Part shown: positions 1 through 64,000 of the stretch, one piece after another
Layout: each line of letters starts with the position of its first letter
Position numbering within the stretch: the stretch's first letter is position 1
Origin: Trypanosoma brucei
Lineage: Eukaryota
Direction: 5' to 3'
Length of the DNA stretch: 64,000 bases
Assembly (NCBI GenBank): GCA_000002445.1
Contig: CM000208.1
Span: 416,001 to 480,000, forward strand
The notes under the pieces: model-generated
What the model was told of the DNA's origin: nothing
What the model saw: the letters and a program-made list of their open reading frames with translations, nothing else
Databases searched by the model: none
Made by a program: the position numbers and the translations under genes

Positions 1-1523
1 TTCACTTTGGCACTCCGGCGGAAGAACGCCGACATCTCGTGCAGCTGCTCGAGTCGGTGCGTGGCGCGAAAGCTATTGAACGCATTTTGCAGCGGATAAT
101 TTGATGGTAGAGAAGAGGCACTCGACGCCTCAACTTCATCATTTTCCATAGCCTCCACCACACCTTTGGCGTTGCGAAGATCGTCGTAGACACAACAACC
201 ATCACCGCAACGATTGACGTGACTTAGCGACCAAGCAACAAGGGAGCCAAACCGTGCAAGTTGCTCTGTTACGTCCCGCAACCTTTTCTCCAAACCGAGC
301 ATGTGTCTCAATCCGCAGCACAGCCTACAGTAAGTATCATGTATGGCAGGGTGACACAACTGCAAATCAAGGTCGGAGTGTAAACCCATTGCAGAAATTT
401 GCTCAGCCCGCTGGTGGAGGACATGCTCAAGGCGGCTAACAGACAACTCGATGAGGCGCCGCACGGAGAGCAGTTGCCGTGAAAGGTCTACTGGTCGACG
501 CGGAGTGTCAGCCAACTCACCGCCAGCCGCGGGAATGATCCGCGCTTGTTGGTGCAAGCGGTACGCAATGTCTTCCTGTTCCAAAAACGAAGCAGGAGGC
601 CATGGCACCGCAGCAGGAAACGAGTGCAGCAACACATCACCGTAGTGTTGTTTAGCCACATCGGTAGAACCACATTTAGTGGAGAAGCCCTCACCCAACG
701 ACCCCACCGTACCGCTCAGTGTTGGTGATATCTCTCCAAAGCCGCCTTTTTTTTCATACTCATCCCCATTACGGCACCATTCCAGCAAGAAGGGGTATGC
801 AAAGTGAATGTTAACGTGTTCGGCTGTTGCCACGAGCTGATATTCCCTCGTCAACCATAACAAGGCCAACATCAACTCGTCAAGGGAGGCGTGTAGCGGA
901 GTTTGAACATAAAAAGCATCTCTTCTGTAGCCTAACTGAGATAGCGTGTGTAGTATGAAGCGCCATGCGATTATGGGAAGTGGGTTCTGTAACATGCTAG
1001 CAAATGAAACCTTGGTTCCACGCAAGGGGCGAGTGGAGTCTTCTTGTCGGCGTGGTTGCCGAAACATTGAGGTGGTTGCAGTTTTTAGGGGAGTCGGTAA
1101 TTCTTGCGGAGCAGGAGATTCCGAGATATCGACACTACTACTCACCCTTCCCCGTTGCCCACGCTGATTCGCACCCCTCACCGCTTCGTTAACAGTTTGG
1201 TACGACTGCCACTGAAGCTTTATAGGAAAATCGACAGTTTGGTCACTACGCTCCTCGTCACTCCCCTCACCCAGGCGCGACTGTCTCTCGTCTCCATTGT
1301 CACACAACGTACTGGAGTTTGAGCGTGCTGATGCATGTGAGGGTGATGCCTCTTCCAGTGATGGAAACAAGACCTGGTTTCCTGATGCTGCTACACAGTA
1401 AAACACAGCGTTGAAAAGCACCCTCCAAACGCCATTTCGAAGTTCATGGCAGCGGAGTTGCTGCGGTAACCCAACACCTTGGACCTTCTTGCAAGTCTGA
1501 CCATCCTCGTCGTCGAGTGTCAT
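1..1523 (-). CDS. hypothetical protein, partial; 3' end runs off the window start; first in-frame ATG at 1523
   Basis: Manual reverse-strand translation (codon low coordinates divisible by 3) is stop-free from the in-frame stop at 1926-1928 down to position 3 (>600 codons; random chance negligible at this GC). It is absent from the ORF track only because its stop lies outside the window. First ATG is at 1523..1521. No recognisable domain. Same strand as all other genes in the left polycistron. The overlapping + strand ORFs at 254..1920 occupy several frames and are spurious. Confidence 0.45.
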   Translation of the reverse strand, partial: MTLDDEDGQTCKKVQGVGLPQQLRCHELRNGVWRVLFNAVFYCVAASGNQVLFPSLEEASPSHASARSNSSTLCDNGDERQSRLGEGSDEERSDQTVDFPIKLQWQSYQTVNEAVRGANQRGQRGRVSSSVDISESPAPQELPTPLKTATTSMFRQPRRQEDSTRPLRGTKVSFASMLQNPLPIIAWRFILHTLSQLGYRRDAFYVQTPLHASLDELMLALLWLTREYQLVATAEHVNIHFAYPFLLEWCRNGDEYEKKGGFGEISPTLSGTVGSLGEGFSTKCGSTDVAKQHYGDVLLHSFPAAVPWPPASFLEQEDIAYRLHQQARIIPAAGGELADTPRRPVDLSRQLLSVRRLIELSVSRLEHVLHQRAEQISAMGLHSDLDLQLCHPAIHDTYCRLCCGLRHMLGLEKRLRDVTEQLARFGSLVAWSLSHVNRCGDGCCVYDDLRNAKGVVEAMENDEVEASSASSLPSNYPLQNAFNSFRATHRLEQLHEMSAFFRRSAKV

Positions 1524-4500
1524 TTCCCCACCCTTCAGTATTTGGGTGTAGTGCCCTTCGAGTGCAGAAACAAATTTCAGCACGTCCTCATCTGGAGCAC
1601 TGGCGTTTTTCTCACCATTACATTCCCTCGGTCTGCACGCCCTCAAATCCACCTGTTCTTCCTCAAGAGGAGGAACTGTAAAGAAGCCGAGTTCCCCCCA
1701 CACGTGCAGCGCCACATCCCGTACGCAATTTGTGTTCGACGGGAGCTGCGTAATTCCACGCCGGGCATTCCGAGTGAAGTGCTGCGATTCTAATTTGGTA
1801 CTGCGTTCAACTGCCGCCGTCACCAGTTGCTGCGACCAGAATTTTGCATCGCGCTCAAAGTCTGTCAACAGAGGTCCAAAATCCCCTGCTCGCCCAACAC
1901 CAGAAACGCCACTCATCTAGCGTAACTCAAAAAGAAAAAAATACAGGACTACGTACAATGAAGCATAAAGAAGTGAAAGCGGAAAAAGAAAAAAAGAGGT
2001 GAGAGAGTGCGCGACAATGTATAAGGTTCAGATTTTGCTATGGTGCGTAATATACTCCACAGAATACATACGCCTTTATGCGAGTTTGTGTGTACGAAAA
2101 GGGAGGAAGAAAAAAGCGTAAGAGGTTGTCATCTTAACTCCTCCCGCAGCGGTAAATCATAACACCACTCAAACCACACCAACACCTCCACTATTGCGTT
2201 ACCTACACTAAGCTGTACCATTCCTCCCATCTAGTCACACAACAACAACAACAACATAATAATAATAATAATAACCTAAACAACACAATAATATTCTCAT
2301 AATAATAACAATAGCATCTGTATTGTGGTCACAGTCATAGCGGTGACAATGACATTTTGGACAAGTGAGAGAAGAGAGGGAGAGAGCGGTAGAGTGGAAC
2401 AAACCCGTACGCGTAAAGGGGGGAAGAAAAGAAAAAAAAATGAAACAAAACCAAAAGAAAAAAAAATGAGAAATAAAAACAACAATGCTAATGACAACAA
2501 GCACAGCAAGGAAGGAAGTAAAGAGGTAAGAAGACAACAAAAGGAAGCGCAGCAAACCAAACAAATCTTCAATTTTAAAAAAAAAAATGAACCAACTTAA
2601 GGAGCCCCAATTCCTCCTATCACCCTCCACAAACACAATCTCATGTGTGATATAATGGACCAAAATGAAAAATTAAAAAAAGTTTTGCTGCAAGCCGACC
2701 TTAAGCGCTTCGTTTTGGGCCGGCACTGCAGAAGCTTTTCTCTCTGCATCCTTATCTCTTTCTTTTTTCTCTTTTAAAATACACTTTTCATTTATTTTTT
2801 TTTTCACTGCTTTCCTCCCCCTCTCTTTCCACCTATTTATTCACCCGTTTCTTAATTCATTTGCCTGCTTCATCTTCACCAGTTTCCCTCCCTCGCCTCC
2901 CTCCCACACTTCTCCACCAATGCCGCCCGGAGTTTTGCGATTCTGAGATGTGCACCTTTTTCTTTTTTTCTTCGTCGTTACATTTTTTTTTCTTTGTACC
3001 TTCTCATGCAAGGCACACACATTCCCTTTTTTCCGTCTAATTCCTCTTTCTTTCCACCTCTTTTAAGAACAAGAGCAAAAAAGAAAAATGCTGGTGTTCA
3101 TATGGGCATGCACAAATACATCTGAAATAATTTGAAGGAAGGAGGAAAATGAAAGGAAAAAAAAGGATGCAAATGCTAGTGTAGATAAATATATCTTTTA
3201 CGTATAAAAACAAATAAATGTAATTAGAGGAAGAAGAAAGAAAGAGACAAATAAAGGGAGAAAAAAGAAAAAGAAGAGCAACATAAGAAAAAAAAAGAGG
3301 AGGAAAGATAAATAACAACAGGGCAAGTAATACCCTCAAACTTAATATAAAATAATATAAAAGGGGAAAAAAGAAAAAGAAGAAACTGCTGATCATCATA
3401 TGCGCGACTCGCATGGAGGGAGGAAAGAGAAGAAGAGTTTACCCGCTTTGTTCAGTTCAGAAGTTAATTATCCTGCTCAACAACACGTAAAGGACGGCGT
3501 CACTCCTTCCAAATTCAATTCATAAATAAAAATAGTCATGCAATTCTCATGTCCCCATTGTTTGATTATATTATATTATATACATCGTTGCAGTTCTCAT
3601 AACCAATGGCTCATACCAAAATAATAATAATATTATTGTGATTAATTGTTGTTATTCTTAATGAAAATGGAAGGGGAACCAACCTTCAGTTATTCTTTAC
3701 CTCTCTTCGTATATATCTATATTTATATTCATTTATTCATTGGTCTCTTTCCTTATCACTGTATAAGCAAACACACACCGCAGGTTCGGAGACCGAGTAA
3801 AATGGCACGAGGGAAGAGAAAAGGGAATACAAGAACGCAAAAAAAAAGTGTAAGAACAAAAAACAAACAAAAGCACCAAAACAAACTCATCAATGGCACG
3901 ACGAGGAATAATGAAGAGAATGATGGTGAAATAAAAACAAAAAGGGGGCAAAAGGCGGCTCTATGAGAAGAACACACGCTGGAATCTCTTTGGTTTTGCG
4001 TCATTTATTCCCTTCTGTCACTCAATCCGTAAGTTTCATCCCCTTTCCTTCTTCTCTTTTTTTTTTTCTTCATGTTTCCTCACAACAAAATACGGTTACG
4101 GCAGTAGTACCAACCACAACTATGGTAACAGTGCCGCGGCTGATGACAATGATGGTAAATGTGAGTGTTGAAAAACAGGTTCGCAACTGTTGCATAATGA
4201 AAGGATCAGATGAGTGGAAAGAGGGGAATGCGTCCTCACGTGACAGCAGCGACACAGCAGGTAATGGAAATATAATGAAGAAGAAAAAAAAAGAAAAAGA
4301 AACAATAGCGGAAAAAACTAACAATGGAGCACAGGAAGGAAGGAAGGAAGAAAAATAAACTAAAACAAACAAATAAATATAACGGCGAAACAAAAAGAAA
4401 TGTACGACTGCTCTCTTCAGGCTCCTTTCACACACTTCTCCCCCCCCAAAAAAAAAAAATCGTTTTGTTTTGATGGTTTTATTTTCCTGTATTTATTCTC

Positions 4501-5253
4501 TTAAGCACAGACACACTTTACTACATTTCCCTGAACCCCTCACCGGCTATTACAACAATCATTGCAAAGTAACACATCATCATATTGTTTGCTCATAATA
4601 TTCCGTACGGAGTAAAAATATGAACACAACAAACGCGTGAAGCCGATCGCATTTAAGCTGTGACAATTTCTCCTATATTTCCCCCTTCATATGTATGTTC
4701 TTTTCCTTGTATACGACAACACAGACATATATTTGTGTTTGCTGTTTTTTTTTGCATTTTTACTCATGAGTTTTGTATTCAATTATCTCCCTTTTTATTT
4801 GCCGCGTCATGCGTTTTACCTCAACGGGGGAACACATAAGGGTTGTAAACATTGCGCCTCCGAAGCAGGCACATGTAAAGTGAAGCGAGGGGGTAATGGG
4901 GAAGAGAGGGCAGCGCACTCCATCACACGCGTATGAATGAATAAAATGATATGAGATGAGATAGAAAGGAAAGAAAATGGAAAATAAATGGAAAATAAAT
5001 CATACAAATACCTAAGTATTTGCTACTCGCTCATGCGTGCAAGTACGAAAACGAAAAAAATGAAAAAAAGTCAAACGACATCAAGCCGCATGCTCGCGCC
5101 ATGTCCGTACGGTTAGATGGGAAAATTTAATCGAAAGTTGCGTAAGCGAGTGAATTACGCGTGCTAACTAAAGGCGTGAGAGTGCGGTTTCATATTGTCT
5201 GACGTTAGCTCATTGTTCCCATGCACCCGTACTGGTTTAGTCCAATTTCTTTC

Positions 5254-5274
5254 GTGTGTGTGTGTGTGTGTGTG
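5254..5274. repeat. (GT)10 microsatellite
   Basis: gtgtgtgtgtgtgtgtgtgtg read directly. A nearby (AT)11 sits at 5546..5568. Confidence 0.9.
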
Positions 5275-6074
5275 CGCGCACGTCTGTGGCAAATAACAGA
5301 AAACGAACAAAGCTTTTTTAAAAGGGTAATGGAGGGGGGAAATGAAGAAAATAAATAAACAAATAAATAAATAAATGGAGTTAAAAAGTTAAACGCTTCC
5401 CCCCTAACCCCCAGCACCTCCCGCACCCTTCCCCTTCTCCTCTTTCACCTTAATTTTGGCACTTCAGCCCACTTGACTCAGAGTCACAGCGGAACCCAAG
5501 TCCAGCTGAAGGAAGTAGAAACACACAAACGTAAAGGCACATACGTATATATATATATATATATATATTAAGTATATAAATGTTGAGTATATGAACAGTG
5601 AGAAAATCATGTCAGATGTCAAAACCCGCATACCATCACTGCTGCTATTAATTCGGTCTCTACCCACCACACTCTTCACACCCATCACCACCACCTACAA
5701 CTCGAATCCCGCACAAAAAGACATATGAATGTATATATGTATACATATACATATGCGCGATATTAAAACACACGTGATGCCTTCAGTGTGGTACAATCTC
5801 TCAACAAGATTGAATGAAAATACCCTTACTTATTCATGTCACTTTTTACACGCCACTTTTTTACTCGTTTTTTTTATCGCCTCTTTATCTGCTTCTTCCT
5901 TTCCTCCACCATTCCTCAAACATATGCATCATTTCGCTACCCACAAACACAAATGGATACTACTACTTCTTTCGATCCTTTACTCTATAAACCCCTTTAC
6001 CATCATTTAAAATCCCCCATACGAGGAGCACCTTAACGGCACCAAAGATGTTACACATTGCTGTGGACCACCGC

Positions 6075-7769
6075 CTACGCTTTTTGCCGACGTTTCGCAC
6101 TACCGCGACCACTATTGTTGGATTGGCCCGTCAAATGCCTGCTACCACGCCTATGGCTGCCACTACAGGCATTCCTGTCGCTGCCGTTTATCCCACAGGG
6201 CGGCACACCCGCTCCAGCGGCGCAGCCGTTGCCGCTACCATTTTTGCTGTTTGGACATGTGTAGTTGTTATAACTAACACTGGCGCCATTGCGGGAGCGG
6301 GATGCACTTTCAGATCCCCTACCGTTCAAAAAGGGACTGGCACCAGCGCTTCCGTTACCATTAGTATTGTGGCCGCGATGAGTACTGCCTCTTTCACGGC
6401 CGCCTTCACCAGCAGACTTGGGTCGTACGTCAAAAATCCTTAAAACTCGGGTCACATTCGACGATCCTGCCGCAGCGGCGCCTAAATTAGGAGATCCATT
6501 TTGGCCAAGCGAACGCTGTGACGCGGGAGCGAACGGAGTGGCATCTCCCATCCCACAACTCGCAGGGCTTGTGCCACCACGGGGGGCAGTGTACAAGTTG
6601 GCATCACCTAAACTGAGCGGAGAAGCAGAATTAATCGCCGCATCCACACCAGGGTTGGCGCAGGAGACAACCTGATTCGCATGTTGGTATGGCTGCGATG
6701 CCGGTGTCATTCTCGCAGCCGGAGTGTTGTTCATAACGGAACGCCGTTGTTGATCGCAAATGATGTTAAACACCTCGTCAGTGACGTCCCCCAGGGAAAG
6801 CATCGTCGAAGAGTAGCTCCTCTCTCCGATGTTGATCATGGTCATTGATGGAGTAATACCGTTAAGCAAACACACCAAGTTTGGAGGGGGTGGGAGTTGC
6901 AAGTCATACTCGCGGCAAATATGAATATTTTTGCAATCTTCCACATAGCGGCAGAGCCGCGAAATGTGTAACCGACATACGTCCTTCGCGGGAACATCCA
7001 GTACATCCTTTCGCTCCACCTTCGCGCCATTCGCCGCACCTTGGTTGGTTTCGCCGAGGTTTTGTGACTGCTCTTCTTTCTCTTTCGCCGCTTGCGCACT
7101 CTGAGCTATGATCAACTGCAGACCGACCGTCAGTGCAACTCTTTCAGCGGGGATTAAATCAGATTGCTCACCGTTTGTGCCGCGGCTACTGTAACTCCCT
7201 TCATTTCCCACAAGTCGGATGAACTTAAACCGGTCGGTGAGCTCTGTGGTGCTGTGGGGATCCTTGTGCAGTCGGCAACACGTGGGGGCGTTGAGGGCCT
7301 GTTGACGGAGCATCGGAAGAACATGAGGAGGCACGTGGGCCTGTCGACACCACTCGTGTCGGCAGTGGCCCTCCAGAAAGGACAAACACAGCGATGGCAG
7401 CGCTCCTTTGTTGGCCGTCGCATGAGTCGGAACCATAAGCGATAACGGCACGCGCAGCTTTCGCGAGTGAGGGTCCAGCACCCACATGTAGAGCTCACCC
7501 CCCTTCACTTCATCATCACCGGCTCCGAATTTATCATCGTAACCGCAACCTGGGGAGTCTGAGTCAACGAAGTGGTGTACAGGACCTTCTGGGTGGACAA
7601 CACGCTGAACAGAGCAGGGATATGGTGGTGGCGAGACAGCGTTGGTGGCAACAGTCAAGGCGCCGTTGGGGCTAAGATATGAATCAGGTGGAATCGGTCT
7701 CTCCTCATCGGTGACGCACCACCTCGACACCCGCTCCTCTTCAATATCGTTCCTGTCAGCGGGAGGCAT
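6075..7769 (-). CDS. CCCH-type zinc-finger protein (ZC3H family RNA-binding protein) with long Gly/Ser/Asn-rich low-complexity C-terminus
   Basis: 564-aa ORF with a real ATG start. Two CCCH fingers are readable directly: CLSFLEGHCRHEWCRQAH (C-x7-C-x4-C-x3-H) and CRLHISRLCRYVEDCKNIH (C-x7-C-x5-C-x3-H). The C-terminal half is G/S/N/A-rich and disordered-looking. Confidence 0.8.
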   Translation of the reverse strand: MPPADRNDIEEERVSRWCVTDEERPIPPDSYLSPNGALTVATNAVSPPPYPCSVQRVVHPEGPVHHFVDSDSPGCGYDDKFGAGDDEVKGGELYMWVLDPHSRKLRVPLSLMVPTHATANKGALPSLCLSFLEGHCRHEWCRQAHVPPHVLPMLRQQALNAPTCCRLHKDPHSTTELTDRFKFIRLVGNEGSYSSRGTNGEQSDLIPAERVALTVGLQLIIAQSAQAAKEKEEQSQNLGETNQGAANGAKVERKDVLDVPAKDVCRLHISRLCRYVEDCKNIHICREYDLQLPPPPNLVCLLNGITPSMTMINIGERSYSSTMLSLGDVTDEVFNIICDQQRRSVMNNTPAARMTPASQPYQHANQVVSCANPGVDAAINSASPLSLGDANLYTAPRGGTSPASCGMGDATPFAPASQRSLGQNGSPNLGAAAAGSSNVTRVLRIFDVRPKSAGEGGRERGSTHRGHNTNGNGSAGASPFLNGRGSESASRSRNGASVSYNNYTCPNSKNGSGNGCAAGAGVPPCGINGSDRNACSGSHRRGSRHLTGQSNNSGRGSAKRRQKA

Positions 7770-9396
7770 GTTAAAGCGGCACCAATCTGCCCCTTCTATT
7801 TATTCAATTTGATTATTACTCGGGTAACTTTACTATTTCGCACCCCTGGTTATTGCTGTTGGCCCTTAAACTCTCTTATTCGCGAATGCGCCCTTTTCCT
7901 ATTCTTCCTCAAAATGGTATGTTCTCTCCTCTTCCTTCCTTCGCACACCGATACTCTGTAACAAGAAACAAAGTAAATGGTCAGAGCGGTGATAAAAGTC
8001 GAGTAGGGGAATAGCTCTAATCTCGTTTGGTTTTCCCCCGGTGCAATGCTTTTTCGGAGACTTATTTCCTGTTTGTGTACCTTTTATCCCTCTACCTTTC
8101 TCTTCAGTGTTCCTTTCCTTCCTCTGGGGTTTCACTATATCTCTTTTTTGAGCTTGCTGCAGGTTATGTTTTTTTCCTTCCCTCTTGCTTCCTCTCGTCT
8201 ACAGTAGTTCAGGGGTGTGCAAACAAGAAGAAAAGAAAAGTGTGCAGCTAACATCTATACACTAAGAACAGGTAAATTACATTCATTGAACTTGTTCATA
8301 TACGTATGTATTTTAGCTGGGTCCTCTCCACTGAATCATAACAAAAACAACAGAGGAGTGGTGCAGCACCTCCTCCCCGTGTGCGGACGGTCGTTCAAGA
8401 GGAGAGCGACAGAAACGAGGGCCCCACAATGTACTCCAACAGGAGGGTTTCAAAAACAAGTATGGTAAAGTTAAATAAAAACAGGGGGGGGGGTGAAGAA
8501 GAAAATGTAGAAAACAAAATGTGCATTTAAAAACCCTAATGATTGTCACGAGAACATAGGCGAAAATCTAAAGGAAAGGAAGCAAACTTTCCCTTTATCA
8601 CACATTTTTCTTCCTAAATGCTATTAAGTTATTTTGGTTTGTCTTCTCGCCCTTTTTCTTCTCTTTTCTAACATCCTTTGTAGCGGTCGCGGCGGTACTT
8701 CATGGTATACCAATTGTTGTTGAAACGCAAGTGAGGAAGAAAATGAGAAAGAAAACAGAGTGGCATTTTGAAGGCGGCTCGGCGCCAAAGGTGAAGTGAG
8801 AGAGCAACGTTGTAAAAGAACAGGCAACTCCACGATTCAACCAACGAACGGAAGTAACGGAGATGGCAGAGCGCCTTTAAAAGGAGGAAAAAAAAAGCCG
8901 ATGCGAAGAAGGAAGGTGAGGGCAGGGCTTTACAAATTGGACCGGACATGTCACAACCACTGCGGTATGTCACACCAAAAACGAGCGGGCGCAGAAGCAA
9001 AAGATAATAATATATATAGAAAAGGATAGGAGACAATGTCACTTGTCGAGCAGCAGCCCACACACTGACCAACAAACATCCCTCGCATTACCCACCGCAC
9101 CCACCTTGAATGTCAACGCCTACACTACCGACCATAAAATGCTTGTATGATGGCATCCCCTAACAGACGGTTACCTCTTCCGCTTACCCACCCCTCATCA
9201 CCATCCGTCCTGCACTTCCTTTTTCTTTCTTTATTGTCTCGGCTCACTTACTTCATTTCTTGTGCCCACATTTGCAGCCACAGGCGCATAGCCCCCTTCC
9301 AGTCCTACACGCACACACGTATCTTCTCCCTCCCCTTCATCGCCCTTGTATCGCCTTCTCATTGGATCATCATCTATTCCCAATGCATCCAGCGAG

Positions 9397-10845
9397 CTAT
9401 GAAGCAGTCGCACCCGATTGTTGCAATTGGGCGAGAGTGATGTTATGTAGCATACGCTCCTTTACAATAAGGTGTGAAACTTTATCCAACAGCGCCACAC
9501 TGCGCCCTACAGCTTCGTCCCATGCCGTCACCACATCATTGGCGTTTTTATTCGCCTCAAAAACGACTAACCCATCCACGCGATCAATCTTCGCGTACAG
9601 TGTGCGCGAGGCGACCATCATCATGAGGAATTCCTCCGTGTGCTGCGGCGTGAGACCCACCAATTCGGCCAGTCGAACAAGACGCAGTCGGCGATAGAAG
9701 CGGGAAATGACCAAGAGGTCGTGTTCGCTGCAGCGGCTACGAAGCAACGCCTGGCGCTCAGGGAACCCAGCGAGCTGCGGGTGATTTATGCAGAGGGCCT
9801 CTACATCATCAGCAACACGCTCACGTATGAGTTCAATACTCGTAAACTTCTCCAGTAGGTATTGAAGTTGCGGATTCTCCTCCAACCGCTTCCTCAGAGT
9901 AGTAGTGATGCCTTGAATTGCTGCCGTGCGGTCGGCAAATTTTGTGGCGGGGGAAAAGGCAGCGCACTCAGCATGATCCTCCAGTTCCTTTGGCGACGAG
10001 TGCTCGGCGATAAGATAGTGCACCGCCATGCTGCTTAGGGCTGAAACACAGGCTGTTTCATCCGTTTCGGAAAGGAATGTCTCGTACCAACAGCGAGCCA
10101 CATGGAAGTAAGAACGGCGCTGCGCGAAATATTCGCGCATCAGTTCGAAATATTTAAGCTTCGCCTGCAAGGCCCCGGGTCTTGACAGGGCACGGTGGTT
10201 TATTCGGCGCGACACAAGCCGCGCGAGCTCATAATCCTCCAACTCGAGGCACAACCGGATCAAGCGGTTAAGAGCATCGAGTTTCTCCACGCGGGGCATA
10301 TTTGTCACTGTTTCCACATGCAACCCACTGAGCAAGTCGCACGCCGCCCGCTTCTCCCCATCGTCCTCCATTAACTTCGCTAAGTCGATAGCGAATCGCA
10401 CGTGCTCAAGCTCCACATGGATACGGCTGTCAGTAAGATGCACTACGCGCTCCAACACGATGCGGCGCTGCTCACGTGACAGATTGCCTTCAGTGAGGAG
10501 GACACCGCATTCAGCGATCATGGCACCCTGTGATTGTTTGGTTTGCCCACGCTTGCGCATGAGAGTTTCCAATGTGTCAAGCATTTTTTCGTGATCTCCA
10601 TGAACGCGGTAGATCCGCAATATTTCAACTACAAGACGTTTTGCCGACAGAGCATCACCACCTAGGCGCGCCATTTTCTCGAGAGCCAAAAGCTCATTAA
10701 CGAGATCGTCCAAGCTCGAATTGGTACTGCGCAAGAGAACAGGAATGGCGGTAGCATTGATGCGTTCGAGCAACGCATCTGTCGCCTCGCTGTGATCCTC
10801 CTCCTGCTTGAAGCTCGCACACTTCCACTGGTCTACGTCGGTCAT
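9397..10845 (-). CDS. RPN5: 26S proteasome regulatory (lid) subunit RPN5 / PSMD12, PCI-domain protein
   Basis: 482-aa ORF with ATG start. Collinear similarity to human PSMD12 over the whole length, e.g. 'IHVELEHVRFAIDLAKLMEDDGE...LSGLHVETV' vs '[23 protein letters not shown]...LQELQVETY'. The C-terminal PCI/winged-helix part matches too: 'ISRFYRRLRLVRLAELVGLTPQHTEEFLMMMVASRTLYAKIDRVDGLVVFE...LIVKERMLHN' vs '[50 protein letters not shown]...LIAKEEMIHN'. Confidence 0.85.
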   Translation of the reverse strand: MTDVDQWKCASFKQEEDHSEATDALLERINATAIPVLLRSTNSSLDDLVNELLALEKMARLGGDALSAKRLVVEILRIYRVHGDHEKMLDTLETLMRKRGQTKQSQGAMIAECGVLLTEGNLSREQRRIVLERVVHLTDSRIHVELEHVRFAIDLAKLMEDDGEKRAACDLLSGLHVETVTNMPRVEKLDALNRLIRLCLELEDYELARLVSRRINHRALSRPGALQAKLKYFELMREYFAQRRSYFHVARCWYETFLSETDETACVSALSSMAVHYLIAEHSSPKELEDHAECAAFSPATKFADRTAAIQGITTTLRKRLEENPQLQYLLEKFTSIELIRERVADDVEALCINHPQLAGFPERQALLRSRCSEHDLLVISRFYRRLRLVRLAELVGLTPQHTEEFLMMMVASRTLYAKIDRVDGLVVFEANKNANDVVTAWDEAVGRSVALLDKVSHLIVKERMLHNITLAQLQQSGATAS

Positions 10846-11704
10846 GTTATATCGTACCTGTATGTCGATCTGGCTGTACGTGTAGACTCACAGTAACCTT
10901 TTCGCTCTGCTGCAACCGCAAGTTTCACCACTGCAGTTTTGTGTCGACCTCCCGCACGGCTGTCGTCACTTCCGCTGCTGTTTTCCTTGCCCGCCTCCCC
11001 TCGACTTTTTAAACTCTTCTGCTCTACCACACAAACAAACAAATACACGCACACTTGTCTTTGATTTGCTTACCTTGCAGATACGTGTTGTTGTCTTCAG
11101 CTTTCCTTTCAATCTCGAGTAAAGGTAATAATAGTGGCAGCAAAAAAAAAAAAGCGGCATTTGATGAAATTAGTATGCATCAACACAGAGTCTCACACGT
11201 AACCCTCACATCCCTCCACTGTACCCGGAAGAAGACAAGAGGGAAGGATGCCAAAATGAGGCTACATCACGAAACAAAAGCCCAAAGAGTTTCCCCTTTT
11301 GTTATTGGTACCGCTCATTTCCCCCTGCATCTCTTTATTCACTTCTTTGCTTAACAATTTTAATACTGCAGGCCGTGTGTTTGCTTCTAATCATTAGATA
11401 TTTGACCTTTATCGCACTTACTCGTAGTTACTACGTCATTTCGCCGCGCGCCGCACGCTGTGCTATAAAAACACAAACACAAGAAAAACTGCACCAACTC
11501 ACCAGTTAATAAACGGACAATCGACAACCTCCGTAGGGCCACGTGCACGGAAGAAGGACAAAAACATACAACTGGCAGAAGCGGGAGACGAAATTGAAGG
11601 AGGGTGCAAAGAGAAGAAGATGGACGGGCGATCGCAAATAGTCGCCCCACCACTTAATGAACAGCATGTCCCCTCAACTCCCGTTGGGGTATCGTCGAAC
11701 GCCT

Positions 11705-14188
11705 CTAGTTGGAAGCCCCTCCAGGTCGCAAAAGTATACCTTCGTATTCCGTGAAACCGGCGTCAGCATGTGGGCGACGCCCCATGAATACCCAGTCAGG
11801 TAGTAATGCGTCATTCATGGCGGTCTTTCTTCCCTTCTGATTATGCTCTTCCTCACTTACCTCCTCATCTTCCTCTTCCCTCCCCTGGTGCTGCCGTTGC
11901 TGCTTTTGCTCCTCGCAGATCGGTTGTTCTTGTTTGTGCTGCACAAACGGTAACACATCGTTCAAATACAGACGGGCCTGAGCCACGACATCGGCGTGTT
12001 GACTCCTCTTCAATAGCAGCTGTTGCGACCAGTCATTGGTGGTGTAACGGTTGTGAAGCATCCGTTCTACACGCATTTCGCTCGCTCCGCTGAGAAACCC
12101 AACCGACTCTTGCCGCCTCTCCTTCACTTCATCATTTTTCTCATCATCACCTTCGGCACCGCGACCCGCATCCCCTTTTGTGCGGCCATCGAATCCCCCC
12201 AGAACGCGGCCTGCCATTCGGCCCTTTACAATGCATTCCAGTAAAACTTGACTACGTGTGGTGTGATTAACAATCGCATGTCCCAAGTCACGCGAGGCGC
12301 GCAGTAACAACACTACCGTCTCCACATCCTCTGCCCTCAAATGAGCCCCCACCCTTCTCGACAAGGTAATTATTTGCATTGCAACGTCTGTCAAAGAGGT
12401 CGTGGCCACGCCGTAAAATAGCTGTTGCGCTGCTGATGGCTCCGCTGAGTGGCGGAGCGCACATGCCACCGATGAAAAGAGCCGTCGCAGGGCCCGCTGC
12501 CCAAAAAGACGCAACGCCCGACGCATGTGCCCTGGGTTCCATGGAACGGCAAATGCGGGAACGCCATCCGCAATCTGCTTCATTTTACCGCGATGCTCTC
12601 CGACATTCCACCCCACACCAAGAAGAAATAACAGTCCCTGCACAGCGTTGTGCCACTGTTTGGCTAAACGTGTGTGAACAAACGGTGCCGTCTCAATTGC
12701 AAACACTGTTACAAGCACCGTCTTTACCTCCCGCACCCCATCCCCCATGCGAGATAAGGGGGTTGCCAAAGCGTAATGCAAGTAAAGGGGCAGCCACGAC
12801 CCAGTTACACGTTCCTTGTTAAGCAGAGAAAGTTCCTGGTGATATTCCACCTCAGCAGCCTCACCGTCGTCGCCGTCCACACCGCTCCCTACAACCGTGC
12901 GCAGGGCAGGCACATCGGAGCGAAACGGCTCGGGAAGCGGAAGCCATGTCGCCCCGCGTAGCACATCGGTCGTGTAAGGCCCACTTGCCAGCGAAACCTC
13001 AGCGAATTCCATTCGCCTCCACCACTGCTCCGTCTCCACAACCTCAGAAGTCGAAGAATCCTCAGCGGTATCCTGCCATTGTGACACAACAATGTGTGTC
13101 TCCTTCTCAGAATCGTACATAGTTGCAAGTGGAGTGCGCCGGGCCGTCAGGTGGATTAGGTCAAAGGAAGTCATTGTGAAAGACCCTTCGGAGGGCGAGT
13201 CCTGTGGAACCAGGCACGTAAACTGCAACACGTATAACGAACTCTCCTTAAGGCGAAGTGTCACCACCAGCATATACGATCCAGCAAACTCAACCCGCTC
13301 CGCAATTGTGTCTTTGGGAAAAGTGATGTGCTGTAACTTCCGCGACGCACAAGGGGCCATCAGATCTAACACATAACACTTTGAGCCATTGTCGTTCAAC
13401 ACAGCTGCGTAAGTCCGGTCCTTTGTCTTCGTTTCAGCACCGCCTTTCCCGCAACAGTTGCGAGAAACCACTAGCGCAGGTGTGGTGTGCGTGCCGCGGG
13501 TACGCCGAATCATGACGCTCAATGAGGCAACCTGCTCGCACGTCGTCTCCATTGTTTCCATGCGGGACACGGTAGCCCGTACCAAGCGGCCGCTGCCTGT
13601 AAGCACAAGTAGTGATGTGGCTGAAAGTGCTTGAATGCTGCGAATACCTTCGGCAGTAAAACCTGTGTCCACCACACGGGCTTCAGATATGAATGACCGC
13701 CACCTGACATTGCTTAGGTTCTCAGAGGATGGGATACTAAACCTTGTGGCAATACACAACTCTGCCCGGGTTTCACTCTCGTCCTTGCATTCGACGAGGA
13801 AGGCAACAATATTAGCACTTAGACAGCACACGTCAAGCACGCGCGCCGCGGGGTCGGCGGAACTAGCACGCGCCACCCACTGCAGTGCCCACGTGTCGCA
13901 TCGGAATACGGCGACGTGGAAGAATAGCTCTGTTGATGCTTGTCCTTTTGTACGATTGAAAGCCACGGCTACGTGCTCACCCGCCAACTTTCGTTTCTTT
14001 GACCGACCCATTCCAGCGTCTTGCGCACCCCCCGACGCAAAGGCACTCCATGAAGTTGCCCACGCAGCAGAGGCCTCAGGAGCGGCTTCACTTACCAGCC
14101 GTATCCTTCCCGACGGCCTTCTTCCGTGTAGATCCATGAACAAATCATGGTAAGCGACCCGCTTGCTCGCCGATAAACTGAGTGCCAT
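11705..14188 (-). CDS. hypothetical protein (827 aa from first ATG; ORF opens at 14194 with TTG)
   Basis: Single long ORF on the polycistron strand. No motif I can name; acidic/Gln-rich C-terminal tail. The length makes a chance ORF implausible. Confidence 0.7.
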   Translation of the reverse strand: MALSLSASKRVAYHDLFMDLHGRRPSGRIRLVSEAAPEASAAWATSWSAFASGGAQDAGMGRSKKRKLAGEHVAVAFNRTKGQASTELFFHVAVFRCDTWALQWVARASSADPAARVLDVCCLSANIVAFLVECKDESETRAELCIATRFSIPSSENLSNVRWRSFISEARVVDTGFTAEGIRSIQALSATSLLVLTGSGRLVRATVSRMETMETTCEQVASLSVMIRRTRGTHTTPALVVSRNCCGKGGAETKTKDRTYAAVLNDNGSKCYVLDLMAPCASRKLQHITFPKDTIAERVEFAGSYMLVVTLRLKESSLYVLQFTCLVPQDSPSEGSFTMTSFDLIHLTARRTPLATMYDSEKETHIVVSQWQDTAEDSSTSEVVETEQWWRRMEFAEVSLASGPYTTDVLRGATWLPLPEPFRSDVPALRTVVGSGVDGDDGEAAEVEYHQELSLLNKERVTGSWLPLYLHYALATPLSRMGDGVREVKTVLVTVFAIETAPFVHTRLAKQWHNAVQGLLFLLGVGWNVGEHRGKMKQIADGVPAFAVPWNPGHMRRALRLFGQRALRRLFSSVACALRHSAEPSAAQQLFYGVATTSLTDVAMQIITLSRRVGAHLRAEDVETVVLLLRASRDLGHAIVNHTTRSQVLLECIVKGRMAGRVLGGFDGRTKGDAGRGAEGDDEKNDEVKERRQESVGFLSGASEMRVERMLHNRYTTNDWSQQLLLKRSQHADVVAQARLYLNDVLPFVQHKQEQPICEEQKQQRQHQGREEEDEEVSEEEHNQKGRKTAMNDALLPDWVFMGRRPHADAGFTEYEGILLRPGGASN

Positions 14189-15709
14189 TAACAAACAAAC
14201 CTACAAGTCAATCCAGTAATCACGTGTCACCTTTTCTCACTGTTTCCTCTTACCCTTTCCCCGTACGTAGCGACTTTTTCCGTGCGCAGCCTCTCTTATC
14301 TGCCAACGCGTGGTTCTCCACTCCTTCCCCCTTCCCTTTTTTTTACTTTATTTCCAGCCTTCTATATCGTTGTGGTAGCGAGGCGCAGCTGCCCTCCTTC
14401 GGCCACACACAAGCAAAGACCAGCTGGGATTGAGACGATGGGCCCGGACGGCCACCACCTACACTAACTTTTGTGAGAAGGGGAAGTCACGGCAGGAGAC
14501 AAGGCGGGCAGAGTGGAGTAAGAATTATGTAAGGAGACGAAAAAGAAGGGGGAGAAACAAGTGATGGTCAAGCAATACAGACAGCAAAAGAGAATGCATG
14601 ATTACCTGCTCCAAAGGATCTCACTACAGATGGAACGGCCTGCAGAAAGTATTTGTCAGTCGTTTCGCTCTTTCGTCACTGGCTTCTTCAGCGCACAGAA
14701 GAAGTTTTAAGTCATCGCAATAAAACGATCATGCGGATGTGGCTCAAACTGCCGTTCCTCGCACCCCGTATTTCCCCCCCCCCCCATACACACACACACG
14801 GGACCACGAATCGGATTCCCACAAGTACGAATCTACGTGCAAAAAGGGGTGGGAGAAACAAGACAAAACAATAAGTCAAAACAAGAAGAGTAGAGGTCGA
14901 GAGTGCCCAACTGTAAAGATATTACACACCGAGATGGCGTATGCGTGTGCGCGAGTGCAGCTGGTTCACATCGTGTTCCTTTCCAGCCCTTCAAGTGATT
15001 ACTTCCTTTTCCCCTCCCTTGCTTCCACTTCACACGAACAGTTTCCCTTCACCCTCTGCTGCACCTCCATCCTCATTAGGCTAAGGTGCAGGTGAGCGAG
15101 TGGCAGCATGCCCACATTCGTCGCCCCCTCTTCTGCTTCGCTTGTGTAGGGAAAGAAATATACGAAGGTCAGCCGTTCGTGCATCTGTTTGAACACCGTA
15201 AACGCGCTGCCTTCACTCCCTTCCCATATTCGACCTGGTGCCGGCGCCGTTTAGAGTACTCGCATCACCGTCACTACCTTTGTTATGACTCTTGGCTTCA
15301 CCGTTGCTCCTCACGTTCTCTAGCTTGGCCTGCTGCTGTACCCACACGGCTGAAAGAGATATAAATAATAATAATAATAATGAATGTTTCAGCTGATATC
15401 CAGCATTTACATGTTTCGCACGCCGAACGCTACACTTATAAACGGCCGCGTTTCCTTGTTCACTGACGTTAATTCGCTTCCTCCTACACTGTCAACAACC
15501 ATATGTGCCCTTTTTTTTAAAATTTTTCGTTTAACGCTACGGTGACAACAGATCTCTCCTATTAATCCACTTTTTTGTTAACTTTCGTGCTCCTAACTTT
15601 GCCTACCACCTATAACTCCGCGTACCGGAATATCCCTAATGCCCCGTGCCCAAACATGCGGAAAGAGGCAGGTGCTAGCCGGCACGCGCAGCGCTAAGGA
15701 GGAACGTCT

Positions 15710-16066
15710 CTACGAGAAGAGCATCAGAAACGCAAGCATGAGGGCGAATAGGCCGATAGCTTCCGTAAGCGCGAATCCAAGAATGGCATAGTTGAAAAGC
15801 ATCTTCGTTAAGTTGGGCTGCCGAGCACATGCCACCAACAGGTTACCAAAGATGGTTCCAATACCCAAACCGACTCCGGCAAGGGCAATGGCTGCCAGGC
15901 CTGTACCAACGTAATGTAATCCCTGCACAGAGATGGCCACGGTGGACGCCTCACGGATGGTAATGGCGCTGCACATAGGGTTGAGAGCCTTCGTCGAGGC
16001 CACCAGTGGTGTCGCGAAGGGTGTCGCACGACGAATCGAAGACTGGAGAGCGAGACGGCGCATCAT
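15710..16066 (-). CDS. mitochondrial F1Fo ATP synthase subunit c (proteolipid, subunit 9) precursor
   Basis: The C-terminal 76 aa '[63 protein letters not shown]' is a canonical c-subunit hairpin (GxGxGxG helix 1, conserved acidic residue in helix 2). It is preceded by a basic, Ser/Thr-rich presequence. The track ORF starts at 16153 with TTG; the first ATG is at 16066. Confidence 0.85.
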
Positions 16067-16437
16067 CTTCTTGTTCGTACCGTTGAAAAAAAAACTTTTG
16101 GTTACCTTACAAATGCTATCTTTAGGTCGTGTGTGCCCCTTAAAAATAAACAAACCTTATATTAACAGAAAATACGGAGAGCTAATCTTTCTAAAATGCA
16201 ACAACGTGTAGGTAGACTCAGACCCTCGAGAAAATGGTAAGCGGGGCACACAAAAACAAAAGAAAGAATATAAGGGCGCCGAAAAATAGGGGCGAACGGC
16301 AGGTTGAATGGGCAGCCGACCATACTAGCACTCACTGATGACAGAGGAAGAGCAACAAGCGATACACTGCCCAAACTCCATACAAAATAAAAGGAGAAGG
16401 AAGTCACATGCTACAGGGCTCTCGCAACACCTCCAAC

Positions 16438-16782
16438 CTAACTCCCGGAAGATTCTCTATCGCTCACACCAGTGGACCCGCGGAACCCCTTCCGCAGCAC
16501 CTCTGCCGTCCACACAGTCTCAACACTCACATCGTGACCGAGAATATAACGTGTGTCGATATAAGACTTCCCAATGCCGAAACCGCACCCGAATGCTGTA
16601 GCCGCAACTCGGACCGGCACCGATCGAAAAACAACGAGGGAGAGAGCTGCACCAGTGAGGAAGCCAAGGCTCCCCTTCTTCAGTGTGTTGTCAACCACAT
16701 ATCGCCACTTTTCCGCCTCAGTGAGGGTGTCACGATCCAACAGCACCTTTTGGCTTGCCAGCGTAGAGACGGGCGCTGTCAT
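16438..16782 (-). CDS. small mitochondrial inner-membrane protein, Mic10-like (MICOS subunit Mic10 family)
   Basis: 114 aa with ATG start. 'EKWRYVVDNTLKKGSLGFLTGAALSLVVFRSVPVRVAATAFGCGFGIGKSYIDTRY' aligns with yeast Mic10 '[55 protein letters not shown]' (yeast sequence from memory). It has two predicted TM helices and a glycine-zipper GxGxG in helix 2. Confidence 0.5.
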   Translation of the reverse strand: MTAPVSTLASQKVLLDRDTLTEAEKWRYVVDNTLKKGSLGFLTGAALSLVVFRSVPVRVAATAFGCGFGIGKSYIDTRYILGHDVSVETVWTAEVLRKGFRGSTGVSDRESSGS

Positions 16783-17905
16783 GAAGGAATGTTGAGGCGC
16801 CGTCGGCTAGAGCTAGTAACGTCAAAAATAACAGAGTAATTGCTTCCTATGTACGCGACCTTGTCCTACAACACACAATGAGTTTTTGATACTAATGGAT
16901 TAGGATGTAATCCTAAATACAGCCAATGTTTATTACTACTATGTGGCCCACTGAGACGCCCACGCCGTGGCACAAAACGAAGAATGCAAAAGAAGCCGAG
17001 GCGTTAGACCGTGAAAGATTTCACGAATCAAGTACAACGCGAAAAAGAGATTACACGTTTAGGACAAACCTTTCGTAAATAACAATTATCGTAGTAGCGA
17101 TAATGCCGGTCGACCCGGCATTCCGTACCCTATTCATTGAAGGCGCTGCAGCTCTCGTCAAGTTTTTAACCAAACGGAGTTTCCAGCGCGCGAATAAACC
17201 AGCGGTAAGTATCAGCTCATACGGATCAGCAGTTAAAAATGAATTGGGGGCGGAGCGTCCGGCGAATGCATCAAAGGAGCTGTAAGTTGCCGAGGGTTCA
17301 CACTACAAAACTGGGCAGTCGCACAACACCCCAGCACACCAAAAAATAAAAAAGAGGCAGCTTGAATGATAGCACTGAATAAGAGAGCACATCAGTTCCC
17401 CAGCGCGGGAAGCATCGACTGCATAGCGCTGTTTAGGCTGACCCTTCCACCGCTGGCGTTCGGGACGCAACGCATACGTATACCCACACATCAACATCAA
17501 GAAAAATATGGAGAAAAGTTGGCTAGACCATCTTGCTGAGATCTGCAGACTATTCGCTTCGCCTTCGTACCTATGTTGTGTAGCAAAACGGTAACGGTAA
17601 CAAAACAGTTAGGTGGGAAAAAAACGATTGCATGTGTGGTGCTTTATGTTAGCAGGAAGACACATCAACAAAGTTACATTTCACGGAAGACGACGGCGCA
17701 CCAACGTCCGCCACCTCTATCAGCGTAGAGTTATAAAAATGACAAACCTTCCTCATGCCTGAGAGAAGTATAAAGAAAGAAATAGCACATACAGGGCCAC
17801 ATGCACAGAGGGGGGCATGCGCGAAAAGGAAAAGTGCACCAGTCACGATAGAAGTTCGACGGACAGCAACATCCCTCATGAAGGTGGCGAGTAGATATTC
17901 CGTCA

Positions 17906-18235
17906 CTACTTCTTCTTCGTCTGCTGGCGGAGGGCCTCCTCCACCTTAGCACGTCTTTTCTTTGCCGCCTTAATACTACCGAGGCGCTTCTTGCAAAACT
18001 TCAGTGCACGCTTGTCCTTTCCCACACGGAGAAGCTCCTGAACCCGCCTCTCCATGGGCGAGAAGCCAACGAGATCACTGATAATAGCTTTCACGGCGCG
18101 TAGCTTCTTGTGAGGGAGCGCGTAACGGTCGTTTGATGACGGGCGGCGGGCGCGACGGGTTGTTTTGTGGCCCTTGTTGAAGCCAGCAATGATGCCGGTG
18201 CGGGGTGCGGGGGCCTCCTTCTTCGTGGCAGCCAT
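17906..18235 (-). CDS. RPL36: 60S ribosomal protein L36 (eL36)
   Basis: 109 aa, very basic, with ATG start. 'GIIAGFNKGHKTT...RRPSSNDRYALPHKKLRAVKAIISDLVGFSPMERRVQELLRVGKDKRALKFCKKRLGSIKAAKKRRAKVEEAL' matches the eL36 family pattern. Confidence 0.9.
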   Translation of the reverse strand: MAATKKEAPAPRTGIIAGFNKGHKTTRRARRPSSNDRYALPHKKLRAVKAIISDLVGFSPMERRVQELLRVGKDKRALKFCKKRLGSIKAAKKRRAKVEEALRQQTKKK

Positions 18236-18625
18236 GTTTACCTTGCGCTAATGGAATAAAGAGGTCGAAATCACAATCGAAGGAAGCGGGTAACGCATGC
18301 AGACGTAGAAAGATACACGTAACCGCATAAGTGAAAAGGGTTGTTCCACTACTTGGAGCAAAGTATGGGGAGCACCTGCCTTCACAAACATACGCAGTGA
18401 AAGCAGACGGTGACGCCATGCAAAGACTTGTCACAGCGATAAACCAGGTAGAAGGTCAAATTAAGAAGAAATGGCATGCTTAGAATATACAAAATCCCAC
18501 CGCCGGAATGAATCATAACTAACCACCATCCGCCTCCCAAATGCAGCGAAGTGCAGTTCGATCAGTCAGCAAGAAAAACAAGAAACAAGTCGAGCCATGA
18601 ACACATTGGCCACAACCCGCCAGCA

Positions 18626-19756
18626 TTACTTCAGAACTTGCCTGACGGAGACACCGCGGGAAAACTCCTCCCGCAACTTGCTGTCAATGAACCCCGACAA
18701 AGCGCCTTCCTGCGAGCGTTCAAACACTAATGCTAACCACCGCTTTCGTGGGAAGGGGACGCATCCAAGACCTTTGACTTTGTAGTCCATCCCCATGCCC
18801 AAGTCCCACACTTTACACCCTACGGAGCGCATCACCTCCCCCACAACCGCTAGCTGAAGCGTTCCTGCACCGCTCGCGCAGTAGGCACCTGTAGCAGAGG
18901 TATAAATATCGCCAACAACGAACCCGACTTCAGCTGCAACGAGGTCACCTTCCTCAACATGATCACCATGTGCGCGGTTACACATGGCGCTGCCTCCACT
19001 GCTTTCGGTCTTGGCATCCGTCCCAACATCATGACGGTGGCGCCGAATTGCTGTAAAAACAATTTTTGTACGGTATCGCTCGCTGTTCACGAACATATGC
19101 ACAAGACACACGCGAAGGCCATGACAGAGCCAGTTCTCTCCGTGCTGTGCATGTATGAGAGAAAGCACAGGGGCCACATCTTCCTTCCGGTTCACGAACA
19201 CATCGTAGGAAGCTGCACGCGTACTCAAATTTCTCTCACGTGTATATTTCTTTGACACCTGCAGCCGCTTCACCATGAAGACTCCCTCATCATCATCACC
19301 TCCCGTGGGGAACCCCTTTACATGCGACTGCAGCTGCGTTAGATAGCGTTGGCAGTGTAGTTTAGGACCGTAAACAAACGAACCTCCGATATCAAAGGCC
19401 AACGGGAACACTCCTCGCTGACACGATGCGTCTATTATCTGGGGAGAAAACGTGGTTGAGAAGCCCATTTCATTTTCCCCACCACTAGCCAAAAATCGCG
19501 AAACAAAGGAGTCTATCTCGTCTGCGCTACGTAACCGCGGATACCACATCGACAGTGCCCCAGCCATGGAGGGAGACAGGCTCGACTCGACAGAAACGTC
19601 CTTCTTCTTTATAGCCTCTGAAACCTCATTGCTAACCCTTTCTGCCTCCGGCAGCACCTTTTCAGATTTTACTCTGTAATGTTGTGTTGTATGCCGCATT
19701 AAACTGGTGGCTTCATCCCAAGAAAACCAGAACAAAAGAGAAGTGGATTGGTACAT
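18626..19756 (-). CDS. leucyl/phenylalanyl-tRNA--protein transferase (Aat / L/F-transferase) family homolog
   Basis: Blocks matching E. coli Aat as recalled: 'CQRGVFPLAFDIGGSFVYGPKLHCQRYL' vs '[26 protein letters not shown]'; 'GDLVAAEVGFVVGDIYTSATGAY' vs '[23 protein letters not shown]'; 'LGCVPFPRKRWLALV' vs 'LGACEIPRRDYLNYL'. It also carries an extra N-terminal ~100 aa. The track ORF starts with TTG at 19792; first ATG at 19756. Confidence 0.6.
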   Translation of the reverse strand: MYQSTSLLFWFSWDEATSLMRHTTQHYRVKSEKVLPEAERVSNEVSEAIKKKDVSVESSLSPSMAGALSMWYPRLRSADEIDSFVSRFLASGGENEMGFSTTFSPQIIDASCQRGVFPLAFDIGGSFVYGPKLHCQRYLTQLQSHVKGFPTGGDDDEGVFMVKRLQVSKKYTRERNLSTRAASYDVFVNRKEDVAPVLSLIHAQHGENWLCHGLRVCLVHMFVNSERYRTKIVFTAIRRHRHDVGTDAKTESSGGSAMCNRAHGDHVEEGDLVAAEVGFVVGDIYTSATGAYCASGAGTLQLAVVGEVMRSVGCKVWDLGMGMDYKVKGLGCVPFPRKRWLALVFERSQEGALSGFIDSKLREEFSRGVSVRQVLK

Positions 19757-20700
19757 CCATCTGCACGCACAACTATTTGTACTAATGAGCAAGTGATTGA
19801 GTCAGTGAGTACCACAAAAATAAGTAAAACTCTCTTCAGTAAAATTCTTCGGAGGAAAAAGAAAGACCGTTCATAGCAATATTGCAGCGGACAGGCCGGG
19901 GGAAGTAAACAGCGAAAGGGAAGGCTATAAGTGGTCTTTAGTTTTTAAAACGGTCACTCTTTACACAAGTACCACGGACTCCAAAGTACTCTTCCAACGC
20001 CCAAAGGCGACAGACACCAATAGCGTAATAAGTCCTGCTTCCTAACACTGACTGCAGGAAGGGCATGCAGCATTTTCCGTAAGCCGTGCAACTGTGCCGG
20101 CCCTACAACCACTCCCAATGCCACAGTACCTACCACCACTTGGTATCAGCAGCATTCTGCGTCACGTCCAGGAGCCGGGGAATTTAGAGAGGAAAATGTA
20201 GTGAACTCACTCAAAATTCACCCCCCCCCTGATAACGCTAATTAAACAAAGAAAATAACGACGTCGCACCCCACGCACTTGTCGTGCATCTCCATAGGAT
20301 GCGAATGAAGTGCCGATACCAGAACCAGCACAAGAGCAGCCAATGAGAATGGGGTATCCCTTTATTTACCCTTCGTTCGGCTTTGGAGTGAGTATCGACC
20401 TACCAGTACCTTCCAGTGGTGTGACCGCTGTCAACACCGACAAAAATACCTACCTCAGACGCACACAAGTGTGCAACGGTAGATATGGGCGCACAACATG
20501 CGAGTTACAGCGACCAAGTAAGATAAAGTAATAATCACTTGGGTTCAGACCAAACGGGACTCGGAGTATACAGTTCGTAGACCCGATATAGTTCCATACC
20601 ACTTTCCACAAACCTCCACCATTCCTCACACCGCTTCCCATCGACCCAGAACCACACACACGCGCACCCGTGCAAGAAAAGAGGGGAGTGGTGGGGTCCA

Positions 20701-21144
20701 TTAGTGAACACCAAGTCCCCACTGAAAGCTGAGGTCACGAAATACCACTCTCCCATCCCTCACCACTAATGACTCTCGCACCCGCCGCTGGGAAAATTTT
20801 GTAAACCAGCTTCCAACCAAAGGGATCGCTGCCATACCACCTGACGTAAAATGTGCAAAACCTTGACGCTCGAAGGTATTCGGCGTGATGACAGTTACTT
20901 GAGTTGACCAGGATAGGCGAAGAGCCGAATGCTCTTTCCTCATCACAGCGAGTGCGGCAACTTGTCCTCTTACGACACCCCAGAAATTGGCATAGTGCAC
21001 CTCAGGCCCCATGAGGCTACCTAACTCCTCCGATTCCCCGTCGTCCTCGGCGGCACAAAACAGTTTCGCGGTGGCCAGGTTCGTCGCGAGCTCCCCATTA
21101 GGGTCATCTACGAGAAGCCTCAGTTTACGGAGACTATATGACAT
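20701..21144 (-). CDS. hypothetical protein (147 aa from first ATG)
   Basis: ORF on the polycistron strand between convincing genes. No recognisable domain. Start trimmed from GTG (21162) to ATG (21144). Confidence 0.4.
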   Translation of the reverse strand: MSYSLRKLRLLVDDPNGELATNLATAKLFCAAEDDGESEELGSLMGPEVHYANFWGVVRGQVAALAVMRKEHSALRLSWSTQVTVITPNTFERQGFAHFTSGGMAAIPLVGSWFTKFSQRRVRESLVVRDGRVVFRDLSFQWGLGVH

Positions 21145-21476
21145 GAATCCTTCCCCTAACACACAATGGCGCCTTATTCCTCGTTAGGTTCCCTCCTATT
21201 CCGTCCCCTCCCACCTACGGTTTACTTGCAACCACAGCTAAGACGAATGAAGAACAACTCTGCTTCCACACTCCTCTCTCAAGGATAACTTATCTTTATT
21301 CACCTTATAATGAGACATAAAACGGTGTAGAAAGATCCTACTAAACAGATGAGTTCGAAGACCCCGTGAGCGGAAGGTGTATACCACAGCCGTGGAAATG
21401 TAGTCAGGTGGGAGAAGTCAACCGCCGCTCGGCCTGCGCATATTTCTCCCACAGGGTTAGTCGACCTAACCGAAGG

Positions 21477-21707
21477 TCACGCTGTCTCCGCCAACTCTGC
21501 AAGCACCTTGCGCAACAAAGCCTTCATTTCTTCCGTCGGTGGTTCGGCCACCAACGGAGGCCATTCCATCCGTCCAATCACATCAGGCGGAACGCCTCGC
21601 CCGACAGTGACGTCTTCCTCAAACACTTCACCGTCGTCATCGTAAATCACGTGTCCCGTCGGCATCCCTTTCGTTTGCTTAATCCTCTCCAATTCACGGA
21701 AACACAA
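21477..21707 (-). CDS. small hypothetical protein (76 aa), uncertain
   Basis: Short acidic ORF on the polycistron strand. No homology recognised. Could be chance. Confidence 0.2.
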   Translation of the reverse strand: MCFRELERIKQTKGMPTGHVIYDDDGEVFEEDVTVGRGVPPDVIGRMEWPPLVAEPPTEEMKALLRKVLAELAETA

Positions 21708-23302
21708 TGGTTTCTAACAACAGTCGTGACAAAAGAATCAATGGGAAAAAGGGAGGTTTGCCGTCAATGATAACAGAGGGTCGGTCAAGTCCACAAAAAA
21801 TGAATGAAGATCTGATACTGTGATCAAGGTGCACCAAGAGGCAAATAAAGAAATTGGGGTAAAGAAGAGCACACATCACTGGGCGGGAGCACCAACAGAG
21901 CCGTGTTATAAATCCCGGATATTTAAAAAAGCTATTATAGTAATACTTCGAATGGAAAAACTCCCTGAAGCCAATTATCACGTTCCCCACCCCAGGGAGA
22001 CGAAAGAAAAAGAAGCGATGGAGGGAGTGTGAGAGGGGGAACGAAGAGGGCTCACGCAGGGCACAAAGACCAGCATCAACAAGTACATATATAGGGTAGA
22101 GCTAAATGTTAGCCCCCCCCCCCAACTCTTTGGGATGCGATGCCGCCCCGCTGTGCGCGCAGTGCACGGTCACTAAAAGTATTGCCTCTCCGCCCCTCCG
22201 TCTTGCGAAAAAAAAAAAGCACACATCCATGAACACATAGATGAGTGTATACGTATATATATATATATATGTGTGTGTGTGTGAGTGCGGTGAGTCACTA
22301 CTAGACACGCGGTCTCAATAAACAATCTGCACTACCCTTACTGTATCAACAGTTTTACACCCACTGGTACCTACGCAACGGAAAAGAGGCATCGAAAATT
22401 CTTTTTAAAAAAAATATATGAGGAAAAGTGTTTGCATGAGAGGCAGTGACAATGATAAAGGGTTAAGGGATAACGCCAGGAGAAATCGCCCCTCGCAAGG
22501 GCTAGCAGCGTTCCTTTCACATCGACGCGCTTACCCACCGCTCGTTTTCACTCATAAGCGCCCACATATGTATTCTCTAGGCCCCCGAGCCGCAAATACG
22601 AAACTGCATTCAGAGGGATAATTCCTACTATTTTGTTCTCTTCCACCTCCCTCCATTTTTTTCTCCCCTTCGCCTCACCCCTTACCCATCACCGTGGACA
22701 CAGCAAAAACAATGCGACCTTTAGCAACAACCCTCTTTCTTCACTAAAGAAATGCAACTGATCTCTAAATAGCCCCTACTGTCTTCCTTTGCTTCATCTC
22801 GCAGATGGGATCGCCCTTCATCACAGTGCCCCTCCCCGATATGCACCGAGCTTACCGTATCACAGACGTCTTCACCTCAATCACTCCTCTCCTCTTCAGC
22901 GCCGCTTATACTCTATCAAACTCGCTGAAACAAAAGACATCTTTTTGATTACTCCCTCCCCCCTATCTTCAGGTTCTCTCAGTACCTACAACATACACAA
23001 ACACCGTTTCTCCTTTCCCGATGGCGGCTCCAGCCAACCGTGTGTAACGTTTGCAACAACCACGCGTTTAATACGAGTTTCACACCCCGCAAGAAGGCCA
23101 GCACTATTCCCAGGTCAAGCCATTGCTAAGATGAATTGACAAGCTGTCCAAACAAATGACTAGAAGACCTGATACGTCAATTATTCCACCACGTCGGAGA
23201 TACCATGCGCAGCACCAGAGTACAGGAGTAGATGTTCACAGATGACGGGCACCGAGCCCTTTGTGGTTCGCCCACGCCCAACCGTGTGATGCAGCTCCAC
23301 AA

Positions 23303-24970
23303 TCAACTCCTGCTGGATGGTATGGCCGCTGGTATCTGGCGTCGCAGCAAACCCACTCCCCCACCCTTGGAGCCACTGTTCGTACCACAGACCGTACGAC
23401 TGCTGCAAGCATCGGCAGAACCGGATGTGGGTGACGATACCCTACGAGGAGTGGAGGAAGGCCGCTCCACTGGAGAACCCGGACGGTTATTTAATGGACT
23501 GCTTCGCAGTAAAGATCTGTGAACCCTTGACGGAGATAACGCCGTCTTTCCAGCGCTCCACGCTGGTTGGACATTACTGCTCGGTTGCGATCGGTGTGGC
23601 GCAATGTTCCTGTAGGACGACAACCGTGTGGACGTCGCGAGAAACGCACTGGAATGCGAACTCACCGAACATGGACTACCTGACCGCGCTACTCCACTTC
23701 GAGAGAACCCCGTTGGTCTTGTGTAAGATGAGGTCCTTAACTGCGCGCCTCTTCCCTCAGACACAAGCGCAGATGAGGGACGCTGCACAGACCGCATCGG
23801 CGAACTGTTGTACACGACAGAGGGTAAAGGAGACCCCTTACGGTACTTGTGCCCGGACGTGAGTGTCGCGAACGGAGAGCGGGCTGGAGCGTGAATAGTG
23901 TCCGGCGATGGCAGGTGCGTGTGATATTCACCGACGTGACTTGCTCCATCAATCGTGGAATATCCGCTAGCCGTACGTGCGGCCTGCGATGAGGTGGCCC
24001 CGTCAAAAGCTGAGCAACTCCTGCCACTCTTTGATTCAAAACGTAGCGTGAGCTCTTGCCGTCCATGTGGATTTGTGCTAGGATCGGATTCGACACTACG
24101 ACCGCAGGGAGAGACACTGTGACGCATGATACTGTTGCTACGACGACGCCCCTCAAGGGCAATGGAACCATGGTAACCGAGGAAGTGATTCCCCGGTTCA
24201 CTTTGACGCAGTGGCTGAACGGTAACAACAGGCGTGCCGCTCCTTGGTTCAACATCTGACCCTTGCTTAGTGTCAACAAACACCAGACGCTTAGCCTTCT
24301 TCATGCGTGTTGTAGTAACTCGCACGTCGGACGTTTTAACTGGTTGGCCGACATCTACCTTGCTTGAGCACAGTTTGTATAGCTCGTTCTGACGCTGGCT
24401 GGCGGAGGTAAGACCATTAAGTAGTGTGTTACGAAGCATCCACTGGACATTGTCCAAACCAAAAGATGAATCGTCCACGTCAACATCAAAAATATCGTGT
24501 TCTATAGTGTTGCGCTTCGCAAACATTCGGAGTTGTCGCAGAAAATGTGGTTTTATGGACATGTCCTTGTGAGCCATTTCCAAAAAGGAGATGGCACTCT
24601 CCAGTTTCCACCCATACTTCACGATCAGGTAGGCCGCTACTAAGGCTGGGCTACGTGACATACCGAGTTGGCTGTGTACCAACACGCAATCACCAGCTTC
24701 AAGTGCCTCATCTATGAACCGCACCGTCCGCTTAACATTTTCATCCGCACTATCAAACATTACTGCTGTGCAGACTGAACCAGTAGGGTCTTTCCAGGGA
24801 AACGTAAGATATTTTACGCCATCGTCTGCGAAAAGATCAGCGAGCTCGCCACCGGCACAGTTAACAACATGGGTTATCTTGTTGAGTGAAATGAACTCAC
24901 GATCGTGTGCAGCCACCGCATTTCCCACGAAGATGCCATCCTTGACACGGACAGCGATAAGTTCCTGCAT
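23303..24970 (-). CDS. dual-specificity-phosphatase-like pseudophosphatase (catalytic Cys replaced by Ser) with long Ser/Pro/Arg-rich C-terminal tail
   Basis: 555 aa with ATG start. The N-terminal ~150 aa is a DUSP fold: 'ITHVVNCAGGE...' then the signature 'DCVLVHSQLGMSRSPALVAAYLIVKYGW'. The active-site HCx5R reads HSx5R; codon AGC at 24671-24673 on the minus strand sits where TGC is expected. The general-acid Asp region and the Arg are retained. The remaining ~400 aa is low-complexity S/P/R/T-rich. Confidence 0.8.
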   Translation of the reverse strand: MQELIAVRVKDGIFVGNAVAAHDREFISLNKITHVVNCAGGELADLFADDGVKYLTFPWKDPTGSVCTAVMFDSADENVKRTVRFIDEALEAGDCVLVHSQLGMSRSPALVAAYLIVKYGWKLESAISFLEMAHKDMSIKPHFLRQLRMFAKRNTIEHDIFDVDVDDSSFGLDNVQWMLRNTLLNGLTSASQRQNELYKLCSSKVDVGQPVKTSDVRVTTTRMKKAKRLVFVDTKQGSDVEPRSGTPVVTVQPLRQSEPGNHFLGYHGSIALEGRRRSNSIMRHSVSPCGRSVESDPSTNPHGRQELTLRFESKSGRSCSAFDGATSSQAARTASGYSTIDGASHVGEYHTHLPSPDTIHAPARSPFATLTSGHKYRKGSPLPSVVYNSSPMRSVQRPSSALVSEGRGAQLRTSSYTRPTGFSRSGVARSGSPCSVSSHSSAFLATSTRLSSYRNIAPHRSQPSSNVQPAWSAGKTALSPSRVHRSLLRSSPLNNRPGSPVERPSSTPRRVSSPTSGSADACSSRTVCGTNSGSKGGGVGLLRRQIPAAIPSSRS

Positions 24971-25786
24971 GCCGGCTGGTGGTCACTTTAGAGAACACTC
25001 GCCTTACTAGAAAACGAAAAGCCTGTGAAAGCAGAATAGGCAGGAAAAAACTACCTTCAGATAGAACGAGGTCCAGCAGGGCTGTGGGTGATCAAGATTC
25101 CTCTAGTCAGCCGTACACGGAAAGGGACTATGTCTCTAAATACTGTCACCACACTCTTTATACCACGCGGGGCTTTTGAACTGTTGGTCGCTCTTCTTCC
25201 CTTTTCCCTCTGTAATAGTAACTCCTTGCACTTGGCAACAAAACCGCTAACTCCCTTTTGATACGGTCAGTGTGTGCTGTTGGGACCTTTGAAAATAATA
25301 ATAATATAAATTATGAATAACCGTTGCAATAGGTATAGAGAATAAGAAGGAAGGGGGAAAATAGAGGGGGAAAGGGAAAACGAACTTGAGAACTCTATCA
25401 GAGGTACCGACTAGGCTCTCTCTCTCCGGTCCCCAGCCGCTAGGGTCTTTTTTGCCCTTCAAAAGTAAGTACATTATTATGCCACGTAACCCACTTAAGT
25501 CGAATTAAGTTTAACTTTTAGTGCTTAACTCCACCTACTCAGCATTGAACACCACAACGTGAAATGGACAAAAGTACATGTGCCGATATTCATCCGTTGC
25601 TTGTTTTTCGTTAAAAATATTCTTATTTGCTCTGATACGCGGACCATCCGTGCGGCATTGCCTCCGCTACCTCACCCCCACGCAGCTCTCTACGTGCGCA
25701 CGCTCCCCCTTCCAACAACGAATCAGAAAAAGCGTAATACGGTGGCATTTAGATCATTGTAACCCCAACGCATCCACTTTCCATAC

Positions 25787-27682
25787 CTACTCGTTGCTTT
25801 CATCATCTTCGTCCTCATCCTCTCCATCCACCTTCGCTGGTTTGACCGGTTTTGCGACCTCTTCCACCATGTAGAAGTAGTTCCCCGCGATTTTCTGTTC
25901 ACGATCTTTAACCGAGTCAAACTTGTTGATTCGCGGACGGAAATTCGATGGATCACGTCTGAAAGTAATATCGAGGCTTTTCAAAAATTTGTTCATTCCC
26001 TCCAAGAGGGCACAGGGAGCGTTGGCCTTGCAATTTACAGCTGGAGTGCCGTCGTATACAATAACACGATCCGCCAGGTATGTTGCCATAATAAAATCGT
26101 GCTCAACGATGAACGCAGTTCGTTTGGCATGCATAATGTATCTCTTGATGACACGGGCAGCTATTATACGCTGGTCCGAATCCAAGTAGGCACTGGGTTC
26201 GTCTATTAGATAGATATTTGCCGGTGTGCCGAGGGCAAGGCATAGACCAACGCGTTGCAACTGACCACCGGAAAGGTGTTGCACCTCCTGATCGTACAGC
26301 TCCTCAACTGTCATGGGTTTTAGTACATCTGTCTGGAATTGGGGATTAGAGAACGCTTCGTATATCTTTGATTGGAGAAGATCCTTCACGGTTCCCTGAA
26401 ACTTCGGTGCGATCTTCTGTGGTTTGTAACTTATGCACAGTTGAGGTACTTCCACTTCATTATCCGGTTTAATGTGGCCAGCGAGCATGCGAATAAACGT
26501 CGTTTTACCACATCCATTCTCACCTAGAAGGACAACAATCTCAGAGTCAGAAAAGGATCCCGATTCGACAGTTAATGTAAACCCTCCCAAATTCTTTACC
26601 ATGGACGGGTAAGAATGTTGTACACTGCGTTTGGTCGTCTCTTCCAAGTCATCGGTAATGCGAAATGACAAACTCTCTTGACGAAACCTCAGATTTTCAG
26701 TTGGGACAAAACCATCCAAGAAAATGTTAATACCTTCTCGGACCCCGTAAGGCATCGTTACCACTCCGTAGATTCCGGGAACGCCGTAGAGAACACACAC
26801 GAAGTCGGACATATAGTCCACAACAGAAAGGTCATGCTCAACGACAACAACATAATTATCATCTTTCAGCAGAGAACGAATCACCTTAGCGGCCATCAGT
26901 CTCTGCCGAACATCCAAATAACTAGAAGGCTCGTCAAACATGTACACTGAGGCATTTTGGACACAGAGAGCAGCAATGGTAAACCGCTGTAGCTCACCAC
27001 CAGATAATTTTTCGAGTTCGCGATCAGCAACGTTTTCTATATCAAGTTCCTTCATATAGTAGTCCTTCACACCCCGCTCATCAGCTTTAGTTAGTAGATC
27101 CCCCACTTTTCCCTTGGTAACTTTGGGAACCTGATCCACATATTGTGGTTTCAGGAGAACACGCATCTTTTGCTCCAGCATGTGTTGAAAATACGCTTGG
27201 TGCTCAGACCCTCGAAAGTATTTTAATATCTCCTCCCAACTGGGTTCATCCTTATAGCGACCAAGATTTGGCTTAGTCTTGCCCTTCAGAATAGACAATG
27301 CCGTCGATTTGCCCGTGCCATTCGCTCCAACGAGTCCCAAGACCTGCCCTGGACGAGGAAGAGGTAGCCTATGGAGTTTGAAACTATTGGGGCCGTACCG
27401 ATGAACAGTATCTTTATTCAGATTGGATGGCAAGTTGATGATTTGAATGGCTCCATAAGGACATTTTTTAACGCATAAACCGCAGCCAATACAAAGTTCT
27501 TCTGAAATTACAGAAATTGTTGACTTTTTTTGAACCACAACACATAGTTTCCCCTGAAGGTTAACTGGACAGCACTTACTGCACTCTAGATTGCATTTTG
27601 CTGGCTTGCATCGGTCGTGGTTTACAACGGCAATACGAGTCAGTTTAGACTTTTCCTCATCTTGCCTGTTTTTAGGTGGCAT
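25787..27682 (-). CDS. ABCE1: ABCE1 / RNase L inhibitor (Rli1), ribosome-recycling ABC ATPase
   Basis: N-terminal 4Fe-4S ferredoxin-like domain '[26 protein letters not shown]...[12 protein letters not shown]', followed by two ABC cassettes (Walker A 'GANGTGKST' and 'GENGCGKTT', signatures 'LSGGELQR' and 'LSGGQLQR'). The track ORF begins at 27721 with TTG; the conserved start 'MPPKNRQ' is the ATG at 27682. Confidence 0.95.
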
Positions 27683-29448
27683 GTTAAAAGCTAATAGTAC
27701 TTTACCTTCATTAAAATGCAACAGAAGCCGCTAGTTATACGTCAGGAAGCAGTAGGTTCCTATTAACAGGACCTTGCGTTCGTATCAGTTTCGCTCCTTA
27801 CTCCGCGTTCGCACAGCGTACGACAGATGATAGATCTGTAAAATGTGTGTTAACCCTCGTACACACAACAGAAAAGGCAAGTCTCTTTCCCAGATATAGT
27901 TCGACAAACAAACCTCTGACATTCATTTACCACACAAATTACCCATTCCAAAAAGTATAACACTCCACCCATCACAAAAGCGAGCTGCTTGCGGTCATGA
28001 GCACCCACAGTGAAGGTCGCATTTCGCAGGGGAAAAAACACCACGCGACAGGAAACTGTGGGACTACAGAGATACATGCGTAGCGCACATTGTGGTCCTT
28101 AAAAATAAAAATAAGTTTTGTATTGCTTGGTAGGAAGTGTAAAAAAGGAAACCCCCCCCCCCGATAAGTTGGCACTTCAGATGACATTATCGGTCAAGAA
28201 TTGCCATACGCTCACAAAACCGAGCCATCATACGAATATGTATATATATTGGAGCATCGTACGGCATACCAAGAAAACTGCAGTTAGCTGGGTGAAAAGT
28301 CACCACACTGGCGTTTTTTTTTTACGATTCATAGAAAAAAACACGTAGGTGGAGTAACCGCGAGTGGATGCCACGACATACTGTAACAACTGTCACCCTC
28401 TTAGTCGCGCCCCCCCAAAAAAAAAAAAACTTAGAGACTCATCATTGGCTTATGTGGAAAGGTGGATAACACACGAAAAAGTATAACATGGGACGGGCAC
28501 CTCCTGTATTCAGTCCGAAGAGGGAAGTCCATTTGCAACAACGGTGAGTCCACTTGCCAGGCGAGAAAAAAAAAAGCAAACAGAAATTAGGTTAGCAACA
28601 AATCCTTTAGCTTCCCAGACGGAAAAAGAAATATATCCCTTACTCAACGGTCTCCCCCCCCCCACACACACACACAAGGCAAAATATAGAAAAAAACAAA
28701 TCGCAGCACGCACAAACTAAGAATAGACAGCGGCACTACCTCTTTAGCAATACGAAACCACGTTACAGAACTATCAGCGAAGGCACAGGGAAAACCTGAA
28801 CATATAGATAGAGAAAAAATCAGGCAGCAGTCCTGCAACCCTCTGACGACTTCAACAACGTTTTTTTTTTTGATGGCGAACATGCTTTATTCCTGCAACC
28901 AGTGCAAACGTAAATAAATTCTGACTTAAGGAAGTGGAAAGCGTTTACCCTTCAAAGCACTCAGAAACGCACAAACCGAAAATCTGATGGCGCTCGACAT
29001 ATGATGACAGACGCCATTCTTTTTTTTTTTTGACAACGAAGAAAAAAGTGCAACAAAGATGGCCACGTGAAGAAGTGATAAGGCCACGGTCGCGCCAGCA
29101 TCCGCCATCACTGGTAACCTCCAATCCATATACAACGGGGACAACAAAAATGTCAGTTGCTTCACCTTCAGGTAAAGGGACACCGAAGTGTGTAGGACAG
29201 AAAGTTTGGAGCCAGACAAAAATAAAACGACCGCATTGCCGCAACACGGAACATAGAAAAGTGAGGGAGAGTGACGACACGCACCAGCGGAGAAACCCAT
29301 CTAAGCGGTAACTTGAAAAGAAGTGCATGCACACACCAACAAATCTTACCTCAATCCTATATAGGAGTGCAACACAAACAAAAAGGGCAAAGCCAAACAC
29401 TACGCACCAACATCTACTACTACTGCCACCACCACCAAAAAATCTCCT

Positions 29449-29967
29449 TCAAACGAAGAAGTGAGAAAAGGGATTCAATAAACTAGAGTCAACGAGTCTT
29501 TGGACAAATTTGCAGTAGTTAACTTTGTTCAAATGAACACAGCCGAAGCGGCGAAGGTGCAAAACCAGCTCACTACCCTCCACAGCCGAGAGAAGTTCTC
29601 CTTCCTCCATCATTATCTGGAGAAAACAGTTTAAGTCAATATAACCCGTTCGGTTGGTATCGTAGTGAGAAAAAACTTCTACGAGTTCATCAACTCCAAA
29701 GTTTTCAGCTCGTGTGCTGACATCACTCAATGTGGAAAAAAGTACCACGAACTGTGGAAAATTGATCACATCACAGCCTTCCAGCTTCGTTGTGGATAAA
29801 ACACGGGAGAACATCCCCTCATTTAGCTTCGGTACCAAGCTGAAGGCCAGAGACCTGACCCGTGACATCGCTATAACACCCTCATCAGCGCTGTCAAAAA
29901 GGCGAAAAGCTTCCTGAAGGTCACTGACGACGTCATGGGTAAGAGTGCATTTCATTTTCGATAGCAT
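29449..29967 (-). CDS. EF-hand calcium-binding protein (calmodulin/myosin-light-chain-like)
   Basis: 172 aa. Canonical EF loop 'DTNRTGYIDLNCF' plus a degenerate N-terminal EF-hand 'FRLFDSADEGVIAMSRV'; helix-loop-helix spacing typical of a 4-EF-hand light chain. Confidence 0.7.
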   Translation of the reverse strand: MLSKMKCTLTHDVVSDLQEAFRLFDSADEGVIAMSRVRSLAFSLVPKLNEGMFSRVLSTTKLEGCDVINFPQFVVLFSTLSDVSTRAENFGVDELVEVFSHYDTNRTGYIDLNCFLQIMMEEGELLSAVEGSELVLHLRRFGCVHLNKVNYCKFVQRLVDSSLLNPFSHFFV

Positions 29968-30160
29968 CACTTAACACTTTAGGTGGAGATATTAAAAAGG
30001 GAGGAATATATTCACTTGTTAGTCTTCCCCGGTGCAAGTGTTGACGCCAAGGCGAACACTACTCAAGCGTTAATAATATATACACTGTGATGGTTAGTGA
30101 AAACGATATGTCTCTTCTACAAAGCAACACGGTACTGCATTGCTAACACATGAATATAAA

Positions 30161-31048
30161 CTACTGGAACGGTACAGATCCATGTCTCTCATCCGGACTG
30201 ACGCTTAACACAGTTTTAATTGCCTCTGGCTCGCTACCGTACATCAGCTGAAGGTTCGATGCGACTGCGGGAGGTACGTAAGCAGCCGCCTTTGAGTCTG
30301 AGTTCACTCCTTGAATCATCGGGACCACGCCCACCCTCCTGAGAAAATAATCGACGCGATGAGCCGGGCTGTCATTCCTCAGTAGCGTGTCCTTTGTGCT
30401 ACCGGCAAGGTTTAACAATGACCTCTGGTTACCACTTGAGAGTATCTCACGAAGTGTGCCAAAGGCAACGTCACGGCTGAACTGCACGCCGCGACCGTAC
30501 TCAGGATATCGTGTAATGAGCCAGGGGAAAAAAGTAATGAATGGATTTATCCTTCGTTCTGCGAGGTACTCATCCTTAATCCGCTGACGGCTAGATTTGT
30601 CGTACTGTATGGTGAAGAGCAAATAAGTCGCTTGCTCATCTACACTTCCAATCCACAAAGGTAATGCCAAATCCTCTGATACACCGCCAAAAAGCCGCTG
30701 TATAATGATTTTCGACGAAACAAAAACAAGCACCACACCAGTAAAAAACATGAGCCAGTCAACGCGACGCTCTCCTTGGGATAAGTTTCCAAAATTAGGG
30801 GCATTTCCTTGGGAAGCTTCGCGAGCACGAAAAGCAGCACTGGTCGCCAGCCCTCCCATCGCGAAATGTCCATAACTGAAGCCGGAAAATTCGGATATGC
30901 TGAGTCCCTTATATTTTTTGGCTACCTTTTCTCTAAGCGCCAACTCTCTTGACCGCTCTTGGGGGTCCTCATTGATTATCATCCTCCTTGGAACAAGTCC
31001 ACCGTGAAAAAGAATAACCGAACAACGGCGTAGTTCCTGACGAAACAT
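30161..31048 (-). CDS. hypothetical protein with internal hydrophobic segment (295 aa from first ATG)
   Basis: Last (5'-most) ORF of the minus polycistron. The track start at 31120 is GTG; first ATG at 31048 ('MFRQELRR', basic N-terminus). Predicted TM segment 'WLMFFTGVVLVFVSSKIII'. No named domain. Confidence 0.55.
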   Translation of the reverse strand: MFRQELRRCSVILFHGGLVPRRMIINEDPQERSRELALREKVAKKYKGLSISEFSGFSYGHFAMGGLATSAAFRAREASQGNAPNFGNLSQGERRVDWLMFFTGVVLVFVSSKIIIQRLFGGVSEDLALPLWIGSVDEQATYLLFTIQYDKSSRQRIKDEYLAERRINPFITFFPWLITRYPEYGRGVQFSRDVAFGTLREILSSGNQRSLLNLAGSTKDTLLRNDSPAHRVDYFLRRVGVVPMIQGVNSDSKAAAYVPPAVASNLQLMYGSEPEAIKTVLSVSPDERHGSVPFQ

Positions 31049-34000
31049 ATTCCCTTCCCCACCCCCAGGAGAAATTAAAATTAGAGAAAAAATAGAAAAA
31101 AAACGGCACTCATTTATCACGAAAAGGGGAACTGCTCGTCGCCGTTACAACATGCCCCCAACAGAGATTTTCTTCTCCCCAGAACCTAAATTATCACATC
31201 ATGTCCCGCACAAATTCATACAAATAGGGGACAACGTAACTATGAATAATGTCCCTAATAACACTTTAATGCCACAAAGACTAGAAAATTGGGTCCCAGC
31301 GGCTGCCCAAACAGTCGTGAACGCCGAAATTTGAAACCCACCACAAACACACCGGAAACGACCGAATAGCACGGACCCCACTGGAGCCCACCCCCTGCGG
31401 AAACGTCACGATAACAAGCCGCTGTAGGATCCACAAAAGCTTCTTACCAACCGGACACTCGTGTTGTAACGCCCTAGGGTCAACAGACACGCGCAGCAAG
31501 CAATGTCGCCCATGCTGGGAGCCTCCACAAAATTTACACCGGGCGACGTCAAGCCCCACCGTCCAGCGCCACTCGATTGAATACCGCCGGGTCGATCCAG
31601 CGCAGGGGAAGCACCACCAGCAGTGTGACAGCAAGAGGGGGGAACCCCCACTTCCCATCCGAGGCTGAGCTCTGCCCCCTCGAGAGGAGGGGAACACACA
31701 CACAGACGCTCGCGGACTGACAGCAACTGCGAAGTGAAACACAGATTCATTTCCACTACCACCCGTGGCGGTCCGCCGCGCCAGGCAGACACCCCCGGAG
31801 GTCAGTGGTAGCAGGTTCGCTCCTGCAACGGCACATCGCGTTCGACCGCCGCAGCCTACCAAAAATTCTGTTTTTCCCCCATGTGGTTGGAATAGGTCCG
31901 GTGCCGAAGAGTCGAGTGGTTTACTTCGGACCAGCCCACAAGTGACGGAAGCAGATTAAATTCTTACGTGCGGAAAAGTGGATCATGTCTGCGTGCCCCT
32001 CTCCGATGTTGGAGTTAAAAATAGAGCGCGAAACCAACACCACCCCATACGCCAGACGCCGATGATAACCACCATCGTATCGATAAAACACCCAAACAAG
32101 CGCCACCTGTATGCTGAAGAAGCGTTCTCACGACCGAAGCAGCGCATCAAGCGAGGACGAGGTCCCGTGGAAAACGAAGGCCCCGACTTCCCGTTGGGGC
32201 GTTGGAAGGTATTCAGTCTCGGCTGATCCCCGGCCCTTTTCGGCGTCAAACTTGGTATTGTATTCGTACCACTCAAAAGGAAAAGAAGACGAATTATTTT
32301 CTTGCTCCTGAGGCCGCTGGCACATCAAGCCGTGATCCGGCCTACTCCCCACGCGGCGTTCTAGCTACACCAAGATCCAAGGGACAGTTGGAGAACATTT
32401 TGGAGCCCGTGGTAACAGGTGTGGCGTAGAAAGCTCCGGCAGGCTCGCAACGATGCCATCAGCAATGTCCACTCAAAGACATTTACTGCGGCAGACCACA
32501 ACACTGATTGCGCCAAAACTGTCTCCGTTATTCATGACACAGCCTTCGACACAACATAGCGCGACGAGCTTGGTACAGGAAATGAAAAAGTCGAACATAC
32601 AGCAGAGAATTATCAGAATGTTGGCAGTTTTTTTCAAGGCCAGAACGTGTAAAATAAGCGCCAGGGAGATGCTATCGGATGCAAAAATACTTCAGAAGAC
32701 TGCCCTACAAGGGAACCATATTCAGTAGCATCTTGGCCATTGAATTTATCTGCTCGCTGAACCGACTACTGGAAGAAGGACCCCAGTTACGTGCCGATTT
32801 GTTTACACATAACTGAACGCTGCTGCTTCCTCAAACGAAAGAGAAAAATATCAAACACACACTGCGGAGGTAAGTGGACATGGTGGCACCATGGTCTTGA
32901 GAGCACCTAATGGAAGTTTACCTAACGCAGATGAAAAGCACACCCTTCGGTTTTGTGAAATGAATACTGCTCACGCCAAACATCGGCGGAGCGTGGGTAG
33001 GGCTTGAGAGAACTTTAAAAGTTGCTCTTTGTGATACTCCATTGCATAATTGAGATGGCAAGGCGCGCTATGCAGACAATACGAAAAAAATTGACCTGAG
33101 TCTACTTCAAATAGGAGCAATATCTACTTTCACGCAGGGCTAAGCACACCAGCTTCTGCGGTTCTTTTACCTCGCACTGGCGCGAGCGTGTGTCATGTGA
33201 AGGGTTGAAGCGTCGTAATAGGATGTGTGTAAGGGTTGTGGAGGGGAACCCGCTGTTGCACACTGAAAATTTAGCTGTATCATTTCAGGCGTGACATAGC
33301 GAATGTACTAAGAGAGCACCCTCCCTGAAGGTAGCGGCCTACAGCTCAGGAGCGCCACATTAATACGTAGTCCCAAGTCCGTGTTGATGTGAGAAGTGAA
33401 AGTCTCAGTGAAGTGCAATGCCGAGGAAGAGTGTTTCCGAATCTTCATGTCCAAGACCACGAGGAGACACATTACACGATTTCACCAATCCCTTTGTGTC
33501 AAGTGGCGTAAGCCCCCAGTTACTTTCCTCACACTTCGATACCGCAACAGGGCTCTCTTTCGCAATTAAATAAGGCTCATACGCGCGGAAGATCACAAAG
33601 ATATAAAAATGAAAGCGAGGGTGGGCAGATTGCACAACGCTTCAGTGGAAACGGTGTACAATTACCGCCTGGTAGATGCCACGGGCCATGGACTGAGGGA
33701 TCTGCATTATTGGGGAAAAAAAGAATGGGACAGCTACGACAACATTGGGGGGAAACAAACTGATATTCGTGAAGCGGGCAAATGCAGCCCCATCGGCCCG
33801 CAGTAACCCAACAGAATCCCTAGCAATAGAAAAGGGTGCGGGAATGTCACTGGATGTTTTCCAAACGTATACAACGTCATAGAGAAAACTCCGGACGCTG
33901 CCTATGATGTGCTGGCACGTGTCCGGGACCGAGAAGTGAAAAACGGTGTCCCAGAAAAACGCGACCGGCCCCGACGCTATGAGAAGCCGGAGCTGGAGCA

Positions 34001-34995
34001 AAGCAGAGTTCCCCATTAGAGAAATGCTGCTGGCTCTTGGCTTCCTCTGAAAATACGGGGCGCTAGAACTTGGCACCACGTTGAGGTGGCCGGCGTCGCC
34101 CCTGAGCAGACTCTTGACAATCACAGACTTGCTGTTGCCACTCATGGTATTGGAAGCAGACCAATCCCACCGTGGCAGACCAACACCCAAATAAGCTACG
34201 GGTGCTTCTCCTACAAATACGGGAGGGAAAGCGTATACCACATTGAAGTTTGTATTTAGTCGTTGATGTGGAATGGAATGGGATGATTGATGGTATGGTG
34301 GAAAGGGTGACTGACATGCCGCAGTTGCCTGGCCCGAAGCTCCAGGACATTGTAACCTACATGGGACCGATATTGCTGTCAGCGGAAAAGGGAGTGAAGA
34401 AGAGGTGGCAGTGGCTCGTTCCCGCCCCGTTGCCTCTCGGCATTGCGAATGTATGCTGCGAAATATCAACACGCGGACACCGCTGCAGTGCCTGAAATGA
34501 AAAGTGCAAAGCCCGGCTTACAAAGCGTCGAACGCAGTAACGCAAATGGCAAATTGACACGAATATGGCCGCGCACATACCCCGTGAATATCGAGATGTG
34601 GCGGTACACCGCATTCGCGAGGAGCGTAGCTTTCCCCGCACAGGAGCACCGTGTTGGCCGAAATAGGGCACCCAGCTCGCAAAAGTGTCCGAACTTTTTT
34701 CCAACCGCTCACCCCCCACCCTTAATCCAGGGCTTTCTGGGGGGTGTGGCAACCTCTGCTGTCCAGGAAGGTGACCGAAACATAGGAGGGAAAGCGCCAC
34801 CGGGGTGCGTCCGCGAAGGTAATCAGAAGTGTACCTGAAAAATGTGAGGGGGACAAGGGGAAGTCTTGGCCCTTTCGATCCACGCTTTCTCCGGGAGCGC
34901 CGCGAATAGGTGTGTTGTCACTTTCGCGCCACTTCAAGGCCGCCTGAGGCCGGCGGGACCGCCGAGAGCTTTTAAACCGCCTCCGAGCTCTACTA

Positions 34996-35016
34996 GGGGG
35001 GGGGGGGGGAGGTGGG
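34996..35016 (+). repeat. G14 homopolymer followed by AGGTGGG (G-quadruplex-prone tract) inside the strand-switch region
   Basis: Read directly: ctaGGGGGGGGGGGGGGaGGtGGGctg. Confidence 0.9.
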
Positions 35017-36086
35017 CTGACGGTGAGATCGTGGTGCGGGTCGTATATGCATGTCTTTCTCCCTGAGGAACGCGCTGTGGAGTGTTAACGAAGGAAATAG
35101 GAATACCTCTGTCGCGTATGTGATTGGTATGAAAGGCGGTGGCGAGAACAGCGGGATGAGATGTCATGCCACTTCCTGTTGGTGCTGGTCGTGGTTCTCC
35201 AGGGCATTCAACCGCCTTCTTGCATGCTAAAGGTAGCGAAATTTGTAAGACAAGTGTCGTGAGGGTAGGAAGTTACCATACTTGTTCAGTATGCTTATGT
35301 GGGTTTCTGGTCTACAGTTAATTCCATTTTACTCTAATTTATACTGTCCCTTATGTTAGAGGTAGAAGCCTCATTGTGGTGTCAGGGTCTAGTACGCAGG
35401 AATAATTAAATTTTCTATGGAAGCTAACTGTCACCACATGAACACTGGAATATCGACCACAGTGGGCAGCTGCTGGGGTGCCATTGTGAGTGCACTTTTG
35501 GACGTTGAAGATATTTATGTGTGTGAAGCGCAAATCAACACGCGGATATGTGGCTACTTCATGTTTTACAGTTGAGCACCTTTGCAAGTAGAACCCATCG
35601 AAGTCGTATACGTGCCATTAGCTGTAGAGCTAGTGGTGAATTTACAGGGTGAGATGCCACAACAGCTATAGGAGGGGTAGAAGGCTACAATGAAGACCAT
35701 CCCTTTATACGACCGTGCGAATCATGGTCTCCATGCACTGGCAAAGTGGGTGGGTAATAATCTCCACTTAAGAGGGTTTTAGTAGGCAGTGGCTCGTTCT
35801 CCAAGGCTGAGTCCCACACTATCATGTCATGTGACATGATCTGCATAAACGCATTTCCTTCTGTTCGCTAGTGTGGCGTGGCCACGATTGTCGTCAATCC
35901 GCACATTGAAGAAAAAAACTTATGCTGTATTTTTGTACTCTTTGCCAGGGAACCTTGCTCCAACGGGGGTTTCGTGGTCTGTGAGCCATGCAAGCGACAC
36001 AGAGGCAACTACTGTTTGCACTCCAGTCTTGTTTCCCTCTGCGTCCGGTTCAAAGGTGACACCGACCTCGTAATCACTGAAAAGCT

Positions 36087-36107
36087 TGTGTGTGTGTGTG
36101 TGTGTGT
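36087..36107. repeat. (GT)10 microsatellite just upstream of the HDAC gene
   Basis: tgtgtgtgtgtgtgtgtgtgt read directly. Confidence 0.9.
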
Positions 36108-36400
36108 CGCCCCCTTCATTACATAATTCGGCCTGAAAGGGGAAGGTAAATGCGAGTGTGCAGTTGCGTTCTGAAGTGCCACGAGGGCTGATAAAAAGGA
36201 CAAGATGTGGGTGAAAAGCTTATATACTTTTTTTGTGTATCGGGTACGGTGGTAGCAAAACTCGTGTGTGTGGTTTCACTTAATTTGGTTGTTTCATCTG
36301 CGTGAGGTCACTTTGACTTGCGGTGCAAGGTAATATATTGTCATTTCCTCAAACAGCGTATTCATTTATAATAACCTAGAAGGTTCGTACAGTTTCTCAA

Positions 36401-37567
36401 ATGAATGAGGATGGTGATTGTCGGCGCGTCGCTCTCATTGACACATCTTGCTATTCCGCTGATTGTACGCTCTCAGCGTTGGTTCCTCAGCATGCAATGA
36501 AACCGTATAGACTTTTGGTGACAATGGAACTAATTGCATCACTGGGGTTAAAGCGGTTTTGTCGGACGGTTGTCCCGCCACCAATTGGTATTAAAGAGCT
36601 GCTTACCTACCATGCTGAAGATTACATACTGAATCTGGGACTTCATAGTAACCGCAGCTGGTTGTGGAATACAGAGGTATCGAAGGTTACCTTTTCCGGA
36701 GATTGTCCACCTGTTGAGGGAATTGTTGAATATTCTCTCTCAACAGTTAGTGGCTCCCTCATGGCGGCTGTTTTGCTGAATAGTGGTGCTGTCGATACAG
36801 CGATTCATTGGGGTGGAGGTATGCATCATGCAAAGTGCGGTGAGTGTTCTGGATTCTGTTACGTGAATGATATTGTTATCGCCATTATTGAGCTACTGAA
36901 ATGCCATGATAGAGTTTTATATGTTGATCTTGATATGCATCACGGAGACGGAGTCGACGAAGCGTTTTGCCGTAGCAGAAGAGTCTTTACTCTTTCCCTT
37001 CACAAGTTTGGCGAGTCCTTTTTTCCGGGTACAGGCCATCCACGGGATGTAGGCATTGGAAACGGACGCCACTACACTATGAACTTAGCCATGTGGGATG
37101 GTGTGGATGACTTCTACTACACCACAGTTTTTGAGCGTGCGCTCAGATCCATTGTAAAACGGTTCAATCCAAATGTAGTTGTCTTGCAGTGTGGAGCCGA
37201 TTCGCTCGCAGGAGATCGTTTGGGACATTTTAATCTCTCGTCATGGGGTCATGGAAAGTGTGTTGAAGAGGTAAAGAAATTAGGGCTACCAATGCTTGTG
37301 GTTGGTGGTGGTGGTTACACCCTGCGGAATGTTGCCAAGCTGTGGGCATACGAAACTAGCATACTCTGTGGGAAAAGGCTCCCCTTGAACACTGTCATTC
37401 CTCTACATCGAATGCCTCTTAGTGGATGGCTCTTCGAAGAATCGCCACAACTTTTAGTTTCACAGGATGAAGAAAACAAACCTCTTCCTGGTGTTAACGT
37501 TCAACGATCCTTCCGCGTGATTATTGAGCAAATAGACAAGCACTGTCCAAATATAATGACTGTTTGA
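36401..37567 (+). CDS. class I histone deacetylase (RPD3/HDAC1-like; resembles trypanosome DAC1)
   Basis: 388 aa with ATG start. Catalytic signatures present: 'HWGGGMHHAKCGECSGFCYVNDIV' (HH pair), 'DLDMHHGDGVDEAF' (Zn-binding Asp/His), 'VVGGGGYTLRNVAK' (GGGGY). Looks catalytically competent. Confidence 0.95.
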   Translation: MNEDGDCRRVALIDTSCYSADCTLSALVPQHAMKPYRLLVTMELIASLGLKRFCRTVVPPPIGIKELLTYHAEDYILNLGLHSNRSWLWNTEVSKVTFSGDCPPVEGIVEYSLSTVSGSLMAAVLLNSGAVDTAIHWGGGMHHAKCGECSGFCYVNDIVIAIIELLKCHDRVLYVDLDMHHGDGVDEAFCRSRRVFTLSLHKFGESFFPGTGHPRDVGIGNGRHYTMNLAMWDGVDDFYYTTVFERALRSIVKRFNPNVVVLQCGADSLAGDRLGHFNLSSWGHGKCVEEVKKLGLPMLVVGGGGYTLRNVAKLWAYETSILCGKRLPLNTVIPLHRMPLSGWLFEESPQLLVSQDEENKPLPGVNVQRSFRVIIEQIDKHCPNIMTV

Positions 37568-37800
37568 ACTGTGCATCAGGGCGGCGTGATTGCTACCTTC
37601 TCCCCTCCCAACTTATGAATTGGTGTCGAGTGAATACTTAACTTTTCTATGTGTTACTGAAAGAGTAATCTGTCCTGATGTCACCCCCCCCCCCAAACAC
37701 ACACACATACACACACTACCCGGACGGGAAGTGGATACTCTGATATATAGTTATATCTTATTTTTCTCTTTTCGGGCGCATTTCTTTTTGGAAAGGGTCA

Positions 37801-38739
37801 ATGAACTTGGCAAATTCTCATTGTATCGGACCCGACAGTCCTGATGCTGGTCTGGCACCTTCCTGTAAAGGGTGCCCAAATGCTTCTCTATGTGCTTCTG
37901 CACCCAAAGGTCCCGATCCTGATATTGAACTTATCAGGCAACGGTTGTCTGGTGTTAAGCGGAAGGTGCTAATCGTTAGTGGGAAAGGAGGTGTGGGGAA
38001 GAGTACGCTTACTAAAGAGTTGGCTTTTGCCATTGGGAAGAGAGGACTCAACGTTGCTGTTGTTGATCTCGACATATGCGGGCCCTCTATTCCACGTTTG
38101 ACGGGCGCTCGGGGGGAAAATGCACACTACAGTGCCACTGGTATTGAACCGGTGATGATCGATGAAACGGTGACTATGATGTCCATGCACTACTTTCTTG
38201 AAAATAAGAATGAAGCTGTGCTCTTTCGCGGGCCCAGGAAGAATGGCGCTGTCAAAATGTTTCTGAAGGATGTAATTTGGAACGATGTTGATGTGATGCT
38301 GATTGACACACCCCCTGGGACGTCAGATGAGCACATCACTACTGCATCTCTTCTTCAGCAATGTGGTGGCGTCAGTGGCGCTGTTTTAGTAACCACACCC
38401 CAGATGGTTGCAGAGGCTGACGTAAGACGGGAGGTAAACTTCTGTCAAAAGGCAAAATTGAACATAATGGGTATTGTTGAAAATATGAGCGGTTTCGTGT
38501 GCCCTAACTGTGGTAGTGGCTCGTTTATATTTCCACGTACAAATACGCGGGGTGCTGGAAAGCGCTTAAGCGAGGAGTTTGGAATTCCTCTTTGGGGAGA
38601 AATACCCCTTGATCCAAAGCTGATGAGCTCGTGCGAGGAAGGTACCCCTCTTGCAGAGTCTGTCGACCAAAATAATCCAACGCTTGATGTTTTGAACTCA
38701 ATTTCGAGGAAACTCATTGAAAGTTTAGCGATGGAGTAG
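37801..38739 (+). CDS. NBP35: cytosolic Fe-S cluster assembly P-loop NTPase Nbp35 (NUBP1-like)
   Basis: N-terminal ferredoxin-like Cys cluster 'CIGPDSPDAGLAPSCKGCPNASLC' (C-x13-C-x2-C-x5-C). Deviant Walker A 'VSGKGGVGKST'. C-terminal bridging-cluster motif 'CPNCGSGS' (CxxC). Confidence 0.85.
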   Translation: MNLANSHCIGPDSPDAGLAPSCKGCPNASLCASAPKGPDPDIELIRQRLSGVKRKVLIVSGKGGVGKSTLTKELAFAIGKRGLNVAVVDLDICGPSIPRLTGARGENAHYSATGIEPVMIDETVTMMSMHYFLENKNEAVLFRGPRKNGAVKMFLKDVIWNDVDVMLIDTPPGTSDEHITTASLLQQCGGVSGAVLVTTPQMVAEADVRREVNFCQKAKLNIMGIVENMSGFVCPNCGSGSFIFPRTNTRGAGKRLSEEFGIPLWGEIPLDPKLMSSCEEGTPLAESVDQNNPTLDVLNSISRKLIESLAME

Positions 38740-38849
38740 TAGTATCAATATGCGGTTTTAACGTTGTTTCTGCAGTATTTTTGGAGAAGTTTTTTGCGCA
38801 GCAGCAATGTTGTGAATTTTTATCGCAGTCTCTTAATGATGTTGTTTAA

Positions 38850-40445
38850 ATGATATCTCCTGATTTTTTTTTTGGCGGTGTGTCCCTTTTATCTGATTCT
38901 ATTGAAGTTCGCTCTCGTTGGTCTTGTTTGAAGTACTTGGGTGATGCTATTATAGTGATGTCGGTAGTGGCGTCCTTCGTTGCAGAGTGTGCACGGAGCG
39001 GTCGCTGGGTACGGGGCGTTATGGCTCTTCATAGCAGTATCGGTGCAGAAGACGCGAGCATCGGGAGGGCGCGTCTCCGGTTAGCGTCCAGCATCTTAAG
39101 GAAACATTGGTGCGCTGCTTTGCCGCTAATAAGGCCTGAAGATGTGCAATATGTGGATGACCTTGCCCGATTGGTGCACGAATGCTCGATGTGCGCCGAG
39201 GTGCCCGCGGATGTATTTGACAGTGCAGTTGTTAAGTTGCTAACGCGCGCTCGAGGAAAAGATGAAATACAAACCCAATTATTTCTGTCCGCAACCAAGT
39301 GGACAAATTGGCATCAAGCGACTCGATTCTTCACCATGTTGGATACGCCAGGGGCATTGTGCAGAGATTCGCTGATGATACTGTTGATGAACGCTCTTGG
39401 ATCTGGGAGCATATCCAAACAACACACCATCGGTCTTATCCTTAGCCAGTTAAAACTCACCAACAGTCGCCATATTGGCAACGGAAGGCGTGATCACCTA
39501 TCGTCAATCTCTGCTGCTAATGCTGCGCACTCGTATATAGAGAAGGGTACTGATTTAGTGAAGGTTTGGAGTGCGTTGCGGGAAAGGGATGGAATTAGCA
39601 CGAAGTTAGTAATGAGTCTCGCAAGAGCGGCAATACAAGGTGAGCGATGTTCATGGAAGTTACCCCTATCCATCCACGGCAGGAATAGGGTCGTTGGTGA
39701 TTCTACTGAGGTGCTATCAAAGATGATTGCTATTTGCTGTCCGCAACACTGGAGAGCTGCTCTCGGTCATTTTGTCGTAGAAGGGAGGCTTGCCTTATGG
39801 CTGGCCTCCCGCTACAGTTGGGAAGCCGGGTTAGTTGTATCGAAGTTGGTTTCGATACCGCGGCGTGAAAAGTACGACATACTTTGCCGGTGCGCAATTC
39901 CTTTACCCCAGTTGAGGGGCATTGCAACGGTGGCCGGGGCAAAAATAAGGTTGAGCAACGCATCCAAAAGAAGCATTGCGGTGCGTCTGGCCAGTGGTTA
40001 CACAACTGAGGAGCTACAGCTGAGTGCTTTTGCTAAAGTATGTCAGAAAAATGGGGATTGGGAAACGTCCCTTTCCCTCTTCCATCGAGTCGCTACCGAG
40101 GAATTCCAACAACGTGCGGTTCAGTGTATCCTTGCACACTGCCCCGGTTTCGGGGTGAAAAAGTTACTTCAGCTGGTGAATGAGCATTGCCCGGCTAACA
40201 CTTGGACGACGTCAATGCTAGTGAAGCACTCCGATGACTGGGTGGAGGCCCTGTACGTTCTCCGCCATGTGATGGCTCGCGGGACGCGTTGCAATCCACA
40301 AATACTGAGCGCTTTTATGGACGTGCAGCCACCGGTTGACGTTGTATCGACTGTGGTCCGTAACACCACATTTGCGGGGCGCAGTGAGGGTATTATGAGA
40401 CGCCTTGAGATCCTAGAGATAAGTGGAAAGAGCCCGCAGCATTAA
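38850..40445 (+). CDS. hypothetical protein, alpha-helical repeat-like (possibly PPR/TPR-type); start uncertain
   Basis: 531-aa ORF in the plus polycistron with a poly-T tract upstream. Leu/Ala/Arg-rich helical composition. No nameable motif. Confidence 0.6.
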   Translation: MISPDFFFGGVSLLSDSIEVRSRWSCLKYLGDAIIVMSVVASFVAECARSGRWVRGVMALHSSIGAEDASIGRARLRLASSILRKHWCAALPLIRPEDVQYVDDLARLVHECSMCAEVPADVFDSAVVKLLTRARGKDEIQTQLFLSATKWTNWHQATRFFTMLDTPGALCRDSLMILLMNALGSGSISKQHTIGLILSQLKLTNSRHIGNGRRDHLSSISAANAAHSYIEKGTDLVKVWSALRERDGISTKLVMSLARAAIQGERCSWKLPLSIHGRNRVVGDSTEVLSKMIAICCPQHWRAALGHFVVEGRLALWLASRYSWEAGLVVSKLVSIPRREKYDILCRCAIPLPQLRGIATVAGAKIRLSNASKRSIAVRLASGYTTEELQLSAFAKVCQKNGDWETSLSLFHRVATEEFQQRAVQCILAHCPGFGVKKLLQLVNEHCPANTWTTSMLVKHSDDWVEALYVLRHVMARGTRCNPQILSAFMDVQPPVDVVSTVVRNTTFAGRSEGIMRRLEILEISGKSPQH

Positions 40446-40922
40446 TCTTCTCTGGGGAATCGACGCATATATATCCGTATTCGACAAATTCCTAACACGT
40501 GAAAACAAATGCGCGTTGACTTGGTGCTCTGCGCTGTGGACGTGTGCACATTGGGGGGGGGGGCGAGGGAAGCGACGACGATAAGGAGGGAGTGCTCACG
40601 TCCCGTTGCAGTAGCCACTTGACAACGTTTCAGGAGGAATTCCCTCCCCCCGAAACGGGGGTTTCTTTGATACACTGCACATTGGACTTCTGTTGGATCC
40701 TATTCGTTGCCGATATTCTAAATATCCGTTTGTCGCTACGACAAAGGGGAGTACGGAATGTGATGTGCCCACTGTAGGTGGCTTCGTTTCGAAGTTGGCT
40801 GGCGCCACTATAGCGTGTGGATGAACGGTGCCTTTCGTTCTTTGTTTTTGTGTGCTTGCAGCTACTGACTCCCACCGTATCGATTGTAACAAATACTAAC
40901 AAGTGATGTGATAGAATTAGCA

Positions 40923-42500
40923 ATGCGCTGCATCGCCCACATCGATATGGATTGCTTTTATGCTCAGGTGGAAGCTGTGCGGCTCGGCGTCGACTGCCGA
41001 ACGGAACCTTATGTTCTTTCTCAGTGGGGCAACCTTATAGCAGTAAATTATCCTGCACGCAAGTTTGGAATTGGTCGGTTTGACACTGTGACTGATGCAC
41101 TGGAGAAGTGCCCTCACGTAAAAATTTCACACGTCGCCACGTATGCCGCTGGAGAGGTGGAGTATCGCTACCACGAAAATCCCAGTAAGCAAACGCACAA
41201 GGTAGCCCTAGAGCCTTACAGAGAAGCTAGTCGGAAAATATTCCGCATTTTAGATAGTTTTGATGGAGTGGAAGTTGAAAAGGGTAGCGTGGACGAGGCA
41301 TTCCTCGACGTAACGAAAGCTGCTCATATGAAGCAAGGTGAGATGGGATTGCTCTCATCGCAGGGTGAGCTCCGCCTGGAGGACGTTGCAGATCCAACTA
41401 CAATTGTGATTCCAAGCCGTCAGGCCGAAATCGCTGCGTGGCTCAAAGAACACGGAAGGGAGTTTAGTGATGTGTTTGACGTAACGCTACATCCCCAACC
41501 AACGGCGGAGAACATGTCACTTCTCGCTGCAGCCTCTCGTGTTGTGTGGACCATACGGCAGAAAATCTATGATGAGCTTCGTTATGATTGCTCCGCAGGT
41601 ATTGCACACAACAAACTTCTTGCTAAGAGCATCTCAGCGCGCCATAAACCGAACCAGCAGACGCTCTTGTTTCCTGATTGTGTTGCCTCTGTTATGTGGG
41701 ATTTACCCTTCAAGAGCATTCGTGGATTTGGTGGGAAATTCGGCGAGGTTGTTCGACTTGCATGTGGTGGGAAGGAAACGTGTCGTGAGGCTTGGCTACA
41801 TTCCCTATGCGCGATGAGCAAGTTTTTTGAAAGTGTAGGAGATGCAGAATATGCATACCGTCGCTTACGTGGCTATGATGAGGGGAAAATAAGAGAGCGA
41901 TCTATTTCAAAGAGTTTGATGGCATCAAAGGCGTTTAGCCCACCGTCGTCCACTGCAAACGGTGTGCAAAAGTGGGTCACGGTTCTGAGCGGCGAACTTT
42001 CCGCCCGCTACGAGGATTTCTGCAATACATACGGAGTAAAGGGACACTCATTCAATGTGAAGCTAGGCAACCGCGGCCTTGACCAGCCGAGCAGTGTTGC
42101 AAACAAAACCTTCCCGCTGCCGGAACTTGTGACGCCGCAAACACTCGTGTCCGCTGCAATGCAGTGCGTCACGGCAATTATGGCCAATCGACCGGGTGTA
42201 GTGGTAAATGCGGTAATGCTCACCATTGGATCATTTAAGAAGCAGGAAAGCGACGAAAGCGGGGTCCGAAGCCAGCAAACGACCCTTAGGGATTTTTTTA
42301 AATTGAAGAACCCCGGGAAACGTGAGCGAAATCATACTGATGAGGCCATGGTAATTACCCTATCGTCCTGCCCCTCCTCCCCCGTATCACGTGAATCTTT
42401 GAAGAGCACCCCAGGAACAAGGGTGGTGTTTGATGTGGAGGACGATGGAGACGATGAGGAGGGGGAAAGCGGAGAGAAGGATGTACACATCATTGACTGA
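40923..42500 (+). CDS. Y-family translesion DNA polymerase eta (RAD30/POLH-like)
   Basis: 'HIDMDCFYAQVE...NLIAVNYPARKFGIG...LEKCPHV' matches the Pol eta N-terminal palm/fingers (human 'VDMDCFFVQVE...GIIAVSYEARAFGV...KLCPDL'). The track ORF starts with GTG at 40908; first ATG at 40923 ('MRCIAHIDMDCF'). Acidic C-terminal tail. Confidence 0.9.
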   Translation: MRCIAHIDMDCFYAQVEAVRLGVDCRTEPYVLSQWGNLIAVNYPARKFGIGRFDTVTDALEKCPHVKISHVATYAAGEVEYRYHENPSKQTHKVALEPYREASRKIFRILDSFDGVEVEKGSVDEAFLDVTKAAHMKQGEMGLLSSQGELRLEDVADPTTIVIPSRQAEIAAWLKEHGREFSDVFDVTLHPQPTAENMSLLAAASRVVWTIRQKIYDELRYDCSAGIAHNKLLAKSISARHKPNQQTLLFPDCVASVMWDLPFKSIRGFGGKFGEVVRLACGGKETCREAWLHSLCAMSKFFESVGDAEYAYRRLRGYDEGKIRERSISKSLMASKAFSPPSSTANGVQKWVTVLSGELSARYEDFCNTYGVKGHSFNVKLGNRGLDQPSSVANKTFPLPELVTPQTLVSAAMQCVTAIMANRPGVVVNAVMLTIGSFKKQESDESGVRSQQTTLRDFFKLKNPGKRERNHTDEAMVITLSSCPSSPVSRESLKSTPGTRVVFDVEDDGDDEEGESGEKDVHIID

Positions 42501-42689
42501 CTTACAAGTCCTTTGAACCGTATTGGTAGATCTTTCGCTTACCGGATAGGGGCTGTTCAGACCTAGTCCTGTGTGGGTGATGCTGGGTGTAACGGAACAA
42601 TTCTGTATGACACTACAATATTTATCCACTTACGATGTCCCCCTTTATTTTTCGGTTTTTCCCCCTATCAAGTCTTACACTTAGCATCC

Positions 42690-44480
42690 ATGAACATCTA
42701 CAGTTGGGAGAGCTCAGCTAGACCCCAGAAAGGTAAAGCCAAAAAGGCTGGGACCATCGTGTTTCACCCAGATGAGACTGTTGATCTCTCCTTCAACCGC
42801 CTTCAAAAGGAATATCCACTTGACAAGACCGAGCACCCAAACTCTCAAAAAGCTTCGGAGGGGCAAACAGAACGGAAAAAGGCCCCTTTAATGACTGCTG
42901 GGACAGCCAAAAATCTCGTAAAGAGGATGGGGTTCGAGGCTCTACTTCCCTGCCAAGCACAGTGTTACCGAGGCGTCTTTAACCGCCGTGACGTGATTCT
43001 CCACAGCCGCACTGGGAGCGGTAAAACATTGGCCTACGCTCTTCCCATCATCGAACGCCACCTCATAATGAGTTCTTTTTCTCCTCCCGCGTCGACTGGG
43101 CCATTTCTTCTAATATTTCTTTTCAGCAACGAGTTGGCCGCGCAAACGAAGGGTGTGCTCAAGAAAATATATCCCAAATTGAATATACTCATCGCCGGGT
43201 TTGACAATCTTGAAGTTCGGCGCTGTGATGTTTTGATCGGGACTGTTCGCTCTCTTGATGAGGCAATTCGAGGCAGGTTGAGTAAGGAATCTACCAGAGG
43301 GGAAAAGCGAACGCGTTCTGGTAGGGCAAGGGAAGAGGAAGAGGAAAAGGAGGAGGCTTATTGTGATGACCCTGGCACCGATGAGAGGGAGGGGGACTTC
43401 GCTTCATCCTCTGTTAGTGCTTCGAATGTATGTGCCATTGTCGTAGATGAGGTGGACCTGACACTTGGGCCACGCTTTTCTAACATCGGGCGGCGCATGC
43501 GGAATCTTCTTAATTTCATACGAAAAGCAAACGGCTCACTGGCAAAAGGGCTATTGACGGATTACCGTGCTCACCACTACGTGCTCTGTGGGGCAACGAT
43601 TCCAAACTGGGTGGTGAAAGCGGGGTTTCTTGGAGTGAAAAAATACTACTACCAGCTTGTGACAGTAGGGACTGCCAAGTTGCCAGAGAGACTGGAATGC
43701 TTCTCCATGTATTGTCCGCAGAAAGCCCGTGTGGACAGGGCCGTACAATTGCTTTCCACGGGAAATTTTGGCCGCACCGTAGTTTTCGGAACCAGGAAGC
43801 AGGTGCTAAAGATCGAGAGTTTTCTTTTAACGCAAAACCTGCAATTTTCCTTCAGTTCGTTGGACCCTGGCAAGGATGAGGTGGAGAGGATCAAAGCGAT
43901 GGAAAATTTTAACAGTGGTGCAGCTTCGGTTATCTTTTGCACAGACCTTGCGGCCCGTGGATTGGATTTCATCGATGTACACATGGTACTAATGTTGTCG
44001 CTCCCGAAACACAATATGGCTGTTGAAACATTTGTACACCGGGCGGGCCGCACTGCGCGGGCCGGGCGCCCCGGTAAATGCTTACAACTGCACGATGAAC
44101 GTGAGGACGCTGCCATTGAAGTTATCGAAAAGAATGCACACATCGTTTTCAAGAAATACATTGTTGGTGGTGAAGGAAAAGGTAGCGTCGCACGTAAAAG
44201 GATCAAAAAGGGGAACCTTACACCTCCTAACGACCAGGCGAAGACGACATTCACGCTTACCGTGAAGAACCCCTTCAGGTCTACAAAGCCCGATGCCGTT
44301 GTTCCTACTGCCCTGGATGTACTCAAAAAGAATATTGGATCTCTCTTCAGCAACGTCTGCAACGTCACGGAGGATGTCAGTGGGGAGATCGTAACGTTTG
44401 AGTACCCGGCCAACAGCTCGCATGAAGTGAGGCAGAAGCTGTGGAAGTTTTCATTGAAGGAAGTCACACCACAAAATTAA
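42690..44480 (+). CDS. DEAD-box-family ATP-dependent RNA helicase (motif II variant DEVD, motif III GAT)
   Basis: Motif I 'SRTGSGKT', motif II 'VVDEVD', motif III 'CGAT', motif VI 'HRAGRTARAGRPG'. An acidic insertion (EEEEKEEA) sits between the domains. The track ORF opens at 42573 with GTG; first ATG at 42690 ('MNIYSWESS'). Confidence 0.85.
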   Translation: MNIYSWESSARPQKGKAKKAGTIVFHPDETVDLSFNRLQKEYPLDKTEHPNSQKASEGQTERKKAPLMTAGTAKNLVKRMGFEALLPCQAQCYRGVFNRRDVILHSRTGSGKTLAYALPIIERHLIMSSFSPPASTGPFLLIFLFSNELAAQTKGVLKKIYPKLNILIAGFDNLEVRRCDVLIGTVRSLDEAIRGRLSKESTRGEKRTRSGRAREEEEEKEEAYCDDPGTDEREGDFASSSVSASNVCAIVVDEVDLTLGPRFSNIGRRMRNLLNFIRKANGSLAKGLLTDYRAHHYVLCGATIPNWVVKAGFLGVKKYYYQLVTVGTAKLPERLECFSMYCPQKARVDRAVQLLSTGNFGRTVVFGTRKQVLKIESFLLTQNLQFSFSSLDPGKDEVERIKAMENFNSGAASVIFCTDLAARGLDFIDVHMVLMLSLPKHNMAVETFVHRAGRTARAGRPGKCLQLHDEREDAAIEVIEKNAHIVFKKYIVGGEGKGSVARKRIKKGNLTPPNDQAKTTFTLTVKNPFRSTKPDAVVPTALDVLKKNIGSLFSNVCNVTEDVSGEIVTFEYPANSSHEVRQKLWKFSLKEVTPQN

Positions 44481-44832
44481 ATGAATGTGGAAAATGGCTG
44501 CCCCCCGTGCCACGTTTAAAAACTAACTTAACGAGAGAAAAGCTGAATTAACCCATCACAGAGGGGACAGCGGACAGTAAGCAGAAAAGTTACGATCTCC
44601 CTCCTTTCATTTCTTACTCTTACTATCGCTCCCTTTTTTTCTCAAAATCCGTTCAGTATTAGTGATCAGGAATCTTACGCTGTCGGTGCTTGCGGCGTGC
44701 GCACCACGGTTCCCTCAGCATATTCCTTTTTCGTTTACACTTTTTCTGGCCGGTGCGCATTTGCACCCCCTACACACACTTAGTTTTTTGCATAGTGGGC
44801 TGCGGGGAGTGGAAGGCAAATCAAGGCGTCCG

Positions 44833-45906
44833 ATGTGGCGTTGCTCTACTCTACTTCACAAAGGAAGCCTGACGGCACTTTTGCGTGACGTTATCAGATG
44901 CACTCAACCTTGCGGCATTCCCTTAGGCGATGTTGAGATAAAGGCAAAGGAGCACTTTTTATCACTTTCTAACGGTGAGCAGGAAGAGTTCCCTTTGGCA
45001 TTGAAAAAAGCCCTTCTTGAAGCAAACGATGCGCACTACATCGACGGGGCAAAACTTTACCCTTGCAACTGGGAGAGAGTAGTTCAGAGCATTGCGGTTG
45101 AAATGCCCTGTGAAGGACTAACTGAGAAGGGCCTTGTTGACCGAATTTTGGAGTTCGAACCGCGTTTCAATATGGAGAGTGCGTCTTTGGGGGAGCCGCT
45201 TAGTGAGTGGATGGCGCGGCGCTTTCCCCACATCATTCTGGTCTCACGTTCTGCTTCGACTGGGGTACCGGTTTATCGTCCGGTCCGGGGAAAACTACCG
45301 GAAGAGGTTGAATGTATCGCTAATGCGCTGCAGTTGTTGGGCCGTGAGAAACTTCCCGTTTATACCGACTTCGCTCTCATTGCTCCGCTCCTGCCTGCGA
45401 CGGTATGCCCTACGAGGGGGAACTGGGTGGCGTTTTTGGAACGGGGAAGTGTGCAGTGTCATTTTGATTTGGATGTGGATGTACACATCCGTCTCTCACC
45501 CAACAGCATCCCTTCTACGGTCTGCGTCGACGGTACCACTGTGGAGCTAGCCCGCGTAAATGAGGTACTGGCAGCCAATGGTTTGTCCGATTCTACATGC
45601 TCGCTCAAAGTCTTCCGAAGAGCGGAGGACCCGGTATGGTCGCAGGACGATATTGTTTTACCAAGTTTTCTTGAACCAGAACACGCCATTGGGGCGGCGA
45701 TCGCCTCGTTGGGAGCTCGAAGTTGTATGAGGATATACATTTTGTGTGGTGATTCAGCAGTTGAACGATACAAAACCGGATTACTGGATCTGTTGCGTTC
45801 TGCTGAGACAGACGTTAGAATATTCACGCCGTGTAACGCGGGCTTCACAGACGGGGCTATTAGTTCGGGGGTGGATCGTCGGGAAAAAACTGTGGGGAAA
45901 AGTTGA
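44833..45906 (+). CDS. hypothetical protein (ORF open from 44662; first ATG 44833)
   Basis: 414-codon ORF on the polycistron strand. No recognisable domain. Confidence 0.5.
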   Translation: MWRCSTLLHKGSLTALLRDVIRCTQPCGIPLGDVEIKAKEHFLSLSNGEQEEFPLALKKALLEANDAHYIDGAKLYPCNWERVVQSIAVEMPCEGLTEKGLVDRILEFEPRFNMESASLGEPLSEWMARRFPHIILVSRSASTGVPVYRPVRGKLPEEVECIANALQLLGREKLPVYTDFALIAPLLPATVCPTRGNWVAFLERGSVQCHFDLDVDVHIRLSPNSIPSTVCVDGTTVELARVNEVLAANGLSDSTCSLKVFRRAEDPVWSQDDIVLPSFLEPEHAIGAAIASLGARSCMRIYILCGDSAVERYKTGLLDLLRSAETDVRIFTPCNAGFTDGAISSGVDRREKTVGKS

Positions 45907-46142
45907 CCTTGGGGAGCGAGCCGTCGTGCTTCAACTTGCCGCACTGGCTTGTCTGTTTACTGTGGCGGTACGTTGCAGAGCTTGTGAAAGTTTTTCTGTG
46001 TATGCGGCCAAGTCCCATTTTGTTTTTATTCGTTGTGTGACTTGTTTACCATTTGCCTCCTACCATTGCTACCCTCTTGTTCACTCATCTAAGTTCGACT
46101 ACTTACGCGTGCAGACGCGCACAGGCGACACACCTTAGTCCA

Positions 46143-47291
46143 ATGGATACTTTCCAGGAGAAACTGGACGCCCTTCAAAAGCAATCCAAGGAACAGATCG
46201 CAGCGGCTATCGCAGCCATGAAAGGCGCGTGTCGCGAAGGAGCGGAGCCCGTGCGAGTGGCAGTAGCGATCGGTAGCCGATTAACTCCTCTCAATATTTT
46301 ATCGTCTTTTCCAGTCGTCTGCCTACTGGACGCCATGGTGATGGCCAAAGGTGACGAGACTGTTGCACAGGTGATGAAGGAATTTTGGCGGATTTCACCC
46401 TCTCTCTTCGTTAACTATGCGACCACTGATGAGGGGCTCCGTGATAAGGTGGTTCGCGTCGTGCAGCGCTGGGGAAGCAAGAAACTCATTGAACCACCAA
46501 TGTGCGAGAAACTGCTGGGAGCGATAAAGGGAATTAGGCCTGATGAGGCAAGCAGCGCAGAAGAGGGCAAAGGGGAGAAGCGCAGTGATGAGGCGCAGAA
46601 TGGGCGTAAAGGTGCTGTCTTCACGAGGTCTGAGGTATCGGGATTCTGCGCTATCCTTCACAGTTGCACAAAAATGATTGAGAAACTCCCACCCCATCGG
46701 GCCAGTATGTACATGGAAGTGGCGCAGAAGGAAATGAGTTCGCACGTGCCAAACAGACCGGCGCTCCTTTTCTTCCAGGGGCTGCACGCTGAGTTAGGTA
46801 AGGAACTCACGCTTTACAATAGCAATGCGGTCAAGAATGAGCACCAGTTAGCGCAGGCGGTGAGTGGCGGCCCTTCCGCTAAAGAAGCCCTTGGCAATCT
46901 GTTGGACAAGCTGTCGAAAGATCACGCCTCTCCATCTCTCGAGGCGGGGGACGGAAAGGGACATGCCTTTCACGTTGTGCGCTATATAACGCCCTTGCAG
47001 TCTGATATCTGCCAGCGCCTGTCCCTGGCGCGTCGCGCAGGTTTCGGTGACTGGTATCGTCGCCCCAAGAACGAATACCATTACCCCAAGAGGGAAAGCA
47101 ATGCCCGGAAAGTTTTCCGCGCTCCGGCCGGGGCCGGGCCGCTAGTTAGAACATGGTTCCCAAGCGAGCAGCAGTGGATTAGTGAGAACAATATGGCCTC
47201 GCTTGGGCTATTCCGTGAACGCGACCCGGACAAGGAAAGGGAGTCCTCCAGTTTATACGCTGTGGCGAGGAAGCGAGATCGAGACTGTTAG
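46143..47291 (+). CDS. CID (RNA Pol II CTD-interacting / RPR) domain protein, Pcf11/RPRD-like N-terminus
   Basis: N-terminal ~130 aa: 'LNILSSFPVVCLLDAMVMAKGDE...VMKEFWRISPSLFVNYATTDEGLRDKVVRVVQRWGSKKLIEP' parallels the Pcf11 CID ('KLPVMYLMDSIVKNVG...FICVFEKVDENTRKSLFKLRSTWDEIFP'). The remainder is low-complexity. The ORF opens at 46053 with TTG in a pyrimidine tract; first ATG at 46143. Confidence 0.7.
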   Translation: MDTFQEKLDALQKQSKEQIAAAIAAMKGACREGAEPVRVAVAIGSRLTPLNILSSFPVVCLLDAMVMAKGDETVAQVMKEFWRISPSLFVNYATTDEGLRDKVVRVVQRWGSKKLIEPPMCEKLLGAIKGIRPDEASSAEEGKGEKRSDEAQNGRKGAVFTRSEVSGFCAILHSCTKMIEKLPPHRASMYMEVAQKEMSSHVPNRPALLFFQGLHAELGKELTLYNSNAVKNEHQLAQAVSGGPSAKEALGNLLDKLSKDHASPSLEAGDGKGHAFHVVRYITPLQSDICQRLSLARRAGFGDWYRRPKNEYHYPKRESNARKVFRAPAGAGPLVRTWFPSEQQWISENNMASLGLFRERDPDKERESSSLYAVARKRDRDC

Positions 47292-47505
47292 GGGGTCACT
47301 TTTTTGGTTTACTTCCCCACCCGCCGCCACGGTCATTCGCTCTGCGGGCGTGTGCTTGCGAGCGGTGCGGTGTGCCTCGTCAAAGTCCTCGTTTGGTGGA
47401 ACCCCCGTCCATCCATGAATCGAGTGGCTGTTCGCTTATTTCCCGCTTCAACACTGTTGGGGGAAAGTGGTGGAATCGGTGGACGTGTTCCGGTGGCGAA
47501 CGCGC

Positions 47506-48339
47506 ATGGTGCCGTTAAGTTGTTCATTGTCAACTGTCTCTGCTTCTTTTCCCTTTCGATTCAAACGTCTCCTTTTTCTTCGGCTCTCTGCGAGGTATCG
47601 AAGGCTTGCCATGCGCGCGGTGCGGGCCTTGACGGGAGGCCAGCAGGCGGTGAACGAACTGGAGGTCTTTCTCCGAGCAGTGGCTGACACACAGCGCCGG
47701 TGGGCCAAACGAATTGCCGCGCAGGAAGCGAAGGTACGGCGCTGCATGATGGTCGAGGACCACTGCAGGAAAAGGCTCCGCAGAAGCGTCCTCCGCTTCA
47801 CTAACGAGCGTCTCAAGCGCCTGGTCAGCACAGATCCTCTGGGGCACGTGGAGCCGAAGCTCCCCCCAGCCTCCGCATTTGGGGCGTTCGACATACCCCC
47901 TCATTGCGTCAATGGCTTCGGGGTGTTCGTGATGGCCAAGCTTCACGAATTCCCATCGTGTGTGCTCGACGCCCCGCGTGTGGGTGCCATCGCCGACCTC
48001 CTCGCTGCTTGGGAAATACTCCCGCCCTTCAAGAAGGAGCGGTACGAAGCATACGCTGAAAGCGTGAGGGATGTGACCACAGCAACCGGAACGGCTAGCA
48101 GCTCCGGCAGCTCAACCAATTGTGAGCAGCGCACGGCAGGAGTTGAGGGCGATGCCGGCACACCAACGAACGAGAACGAGGCCGCTGCTTATGGGCGATT
48201 TGTGCGTTGCGGAAGGCGGCAACTGGAGGCGGTGCTGGGTCCCGTGAGTAGCGCAGCGTGGTTGGGGATTGCGACAAGGGAATGGGAAAGCTTGACCTTA
48301 CGGCAAAAGCGTTGCTACTTATCAAAGCGGACGAAGTGA
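47506..48339 (+). CDS. hypothetical protein with possible C-terminal HMG-box-like segment; Arg-rich N-terminus; start uncertain (ORF open from 47467, alternative ATG 47611)
   Basis: 'IPPHCVNGFGVFVMAKLHEFPSC...IADLLAAWEILPPFKKERYEAYAESVR' loosely follows the HMG-box pattern (P..P...F..F......W..L....K..Y...A). Heavy ORF overlap on both strands (GC-rich), so the coding status is not certain. Confidence 0.4.
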   Translation: MVPLSCSLSTVSASFPFRFKRLLFLRLSARYRRLAMRAVRALTGGQQAVNELEVFLRAVADTQRRWAKRIAAQEAKVRRCMMVEDHCRKRLRRSVLRFTNERLKRLVSTDPLGHVEPKLPPASAFGAFDIPPHCVNGFGVFVMAKLHEFPSCVLDAPRVGAIADLLAAWEILPPFKKERYEAYAESVRDVTTATGTASSSGSSTNCEQRTAGVEGDAGTPTNENEAAAYGRFVRCGRRQLEAVLGPVSSAAWLGIATREWESLTLRQKRCYLSKRTK

Positions 48340-50228
48340 AAGAGATGGCACACACACACAACACCCTCCTTCTTACCTCATTTCGTATCCATAAAAGGGT
48401 GTGGCCAAGGCGTTGGTTGCTATTGTGCCTTTGGGGGCTGTCGACCTGGGGTGTAAATGGATTGTTGCGTGTTTACGAAGCGTGTTGTTTGACACGGGTC
48501 AAGAAGTGGGCATTGTCACTTCATACGCTCAATAGAGAAAACGAGCGCATATGTTCCGACAACGGGGTGTCGGATGTTTTCTTATTTTTTCATTGGTAAG
48601 TTGGGAGTTGGGAGGGGGGGGGGGTACCGACGGATACGAATTGGCGCTTTCCCTGCTTTTCGACCAGGACGATACACACTACTGGTTGTATTTGAGTGAC
48701 GCGGAAATGAATAATCTGTTGCAACGGACCGCCGCAAGCACATGCCTTGTCTGAATGTAAGTGTGCTCGGTTTGCCCCAGGTATTGCTTACGCCCCTCGA
48801 TTTGGGGGCGCGTTTTCGAGGTTTTCGTTGGACGGCTGCCGGAGGCAAAGCGCTATTGCGTTCCCTTTGTTATTGCCATTCGCTTTCTTGTGCGCGCTAT
48901 GCGGCATCAGATCCTGCGACCCGCCTCCCTGGCATACTGCTGATGTGCTGCCCGCAGTGGCACCAAACCCTCTTTTTCCCCGTTACTTGGTCTACTTTCC
49001 TTTTTGCTACTTCACATTTTGGGCCGTCGCGCGAGGGGCGCGACGGCCTCGTATGAACCGAAGAGTAGATTTCATATGCCAGGGCAAACCGCAGCTTCCT
49101 TTTCCTTGTGGCTGGAGCTCGTCGAAAGGAACGGAAGGTGAAGTACCCGGTTGCGGTTTCAGACGGCACTACCTTCATGCCTTTCGGCATGTGCAAGACG
49201 TCGCCGACAGGCGGTCCGCGCTCCGCGACACCATCACAGCGACGGGGAGGGCTCCCAGCGGGCACGGAAGCAGCCACTTTGGCGGGGACTCGATGGACGA
49301 CACAGTTGGCGTACCCAGCCGCAACTTCCTGAAGACTGATCCTTCAAATGGGGTTGCGCACGTGGAAATAAGCGTCGGTAGGATCTTTTTTGGCTCCAAG
49401 TCCGTTGCCGCTTCCCCCGATGGTCAAGCAGGCCCCGCTAACACTGAGGGAAGCGATGGTAGTGAAGCCCAGTTGGCACAACGCCGGGCCCCAGATCGGC
49501 TGGGTCGTCAACAGCGCCCAACACTTCTCCGCCTCTGCACCCTGTAGGGCAAACCTCCACAGCATTTCTCACTAAGAACAAAAACCCGAGAAAGGGGAGA
49601 AGAGGTAGCGCAACACAACCGGGCAGCCCAGGGGGTTGCACCAACCTTTGAAGTTCCCATTAAAAGTCCCCATTCCAGGCCCGAAAGGACAGGACCACCC
49701 CACGCAATCCCTTTAATCTCCCAACAAGAAGCGGTGACATCACTTTTTTTTAAAAGAAAAAACAATCTTAGAAAATTCAAAGGTAGATTCTCAATACACC
49801 TATAGCACGGGGTGGAAAGGGGCGGAAATCCATACACTACTAAAACGCCCCGAGAGGGTGAGCCATGCAGATGTGTAAATGCAAAATCATGCAGGCGGTC
49901 ACCTCACTCCACCCTTTCCTTCCCGCGTTCCTCGCGAATGTTTTGACACCCTTGGTATCGAGCGGTGTTACCACGATGATCAGATTCGTACTTGGGGTCT
50001 CACGTGGACAGTCCCCGTACTTTACCCTGCGTCACTAACCTCCCTGTGCCCCTGGCGGCCTCCGGCTTCGACCTGCGCCGTGTTTTTCTCACTGACGACC
50101 AACATTCCAGGGAGCCAACGGCAGAACTGCGTTTTAACTCCATCAGAAGAAACAACGGCCACGGACACTTCGCTTAAGTTGAGCCAGTGAAGACGGGTTA
50201 AGGTTTGTCGTCCCAGCGCCACAAGCTA

Positions 50229-51023
50229 CTATGCTCCGGTGTTCTGTTTACCGGATGCGACGGGCGGGAAAGCGTGGCCGGCACGTGTGTCCTCCAACTC
50301 TTCACTTCGACGTGCCTCTGTACATACTGCGTCGGGTTCCACAACGGGGAAAGCATGTGTTGTGTTCAGCTCCTTGGCTTGCTCCTCCTGCAGGGTGCTG
50401 CCAGCGGGCTTTTTCCGAAGTTCCACTGCGGGCAGGGTGCACAAAGGACGTGAACCCTCCTCATCGACCTGTCGAGATCCAACCCGGGCCCCATCAGATT
50501 CATTATCTGGCGAAGCACTCGGAGAGCGCGGGTCCGTCCTGGCTTCACTGAGTTTAGCACTTGCGGTGCGTTTGAATGGCTCCACGGCGGGAAAGGCTTG
50601 TGTGGGTCGCGGGTCACCTGGTGACGGCGCTCGCGGTTCTCCTTCACAGGTGTCGGGTTCTCCGGGAACCGCGCTGGACCCATTCCCCTTGGTCTTCTGG
50701 ACTTGCCGCTGTTGAGTGGCAAGGCGCGGGGCATCGGGGACGACTATAGGCAAAGCGCTCGTAAACGGCATTTCTTTTCTACCATCCTTCAGCTGAGGAT
50801 CGCTGGAGGGTTTAACGGGCTCCATGACGGGCAAAAGATGGGGGGCATGCGGTTTCTTATAATCAGACGACTGTCCTGCTTCGGCGGCTGGTGCTTCAAT
50901 TTCTCTTTGCAGTGGAGCGCCGATGTGGCATACTTCTTGCTGGCGTTCCCCATGATCAGGGATTTCTACGAGAGAACCTTCCGGGCCAGCGCTTTGTCCT
51001 CTTGGAAAATTTTCCGTTTTCAT
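50229..51023 (-). CDS. hypothetical Pro/Ala/Glu-rich protein carrying six diverged copies of an 'AFPxVEP'-type peptide motif; lone minus-strand ORF inside the gene-poor interval
   Basis: The minus-strand ORF (track 50229..51164, TTG start; first ATG 51023) contains HAPHLLPVMEP, ALPIVVPDAP, QAFPAVEP, TLPAVEL, HAFPVVEP and HAFPPVAS. The DNA copies (e.g. ggttccacaacggggaaagc, ggctccacggcgggaaaggc, gggctccatgacgggcaaaag, tccactgcgggcagggtgc) differ mostly at codon third positions. It is the only frame spanning all copies. It is antisense to the flanking plus-strand units, so the call is tentative. Confidence 0.35.
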   Translation of the reverse strand: MKTENFPRGQSAGPEGSLVEIPDHGERQQEVCHIGAPLQREIEAPAAEAGQSSDYKKPHAPHLLPVMEPVKPSSDPQLKDGRKEMPFTSALPIVVPDAPRLATQQRQVQKTKGNGSSAVPGEPDTCEGEPRAPSPGDPRPTQAFPAVEPFKRTASAKLSEARTDPRSPSASPDNESDGARVGSRQVDEEGSRPLCTLPAVELRKKPAGSTLQEEQAKELNTTHAFPVVEPDAVCTEARRSEELEDTRAGHAFPPVASGKQNTGA

Positions 51024-51338
51024 AGCGCCTTTACGTTGACCTACGGATTTCGGTGCCTTCAGCGCTTGAAGCGGAGCAGTCCACTCGTTTATAGCAAACC
51101 TTGCTTTGAAGGCCTTAATCGAGCAAAAGTCGCAAAGTTTAAAAAGTCTACCACCGTTAGTCAAAAGAAAGCATCATCTGAACCACACAAAGGAATAAGA
51201 GCACACCACTACCACAGAGATGCTCTAGTGGAGCACACGAACGCCCCCTTTCCATTCTCAACTGCAGCGAAAGAAAAGGGGAAAATAAAACTGTCAGCAC
51301 ATACGTACCTTTTTATTTGTGGTAGATGGAGCGCAGAA

Positions 51339-51361
51339 ATATATATATATATATATATATA
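51339..51361. repeat. (AT)11-12 microsatellite
   Basis: atatatatatatatatatatata read directly, immediately upstream (on the minus strand) of the motif-repeat ORF. Confidence 0.9.
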
Positions 51362-53052
51362 ATCAGTAGACCCGCGTTGTTCCCCGTTGCCATTTTTCCG
51401 CATCCGTATGTGAGACCTTTCTAACAAAACAACGGCATGATAATCTATGAGGCCAGGCCAGTACCGTTGAAAGGGGTCTACCACTACACCATGCCTTGCA
51501 ACTAGGATGCGCGATATCAGCCCCGGTGCCCTTTAAGAAAAGGCGTTCCGGTCTAATGTGAACAAGGCGAGCAAGTGGATGCATCAGCGCAATGGGAGAA
51601 GAGTGGTTGATAGGAAAGCTCCACCCCCTCCAACACAAAAAGGTATGCGGCACATGGCTCGTGAAATTACAAAAAAGATCCTCCACATACCTTAAGGGGG
51701 ATGCGTCAAGTAGTCGTCCCGAAGGGACGTGCACACAAACATTTTACTTCTAAACATCAGTGCTGAGGAAGCTATCGCATTCAATTACGGTTTGTAACCG
51801 TATTGGCCGATACAAATTACCTGTGGGGGCTCACAAAATTATCGGTGAGGTTCTTTGTGCCGGTGTTAAAGCCACGGGGACGACAAGAGCGTACCTTCAC
51901 TAACGGCTCTCTGCTACTGGGCCGTTCCAAGGCTCTGTGTCTTGGCGCGCCTAGATGCGAAGTCACTCACGGCACCAACATCCAGATTTTCTTTTCTTAA
52001 ACCCTCGACGGCTCTTGAAGCAGCTGGTACCAAATCTGTTTCTTTCACTCACCGCGCCACCTTCGCGGTCTCAGCCTCATACGCCAACATCCTTTTTGAA
52101 CCCTCATTGATTAGGTTTGGGTTTGCCTTAAAAAAATAAGCTCCCCACACAGCCACTTACATCAACTTCACCCCATCGCTTTTTTACGTCCTCGGTATTT
52201 TACATTGTGTCATTATAATTTTCATCGTGAATAGAAGTGATACACCGCATGTTATATGCACCGAGTTGCCTCCCAACCAATATACTCACTAACTTAACCC
52301 CGATAACCACCTTCCCATCCTGTTAGACCCCCCCACGCTCTTCGCAGGTGCTGCTCTTTTTTTTTTTTGCCAATACTAGGCACGCAAACAGCGGGTTGCC
52401 ACTGTCAAGCACCGGGAAATTGTTATTAACTTGAAGAATCTGTCGCCCACGTCACGGACTTGAACTATTAAATATCTAATCCACGCAAACGCGGAGAAGC
52501 AAACCAACAAAGAACCCCAAGGCCCTCTTTTTCTCCCAGTTGTGGTTTCGAACGTTGAAGAACTTCCATTTCGCTGTTACCTCTGGTTTACCTCTCCCTT
52601 TTTTTTTTCAACGAGATCACGCGCACGGGTAACCTTACCTTTGGTAATGTTGACAACAAACCCTCATCTTCCACACCGTGTTCATCCTACGTAGTGGAAA
52701 CTCGCTTCTAAAAAAAAAAAATGTAGTCTCCACAGAAATGTAAGAGCTGTTTATTACACTCATCGATGTCGAGGATGCCCCATGCTGAAGTTGCCCACGC
52801 AGTGCAGATGTTAAGTTTGAAAACGTATGCTCGCAACTCCGAATAACAGTGACGACAAACGGTGCCTGCGTCAGGAAGTTTGAACCATTCCCCTCACAGT
52901 CCACAATCCTCCTCACGTAATAAGATAGGTATAAAGTTTAGCGCCCACAGTTCAATCATAAATCGGCATGGAAATGTGCAATAAGGACATAGAGTCATTC
53001 AGAAACAACGGAACATAATCCCAGCATACGGCGGCTTCAGCCAGCCAGCCAT

Positions 53053-53053
<1 letters not shown>

Positions 53054-53088
<35 letters not shown>
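53054..53088. repeat. (CA)17 microsatellite
   Basis: cacacacacacacacacacacacacacacacacac read directly. Confidence 0.95.
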
Positions 53089-53093
<5 letters not shown>

Positions 53094-55438
53094 TCACTGC
53101 ATCGGTTAGTACACGCCAGGAGTAATATATATCGAGCAAGGATGCGTAAAGATAGCAGACTCGGAGGTGATGAATATACGGCGCACCGCTTGTGGGGTAC
53201 GCTTCTGTAAACAAATGAATGCCACCACGTACGCGACGGGCGCAACAGATATGATACACACAAGTTGAGGGAACTAAAACCCTTTTGAGGGGATACATAT
53301 CGTACAGTACCTTGCATGCGTGCGACTCTGTAGAGCCATCGGCTACGACTACTGACGTACCTGATCGCGTAGACTCATACTATCGACGATTCAAGAAACA
53401 ACTCCTCTTTCCATGACTCGTGTAAAAACAAAGTAGCCACAACTTTGTCCCTCCACCTGGTGGAAGGGATGCAGTTCACATACTGCGTACAACCCTAACC
53501 CTTTACTGATAGTTAATGCGTAGCAACAACCGCTGAGAAAAGCACAATAAGGAATTCATCACATCTCACACTGTCACATTCCATTGAATCTGAACCCCTC
53601 ATTGAGATTACACCCCTCCCCCATTTAGCACCCAACACATATCATCTAGCGCTAATGCGTCTGCTGTACTTCCAATAACAAGTAAAGCTCCACACATCTA
53701 GTGAAGTTGCATAGTGCAAACACCCTCCCATGCTCAGTGTAATCTTTCGTTAGGTCATCGCCCCTTTTGGTGTGCATACGAATCCTACCTAACTGCACCT
53801 TCACATCTTATTTTTCACCCCATCCTACTCAACCGTAGTACACAACGAACATACCCCTTGGTCATTTACCATATCTATTAATTATAAAAATAATTCAAAT
53901 AATTGTTGTCACTCTGCGTCCAGCACAGCTCATCCAGTTCGGATATGAAGGTGCAAACGAGTGGAATCGCGAAACCGCACGTGCTGACAGAGCAATAGGA
54001 ATTTCTCCACCCAGAGGCGTCATGAGCGTAAGCCTGGTGTATGATCCTTTCAGAGTGTATTTTGGAGCCGAGGAATTTATTTGAGCGATATCAATAATCA
54101 CTTCCCCCAGCCAGCCGGTTCAAATTACATCAACACTCAACTAATATACGTATAAACACGGATATCTCACGGATTATTAGTTAAGTATGTCGCAGTTCCA
54201 TTGCAGTTGGAGCATGAGGAAAATTAAGTGAGTATCCAATAATGGACCAAATCATACACAACATGAGCACCCTACATCCACTCCCTCTGAGCCTAACCTT
54301 ACAACCACATAGCAACCCGCCGCCCGGGGGGGGGCATCAGCAGAGAAAGTCTGCGATGTTCATATATATATATATATTTCCATTTTCGCCCTCTTTTAGG
54401 CGAAACTTTGTAATACAAACATCGTTCAACACGAGGATGACGAAAATGTTATTGAGTTATACTCAACAATTTATTGCGGCTCAAACACGGCTTGAGCGAA
54501 CATATCAGCCGTTAGATTGCGATAGAACCTGCATGCGCTAACTTCTCACCAAGCAGACAAAGAAAATGCGGAAGCACAACGACAGGTTTACAAGGGGTTG
54601 GATATATAATACAAAATATCGGATGATATCACCGCTGCCTTAGACGACCTCTATCCACAGTCCCGCCCAGTAAACATTAATAACTTTACACACACGCCAC
54701 ATTGTCGACGATACCATTAAAAAGGTAACGGAAAGACTACCGAAGGACAACACACTTCGAGAGATCCCCGCCTTTCAAAGGAAAGAATGCAATATATTCT
54801 CCCGTCACAGCGTCAACTTGCACAGCGCAATAAAACCTTACACAACAACCGCTTCTAAACTCATCTATAATCACTCTTCATTTACATTCGATCATTAGCG
54901 CAACACCAGCGATGGCAGTGACAACAAAACAAAAAAAATACTCAAATTTAAACATGAACCATTCAATATCGGAGGACAAGTTACAAATTGCAGATACAGA
55001 TTTTTAAAGTTAAAACATACATAAGTACTATTCAATGAGGTTTCAAATTATCTAAATCATCAATACATTGGAAATGACTACGCAGCGACACGTATTCATT
55101 CAAAAACAGCATCCGAAACTCACCTAAAAAAACAAAAGAAAAAAGAAAAAATAGGTAGCACCGCCGCTCCACCTACAAGTAAATCAGCTACTGAAGGTGG
55201 GAAAGTCCCTCCAAATGTGAGTTTAACCGCCACTGTGAGGTAATAAAGCAACGCCAGAAAACACACTTTATTCACTTTCCCTGATATGTAACAAAAAAGG
55301 GCCCTAGAAATAATAAACAGCTGAGAACCTCCGAGCAACCTACCAACGAGCCGATTGCTGTGCAAAGCTAGTGGAATTACGCTTCTCTGCATTTTCCAGC
55401 AACGATGTTTCAGACCTAACATATCCCACTTCGAAGGT

Positions 55439-56290
55439 ACCACCGCACAAAAAACATACCGTATCCGATGCGGCACAGCCGCCTGCACACGAAAAATAGA
55501 AGTACAAACAAACTTTTGGTCACCACACGTCTGCTCCTTTGGAAGCAGCAGCGCTCAGGGTACACCAAGCTACTTCACAACACCCGTTCATACAAGTAGC
55601 AGAACGAAATAAATGAGTAGCACCACGGTGCAGGACGTGAAGCAACGCAACCTAACCCACACAACGAAGTTTTGTCGCGGCAAGCGTCCCATCACGAGAA
55701 TAATAAAAGAGGAGTCCAATTCACCAGCAACTGGACGGACGCCCCATACCATGCCCAGCTCTTCCTTCCACCGCCCCACTCGTTGTGGTAACGACCCAAA
55801 CGATGGAGCCCTTTCCGACGGGGAAGTTCCTGCGGCACAACAGCCACACCCCGTAGAGCTCGCCAAGCTCCACACACACCAACACAGGGGTCCTGAAACC
55901 ACGAGATCTAACGGGGAGGGGCACAGCTCCCAACCTTCTTTCCTGAGTGGGAATAAAGCCTTAGTTAGCCTATCCAAAACAGGCGGTCAATCAGATTAAT
56001 GTTCGCGTGGGCCCCAAGCAAATCATGCCAAAAAAACTATGTGACCTCCGAATTGTTTACTTCGGAGCCCCCCCCCCCACCTCCGTTTTGTTTACCACCA
56101 GCTCTGACCAAATTCCTCCTCCCAAACGAGTGGCACCCCCTACTTCGGCACACCTGAGCGGTCCGCGACTGGTGTATTCCCCAAACCAGGCAAGGCTTCG
56201 GGGCCCGCTCAACCACGCGGTAGGGCACAGAGTCGTCGGGAGGGAGAAGTCATTCATGCTCGCCTTACAGAAGCACGTATTGGTCCTTTT
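55439..56290. repeat. left arm of large inverted repeat (852 bp)
   Basis: Reverse complement of 57448..58300. Checked by eye at both arm boundaries, and by mirrored, near-identical ORF translations on opposite strands. The 128-aa ORF 55613..55999(+) equals 57740..58126(-) exactly. 55588..55977(-) equals 57762..58151(+) except one residue (R/K). 'TTAQKTYRIRCGTAACTRKIEVQTNFWSPHVCSF...' is shared by 55355..55612(+) and 58127..58552(-). Includes a C11 run at ~56068-56078. Confidence 0.9.
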
Positions 56291-57447
56291 GTTCACCTAT
56301 TTATGAGATGAGGCAGCTGTGGAGTTTGGAACGCCAGAACCTGGAGGAGGTGATTCGCAGCGTGGGAAAAGAGCTGCCGTTTTTTTTTTTTTTACCGTCT
56401 GTGTGAGACCGCCACCCTAACCACTGTTGACGCGATCTGACGTTGTGCCGGTGTTAAAGCACTGCCTTTTGGAGGCTATGCGGTGTGCTTTCCGACGGCC
56501 GAGTTGAGCGTCGACTGCAGTCACCATCAGCAGAGCATTTAAGTGAAAATGAACCGAAGGGACGGGAAGGTAGTTACTACCGTTTGTTTCTGGCGGTGGA
56601 ACTCGTACACACCACTGCCTTTAGATGCCACACACACACACAGGAACGTTAAGATAACCGCCAGAAATAGTCTACAATTAAAGCCTTTCGAGCCATTCCC
56701 TCATCGCACACACGCTTCGTTTTTCTTAGTGTAGGAGCCTCCCTCTGCCCCCTTGATTTCTTCTGTTTGAAAACATGCACCGGGCATCCTTCTTGCTGAA
56801 AACCACTTGGCTTCAATACAAATCAAATTCCTATACGGAGTCACAACCGAAGTTAGGACCCTCATGCAAGAGAAGGACCACACGTGTCCCTCTGCTAGTT
56901 CACTCCCGCGTGATAAACAGAAGATGCCCAAGAGGAACCGGACCCGCACGAATTGCAACATCGTCCGAACTAAGCCCTTTTCGCGGCAACCTACTATTGA
57001 GAAGTGCTTTGTAGCTGTTCGCTCCGGTTCGATCGCATTACCTCAGTTCTCAAAAGAACTTCAGCCCTGCACGATGATTTCGCTGTCGAGTGCCCCCAAC
57101 ACGTTCGTGGACAATGACGGCCTGGTGGAATAAGTACATTTTTTTTTGACTTTTCGTCACCTAGAGGGGGAAAGGATAGTATTTCAATGTTGAATCGACG
57201 GGCCCTCGCAGGTATTCCAAATCCCCTATTTTGCACTGCGGTGGCTAACCGTCCTTCATTATGGCAACTGCAGAGCAGTTCTCAAAGGCACCGTCTTCCA
57301 CGCCCATACTGGTTTGAATGAGGAGGCCTGTGGCGAACCGCACCATCTTTTATCGTTCGTTTTTACTCTTCAATATGCGTCCAACACAGGAAGTTAAGTA
57401 ACATCATCGTATTGCCATGCCCCCCAAAATAATAATAAGGGGTTATT

Positions 57448-58300
57448 AAAAGGACCAATACGTGCTTCTGTAAGGCGAGCATGAATGACTTCCCCCTCCC
57501 GACGACTCTGTGCCCTACCGCGTGGTTGAGCGGGCCCCGAAGCCTTGCCTGGTTTGGGGAATACACCAGTCGCGGACCGCTCAGGTGTGCCGAAGTAGGG
57601 GGTGCCACTCGTTTGGGAGGAGGAATTTGGTCAGAGCTGGTGGTAAACAAAACGGAGGTGGGGGGGGGGGGCTCCGAAGTAAACAATTCGGAGGTCGCAT
57701 AGTTTTTTTGGCATGATTTGCTTGGGGCCCACGCGAACATTAATCTGATTGACCGCCTGTTTTGGATAGACTAACTAAGGCTTTATTCCCACTCAGGAAA
57801 GAAGGTTGGGAGCTGTGCCCCTCCCCGTTAGATCTCGTGGTTTCAGGACCCCTGTGTTGGTGTGTGTGGAGCTTGGCGAGCTCTACGGGGTGTGGCTGTT
57901 GTGCCGCAGGAACTTCCCCGTCGGAAAGGGCTCCATCGTTTGGGTCGTTACCACAACGAGTGGGGCGATGGAAGGAAGAGCTGGGCATGGTATGGGGCGT
58001 CCGTCCAGTTGCTGGTGAATTGGACTCCTCTTTTATTATTCTCGTGATGGGACGCTTGCCGCGACAAAACTTCGTTGTGTGGGTTAAGTTGCGTTGCTTC
58101 ACGTCCTGCACCGTGGTGCTACTCATTTATTTCGTTCTGCTACTTGTATGAACGGGTGTTGTGAGGTAGCTTGGTGTACCTTGAGCGCTGCTGCTTCCAA
58201 AGGAGCAGACGTGTGGTGACCAAAAGTTTGTTTGTACTTCTATTTTTCGTGTGCAGGCGGCTGTGCCGCATCGGATACGGTATGTTTTTTGTGCGGTGGT
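57448..58300. repeat. right arm of large inverted repeat (853 bp), ~98% identical to the left arm in reverse complement
   Basis: See left arm. The only differences seen are a few substitutions and a G12 vs C11 homopolymer length difference (57660-57671). Spacer 56291..57447 = 1157 bp. Confidence 0.9.
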
Positions 58301-59124
58301 GAGTGGTCGTGCCAGGGTGTTGCTGGGAGCAATGTTGCATGTCTTGCGGTGGTGTTCGCCTGGCCTGATGTTGTCATACTCCTTTATTTTGTTATGACAT
58401 GTAACGCTTGTTGTGATGTTGGCATTTATTTTTGTAAGTGGCTGGTGTGTGAAAGGCGCCACTTTCAATAAGTCCCCCCTTTCTGATGTGTTACATTCCC
58501 TTGTTTGTATTTCTGCCGACCGGTTATAACATTGGTATGCAGGGTTACACACAGGTTGTTTCTTTGGCTTGGTGAATGTATGTTGATGTCGAAAAACCGA
58601 TGTTTACAAGAGTGGTAACCCTTTTTTCCCGGTGGCCTAGACGACACTAGCTCACTGTAGTATATATATGCGTGTGTGCGCATGTGTGGTGATATTGAAA
58701 CTCTTCTTGATGTTATCAAGTGCGTAGGTGTGGGACGCATGGACACTCGCACACATCCTTTTCAGCCTGTATTTACTCAAACTAAAATGTTTTTTAGTAG
58801 AATTATATTTTTAATGTTGTGGTGCTAAGGAAAAAAAAAAAGGATGTACTGGTGTTGTATGCAGGTGCTGCTAAACGCATGGTCGGGACAGTTGTTACTT
58901 TGCTGATTTTCTTGCTGTGCTGTATGGGCACTTGCTTGGTGTAGGCAGGTGTGCAGGCCATGGATGCTGTTGTCTTATGTGCTATATTTCTCTCCTAAGT
59001 CAGTTTTTTCTCCAGTACTTTGTTACATTAGGGAAGGGGCTAGTGGATTTGCGCGCAAACTTTATTTTCCCTTCATTTTCTTGAAGAGATCAATAAACGG
59101 TGTAACACACAGTAGTGGCTTGAA

Positions 59125-60150
59125 ATGTCCTTCTCCAGTGACGAGAAGAAACCCACGCGGACGCGTGGTGGTGGAGCTCTTACGGATCCTCACGCTGTAA
59201 AGTTGCACGGTAATGATTTTTCCTTGGATGAAAAATTGGGTGGACTGGCCCCCGAGGAGCGCAAAGTGGTCGCAGAATACATTGAAAAATGCGAAGAAAC
59301 CCTTCTCCAACTTAGCAAGAGAGGCTGCAATACTCCTATCATTCCTTTTAACAGTGAGAACCACTCCTGGGACTCTCTTTACAAGGTTAATAAGAGGCAT
59401 TTCCCTCTTAAAAATTACATTATTCTAGCATTTCCTCTGCTAAAGTCAATATGTTGTGGGCCAAAGCGTGAAAGCAAGTACATTGTTGAATGCGGTTGCG
59501 GGACAGGGAGTACACTGCTACCAATAATGAATCAGTTCAAAGACGGAGTTCACTTCATTGGATTTGATGTATCCACCGCTGCTGTATCAGCGTTGTTGGA
59601 ACACCCGATTGCCAGTGATTTTAGTGCAGAGGGGCGACTGACCGTTTTCCCCTATGACTTGTGCTACGGCCGTGTCAGTGCGTCTGAGGATTGTAGGAGG
59701 ACTAAGTTCAAAACGGAATGTGGTACCTTGAAAACTACTTTGTTGGAAAAAGTGCCTGGTTGCTCTAAAGGTGTGGACGCAGCTATCTTAGTTTTCGTCC
59801 TTTCGTCGTTGCCTACCATTGAGTGCATGCTCTATGCGTTGACGGAGATTAAGAGCATACTCCATAATGATGGTATTCTTTTGTTTCGTGATTACGCTGT
59901 TCCCGATCATAATCTCTTTCGATTCGTCCGGCAACAAAACAAAAAACATAACGATTTGAGTTTTTGTAAAGGCGATGGAACCTTGCAAATGTTTTTTGAG
60001 CTGAACTTCACAAGAAAGTTGTTTGCGTTAGCGGGGTTGAAGGAGGTCGAGGGTCACGGATTGCAATACCATTGTAACCGCATTGTTAATAGAAAGAACA
60101 GTAAAAGAATGGATAAGATATTCATAAATGGCAGCTTTTGTTTATCTTAA
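59125..60150 (+). CDS. METTL2/METTL6/METTL8-family tRNA N3-methylcytidine (m3C) methyltransferase (yeast Trm140-like)
   Basis: Family motifs: 'NHSWDSLYKVNKRHFPLKNYI' (cf. 'WDxFYKxxxxxFFKDRHW'), SAM-binding 'IVECGCGTGSTLLPIM', 'GFDVSTAAVS', and 'DAAILVFVLSSL...ILLFRDYAVPDHNLFRF' (cf. 'DxxxLIFVLSAI...LFRDYGxYDxAxLRF'). ATG start, 341 aa. Confidence 0.85.
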   Translation: MSFSSDEKKPTRTRGGGALTDPHAVKLHGNDFSLDEKLGGLAPEERKVVAEYIEKCEETLLQLSKRGCNTPIIPFNSENHSWDSLYKVNKRHFPLKNYIILAFPLLKSICCGPKRESKYIVECGCGTGSTLLPIMNQFKDGVHFIGFDVSTAAVSALLEHPIASDFSAEGRLTVFPYDLCYGRVSASEDCRRTKFKTECGTLKTTLLEKVPGCSKGVDAAILVFVLSSLPTIECMLYALTEIKSILHNDGILLFRDYAVPDHNLFRFVRQQNKKHNDLSFCKGDGTLQMFFELNFTRKLFALAGLKEVEGHGLQYHCNRIVNRKNSKRMDKIFINGSFCLS

Positions 60151-60405
60151 GGAGCGTTTTTGTGTATGTTTGTGCGCGTAACTATTTTTTGGATGCTTGG
60201 AAATCCTTAAGAGAGCGATATATTTACGCACGGGTCAGTGTTGATTGTACTTGCTATTTGCATATCGGTACCCTAAAAATTTTTACACCTGTTCACTCGC
60301 TTAGTCGTTTCTCGTGTGTGACGAGCATAGTTGGTTTCTAGCGTATCTCTACGTCTGCAAAGTGATAACCCTTTCCTCCGTGAAGAGGATTGATCGCGCA
60401 TAAAT

Positions 60406-60726
60406 ATGGAGGAAGCGGCTGCTGAGGGCATGCCGCTCTCACAAGAGCAAGGTGAACAGAAGCGTTTCGTGTTAAAACGGTGGAACGCGGTAGCGCTGTG
60501 GTCATGGGATATCGAAGTGGATACGTGTGCCATTTGCCGCAATCACGTCATGGACTTGTGTATTGAATGCCAAGCGAGTTCTAATGGACCTCGCACAAAT
60601 TGCAACATTGCGTGGGGTGTTTGCAATCACGCGTTTCATACTCATTGTATTTCGCGTTGGTTGAAGACCCGCAATGTGTGCCCCTTAGACAACAAGGAAT
60701 GGTCGTACCAGAAGTTAGGAGTGTAG
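60406..60726 (+). CDS. RBX1: RING-box protein 1 (Rbx1/Roc1), cullin-RING ligase subunit
   Basis: '[39 protein letters not shown]...[31 protein letters not shown]' is near-identical to the human RBX1 RING-H2 core. Confidence 0.9.
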
Positions 60727-60861
60727 CGGACATCTGTCTCAGGTCATAAAAAGGTTTCTTATTCTCCTCGTTACCTTCAGGTAGATACACTTCCACTTCT
60801 TTTAGCCCGATCGGGGGAAGGTTATGATATGCTAGGTTGATTTCTTTCTGCCTTCTCGCCA

Positions 60862-61764
60862 ATGGTTACACCTCAGTTTGTGCAACAGAACTCTTCTCTC
60901 GCCTCAGGTTTTTGGGATTCTTTTGCCCTATACTTTTCCCTAATTTCTCTTGATGTGGTGGTGGAGGGAATGATGAAGAGAACAATATTACAAAGATGCA
61001 TACAAAATAAGTCGCTCGAAATAGCACGTATTTCTCGGAGTGATATTAATAGTCGAGCTCATTTGCCTTTTAACTTCGATGTATGTTACGAGCTGGGCTC
61101 ACGTGAGTTTACATTATTCTCAAGTGTGGGTAGCACATCAGTTTTGGTCTTTTGTAACGTTTCTAGTCGGCGGCTGCGTTCGGTGAAGGGAGGACAGGGT
61201 GAGACTGAATTCCCTCCGAAAAGGTTAAATGTGAAGAGGCGTCGGCAAAGCGGTAGCGCGGATCGCTCTCCTGTGGTATTTTCTGCATTTGTGTCGATGC
61301 CCACGTCAGGACTCACAATTGAAGCATTGTGTTGTAGCTCACTTGGGCTTCTGGTTGTTGATGGCGTCTCATTTCACCAGGGGCCGCTGACGGAATCAAT
61401 GATACCTCAAGACGCACATCCGGGCCCCGAAGGTCATTATCAAGGACCGCTGCTGAATCAGAGGTCGTTGGCGGAGATGGTAGTCAACACTCGAGGCTGC
61501 ATAACTTCTGTTGATCCTTTTCGGCAACAAGAATCATTTTTTGATGGGCATGTGAATCCATGGAATGCGCGCTCCTTGAGGTTTGGTCACGTGCCTGTAC
61601 ACACCGCAAAGCCGGGGTTTTCGGACGCTCTTTGCCACTTTCTTGAGGTGTTTGGGGTTAATGATGAGCTAGCCTTCTTTGTAGAGGACTTTGCACACTT
61701 GGTACATAGGGAAGAGGAAACAGCTTGGACTAACGTCCTGAAAACTATGATGGGAGGCAGGTGA
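60862..61764 (+). CDS. hypothetical protein (300 aa; alternative ATG at 60970)
   Basis: ORF on the polycistron strand with ATG start. Only 135 nt downstream of the RBX1 stop, so the downstream ATG (60970, 'MMKRTIL') may be the real start. No recognisable domain. Confidence 0.45.
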   Translation: MVTPQFVQQNSSLASGFWDSFALYFSLISLDVVVEGMMKRTILQRCIQNKSLEIARISRSDINSRAHLPFNFDVCYELGSREFTLFSSVGSTSVLVFCNVSSRRLRSVKGGQGETEFPPKRLNVKRRRQSGSADRSPVVFSAFVSMPTSGLTIEALCCSSLGLLVVDGVSFHQGPLTESMIPQDAHPGPEGHYQGPLLNQRSLAEMVVNTRGCITSVDPFRQQESFFDGHVNPWNARSLRFGHVPVHTAKPGFSDALCHFLEVFGVNDELAFFVEDFAHLVHREEETAWTNVLKTMMGGR

Positions 61765-63251
61765 TACTGCTGTAGCATGTGCCACTGCGTTATTTTCCAA
61801 TCTCAAGTGCTGATGGATGACGCATCGAAGAAGAAGAAGTTTCTGTTCTGGTTGTAGCTATTATCATCTTTTTTGTAAAAAAAAGGTCTGCCACATGGTG
61901 TTCCGTCAGTCTGTCAATTGCAAAGCACTTCTCCCCTACTGCCATGCATCGGGTGAGATGTTGACCGAACCAGCGAAATTTCTCCATTTTCTGCCTAGAG
62001 GTTGTCCGCGGTTTAAAAATTGGGGTGAAAAGAAGATGAAGAAATTACTTGGTGGGGAAATCGGTCTCCCATATTGTTATGCCGTGCACCCTCAGTGTCT
62101 GTGCAGCCACCGAAGCCAAGCGAGGAAAGTTGCCGCATTGAACAATTTCACGTTTCTTGTAACGTTAGGAGGTTGTTTCGGATGTTTTTCACTTGTTCTT
62201 TTTTTTTTTGGTACCGGAAAATGAGAGAACAAACACGAAAGGCATCCGCTACATCTCTCTATTTCGTGTGGGCTGGGGAGATTGACTGCTAGATCTACCA
62301 CAATTCCCTAACACCCTGGTTTCAGGCACTGTGGTACCGCCAATCAGCGGATGGTGTCTGAAACAGTTGGTGCGCCACTACTGATGCAGCTTTGTCGTTT
62401 CCTTGACCAATCTGCTTAAGCATCAGATTGGAAGAGATAATGCCCTTCAACGTAAGGTGTTACGAAACGAAGAAGCTCTTGAGTAGGAGTTGTACGAAAA
62501 TTCTGGGGGTACAGTTGCCCGTGCAACTTCTGTTATCCAGGTACTGGGCGCCAAGGTCGCGCTATCCCCGGGTACTTTGTGTCTTTGCGATAACGATGGG
62601 CAGTGTTGCAGCCTCTGCGTGAGATGGGACACGTAAAGACGTTGTTGAAGGGATTTATGGTAATTGAAAGGGTATTTGCGCGCCATGCAGTTGGATTTTA
62701 GTGTTTCGTCGTTGAACTGGATATCGCTGCCCGAGGGTGCATTCTGTATTTTGAAATTTTCGCATGCTTATGTGTCGTTACATGATTAAATGCTTGCCAG
62801 CTAATCGCAAGACTGCTACTGCGGTGAGGAGGCGTTGCACATATGGGTCACATGTTTGCGGTCGCCAAGAACTATTTCCTGTATTGTGTTAACTATTATG
62901 TGGTAATATGGGTTGGTATGTTTTTTGCTTGCTAATACAAGACCACACGGGCTGCTGGTGCGGCCTTGAAATATATTCAGGGTGCTGTTTCGCTTAACAG
63001 TGGCACTACTCCCTTTCTCAGAATATAAGATATGCAAGTTTCTGGAATAAAGGAGGTTACCCAGTGCCATTTTTAAATTGCGTTCCGCAGCATATCGATC
63101 GTAGCGTATATTGTTTCGCACGCGTAGCGTTGAAAAGAATGTCGAGATGTCACTGAGTAGTGAATTCTGTATGCCTATTTAGGCAGTGTTGTTACCCTGA
63201 CTTATTCTTGTTTACTAGAACGCTTCTGGTCCGTAGTCTTATAGGGTAATC

Positions 63252-63944
63252 ATGTCGTCTCTGCAAGATCCTTTCGATGAGTCCGTCAGCGACGTGAGGG
63301 AACTCATTGTGAAGGCCAGGAGTATACGGGAAGCTATACAGGCTAAGGGGTTAATTGCCAGCGATGCTGTCACGGAACTCGGTACCGTTGTGGATTCTGT
63401 AAAGGAGGAACTGATGCTTCTTAACGACGTACTGCGCGTCATCGAGCAGAAAAATGGCAGAGTTGGGGAAGAAGTTCTTTCTGTAAACGAGGTTGTTCGG
63501 CGGCAGACAGTTGTTCGCGAACTTGAGATCGATTTAAAAGACATTTGCGCATTTCGTGAGTTCGCGGAATCACGAGTCACGGAAAACGACGTTTCTAATC
63601 TTGACCGAGGTCCAGCCGAAGGTAGCCACGGTGATACATTTTATTTGCGTCAGGAACGGGTACAAAGGGAGGAGCAGGCACAGCAGGACGTAATATTGGA
63701 CAGGCTTTCGCATGGCCTCCAGGAGCTTAGGGAAACGGGTATCAACGTGAATGACGAGCTTCAGCAGCAGGACAATTTGCTAAGCATTATTCAGGTGGAT
63801 GTCGAGGGCGTTCAAGCGCGTTTGCGCGTAGTTAACGCTAAAGTTGACAAGATGCTCGCAGACATGTCGTCGAGGAGTAAGATTTGCTCCTTATTGGGAC
63901 TCGCACTAGTGGCATTGCTCCTCTTCTATTGTGTCTTTAGTTGA
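63252..63944 (+). CDS. Qc-SNARE (syntaxin 6/8/Tlg1-like t-SNARE) with C-terminal transmembrane anchor
   Basis: 230 aa. SNARE heptad motif 'ETGINVNDELQQQDNLLSIIQVDVEGVQARLRVVNAKVDKM' with a central Gln layer. C-terminal TM 'ICSLLGLALVALLLFYCVF'. N-terminal helical regulatory region. Confidence 0.75.
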   Translation: MSSLQDPFDESVSDVRELIVKARSIREAIQAKGLIASDAVTELGTVVDSVKEELMLLNDVLRVIEQKNGRVGEEVLSVNEVVRRQTVVRELEIDLKDICAFREFAESRVTENDVSNLDRGPAEGSHGDTFYLRQERVQREEQAQQDVILDRLSHGLQELRETGINVNDELQQQDNLLSIIQVDVEGVQARLRVVNAKVDKMLADMSSRSKICSLLGLALVALLLFYCVFS

Positions 63945-64000
63945 AGTTCGTTGCTTTTTTTGTTTCCTTTCCAATCATTTGTCCATCGCAGCATCCAAGG

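What the first reader, a model, noticed from the sequence alone, without database searches (positions are those of the whole stretch)
23303..24970. DUSP-fold protein with HSx5R active site (Cys replaced by Ser): predicted pseudophosphatase with a 400-aa Ser/Pro/Arg-rich tail
The signature reads VLVHSQLGMSRSP. Everything needed for phosphate binding (the P-loop Arg, backbone Gly, upstream Asp region) is kept. The nucleophilic Cys is AGC (Ser) instead of TGC. C-to-S versions of PTP/DUSPs bind but do not hydrolyse phosphosubstrates (substrate traps, STYX-like). Kinetoplastid phosphatomes are known to contain many catalytically inactive DSP-like proteins. This one fuses the dead domain to a long low-complexity tail, suggesting a phospho-dependent adaptor rather than an enzyme.
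Basis: partly seen in the sequence, partly recalled or inferred. Interest (0 to 1): 0.5.

Follow-up and report, generated by a model that had tools for sequence, protein, structure and literature searches.

The report
Known trypanosome dead phosphatase, wider family
This is Trypanosoma brucei gene Tb927.10.1620, listed since 2007 as a "STYX"-type inactive dual-specificity phosphatase, so the finding is real but not new; what may be new is that it belongs to a large Ser-bearing protist family whose tail carries a conserved motif that looks like a PP1-phosphatase docking site.

Summary
A 555-aa ORF (23303-24970, minus strand) has a confident DSPc domain, the P-loop VLVHSQLGMSRS, and AGC (Ser100) where DUSPs have Cys.

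It is not a sequencing error. The protein is identical in T. b. brucei TREU927 and T. equiperdum and 99% identical in T. b. gambiense. Ser is kept in every trypanosomatid ortholog examined.

It is also already known. [quoted passage not shown]

What I add:
- It is not a STYX ortholog. It belongs to a large family (at least 493 cluster representatives) in Euglenozoa, alveolates and stramenopiles, which is almost uniformly Ser.
- The folded unit extends to about aa 205 and includes an invariant NTxLN helix.
- The tail is disordered but not featureless. It carries conserved linear motifs, some of them published phosphosites (pS365 is cell-cycle regulated).
- The most conserved tail motif, [KR]-[ILV]-x-[WF]-x-D (KRLVFVD), fits the PP1-docking RVxF consensus. 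This is a hypothesis and has not been tested.

Interest is low to moderate.

The parts
23303..24970 (-). Whole gene Tb927.10.1620 (old ID Tb10.70.6300, UniProt Q38C79), 555 aa plus stop codon
   Evidence: ORF. 100% identical to the T. b. brucei TREU927 and T. equiperdum proteins. Gene ID and product name from the supplements of PMC6907760 and PMC11408851 and PMC2175518.
24506..24949 (-). Dual-specificity-phosphatase fold core (aa 8-155)
24788..24802 (-). D-loop FPWKD with the general-acid position Asp61
   Evidence: D61 is present in 56 of 59 homologs and W59 in 56 of 59. It aligns with the D-loop of DUSP22.
24650..24676 (-). P-loop HSQLGMSRS (aa 99-107). Ser100 (AGC, 24671-24673) replaces the catalytic Cys.
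   Evidence: Position 100 is S in 55, C in 2, D in 1 and G in 1 of 59 homologs. G103 and R106 are 59/59, H99 is 57/59 and S105 is 55/59.
24530..24559 (-). N-loop region SIKPHFLRQL. Lys140 sits where active DUSPs have Asn (PNxGF).
   Evidence: Position 140 is K in 48 and R in 3 of 59. N is kept in P0057 and P0059. The two Cys-bearing orthologs have A or L here.
24341..24505 (-). Family-specific helical extension (aa 156-210) containing the invariant motif NTLLN (aa 181-185, window 24416-24430)
   Evidence: AF2 helices at 175-186, 189-194 and 196-204 with pLDDT about 85. N181 and N185 are invariant and T182 nearly so. NTxLN is present in 102 of 122 further representatives. No PDB structure aligns beyond about 147 residues.
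24269..24301 (-). KKAKRLVFVDT (aa 224-234): conserved RVxF-type short linear motif and candidate PP1-docking site
   Evidence: Found in 51 of 53 euglenozoan members (shuffled mean 4.7) and 16 of 24 others (shuffled mean 3.5), and in 86 of 100 further representatives. Flank profile: basic at -4 to -1; I/L/V at 0; W77/F19 at +2; D89/E10 at +4. Same layout as the validated LtPNUTS motif R96-V-C-W99-x-D101. Lies in a segment with pLDDT below 50. Binding to PP1 has not been tested.
24050..24133 (-). SIMRHSVSPCGRSVESDPSTNPHGRQEL (aa 280-307): conserved tail motif that AF2 places against the folded unit
   Evidence: Consensus SILxRxxSPCxRRLESDPxxxPKGRQxL across Kinetoplastea. It forms a pLDDT island of about 77 at aa 290-310, with single bridge residues at about 165 and about 309. 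The docking site could not be inspected because no coordinates were available.
23822..23884 (-). ARSPFATLTSGHKYRKGSPLP (aa 363-383): conserved proline-directed phosphosites S365 and S380
   Evidence: Conserved motif RSPFAxLxSxHKxRxGSPLP. pS365 is listed as cell-cycle regulated (log2 maximum change 2.07, cluster Phos-02) under the allelic fragment Tb11.v5.0643 S279. S380 is listed in PMC11408851 dataset S3.
23432..23437 (-). S512/S513 (RRVSSP): detected phosphosites
   Evidence: pS512 has log2 maximum change 1.74, cluster Phos-22. S513 has log2 -3.09 among the sites significantly changed after a DNA double-strand break.
23306..23350 (-). Conserved C-terminal motif LLRRQIPAAIPSSRS (consensus LRRQxPxxIxSxRR)
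   Evidence: Conserved to the C-terminus in trypanosomatids and bodonids.

Best explanation
Tb927.10.1620 is a non-catalytic (Cys-to-Ser) dual-specificity-phosphatase-fold protein. It keeps an intact phosphate-binding pocket and most likely works as a cytoplasmic phospho-dependent scaffold rather than an enzyme. SHOWN: the fold; Ser at the nucleophile position; near-invariance of the pocket residues D61, H99, G103, S105 and R106; a family-specific helical extension; a disordered tail with conserved linear motifs; and real, regulated phosphorylation of the tail in vivo, from published proteomics. INFERRED: the pocket binds a phospho-ligand without hydrolysing it, as C-to-S DUSP substrate traps do (STYX is the natural non-catalytic precedent, with Gly at that position), and the tail motifs recruit partners. 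My specific proposal is that the most conserved tail motif, [KR]-[ILV]-x-[WF]-x-D (KRLVFVD, aa 227-233), is an RVxF-type docking site for a PP1 catalytic subunit. On that reading the protein is a PP1 regulatory subunit whose dead DSP domain supplies phospho-target recognition, or binds its own phosphorylated tail as a switch. Proline-directed, cell-cycle-regulated phosphorylation (pS365 and others) would tune this. Sub-confidences: no Cys-based phosphatase activity about 0.85; phospho-ligand binding by the pocket about 0.6; PP1 docking about 0.35.
For: Fold and P-loop. Ser100 in independent assemblies. Ser in 55 of 59 homologs and 106 of 110 further representatives, with the pocket frame invariant. 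Position 100 tolerates S, C, D and G while R106 and G103 never change, which fits binding rather than a fixed chemistry. Same classification in the literature and in the database. Tail motifs conserved across Kinetoplastea. Phosphosites on those motifs. RVxF-like motif far above the shuffle expectation, with the typical basic and acidic flanks, in a disordered segment, and the same layout as the experimentally validated Leishmania PNUTS RVCWxD. Precedent for a C-to-S DSP protein that acts through its long tail: STYXL2.
Against: There is no biochemical or genetic data for this protein or any family member. The gene is absent from the one T. brucei PP1/PNUTS paper whose supplementary files I could search, and those files may not include a PP1 pull-down list. 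The loose RVxF pattern is common by chance, and L rather than V or I at the central position (as in T. brucei) is the weaker variant. No clear phi-phi or canonical SILK motif accompanies it. Strict conservation of the general-acid Asp61 is not needed for pure binding and could hint at residual or different chemistry. The N-loop Asn is replaced by Lys, so the pocket may not bind phosphate exactly as active DUSPs do.
Confidence: 0.6

Rival explanations
1. The DSP domain is only a structural remnant. All function lies in the disordered tail, as reported for vertebrate STYXL2, and the pocket binds nothing.
For: In STYXL2 the C-terminal part without the DSPc domain is necessary and sufficient for function. 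The trypanosome tail has many conserved motifs and regulated phosphosites.
Against: The domain is the most conserved part of the protein. Pocket-specific residues (D61, H99, G103, S105, R106) are almost invariant across Euglenozoa, alveolates and stramenopiles, which is more than fold stability alone should require.
Confidence: 0.17
2. The conserved basic-hydrophobic motif is a MAPK docking (D/KIM) motif rather than a PP1 site. The protein would then anchor or sequester a phosphorylated MAP kinase through its dead pocket, as the reviews I retrieved describe for pseudophosphatases of the STYX type regulating MAPK signalling.
For: A basic cluster followed by phi-x-phi (KKAKRLVFV) also fits the (R/K)2-3-x1-6-phi-x-phi pattern (sequence). 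Reviews that turned up in the literature searches describe STYX-type pseudophosphatases as regulators of MAPK signalling. The best sequence matches are DUSPs that act on MAPKs.
Against: The last hydrophobic position is almost always aromatic (W 77%, F 19%) and is followed by a fixed acidic residue at +2. That is characteristic of RVxF sites and not of D-motifs. There is no rhodanese/CH2 domain.
Confidence: 0.12
3. Ser100 is a working nucleophile (or the pocket carries out some other chemistry), so the domain is an active enzyme with an unusual mechanism or a non-protein substrate.
For: The general-acid Asp61, His99 and Arg106 are strictly conserved. Ser and Cys have exchanged repeatedly at this site, and both Ser codon classes (AGY and TCN) are in use, as seen at the nucleophile of some hydrolase families. 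There is one Asp variant (P0041).
Against: From established knowledge, engineered C-to-S mutants of DUSPs and PTPs are inactive substrate traps; the top PDB matches here are such mutants (DUSP22 C88S and VHR C124S). Gly variants exist in the family (P0052, P0211). The N-loop Asn is lost.
Confidence: 0.07
4. AGC is a sequencing or assembly error for TGC.
For: A single T-to-A change would produce it.
Against: The protein is identical in TREU927 and T. equiperdum, and the T. b. gambiense protein is 553/555 identical with the same P-loop. The codon is AGC or AGT in T. cruzi marinkellei, L. mexicana, Bodo saltans and a diplonemid-like contig. [quoted passage not shown]
Confidence: 0.01

Closest known systems
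The kinetoplastid 'STYX' entry of the TriTryp phosphatome (Tb10.70.6300 / Tc00.1047053506977.10 / LmjF21.0700; Brenchley et al. 2007)
   Same: It is this very gene. The paper lists the same 555-aa protein (Q38C79) and the same P-loop VH*SQLGMSRS, flagged as a catalytic-Cys substitution and as inactive.
   Different: The paper uses 'STYX' as a functional label for one trypanosomatid triplet. It does not describe the wider family, the NTxLN extension, the tail motifs or any partner.
Human STYX (phosphoserine/threonine/tyrosine-interacting protein)
   Same: DSP fold with the nucleophile replaced and the rest of the pocket kept. It is thought to bind phospho-ligands, and activity is restorable by putting Cys back.
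STYXL2 / DUSP27 (vertebrate striated muscle)
   Same: An N-terminal DSPc domain with a natural Cys-to-Ser change, followed by a long C-terminal region that carries the function.
   Different: It is restricted to vertebrate muscle and acts on non-muscle myosin II. There is no sign of shared ancestry beyond the DSP fold, and no NTxLN or [KR][ILV]x[WF]xD signature is reported for it.
STYXL1 / MK-STYX
   Different: MK-STYX also lacks the His and has an N-terminal rhodanese/CH2 domain. Here His99 is kept and no such domain is present.
PP1 regulatory subunits with an RVxF motif, such as Leishmania/Trypanosoma PNUTS
   Same: A disordered region carries [K/R]-x0-1-[V/I/L]-x-[F/W], preceded by basic residues and followed by an acidic one. 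The LtPNUTS motif R96-V-C-W99-x-D101 has been validated by mutagenesis.
   Different: There is no sequence homology to PNUTS. PP1 binding is untested here, and no phi-phi or Phe motifs were recognised. I found no paper describing a DSP-fold pseudophosphatase as a PP1 subunit.
Atypical DUSPs DUSP22/JSP-1 and VHR/DUSP3
   Same: These are the best sequence matches (E 2.7e-12 and 1e-10). They share the single-domain DSP core, the D-loop Asp and the P-loop Ser-Arg.
   Different: They are active Cys enzymes with an N-loop Asn. They lack the helical extension and the tail.

Membership tests
Dual-specificity phosphatase fold (Pfam DSPc PF00782) | Sequence match above the curated threshold | tested here: met
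   74.5 bits against a cutoff of 33.5, aa 13-151.
Dual-specificity phosphatase fold (Pfam DSPc PF00782) | DSP three-dimensional fold | tested here: met
Catalytically active Cys-based DSP | HCx5R with a nucleophilic Cys | tested here: not met
   HSx5R with codon AGC. Ser is conserved.
Catalytically active Cys-based DSP | D-loop general-acid Asp and P-loop Arg | tested here: met
   D61 in 56 of 59 and R106 in 59 of 59.
Catalytically active Cys-based DSP | N-loop Asn (PNxGF) supporting the P-loop | tested here: not met
   The sequence is IKPHF, with Lys140 in place of Asn. The role of the Asn is taken from the abstract of PMC7589817.
Pseudophosphatase (functional class) | Catalytic nucleophile missing, and the substitution is conserved in orthologs | tested here: met
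Pseudophosphatase (functional class) | No phosphatase activity, with phospho-ligand binding | not testable with these tools
   Needs recombinant protein. No published assay was found.
STYX family proper (orthologs of human STYX) | Gly at the Cys position (HGx5R) | tested here: not met
   The residue here is Ser. Gly occurs only in two diplonemid-like relatives.
STYX family proper (orthologs of human STYX) | Closer to STYX than to other DUSPs | tested here: not met
MAP kinase phosphatases / MK-STYX | N-terminal rhodanese (CH2) domain with a kinase-interaction motif | tested here: not met
   DSPc is the only Pfam family above its cutoff, and the DSP domain starts at residue 8.
PP1-interacting protein (RVxF class) | [K/R]-x0-1-[V/I/L]-{P}-[F/W] in a disordered region with a basic N-flank and an acidic C-flank | tested here: met
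   K227-R-L-V-F-V-D233 in a segment with pLDDT below 50. Flank profile. Definition from PMC10731240.
PP1-interacting protein (RVxF class) | Motif conserved beyond chance | tested here: met
   51 of 53 against 4.7 expected, and 16 of 24 against 3.5 expected. 86 of 100 further representatives.
PP1-interacting protein (RVxF class) | Accessory motifs (phi-phi, SILK, Arg/Phe) | tested here: inconclusive
   Hydrophobic enrichment appears only at +11 and +13, which is not the usual spacing. A SIMR/SILxR stretch lies about 50 aa downstream of the motif rather than upstream.
PP1-interacting protein (RVxF class) | Physical binding to a PP1 catalytic subunit | not testable with these tools
There was no hit in the supplements of PMC11229358.

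The most novel reading that the evidence does not exclude
The kinetoplastid 'STYX' is one member of an old, unnamed protist family found in Euglenozoa, alveolates and stramenopiles. The family is defined by HSxxGxxR, an NTxLN helix and a tail motif [KR]-[ILV]-x-[WF]-x-D, and it acts as a phospho-reader regulatory subunit of PP1: a dead tyrosine-phosphatase-fold domain that steers a live Ser/Thr phosphatase. A corollary is that the sporadic Cys-bearing members (a Trypanoplasma borreli transcript and a related metagenomic sequence, plus one ciliate-like and one stramenopile-like sequence) would be natural reversions of a pseudoenzyme to a possible enzyme.
Probability: 0.3. Interest if true: 0.6.

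Novelty: already known. Interest (0 to 1): 0.3.

Why it matters
As stated, the finding adds nothing to the 2007 phosphatome catalogue or the current database annotation. The follow-up results could matter more. They give an uncharacterised, conserved and expressed trypanosome protein a concrete, testable hypothesis: PP1 docking through KRLVFVD, with phospho-recognition by the dead pocket. PP1 has eight isoforms in trypanosomatids and very few known regulatory subunits, so a new one would be useful. The family-wide view (Ser nearly fixed across three eukaryotic groups, with occasional Cys, Asp or Gly) also offers a natural experiment on how pseudoenzymes are maintained and whether they can revert.

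Tried and rejected
- NCBIfam gave nothing useful.
- Searches for the old and guessed new gene IDs found only review tables or unrelated genes. LdBPK_210820 is an ATPase subunit, and LINF_210012700 is ABCE1.
- The supplements of one T. brucei PP1/PNUTS paper do not mention the gene.
- The AFDB Foldseek library was unavailable, so organism names had to come from cluster look-ups.
- The AF2 coordinates are not exposed. I could not see where the aa 290-310 motif docks, and I could not inspect the pocket around Ser100 and Lys140.
- Cys95 (CVLVHS) as an alternative nucleophile: rejected. It lies in the beta-strand before the P-loop, and other DUSPs have a Cys nearby (DUSP22 has one, offset by one position).
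- Orthology to STYX: rejected.
- The idea that Cys is ancestral within Euglenozoa: rejected on parsimony. Euglenids, diplonemids, Papus, Neobodo, Bodo and the trypanosomatids all have Ser, and the five sampled use AGY.
Full report
**1. What is there**

The window holds a 555-aa ORF on the minus strand at 23303-24970. Pfam finds one domain above its cutoff, DSPc (PF00782), at aa 13-151, with E 8.9e-21 and 74.5 bits against a cutoff of 33.5.

The best solved-structure relatives by sequence are atypical DUSPs. DUSP22 scores 49.5 bits, and VHR/DUSP3, DUSP13 and DUSP19 follow. Human STYX is much weaker at 30.1 bits.

The P-loop reads CVLVHSQLGMSRSPAL (aa 95-110). The codon at residue 100 is AGC, at window 24671-24673. 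The D-loop FPWKD supplies Asp61 at the general-acid position. His99, Gly103, Ser105 and Arg106 are all present.

**2. Not an error**

The exact protein is in T. b. brucei TREU927 and T. equiperdum. The T. b. gambiense DAL972 protein is 553/555 identical and has the same P-loop.

Orthologs cover the whole length at 59-81% identity in other Trypanosoma species and 40-50% in Leishmania and its relatives. All of them have Ser.

At the DNA level the codon is AGT in T. cruzi marinkellei, AGC in L. mexicana, AGT in Bodo saltans and AGT in a diplonemid-like contig.

Orthology is backed by synteny. ABCE1 lies immediately upstream in the window (25787-27721, minus strand), in L. mexicana, and apparently in Bodo saltans.

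**3. Already known**

The TriTryp phosphatome paper (Brenchley et al. 2007, PMC2175518) lists Tb10.70.6300 (Q38C79, 555 aa) as the single T. brucei "STYX" among the atypical DSPs. Its Additional file 5 shows "VH*SQLGMSRS" together with Tc00.1047053506977.10 and LmjF21.0700, as the group with a substituted catalytic Cys.

Reviews from 2010 and 2017 repeat this and state that the protein is uncharacterised.

[quoted passage not shown] ABCE1 is Tb927.10.1630.

**4. Not a STYX ortholog, but a member of a large protist family**

A profile of the domain plus its C-terminal extension, built from ten divergent members (alignment A3), was searched two ways.

- The word-indexed search gave a clean split. 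Every hit down to about E 1e-22 whose P-loop is covered has Ser at the nucleophile position (H-S-xxGxxR; the His is L or F in four). The generic DUSPs that follow all have Cys there.
- The exhaustive search of 1.84 billion cluster representatives found 493 at E<=1e-30, and the top 150 all span the whole profile.

Of the 122 new representatives, 110 had a P-loop I could parse: 106 Ser, 2 Cys, 1 Gly and 1 mis-parse.

Named members come from three groups:
- Euglenozoa: Diplonema papillatum, Euglena longa and the kinetoplastid Papus ankaliazontas.
- Alveolates: Paramecium octaurelia, the dinoflagellates Effrenium and Durusdinium, Vitrella brassicaformis and Colpodella angusta.
- Stramenopiles: Ectocarpus, Choristocarpus, a pelagophyte and Phaeothamnion.

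I found no named member from animals, fungi or plants, but I did not test for absence rigorously.

**5. Anatomy beyond the Pfam domain**

AlphaFold2 with a 59-sequence alignment gives the following:
- pLDDT above 90 for the core.
- About 85 for a helical extension to about aa 205, with helices at 175-186, 189-194 and 196-204.
- Below 50 for nearly all the rest, except an island of about 77 at aa 290-310.

The extension contains the family's most striking signature, DNxQWMLRNTLLNGL. N181 and N185 are invariant and T182 is nearly so.

The tail (aa 211-555) is 20% Ser and 10.7% Arg, with Gly and Pro at 8.4% each. It carries motifs conserved across Kinetoplastea:
- [KR][KR]-[ILV]-x-F-V-D-T (aa 224-234).
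- SILxRxxSPCxRRLESDPxxxPKGRQxL (aa 280-307, which includes the pLDDT island).
- RSPFAxLxSxHKxRxGSPLP (aa 363-383).
- YRNIAPHRS (aa 453-461).
- Several RxxSP copies.
- A C-terminal LRRQxPxxIxSxRR.

**6. The tail is phosphorylated in vivo**

In the cell-cycle phosphoproteome of Benz and Urbaniak (PMC6907760), the sites are filed under an allelic fragment, Tb11.v5.0643, whose numbering is offset by 86 residues.

- pS365 (ARS*PFA) is listed with a log2 maximum change of 2.07 in cluster Phos-02. That cluster is enriched for CDK-motif sites and also contains CYC6 and CRK3 sites.
- pS512 (RRVS*SP) has 1.74, in cluster Phos-22.
- Protein abundance is essentially flat, with a log2 maximum of 0.40.
- In the DNA-break phosphoproteome (PMC11408851), S513 is among the significantly decreased sites at log2 -3.09, and S380 (KGS*PLP) is also detected.

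**7. A candidate PP1-docking motif**

The motif after the extension fits the published RVxF definition, [K/R]-x0-1-[V/I/L]-x-[F/W].

- It occurs at a fixed distance after NTxLN in 51 of 53 euglenozoan sequences (shuffled mean 4.7, maximum 12) and in 16 of 24 others (shuffled mean 3.5, maximum 8). The eight "misses" still keep a [VIL]-x-[FW] core.
- It is also present in 86 of 100 further representatives and in every named lineage with enough tail.
- The flanks, which my search pattern did not impose, are basic at -4 to -1 (47, 40, 57 and 71%). Acidic residues are almost absent upstream.
- Position +2 is W 77% or F 19%, and position +4 is D 89% or E 10%. My pattern imposed the residue class at these two positions, so only the preference within each class is informative.

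The experimentally validated Leishmania PNUTS site is R96-V97-C98-W99-x-D101, and mutating V97, W99 or D101 reduces PP1 binding. T. brucei K227-R228-L229-V230-F231-V232-D233 has the same layout.

I therefore propose that this family are PP1 regulatory subunits. This rests on the motif alone, and I put it at about 0.35. The main alternative is a MAPK docking motif, but the fixed aromatic and acidic positions fit that less well. I found no paper describing a DSP-fold pseudophosphatase with an RVxF site.

**8. Evolution of the nucleophile position**

Within the family the pocket frame is fixed: G103 and R106 59/59, H99 57/59, D61 56/59 and S105 55/59. Position 100 is S in 55, C in 2, D in 1 and G in 1.

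All non-Ser forms are nested among Ser relatives:
- C and D forms sit among the bodonids (a Trypanoplasma borreli transcript and two metagenomic sequences).
- G forms sit among the diplonemids (Hemistasia-like).
- One C form is closest to the Paramecium member.
- One C form is closest to P0059 and Ectocarpus.

Within Euglenozoa, Ser (AGY in all five sampled) is therefore ancestral, and Cys (TGC) is a one-step secondary change.

Outside Euglenozoa the Ser codon is TCT, TCC, TCG and TCT, but AGC in P0059, whose closest relative has Cys. The two Ser codon classes are two steps apart but each is one step from TGY. So codon switching through a Cys intermediate, or repeated independent C-to-S losses, are both plausible. 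I could not decide between them.

The two kinetoplastid Cys forms have also changed W59 to F, lost K140 and changed F143 to W. This hints at a remodelled pocket, but it is a single lineage.

**9. Mechanism, and how sure I am**

Shown: the fold, the Ser, the conserved pocket, the extension, the conserved motifs and the phosphorylation.

Inferred from established knowledge of C-to-S DUSP mutants and of STYX and STYXL2: no Cys-type catalysis (about 0.85) and phospho-ligand binding (about 0.6).

Hypothesis: PP1 recruitment through KRLVFVD (about 0.35), possibly with the protein's own phosphorylated tail as a competing ligand for the pocket.

Rivals: a purely tail-driven scaffold, a MAPK anchor, and a Ser-based enzyme. 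They are listed in the rivals section with the tests that would separate them.

**10. Verdict**

The finding is real, correctly interpreted and already catalogued, so novelty is "already known" and interest is modest at 0.3. The family-level signature and the PP1 hypothesis are the parts worth carrying forward.

Noticed in passing
window 23303-24970 (database issue): Published phosphosites for this gene are filed under a second ID, Tb11.v5.0643. This is an allelic or unassembled fragment whose numbering is 86 residues lower (S279 = S365, S426 = S512). Anyone who looks up only Tb927.10.1620 misses most of the sites.
   Followed up: yes
window 24671-24673; loci L001-L011: The conserved Ser uses both codon classes across the family. 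It is AGY in all five Euglenozoa sampled and in P0059, and TCT, TCC, TCG and TCT in four other non-euglenozoan members. Cys (TGY) forms sit next to the lineage where the class differs, which recalls Brenner's 'two serines' argument.
   Followed up: partly
P0043 (L004 177-2378) and P0045 (Trypanoplasma borreli transcript): The two kinetoplastid orthologs that have Cys at the nucleophile position have also changed W59 to F, lost K140 (A or L instead) and changed F143 to W. These are possible natural reversions of a pseudophosphatase with a remodelled pocket. It is a single lineage, so this counts as one evolutionary event.
   Followed up: partly
window 25787-27721 (-); L002 361-2340; L003 55-744: ABCE1 (the RNase L inhibitor homolog, Tb927.10.1630) lies directly upstream of the DSP gene in T. 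brucei, in L. mexicana and apparently in Bodo saltans, so this gene pair has been kept together across Kinetoplastea. The listed ABCE1 ORF starts at a TTG. The real start is probably the ATG at MPPKNRQ, 13 codons further in.
   Followed up: partly
window ~32000-36400 and ~51000-59000: GC skew changes sign near 32-34 kb. Long ORFs are on the minus strand up to 34472 and on the plus strand from 36401. This looks like a divergent strand-switch region between polycistronic units. Orientation flips again around 50-59 kb.
   Followed up: no
window 2001-6000: This stretch has clearly lower G+C (0.37-0.39) than the rest of the window (about 0.45-0.56), and no ORF of 200 aa or more.
   Followed up: no
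window 24050-24133 (aa 280-307) and ~24476 (aa ~165): AF2 gives the conserved ESDPxxNPxGRQxL tail motif a pLDDT of about 77 and a single bridge residue at about 309, paired with one at about 165 in the acidic DIFDVDVDD segment. This suggests the motif folds back onto the extension.
   Followed up: partly
window 36401-37567 (+), 37801-38739 (+), 9397-10845 (-): Neighbouring genes are ordinary housekeeping types: a histone-deacetylase-domain protein, a NUBP/ParA-type iron-sulfur P-loop NTPase, and a PSMD12/CSN4-like PCI protein. Several other ORFs of 276-829 aa have no Pfam match.
   Followed up: partly

What the first reader, a model, noticed from the sequence alone, without database searches (positions are those of the whole stretch)
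48340..59124. 10.8-kb interruption of the plus-strand polycistron: GC-rich block, antisense ORF, microsatellites and inverted repeat but no ordinary genes
From 36.4 kb rightwards, plus-strand genes follow each other every 1-2 kb. After the ORF ending at 48339 the next convincing plus-strand gene starts at 59125. The intervening sequence falls into three parts. (a) ~1.9 kb of GC-rich DNA with frame-overlapping junk ORFs on both strands (48.3-50.2 kb). (b) One antisense (minus-strand) ORF (50229-51023). (c) ~8 kb with (AT)n, (CA)17 and the inverted repeat. If the antisense ORF is real, the layout is convergent (48.3-50.2 kb) then divergent (51.0-59.1 kb) strand switches bracketing a single-gene unit. 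An 8-kb divergent region would be unusually large. Strand-switch and termination regions in trypanosomatids often host Pol III genes (tRNA, snRNA, 7SL), snoRNA clusters and siRNA sources. I could not recognise any tRNA (no A/B-box pair) or snRNA by eye. Unrecognised ncRNAs (H/ACA or C/D snoRNAs) remain possible.
Basis: partly seen in the sequence, partly recalled or inferred. Interest (0 to 1): 0.5.

Follow-up and report, generated by a model that had tools for sequence, protein, structure and literature searches.

The report
Known strand-switch gap with siRNA inverted repeat
The 10.8-kb "gene desert" is the already mapped boundary between two transcription units on Trypanosoma brucei chromosome 10, and it holds a published small-RNA-producing inverted repeat (IR6), so it is real but largely ordinary and known.

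Summary
The window is T. brucei TREU927 chromosome 10, 416,001-480,000. The gap at 48,340-59,124 is real: it has no conserved gene, no tRNA and no Rfam match.

It is not an unexplained interruption. Published tables already place three units here: a plus unit ending at Tb10.70.6150, a two-ORF minus mini-unit (Tb10.70.6110 to 6130), and a new plus unit starting at TbTrm140 (Tb927.10.1800). The inverted repeat (arms 55,439-56,290 and 57,448-58,300) matches Tb927_10_IR6, a published DCL2-dependent source of AGO1-bound siRNAs.

Synteny shows both boundaries are ancestral:
- The Tb927.10.1750 orthologue is the last plus gene before converging genes in T. vivax, T. melophagium and T. rangeli.
- Trm140 is the first gene after a divergent switch in T. 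cruzi and T. theileri.

Base composition and published promoter 10-mers place the divergent start region on the repeat.

New details found here:
- The 1,157-nt spacer is inverted in T. b. gambiense and T. b. equiperdum relative to TREU927.
- The arms evolve in concert.
- The 264-aa antisense ORF is a Trypanozoon-only orphan with gene-like codon usage but no detectable constraint.

Verdict: observation confirmed, layout reading correct, already known, low interest.

The parts
47506..48339 (+). Tb10.70.6150 (inferred Tb927.10.1750), the last conserved gene of the upstream plus transcription unit. Probably 242 aa starting at the ATG at 47611.
   Evidence: Exact protein match to EAN77603. Kolev 2010 supplement gives CDS 463506-464339 and the splice site at 463595, which is window 47595. 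Its orthologue is the last plus gene before converging genes in T. vivax, T. melophagium and T. rangeli.
48340..48910 (+). 3'UTR of Tb10.70.6150, up to the mapped poly(A) site.
   Evidence: Poly(A) site at chr10 464910, which is window 48910 (PMC2936537 supplementary file 17). The strand model is plus-sense here.
49053..49547 (+). Tb10.70.6140 (inferred Tb927.10.1760), a 164-aa Trypanozoon-only ORF lying in the zone where plus and minus units converge. Probably not a functional gene.
   Evidence: Exact match to EAN77604. Weak codon score of 0.028 and no Pfam hit. The strand model flips sign at 49.0-49.5 kb. [quoted passage not shown] Tb427.10.1760 is flagged H3.V yes and base J yes (PMC4721609 S1 Table).
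50229..51023 (-). Tb10.70.6130 (inferred Tb927.10.1770), a 264-aa orphan ORF with degenerate 'AFPxVEP'-like repeats. It is the last ORF of the minus mini-unit.
   Evidence: Exact match to EAN77605, named 'T. brucei spp.-specific protein'. Its only homologues are in its own Trypanozoon cluster. Codon score is 0.066, within the gene range. Polymorphisms are 4 nonsynonymous to 3 synonymous. No Pfam hit.
51262..51290 (-). Polypyrimidine tract followed by AG, a candidate trans-splice acceptor for the 264-aa ORF.
   Evidence: Read directly from the minus-strand sequence. Use of the site was not tested.
51363..51584 (-). Tb10.70.6110 (inferred Tb927.10.1780), an annotated 73-aa ORF. It is the first annotated ORF of the minus mini-unit and is probably spurious.
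   Evidence: Exact match to EAN77606. Codon score is -0.095. It has the highest substitution density of the ORFs tested, 2.25%. Listed in Kolev Table S14.
51585..55438 (-). Minus-sense, AT-richer non-coding stretch holding the (CA)17.5 and (AT)8 microsatellites and a T-rich (minus strand) tract at 55126-55151. The 54.5-55.4 kb part has promoter-like GT-richness on the minus strand.
   Evidence: Strand model scores -31 to -87 per 500 nt. Repeats. No Pfam, Rfam or tRNA hit. No similarity to syntenic flanks of other species or to the rest of the window. GT and 10-mer scans.
55439..56290 (.). Left arm of inverted repeat Tb927_10_IR6 (chr10 471439-472290). Reads as 'sense' on the minus strand.
   Evidence: Length, identity and position match PMC3447711 Table 3. 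Strand model scores -83. Published start-region 10-mers hit the minus strand 21-29 times per 500 nt.
56291..57447 (.). Spacer (hairpin loop) of IR6. It is inverted in T. b. gambiense DAL972 and T. b. equiperdum relative to TREU927.
   Evidence: Reverse-only BLAST alignments at 98.7-99.0% identity. The spacer is not itself palindromic.
57448..58300 (.). Right arm of IR6 (chr10 473448-474300). Reads as 'sense' on the plus strand.
   Evidence: Strand model scores +70 to +109. 848 of 852 left-arm bases pair with this arm in the predicted RNA fold.
57500..59124 (+). Predicted transcription start region and 5' flank of the Trm140 unit. It is the most GT-rich DNA of the whole window. A polypyrimidine tract lies at 59060-59082, before the ATG at 59125.
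   Evidence: G+T is 65.5% at 58.0-58.6 kb, z = 2.8. Published start-region 10-mers hit 24/31/22 times per 500 nt against a mean of 7. Sequence read. The start site itself is inferred, not measured here.
59125..60150 (+). TbTrm140 (Tb927.10.1800), a tRNA m3C methyltransferase and the first conserved gene of the downstream plus unit.
   Evidence: Pfam methyltransferase hits. Exact match to EAN77608. Gene ID from PMC4757839. It is the first plus gene after a divergent switch in T. cruzi and T. theileri.

Best explanation
The interval is a compound strand-switch region of T. brucei chromosome 10 (TREU927 464.3-475.1 kb) where one Pol II polycistronic unit ends and another begins.

Proposed layout:
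- The plus unit from 36.4 kb ends after Tb10.70.6150. Its mRNA is polyadenylated at 48910.
- Transcription from both sides converges and stops at about 49.0-50.2 kb, over the silent ORF Tb927.10.1760.
- From 57.5 kb down to about 49.5 kb the DNA behaves as a short minus-strand unit. It carries only lineage-specific ORFs of 73 aa and 264 aa.
- The divergent start region lies around 54.5-59 kb, centred on an 852-bp inverted repeat, and fires outward in both directions. The rightward direction drives the Trm140 unit.

Proposed siRNA route: start regions in this organism are broad and bidirectional, so some transcripts cross both arms. These fold into an ~850-bp hairpin, which nuclear DCL2 dices into siRNAs that load onto AGO1. 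This is the published IR6 siRNA locus.

Recombination and gene conversion between the arms keep them near-identical and occasionally flip the spacer.

Shown here: the coordinates, the IR6 identity, the absence of conserved genes and ncRNAs, the ancestral boundaries, the composition switch, the spacer inversion and the concerted evolution of the arms.
Taken from papers: the transcription-unit table, the siRNA counts and Dicer dependence, and the H3.V/J flags.
Inferred: the exact start and stop positions, and the read-through hairpin as the dsRNA source.
For: Identity of the locus:
- Exact protein matches to TREU927 chr10.
- A coordinate offset of 416000 derived from Kolev's supplement.

Published layout:
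- Table S14 lists the three units, including the minus mini-unit Tb10.70.6110 to 6130. The text says 5'-triphosphate RNA tags are enriched at every divergent unit.
- Tb927.10.1760 is called the last ORF of a unit, with rpkm 1.7. Tb427.10.1760 is flagged for H3.V and base J.

Inverted repeat:
- The arms of 852/853 nt differ at 7 substitutions plus 1 indel and lie at chr10 471439-474300.
- Tb927_10_IR6 is listed as 853 bp, 99% identity with 8 mismatches, within 467000-478000. It gave 4387 AGO1-bound reads, falling to 38% in dcl1-/- and 6% in dcl2-/- cells.
- H3.V knockout raises siRNAs at inverted repeats.
- The predicted hairpin pairs 848/852 arm bases, with MFE -2173 against about -955 kcal/mol for shuffles.

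Composition:
- The 5-mer strand model was trained outside the gap and switches sign at about 49.0 and 57.5 kb.
- The most GT-rich DNA of the window is at 58.0-58.6 kb, mirrored at 54.6-55.8 kb.
- Wedel's start-region 10-mers peak on the plus strand at 57.5-59.0 kb and on the minus strand at 54.5-56.0 kb. They also peak at the window's other divergent switch, at 36.0 kb.

Synteny:
- Trm140-RBX1-MAM33 order is conserved, and Trm140 is first after a divergent switch in T. cruzi and T. theileri.
- The 1750 orthologue is last before converging genes in T. vivax, T. melophagium and T. rangeli.
- In T. congolense only two protein accession numbers lie between those of the two orthologues.

Arm dynamics:
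- The spacer is inverted in two other assemblies.
- The arms differ by 0 substitutions within T. b. equiperdum and within T. b. gambiense, yet fixed differences between those subspecies are present in both arms.
Against: - No expression or chromatin data could be examined here. Start and stop positions rest on supplementary tables and on composition.
- Neither Tschudi 2012 nor Reynolds 2016 lists a convergent unit at this position. The 'convergent' half may therefore be weak, or may have been excluded because the antisense ORFs are doubtful.
- The 500-nt bin at 50.5-51.0 kb, inside the 264-aa antisense ORF, scores plus-sense (+64.7) in the strand model.
- The 10-mer scan is not very specific. 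Several bins inside the minus unit at 2-4 kb score higher.
- The Tb927.10.1750-1790 to ORF mapping is inferred from consecutive accession numbers. One accession (EAN77607) was not located among the ten longest ATG ORFs.
- Spacer orientation in the Sanger-era assemblies could be an assembly choice, because junction sequences are identical in both orientations.
Confidence: 0.8

Rival explanations
1. There is no real antisense unit. Plus-strand Pol II stops near 49-50 kb and restarts near 58 kb, a head-to-tail stop/start pair. Minus-strand RNA across 50-57 kb is only unproductive upstream-antisense output of a bidirectional promoter, and the annotated minus ORFs are spurious.
For: - All three annotated ORFs are Trypanozoon-only.
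- The 73-aa ORF has a non-coding codon score.
- The 264-aa ORF shows 4 nonsynonymous to 3 synonymous changes and no drop in substitution density.
- The locus is absent from two published lists of convergent regions.
- Kolev 2010 reports that all start sites are bidirectional.
Against: - About 8 kb has minus-sense composition as strong as real minus units. This is hard to obtain from weak antisense leakage alone.
- The 264-aa ORF has a gene-range codon score, is intact in four genomes, and has a polypyrimidine-AG signal upstream.
- Kolev Table S14 lists a minus unit here.
Confidence: 0.3
2. The siRNAs of the repeat arise from overlapping sense and antisense transcripts made by opposing promoters, not from an intramolecular hairpin.
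For: - For another repeat (IR3), Tschudi 2012 saw small RNAs from the spacer too. They concluded that both strands are transcribed.
- Published start-region 10-mers occur on both strands around the repeat.
Against: - Outward transcripts from the two arms are identical in sequence, not complementary. Divergent firing alone therefore gives no dsRNA.
- A transcript crossing both arms is predicted to pair 848/852 bases.
- All seven long inverted repeats in the genome give siRNAs. This points to the inverted-repeat geometry as the cause.
Confidence: 0.25
3. The gap hides Pol III genes, snoRNA clusters or a degenerate retroposon, and these explain the missing genes.
For: Such elements often lie at strand-switch regions in trypanosomatids (general knowledge). 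An A-rich tract at 55126-55151 could superficially resemble a retroposon tail.
Against: - ARAGORN found no tRNA.
- Rfam found nothing at gathering score in the window, and only two lncRNA chance hits at E 1.6-3.8 in the gap.
- None of 13 gap ORFs has a Pfam domain such as reverse transcriptase or endonuclease.
- No direct repeats and no similarity to the rest of the window.
Confidence: 0.05

Closest known systems
Tb927_10_IR6, one of seven long inverted repeats that yield AGO1-bound siRNAs in T. brucei (Tschudi et al. 2012, PMC3447711)
   Same: Same chromosome and position: chr10 471439-474300 lies inside the listed 467000-478000. Same repeat length (853 bp) and the same number of differences (8). 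This is the same object.
   Different: Nothing differs in identity. Added here: exact arm and spacer coordinates, spacer inversion between subspecies, concerted evolution of the arms, and its position at the centre of an ancestral divergent start region.
Divergent strand-switch regions / transcription start regions of T. brucei with GT-rich coding-strand elements (Siegel 2009; Kolev 2010, PMC2936537; Wedel 2017, PMC5579346)
   Same: Two units diverge from here. GT-rich 10-mers are enriched on the outward coding strand on each side. The size lies within the 5-10 kb norm.
   Different: The centre is a near-perfect 852-bp inverted duplication, so the two outward-facing halves are the same sequence. 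One of the two diverging units holds no conserved gene.
Convergent strand-switch / Pol II termination regions marked by H3.V, H4.V and base J (Reynolds 2016, PMC4721609; Ouna 2012, PMC3332058)
   Same: A plus unit meets a minus unit at about 49-50 kb. The last ORF (Tb927.10.1760) is nearly silent, is flagged for H3.V and J, and is de-repressed on CTR9 loss.
   Different: It is not in the published lists of convergent regions. The opposing unit is only about 8 kb long and has no conserved genes.
Hairpin-type endogenous siRNA loci of animals (long inverted repeats processed by Dicer; cited as background in PMC3447711)
   Same: A long inverted repeat whose read-through transcript can fold back into perfect dsRNA. 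Dicer dependence is reported.
   Different: No target gene is known here. The locus sits inside a Pol II start region, not in a dedicated transcription unit.
Invertible segments flanked by inverted repeats that flip by homologous recombination (for example chloroplast inverted-repeat isomers, yeast 2-micron plasmid; from general knowledge)
   Same: The spacer is found in both orientations among close relatives, and the arms are homogenised.
   Different: No recombinase gene or specific site is evident, and no phenotype is tied to orientation. Flipping within one population has not been shown.

Membership tests
Tb927_10_IR6 long-inverted-repeat siRNA locus | Two inverted arms of about 853 bp at 99% identity on chr10 within 467-478 kb | tested here: met
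   Arms of 852/853 nt with 7 substitutions plus 1 indel. The window offset of 416000 places them at 471439-474300. Table 3 of PMC3447711 gives the listed values.
Tb927_10_IR6 long-inverted-repeat siRNA locus | AGO1-bound small RNAs of 22-25 nt map to it and depend on Dicer (DCL2) | not testable with these tools
   Reported as 4387 reads in wild type and 6% of that in dcl2-/- cells (PMC3447711). No read data are available here.
Tb927_10_IR6 long-inverted-repeat siRNA locus | A transcript spanning both arms can form long dsRNA | tested here: met
   The predicted fold pairs 848/852 arm bases, with MFE -2173 against about -955 kcal/mol for shuffles. Whether such a transcript exists was not tested.
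Divergent strand-switch / Pol II transcription start region | Units on opposite strands diverge from the region | tested here: met
   The strand model switches from minus-sense to plus-sense at about 57.5 kb. Kolev Table S14 lists both units as 'Divergent'.
Divergent strand-switch / Pol II transcription start region | GT-rich 10-mers enriched on the coding strand | tested here: met
   Plus strand gives 24/31/22 hits per 500 nt at 57.5-59.0 kb (mean 7, sd 6.8). Minus strand gives 22/29/21 at 54.5-56.0 kb. G+T is 65.5% with z = 2.8. Specificity is moderate.
Divergent strand-switch / Pol II transcription start region | H2A.Z/H2B.V/H4K10ac enrichment and 5'-triphosphate RNA ends | not testable with these tools
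   Kolev 2010 states that tags are enriched at every divergent unit of Table S14. Locus-level data were not seen.
Divergent strand-switch / Pol II transcription start region | The first gene of the unit also heads a unit in related species | tested here: met
   Trm140 is the first plus gene next to minus-strand genes in T. cruzi L004 and T. theileri L005. Downstream gene order is conserved.
Convergent strand-switch / Pol II termination region | Opposing units meet | tested here: met
   The strand model turns from plus to minus at 49.0-49.5 kb. The annotated 164-aa plus ORF faces the 264-aa minus ORF. The 1750 orthologue is last before converging genes in three other species.
Convergent strand-switch / Pol II termination region | H3.V/H4.V/base J enrichment | not testable with these tools
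   Tb427.10.1760 is flagged 'H3.V yes, J yes' in PMC4721609 S1 Table. The mapping of that ID to the 164-aa ORF is inferred.
Convergent strand-switch / Pol II termination region | Listed among published convergent regions that yield siRNAs | tested here: not met
   No chr10 entry lies between 281 and 610 kb in Tschudi's list, and none lies below 615 kb in Reynolds's S2 Table.
Pol III gene / snoRNA cluster at a strand switch | A recognisable tRNA, snRNA, 7SL or snoRNA gene | tested here: not met
   ARAGORN found 0 genes. Rfam found 0 at gathering score, and only two chance-level lncRNA hits in 48000-59500.
Retroposon (ingi/RIME/SLACS) remnant | Reverse transcriptase or endonuclease coding remnants, or repeated copies | tested here: not met
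   No Pfam hit in 13 ORFs of the gap. No repeats shared with the rest of the window. A genome-wide copy-number check was not possible.
Protein-coding gene (264-aa ORF, Tb10.70.6130) | Homologues beyond the species group, or purifying selection | tested here: not met
   Only its own Trypanozoon cluster appears among 5.8 billion proteins. Changes are 4 nonsynonymous to 3 synonymous, and substitution density is 0.88% against 0.67-1.36% in the flanks.
Protein-coding gene (264-aa ORF, Tb10.70.6130) | Gene-like codon usage in the reading frame | tested here: met
   Score is +0.066 per codon against 0.062-0.177 for 18 supported genes. Other long non-genic ORFs score 0.028 or less, and all five alternative frames are negative.

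The most novel reading that the evidence does not exclude
The inverted repeat may be an inverted duplication of the Trm140 promoter region. In this reading its two GT-rich arms are the paired, outward-firing core promoters of this divergent start region. The left copy would have created the gene-poor minus mini-unit, in which the orphan 264-aa ORF arose. Arm-to-arm recombination keeps the copies identical and flips the spacer. Hairpin siRNAs from read-through transcripts could then feed back on promoter chromatin. The result would be a self-homogenising, RNAi-coupled bidirectional Pol II promoter.
Probability: 0.15. Interest if true: 0.5.

Novelty: already known. Interest (0 to 1): 0.22.

Why it matters
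The main value is in closing the finding. The gap is not a new element or a hidden gene cluster. It is a documented transcription-unit boundary carrying a documented siRNA-producing inverted repeat.

The added details bear modestly on an open question raised by Tschudi et al.: why are the long inverted repeats of T. brucei kept nearly identical? Arms that share every subspecies-specific change, together with a flipped spacer, point to ongoing recombination and gene conversion. Selection on the hairpin is then not needed as the explanation.

The position of the repeat, exactly where promoter-like GT-rich sequence diverges, also gives a simple way for the hairpin to be transcribed. This makes the locus a compact test case for how start regions, termination marks and nuclear RNAi interact.

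Tried and rejected
- **tRNA and ncRNA search.** ARAGORN on the window and Rfam at gathering score and at E<=5 found nothing.
- **Bacterial-type promoter/terminator scan.** Counts were at or close to chance level, and the scan is irrelevant for a trypanosome.
- **Pfam on 13 ORFs of the gap.** No domains.
- **Homologues of the 264-aa ORF.** None outside Trypanozoon.
- **Remnants of genes flanking Trm140 or the 1750 orthologue in other species.** I looked for the T. cruzi helicase, the T. theileri GNAT and GP63 genes, and the T. vivax ORFs in the gap by tblastn, tblastx and blastn. There were no hits. The gap DNA has no detectable counterpart in those flanks.
- **Degenerate extension of the inverted repeat, and palindromy of the spacer.** Smith-Waterman scores were no better than shuffles. 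The repeat has sharp ends.
- **Inverted repeats upstream of Trm140 in T. vivax, T. cruzi and T. theileri.** None of note.
- **Locating accession EAN77607 (presumed Tb927.10.1790).** I looked up the ten longest ATG ORFs of 51.6-59.2 kb by exact sequence. None is in the collection.
- **Sequence-specific promoter paper (Cordon-Obras 2022).** It is not in the library, so its motifs could not be scanned.
- **Wedel 2017 supplements.** They cover a different chr10 locus at 800 kb. Only their 10-mer list was usable.
- **Correction of my own early note.** I first took locus L001 to be Lister 427. It is T. brucei equiperdum, with DPX39 locus tags.

Full report
**What the window is.** Exact protein look-ups place it on Trypanosoma brucei brucei TREU927 chromosome 10.
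- A supplementary table of Kolev et al. 2010 gives Tb10.70.6150 at 463506-464339, Tb10.70.6200 at 454850-456445 and Tb10.70.6030 at 476862-477764.
- These equal the window ORFs 47506-48339, 38850-40445 and 60862-61764, so the window is chr10 416,001-480,000.
- The plus gene at 59125-60150 is TbTrm140, Tb927.10.1800.

**Checking the observation.** The gap is real.
- After the ORF ending at 48339, the next supported plus gene starts at 59125. Between them lie only short overlapping ORFs, one 264-aa minus ORF (50229-51023), three microsatellites and a large inverted repeat.
- The repeat has arms at 55439-56290 and 57448-58300, with 7 mismatches, 1 indel and a 1157-nt spacer.
- No tRNA and no Rfam family was found.
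- No Pfam domain was found in 13 ORFs of the gap.
- The 'GC-rich block' is no richer than the coding DNA just upstream.
- Its first 571 nt are the mapped 3'UTR of the last plus gene, with the poly(A) site at window 48910.

**What the annotation and literature already say.** TREU927 annotates three small hypothetical ORFs here:
- Tb10.70.6140, 164 aa, plus strand, 49053-49547.
- Tb10.70.6130, 264 aa, minus strand, named 'T. brucei spp.-specific'.
- Tb10.70.6110, 73 aa, minus strand, 51363-51584.

Published data on transcription units and marks:
- Kolev et al. list the putative Pol II units as Tb10.70.6220 to 6150 (+), Tb10.70.6110 to 6130 (-, Divergent) and Tb10.70.6040 to 5340 (+, Divergent). 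They state that 5'-triphosphate RNA tags are enriched at every divergent unit.
- Ouna et al. call Tb927.10.1760 the last ORF of a transcription unit, with rpkm 1.7.
- Reynolds et al. flag Tb427.10.1760 as positive for H3.V and base J.
- I infer that Tb927.10.1760 is the 164-aa ORF. The accession numbers EAN77603-77608 are consecutive, and Trm140 is Tb927.10.1800.
- The locus is absent from two published lists of convergent regions.

**The inverted repeat is Tb927_10_IR6.**
- Tschudi et al. list it as 853 bp, 99% identical with 8 mismatches, within chr10 467000-478000. It gave 4387 AGO1-bound reads, falling to 38% without DCL1 and 6% without DCL2.
- The window repeat lies at chr10 471439-474300, with arms of 852/853 nt and 8 differences.
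- H3.V loss raises siRNAs at inverted repeats.
- A transcript across both arms is predicted to pair 848 of 852 arm bases.

**Composition.**
- A 5-mer strand model trained only on the flanking units gives plus-sense to about 49.0 kb, minus-sense from 49.0 to 57.5 kb, and plus-sense from 57.5 kb. One exception, at 50.5-51.0 kb, lies inside the 264-aa ORF.
- The most GT-rich DNA of the whole window is 58.0-58.6 kb. A mirror-image AC-rich stretch lies at 54.6-55.8 kb.
- The coding-strand 10-mers that Wedel et al. found enriched in start regions peak on the plus strand at 57.5-59.0 kb and on the minus strand at 54.5-56.0 kb. They also peak at the window's other divergent switch at 36.0 kb. Some intra-unit bins score as high, so the test is only moderately specific.
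- Each arm reads as 'sense' going outward, so divergent firing alone yields identical RNAs, not complementary ones. dsRNA needs a transcript that crosses both arms. The broad, bidirectional initiation described for this organism would provide one. This step is inferred.

**Synteny.**
- Trm140, RBX1, the MAM33-like gene and a 230-aa gene keep their order in T. vivax, T. cruzi and T. theileri.
- None of the window's upstream genes is found beside Trm140 in those species. In T. cruzi and T. theileri, Trm140 is the first plus gene next to minus-strand genes.
- Conversely, the block Pol kappa, DEAD helicase, 414-aa gene, CID gene and 1750 orthologue is conserved in T. vivax, T. melophagium and T. 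rangeli. In each it ends with the 1750 orthologue followed by converging minus genes.
- Both boundaries are therefore ancestral.
- In T. congolense only two accession numbers lie between those of the two orthologues, so the juxtaposition is probably shared with T. brucei.
- The gap DNA itself has no detectable counterpart in the other species. No inverted repeat lies upstream of Trm140 there.

**New details.**
- Spacer inversion: the spacer aligns only in reverse orientation in T. b. equiperdum (GCA_003543875.1) and in T. b. gambiense DAL972, at 98.7-99.0% identity.
- Concerted evolution: within each of those two genomes the arms differ by no substitution. The genomes differ from each other at three substitutions and one indel, and these are present in both arms. 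In TREU927 the arms differ at seven sites. This is the pattern expected from gene conversion and crossover between arms.
- Caveats: junction sequences are the same in both orientations, so only long reads can prove orientation. The TREU927 arm differences could also reflect a mix of haplotypes.

**The 264-aa ORF.**
- It has a codon-usage score in the range of real genes.
- It is intact in four genomes.
- It has a polypyrimidine tract and AG upstream.
- It has no homologue outside Trypanozoon and shows no sign of constraint, with 4 nonsynonymous to 3 synonymous changes.
- Its status is open. The 73-aa ORF looks spurious.

**Verdict.** Its claim of unusual size does not hold, because 5-10 kb is normal for divergent regions. 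Its suggestion of hidden ncRNAs is also not supported. The locus is a known compound strand-switch region carrying the known IR6 siRNA source. The spacer flip and arm homogenisation are small additions.

Noticed in passing
window 47467-48339: The TREU927 gene model of Tb10.70.6150 (277 aa, ATG at 47506) is probably too long. Kolev's major splice site at window 47595 lies inside it. Other Trypanozoon annotations use the 242-aa form starting at 47611, while DAL972 uses 308 aa.
   Followed up: partly
window 34500-36400: A second, ordinary divergent strand switch separates the minus genes (1-34.5 kb) from the plus unit starting at 36401. The 36001-36500 bin is rich in start-region 10-mers on the plus strand (30 hits). 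The minus side shows no matching peak.
   Followed up: partly
window 51024-51362: The four-genome alignment shows an apparent 11.8% of variable sites around the (AT)n microsatellite. This is most likely misalignment caused by repeat-length differences and not real divergence.
   Followed up: no
window 56060-56080 and 57655-57665 (inside the repeat arms): A poly-C/CA tract near the inner third of each arm varies in length between arms and between subspecies (alignment columns 631-648). It is the only difference between the arms in T. b. equiperdum and T. b. gambiense.
   Followed up: partly
window 55613-55999 (+) and 57740-58126 (-): Each arm carries an identical 128-aa ORF. DAL972 annotates both copies as 'hypothetical protein, unlikely'. 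The codon score is about zero and there is no Pfam hit.
   Followed up: yes
L009 14907-18991 (T. vivax, downstream of the 1750 orthologue): The converging minus-strand ORFs include one with a weak Exo_endo_phos_2 hit and one with faint zinc-finger hits. This suggests retroposon-like content at the T. vivax convergent region.
   Followed up: no
L010 6408-8372 (T. melophagium): A glycosyl hydrolase family 31 gene sits between the orthologues of the 414-aa gene and the CID gene. It is absent at that position in T. brucei, T. vivax and T. rangeli.
   Followed up: no
window 50229-51023: The 264-aa product contains five loosely repeated proline-rich motifs: LPVMEP, FPAVEP, LPAVEL, FPVVEP and FPPVAS. 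The 500-nt bin covering its 5' half scores plus-sense in the strand model, unlike its surroundings.
   Followed up: partly
L008 (T. equiperdum OVI contig CZPT02001853.1): The short-read contig ends about 30 nt inside the left arm of the repeat, and Trm140 lies on another contig. The repeat therefore breaks short-read assemblies.
   Followed up: yes

What the first reader, a model, noticed from the sequence alone, without database searches (positions are those of the whole stretch)
50229..51023. Antisense ORF encoding six diverged copies of an AFPxVEP-like short linear motif
On the minus strand one frame is open across six copies of [HQ]AFP[VAP]V[EA]P / LPxVE[PL]. The copies are spaced irregularly (~90-240 nt). 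Nucleotide differences fall largely on codon third positions, so the peptide is conserved while the DNA drifts. That is the signature of selection on a protein motif rather than a recent DNA tandem repeat. The surrounding sequence is Pro/Ala/Glu-rich and disorder-like, like scaffold proteins that present repeated SLiMs to a partner domain. I do not recognise the motif. Caveat: the paired plus-strand frame has coinciding wobble positions (STxGKAC translations), so periodicity alone cannot assign the strand. The minus frame is preferred only because it alone spans all copies and is longer.
Basis: seen in the sequence. Interest (0 to 1): 0.5.

Follow-up and report, generated by a model that had tools for sequence, protein, structure and literature searches.

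The report
Bloodstream-stage trypanosome protein with repeated motif
The ORF is a real, already annotated Trypanosoma brucei gene (Tb927.10.1770) whose disordered, bloodstream-stage-enriched protein is made of about eight worn-down 27-residue repeats that each keep a short [F/L]-P-x-V-(E) motif, also preserved in T. congolense, and whose binding partner and function are unknown.

Summary
The minus-strand ORF 50229..51023 carries six copies of [FL]Px[VM][EAV][PLS], far above chance, and the copies differ almost only at synonymous sites.

The ORF is not an unannotated antisense ORF. It is Tb927.10.1770 (Tb10.70.6130, Q38C65) on T. brucei TREU927 chromosome 10, and it is the last gene of a short minus-strand transcription unit.

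Published genome-wide data settle the strand question:
- A spliced-leader acceptor on the minus strand at window 51113 gives a 90-nt 5'UTR.
- Strand-specific ribosome footprints show translation efficiency 0.32-0.47.
- Three peptides (15% coverage) were identified.
- mRNA, footprints and protein are all about 5-9-fold higher in bloodstream forms than in procyclic forms.

New here:
1. The 'T. brucei spp.-specific' label is wrong. T. congolense has a syntenic ortholog (37% identity), and four motif copies are clearly kept, a fifth is kept in weakened form and copy 3 is lost. No ortholog is detectable in T. vivax, T. cruzi, T. melophagium or T. rangeli.
2. The spacing is quasi-periodic, not irregular: about 27 residues, which implies about eight degenerate tandem units.
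3. The protein is predicted disordered, with no Pfam or PDB relative.
4. The motif fits no known linear-motif class that I tested.

Most likely it is a multivalent linear-motif ligand for an unknown partner. This is moderately interesting and not surprising.

The parts
50229..51023 (-). CDS of Tb927.10.1770 (Tb10.70.6130, XP_822433.1, Q38C65): 264 aa plus TAG stop, 28.2 kDa, pI 5.4.
   Evidence: Exact sequence match to the TREU927 protein. The coordinates chr10 467907->467113 equal the window coordinates plus 416,884. Codon-usage score is +0.11 bits/codon, and the other five frames are negative. Ribosome footprints and peptides are reported.
51024..51113 (-). 5' UTR, 90 nt, with no upstream ATG.
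   Evidence: Jensen 2014 Additional file 6 gives the major spliced-leader site at 467997 (window 51113), a 90-nt UTR, 80 reads and 74.8% of SL reads. The sequence was read.
51114..51115 (-). AG trans-splice acceptor dinucleotide.
   Evidence: On the minus strand the AG lies immediately 5' of the mapped spliced-leader addition site.
51116..51200 (-). Pyrimidine-rich stretches upstream of the acceptor (tcttattcctttgt, ctttctttt, cttttgctc). These are the presumed polypyrimidine signal for trans-splicing.
   Evidence: Read directly from the sequence. The function is inferred from general knowledge of trypanosomatid trans-splicing.
50232..50858 (-). Repeat region, residues about 56-264: about eight degenerate tandem units of about 27 residues.
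   Evidence: BLOSUM autocorrelation peaks at lags 27/28, 53/54 and 80/81 in T. brucei (z 2.5-3.1), and at 27, 54 and 80 in T. congolense (z 3.0-4.8, family-wise P=0.0005).
50817..50837 (-). Motif copy 1, LLPVMEP (residues 63-69).
   Evidence: T. congolense has ILPVVEA at the aligned position.
50736..50756 (-). Motif copy 2, ALPIVVP (residues 90-96).
   Evidence: T. congolense has ALPIVGL, and SALPIV..DAP is invariant.
50655..50672 (-). Degenerate copy, AVPGEP (residues 118-123), at the expected 27-residue register.
   Evidence: Units printed in register. This is my reading, and the evidence is weak.
50577..50597 (-). Motif copy 3, AFPAVEP (residues 143-149).
   Evidence: The copy is lost in T. 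congolense, which has RLNFSEQ there.
50496..50516 (-). Degenerate copy, ASPDNES (residues 170-176), at the expected register.
   Evidence: Units printed in register. This is my reading, and the evidence is weak.
50418..50438 (-). Motif copy 4, TLPAVEL (residues 196-202). This is the best-conserved island.
   Evidence: RPLCTLPAVE.RK.P is identical in T. brucei and T. congolense.
50334..50354 (-). Motif copy 5, AFPVVEP (residues 224-230).
   Evidence: T. congolense has AFPVPET.
50253..50273 (-). Motif copy 6, AFPPVAS (residues 251-257).
   Evidence: T. congolense has VFPLVGS, and GH.FP.V.S.KQN is conserved.
49548..50228 (.). Convergent transcription-stop region between the plus-strand unit (last ORF Tb927.10.1760, 49053..49547) and the target. 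It contains the target's 3' UTR.
   Evidence: Both .1760 and .1770 are flagged 'stop -1 converge' in PMC3332058 Table S1. Logan contigs carrying the gene end at about 49711-49951.
51363..51584 (-). Tb927.10.1780, an annotated 73-aa ORF and the upstream member of the same short minus-strand unit. It is probably non-coding.
   Evidence: Its coordinates are 468468->468247. TE is 0.06-0.09 in bloodstream forms, the 5' UTR is 2960 nt and many uORFs are listed. It is flagged 'start +1 diverge'.
55439..58300 (.). Divergent strand-switch region from which the short minus-strand unit and the plus-strand unit (Trm140 onwards) start. It contains an 860-nt inverted repeat with a 1143-nt spacer.
   Evidence: Inverted repeat found. 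GC skew is negative over 52-56 kb, as in the other minus-strand unit.

Best explanation
The ORF is the genuine protein-coding gene Tb927.10.1770. It is transcribed on the minus strand as the last gene of a two-gene RNA polymerase II unit. That unit starts at a divergent strand-switch region (about 55-58 kb) and ends at a convergent stop (about 49.5-50.2 kb).

The mRNA is trans-spliced at the AG at 51115-51114 and translated from the first AUG (51023). The product is a 28-kDa acidic protein rich in Pro, Ala and Glu and predicted to be disordered. It is about 5-9-fold more abundant in bloodstream forms than in procyclic forms.

The protein arose by tandem amplification of a unit of about 27 residues (81 nt) in the common ancestor of the T. 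brucei and T. congolense lineages. The units have since diverged beyond DNA recognition, and selection has kept only a short core, [H/R/x]-A/x-[F/L]-P-x-V-(E)-(P).

Inferred mechanism: the protein is a flexible, multivalent ligand that presents five to six copies of this linear motif to a folded domain of an as yet unknown partner. It would then cluster, recruit or sequester that partner, mainly in the mammalian-stage parasite.

Shown: gene identity, strand, splicing, translation, protein existence, stage bias, restricted phylogenetic range, motif conservation, periodicity. Predicted: disorder. Inferred: partner binding and multivalency as the function.
For: - Identity: exact match to Tb10.70.6130/XP_822433.1. 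The coordinates equal Tb927.10.1770 at a constant offset that also fits four neighbouring genes.
- Strand and splicing: SL site 467997 = window 51113 on the minus strand, 80 reads, 74.8% of SL reads. An AG lies immediately upstream and the 90-nt UTR has no uATG.
- Translation: strand-specific footprints 21/142/192 (PCF/slBF/cBF) and TE 0.32/0.34/0.47, against 0.06-0.09 in bloodstream forms for the neighbouring dubious ORF .1780.1760 has very few footprint reads. The annotated start codon is confirmed.
- Protein: 3 peptides, 15.2% coverage, PCF/BSF ratio 0.196.
- mRNA: 42 rpkm in bloodstream forms (median 30.6) and BSF/PCF 6.6.
- Codon usage: +0.11 bits/codon, within the range of bona fide genes.
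- Ortholog: T. congolense TCIL3000_10_1500, E=1.4e-18, 37% identity, two accessions from the CID-gene ortholog.
- Motif selection: 22/36 against 64/228 identical residues, p=1.4e-4; synonymous differences between copies 2/0/29 by codon position. Enrichment is seen in both species.
- Periodicity of about 27 residues in both species.
- Disorder: mean pLDDT 47, pTM 0.11, no secondary structure, with slight pLDDT bumps at copies 1 and 4. There is no Pfam family and no PDB relative.
Against: - No partner, localisation or phenotype is known. The stored TrypTag supplements do not list the gene, RIT-seq has no value for it, and no paper in the library names it in its main text.
- Within the T. brucei group the CDS is no more conserved than the flanking intergenic DNA (8.8 against 7-10 substitutions per kb), and 4 of its 7 substitutions are non-synonymous. 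Overall constraint is therefore weak and the gene may be dispensable.
- One copy (copy 3) is lost in T. congolense and copy 5 is altered there.
- The disorder call rests on a 5-sequence alignment.
- The motif was defined after seeing it. The motif-agnostic test is only P=0.013.
Confidence: 0.55

Rival explanations
1. The motif copies are only the slowest-decaying remnants of an ancient 27-residue tandem repeat. The protein works, if at all, through bulk physicochemical properties such as an acidic disordered spacer or a condensate component. Alternatively it folds as a repeat structure only in a complex. On this reading no specific motif-recognising partner exists.
For: Quasi-periodic architecture with degenerate units. 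Weak overall constraint within T. brucei. One copy is lost and one altered in T. congolense. No match to known motif classes.
Against: At 37% overall identity the cores are conserved about twice as well as the remainder (p=1.4e-4), while synonymous sites between copies are essentially randomised. Neutral relics would not be expected to keep the same F/L-P-x-V residues in five to six paralogous units and in two species.
Confidence: 0.25
2. The motif is a divergent version of an already known linear-motif class. Candidates are the clathrin box L-phi-x-phi-[DE], which is attractive because endocytosis and clathrin are up-regulated about 5-fold in bloodstream forms, the Atg8-interacting [WFY]xx[LIV], and PP2A-B56 LxxIxE.
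For: The pattern L/F-x-x-V-E shares the first, fourth and fifth positions with the clathrin box. Three T. brucei copies fit [WFY]xx[LIV]. Copy 1 fits L..[ILV].E in both species. In the SILAC table the protein's stage ratio sits next to clathrin heavy chain, which is only a coincidence of ranking.
Against: The regex tests failed. No copy fits the clathrin box, because Pro occupies the second position. The aromatic position is Leu in the best-conserved copies and only one T. congolense copy fits the LIR core. The B56 pattern fits copy 1 only. The motif definitions were recalled from memory, not taken from ELM.
Confidence: 0.1
3. The transcript is a non-coding or antisense RNA at a strand-switch region, and the ORF is fortuitous.
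For: It lies at a convergent stop, next to two annotated ORFs that do look spurious.1760 and .1780, with TE 0.06-0.09 or tiny counts. The gene is lineage-restricted.
Against: Ribosome footprints give normal TE and confirm the start codon. Three peptides were identified. Codon usage is gene-like. The ORF and its motifs are kept in T. congolense.
Confidence: 0.02
4. The plus-strand frame (ORF 50239..50715, with STxGKAC repeats) is the translated one.
For: It is open for 158 codons, and its wobble positions coincide with those of the minus frame.
Against: Its codon-usage score is negative, -0.06. It does not span all the copies. The SL site, strand-specific mRNA and footprints, the peptides and the T. 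congolense ortholog all belong to the minus frame. GC skew over the upstream part of this short unit (52-56 kb) has the minus-strand sign; at 50-52 kb it is near zero.
Confidence: 0.01

Closest known systems
Tb927.10.1770 / Tb10.70.6130 (UniProt Q38C65), 'hypothetical protein' / 'T. brucei spp.-specific protein'
   Same: It is this gene, with an identical sequence. Expression data already exist in genome-wide studies (PMC3332058, PMC4210626, PMC3344917).
   Different: The database label says it is specific to T. brucei spp. Here a syntenic T. congolense ortholog is shown. The repeated motif, the 27-residue periodicity and the predicted disorder are not mentioned in any paper I could search.
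Disordered endocytic and adaptor proteins carrying arrays of short linear motifs (for example epsin, AP180/CALM and Eps15 with DPW, NPF or clathrin-box arrays; trypanosome clathrin-associated proteins)
   Same: A low-complexity, disordered, acidic protein. It has several copies of a 4-6-residue motif separated by variable linkers. The motifs are conserved while the linkers drift.
   Different: There is no folded membrane-binding domain (ENTH/ANTH/EH). The motif fits none of the known endocytic motif patterns. No localisation or interaction data exist. This is an analogy of architecture only, not membership.
Ancient degenerate tandem-repeat proteins of trypanosomatids
   Same: A quasi-regular repeat unit of about 27 residues inferred from autocorrelation.
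   Different: Typical trypanosomatid repeat antigens have near-identical DNA repeats. Here no DNA-level repeat survives and only a core of about 5 residues is kept.

Membership tests
Expressed trypanosomatid protein-coding gene | Spliced-leader acceptor (AG preceded by pyrimidine tracts) upstream on the same strand, with mapped SL reads. | tested here: met
   The AG at 51115-51114 and the pyrimidine tracts were read. The mapped site (80 reads, 74.8%) comes from PMC4210626 Additional file 6.
Expressed trypanosomatid protein-coding gene | Ribosome footprints on the ORF at a normal translation efficiency. | tested here: met
   Literature data read here: TE 0.32-0.47 and FDR 3e-14 to 3e-17 for bloodstream-form enrichment.
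Expressed trypanosomatid protein-coding gene | Peptides identified by mass spectrometry. | tested here: met
   3 peptides and 15.2% coverage in PMC3344917 Table S1.
Expressed trypanosomatid protein-coding gene | Codon usage like that of neighbouring genes, and best in the claimed frame. | tested here: met
   +0.111 bits/codon against 0.093-0.207 for 16 genes of the window. The other five frames are negative.
'T. brucei spp.-specific' orphan genes | No homolog outside T. brucei subspecies. | tested here: not met
   T. congolense TCIL3000_10_1500, E=1.4e-18, in a syntenic position. No homolog was found in T. vivax, T. cruzi, T. melophagium or T. rangeli syntenic DNA, or in 1.8-5.8 billion proteins.
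Intrinsically disordered proteins | No stable predicted fold, with a disorder-promoting composition. | tested here: met
   Mean pLDDT 47.1, pTM 0.11, no secondary structure. 72% disorder-promoting residues and GRAVY -0.88. This is prediction only, and the alignment is shallow.
Tandem-repeat proteins | Significant sequence self-similarity at a fixed period. | tested here: met
   Lags 27, 54 and 80 rank top in both species. T. congolense family-wise P=0.0005. In T. brucei the individual z values are 2.5-3.1 (family-wise 0.12), but all six top lags are multiples of about 27.
Clathrin-box ligands | L[IVLMF].[IVLMF][DE] | tested here: not met
   No match in either ortholog, because Pro occupies position 2.
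Atg8/LC3-interacting (LIR/AIM) motifs | [WFY]xx[LIV] core conserved across copies and orthologs. | tested here: not met
   3 of 6 T. brucei copies and 1 T. congolense copy fit. The best-conserved copies have Leu at the aromatic position, and Pro at X1 is atypical.
HP1 chromoshadow PxVxL / MYND PxLxP / EVH1 FPx-phi-P / PP2A-B56 LxxIxE / calcineurin LxVP / SIAH PxAxVxP | The respective consensus present in the repeated copies in both species. | tested here: not met
   Each pattern matches at most one copy per species, and the matches are mostly not orthologous. Only B56 fits copy 1 in both species. The patterns were written from memory rather than taken from ELM.
Any Pfam family or solved structure | A significant profile match. 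| tested here: not met
   Pfam: 0 families at E<=0.01. PDB profile search: 0 hits at E<=10.
Multivalent linear-motif scaffolds or ligands (functional class) | Direct, motif-dependent binding to a partner domain. | not testable with these tools
   This needs pull-downs, proximity labelling or complex structure prediction against the T. brucei proteome.

The most novel reading that the evidence does not exclude
[H/R]-A-[F/L]-P-x-V-E-P is a previously undescribed linear-motif class confined to the T. brucei/T. congolense clade. Tb927.10.1770 uses five to six copies of it to cluster or titrate a specific partner in bloodstream forms. On this reading it is a lineage-specific regulator of a mammalian-stage process, which could be endocytosis or flagellar-pocket traffic given the clathrin-box-like L-x-x-phi-E outline. 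A further possibility is that its short two-gene transcription unit is itself stage-regulated from a strand-switch region that carries an invertible segment.
Probability: 0.25. Interest if true: 0.55.

Novelty: new member of a known kind. Interest (0 to 1): 0.3.

Why it matters
The gene is one of hundreds of T. brucei 'hypothetical, species-specific' proteins with no functional handle. This work gives it a testable handle:
- It is restricted to the T. brucei and T. congolense lineages.
- It is made as protein mainly in the mammalian stage.
- It consists of a periodic array of one conserved short motif.

Motif peptides can be used directly as bait, and mutating three residues per copy gives a clean loss-of-function allele. 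If a partner is found, that would define a parasite-specific interaction module in the disease-relevant stage. If none is found, the gene remains an example of a young, weakly constrained disordered protein. On present evidence it is neither surprising nor tied to a long-standing question.

Tried and rejected
- Homology beyond T. congolense. An exhaustive phmmer search of 1.84 billion representatives and a profile search of 5.8 billion proteins found only the T. brucei cluster and T. congolense.
- Unannotated orthologs. HMM, phmmer and motif-density scans of all six frames of the syntenic 10 kb in T. vivax, T. cruzi (two strains), T. melophagium and T. rangeli gave nothing with E<1 and no ORF with 3 or more motif copies.
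- T. congolense DNA. None could be obtained because its proteins have no contig on record, so Tb-Tc dN/dS and the plus-frame test on the ortholog were not possible.
- Pfam, PDB sequence profile, Rfam and tRNA: nothing.
- DNA-level repeats: none. A recent tandem repeat is therefore rejected.
- Within-T. brucei polymorphism test: only 7 substitutions, so it has no power.
- Known linear-motif regexes: none fits.
- Literature. No hits for the old gene ID, the UniProt accession, the T. congolense ID or motif strings. The stored TrypTag supplements do not contain the gene. Two other papers have no stored supplements.
- Spliced leader in the three short Logan contigs: not found. Their transcript-like size (1.3-1.5 kb, roughly 51260/51200 to 49950/49710) is suggestive only, because the run type is unknown.
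- A fold search was not run because the model is uniformly low-confidence.
Full report
**1. What is in the sequence**

On the minus strand an ORF is open from 51164 (TTG), or from the first ATG at 51023, down to a TAG at 50229-50231. Its translation holds six copies of a short motif:

| Copy | Peptide | Window coordinates |
|---|---|---|
| 1 | LLPVMEP | 50817-50837 |
| 2 | ALPIVVP | 50736-50756 |
| 3 | AFPAVEP | 50577-50597 |
| 4 | TLPAVEL | 50418-50438 |
| 5 | AFPVVEP | 50334-50354 |
| 6 | AFPPVAS | 50253-50273 |

- The pattern [FL]P.[VM][EAV][PLS] occurs six times against 0.013 expected after shuffling the protein (0 of 20000 shuffles).
- That pattern was written after seeing the copies, so I also ran a motif-agnostic test. 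The most frequent exact pattern with four fixed residues is AFP.V, three times, P=0.013. The minimal core [FL]P.[VIM] occurs 6 times against 0.22 expected.
- There is no repeat at the DNA level. Tandem Repeats Finder reports only an (AT)n microsatellite and a 10-nt duplication outside the ORF, and the repeat finder gives only 12-14-nt pairs that are probably chance.
- Where two copies encode the same amino acid, their codons differ 2, 0 and 29 times at positions 1, 2 and 3 (51 codon pairs).
- The composition is Pro/Ala/Glu-rich (12.9, 11.0 and 10.2%), pI 5.4, GRAVY -0.88.
- The plus-strand partner ORF with STTGKAC/STAGKAC exists at 50239..50715.

**2. A correction to the observation: the spacing is periodic**

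The motif starts are at residues 64, 91, 144, 197, 225 and 252, giving gaps of 27, 53, 53, 28 and 27 residues (81-159 nt). BLOSUM62 autocorrelation results:

| Protein | Strongest lags | z | Family-wise P |
|---|---|---|---|
| T. brucei | 53, 81, 27, 28, 80, 54 | 2.5-3.1 | 0.12 for a single lag |
| T. congolense ortholog | 80, 54, 27 | 4.8, 3.6, 3.0 | 0.0005 |

- At the two 'missing' registers there are degenerate look-alikes, AVPGEP at residues 118-123 and ASPDNES at 170-176.
- With the six cores masked, lags 54 and 80 still rank high in T. brucei.
- Residues about 56-264 are therefore best read as about eight strongly diverged tandem units of about 27 residues, in which the motif is the part that has been kept.
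- The repeat is ancient rather than absent.

**3. What the locus is**

- The 264-aa product is identical to T. brucei brucei TREU927 Tb10.70.6130 / XP_822433.1 / Q38C65. Sources call it 'hypothetical protein' or 'T. brucei spp.-specific protein'. Copies 99% identical are annotated in T. b. gambiense and two T. equiperdum assemblies.
- In the ribosome-profiling supplement of Jensen et al. 2014 (PMC4210626), Tb927.10.1770 is at Tb927_10_v5 467907->467113 on the minus strand. That is 795 nt and equals window 51023->50229 at an offset of 416,884. The same offset places Tb927.10.1750.1760.1780 and .1800 on ORFs of the window.
- Independent anchors agree.1710 is a translesion polymerase.1720 is Hel66 and .1800 is TbTrm140. 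The published RT-PCR primers for .1760 encode the ends of the plus-strand ORF that stops at 49547.

**4. Transcription context**

| Window region | Content | Source |
|---|---|---|
| 6-34.5 kb | Minus-strand genes | |
| 36.4-49.5 kb | Plus-strand genes | |
| 50.2-51.0 kb | The target, minus strand | |
| 51.2-59.1 kb | No ORF longer than 141 aa | |
| from 59.1 kb | Plus-strand genes | |

- In Table S1 of PMC3332058, which used the histone-mark maps of Siegel et al. 2009.1760 and .1770 are both 'stop -1, converge' and .1780 is 'start +1, diverge'.
- The target is therefore the last gene of a two-gene minus-strand unit. That unit begins in a divergent strand-switch region near 55-58 kb and ends head-to-head with the long plus-strand unit.
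- GC skew agrees. It is negative over 52-56 kb, as in the large minus-strand unit, and positive over the plus-strand units.
- 'Antisense' therefore describes only the ORF's orientation relative to its neighbours. No sense gene overlaps it.

**5. Which strand is translated**

1. *Trans-splicing.* The major spliced-leader site is 467997, which is window 51113 on the minus strand, with 80 reads making up 74.8% of the gene's SL reads. The sequence shows AG at 51115-51114 directly upstream, pyrimidine tracts further upstream, and exactly 90 nt without any ATG before the annotated start.
2. *Translation.* Median normalised values:

   | Stage | Footprints | mRNA | TE |
   |---|---|---|---|
   | Procyclic | 21 | 66 | 0.32 |
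   | Slender bloodstream | 142 | 417 | 0.34 |
   | Cultured bloodstream | 192 | 408 | 0.47 |

   FDR is 3.6e-14 and 3.0e-17 for the bloodstream increase. The start codon is confirmed in their Additional file 7. The authors state that the libraries were highly strand-specific and that they removed ORFs whose reads lay on the wrong strand. The neighbouring ORF .1780 has TE 0.06-0.09 in bloodstream forms, and .1760 has very few footprint reads.
3. *Protein.* Urbaniak et al. 2012 identified the 264-aa, 28.189-kDa product with 3 peptides and 15.2% coverage. The heavy(procyclic)/light(bloodstream) ratio is 0.196, so the protein is about 5-fold higher in bloodstream forms.
4. *mRNA.* 42 rpkm in bloodstream forms against a median of 30.6, a half-life of about 15 min, and a bloodstream/procyclic ratio of 6.6.
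5. *Codon usage (my own test).* The minus frame scores +0.111 bits/codon, within the 0.093-0.207 range of 16 genes of the window. All five other frames are negative, including the plus-strand partner frame.

**6. Phylogenetic range**

- The word-indexed search found only the T. brucei cluster.
- The exhaustive HMMER search of 1.84 billion representatives added one protein: T. congolense IL3000 TCIL3000_10_1500 (G0UVH6, CCC93391.1), 253 aa, E=1.4e-18, 37% identity.
- Its GenBank accession is two away from that of the T. congolense ortholog of the CID-domain gene (CCC93389.1). This mirrors .1740 - .1750 - .1770 in T. brucei, so the ortholog is very probably syntenic.
- A profile of both species found nothing more among 5.8 billion proteins.
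- I fetched the syntenic region around the CID-gene ortholog in T. vivax, T. cruzi (two strains), T. melophagium and T. rangeli. The upstream gene order is conserved and the plus-strand unit ends at the same place. However, no six-frame ORF in the following 3-10 kb held for each locus (least in T. rangeli) resembles the target (best E>1), and none has three or more motif copies.
- The gene is therefore confined, as far as can be detected, to the T. brucei and T. congolense lineages. The 'T. brucei spp.-specific' label is too narrow.

**7. Selection on the motif**

In the Tb-Tc alignment the motif copies fare as follows:

| Copy | T. brucei | T. congolense | Status |
|---|---|---|---|
| 1 | LLPVMEP | ILPVVEA | kept |
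| 2 | SALPIVVPDAP | SALPIVGLDAP | kept |
| 3 | QAFPAVEP | RLNFSEQP | lost |
| 4 | RPLCTLPAVELRKKP | RPLCTLPAVENRKRP | kept |
| 5 | AFPVVEP | AFPVPET | kept, weaker |
| 6 | GHAFPPVASGKQN | GHVFPLVGSNKQN | kept |

- Identity is 22/36 within the six hexapeptides against 64/228 elsewhere (Fisher p=1.4e-4). It is 13/18 at the [FL]-P-x-V positions against 73/246 elsewhere (p=4e-4).
- Within the T. brucei group there are only seven substitutions in the CDS, four of them non-synonymous and none in a motif. The density, 8.8 per kb, is like that of the flanking intergenic DNA. This test has no power, but it warns that overall constraint is weak.

**8. Structure and family**

- AlphaFold2 on the five-sequence alignment gives mean pLDDT 47, pTM 0.11 and no secondary structure apart from one four-residue helix. 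The highest local confidence is at copies 1 and 4.
- There is no Pfam family and no PDB relative even at E<=10.
- I tested the copies against linear-motif patterns written from memory: clathrin box, HP1 PxVxL, MYND PxLxP, EVH1, PP2A-B56 LxxIxE, calcineurin LxVP, SH3 classes I/II, LIR, NPF, DP[FW], TRAF2 and SIAH.
- None fits the copies consistently in both species. The nearest are the LIR core (three Tb copies, one Tc copy) and B56 (copy 1 only). The clathrin box fails because of the Pro at position 2.

**9. Most likely mechanism**

- *Shown:* a trans-spliced, translated, bloodstream-enriched 28-kDa protein, restricted to two salivarian lineages, built from degenerate 27-residue units with a conserved core. 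Its lack of stable structure is a prediction, not a demonstration.
- *Inferred:* it acts as a flexible multivalent ligand. Each unit offers an [F/L]-P-x-V-(E) peg, often preceded by H/R-A and followed by a basic or acidic residue, to a folded domain of an unknown partner. One molecule can then engage several partner molecules or several sites.
- I put about 0.97 on the coding and expression statement and about 0.5 on the motif being a true partner-binding element.
- The main rival (about 0.25) is that the cores are merely the slowest-decaying parts of an old repeat, in a weakly constrained protein without a specific partner.
- The plus-strand and non-coding readings are refuted.

**10. Novelty and score**

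- The gene and its expression are already in public databases and supplements.
- Not described in any text I could search: the motif array, its periodicity, the T. congolense ortholog and the absence from T. vivax and from stercorarian trypanosomes.
- It is a new member of a known kind, namely lineage-restricted disordered proteins with repeated linear motifs.
- It offers a clean experimental handle but does not challenge current understanding. Interest is 0.3.

Noticed in passing
window 55439-56297 and 57441-58300 (arms), 56298-57440 (spacer): A near-perfect inverted repeat of about 860 nt (98-99% complementary) flanks a 1143-nt spacer. It lies inside the divergent strand-switch region that starts both the short minus-strand unit and the plus-strand unit beginning with TbTrm140. 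Each arm carries a 128-aa ORF, and these ORFs are annotated as genes in T. b. gambiense.
   Followed up: partly
window 56298-57440 versus L001 3556-4701 and L012 3583-4726: The 1143-nt spacer is in the opposite orientation in T. b. gambiense DAL972 and T. b. equiperdum IVM-t1 relative to TREU927, while the unique flanks are collinear (98.7-99.0% identity). This is either a real flip by recombination between the arms at a transcription start region or an assembly ambiguity.
   Followed up: partly
window 51363-51584 (Tb927.10.1780) and upstream to about 54544: The annotated 73-aa gene Tb927.10.1780 looks non-coding. TE is 0.06-0.09 in bloodstream forms, one mapped SL site gives a 2960-nt 5' UTR, and dozens of uORF rows are listed. 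Even so, its RNA is up about 4-7-fold in bloodstream forms, like the target. Both members of this two-gene unit are therefore stage-regulated in the same direction.
   Followed up: partly
window 49053-49547 (Tb927.10.1760): The last annotated ORF of the long plus-strand unit is doubtful as a gene. It has 1.7 rpkm, tiny footprint counts and a codon-usage score of about 0 for the enclosing ORF. RT-PCR failed in the source paper. Its RNA rises 20-fold on CTR9 depletion, as reported for several ORFs at convergent stops.
   Followed up: partly
L005 10001-12064 (+) and 18307-20370 (-): In one T. vivax contig the CID-domain gene and the following 235-aa gene are present twice in inverted orientation, which gives a palindromic arrangement at the end of the unit. 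The second T. vivax contig (L006) instead has reverse-transcriptase-like ORFs there.
   Followed up: no
window 51339-51361 and about 53000-53300: There is an (AT)11.5 microsatellite just upstream of the target's splice signals. There is also a (TG/CA)n tract, seen as CVCVCV... in ORF translations near 53.1 kb.
   Followed up: no
L002-L004 (Logan runs ERR7929161, ERR7929157, ERR7929156): Three independent short assemblies of 1.3-1.5 kb cover only window positions about 51260/51200 to 49950/49710, that is the target ORF plus short flanks. One begins 2 nt after an upstream pyrimidine-tract AG at 51263-51262. They look transcript-derived, but the run type is unknown and no spliced-leader sequence is attached.
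   Followed up: partly
window 2001-6000: A low-GC stretch (0.37-0.39, against about 0.5 elsewhere) with strongly positive AT skew lies at the start of the window.
   Followed up: no
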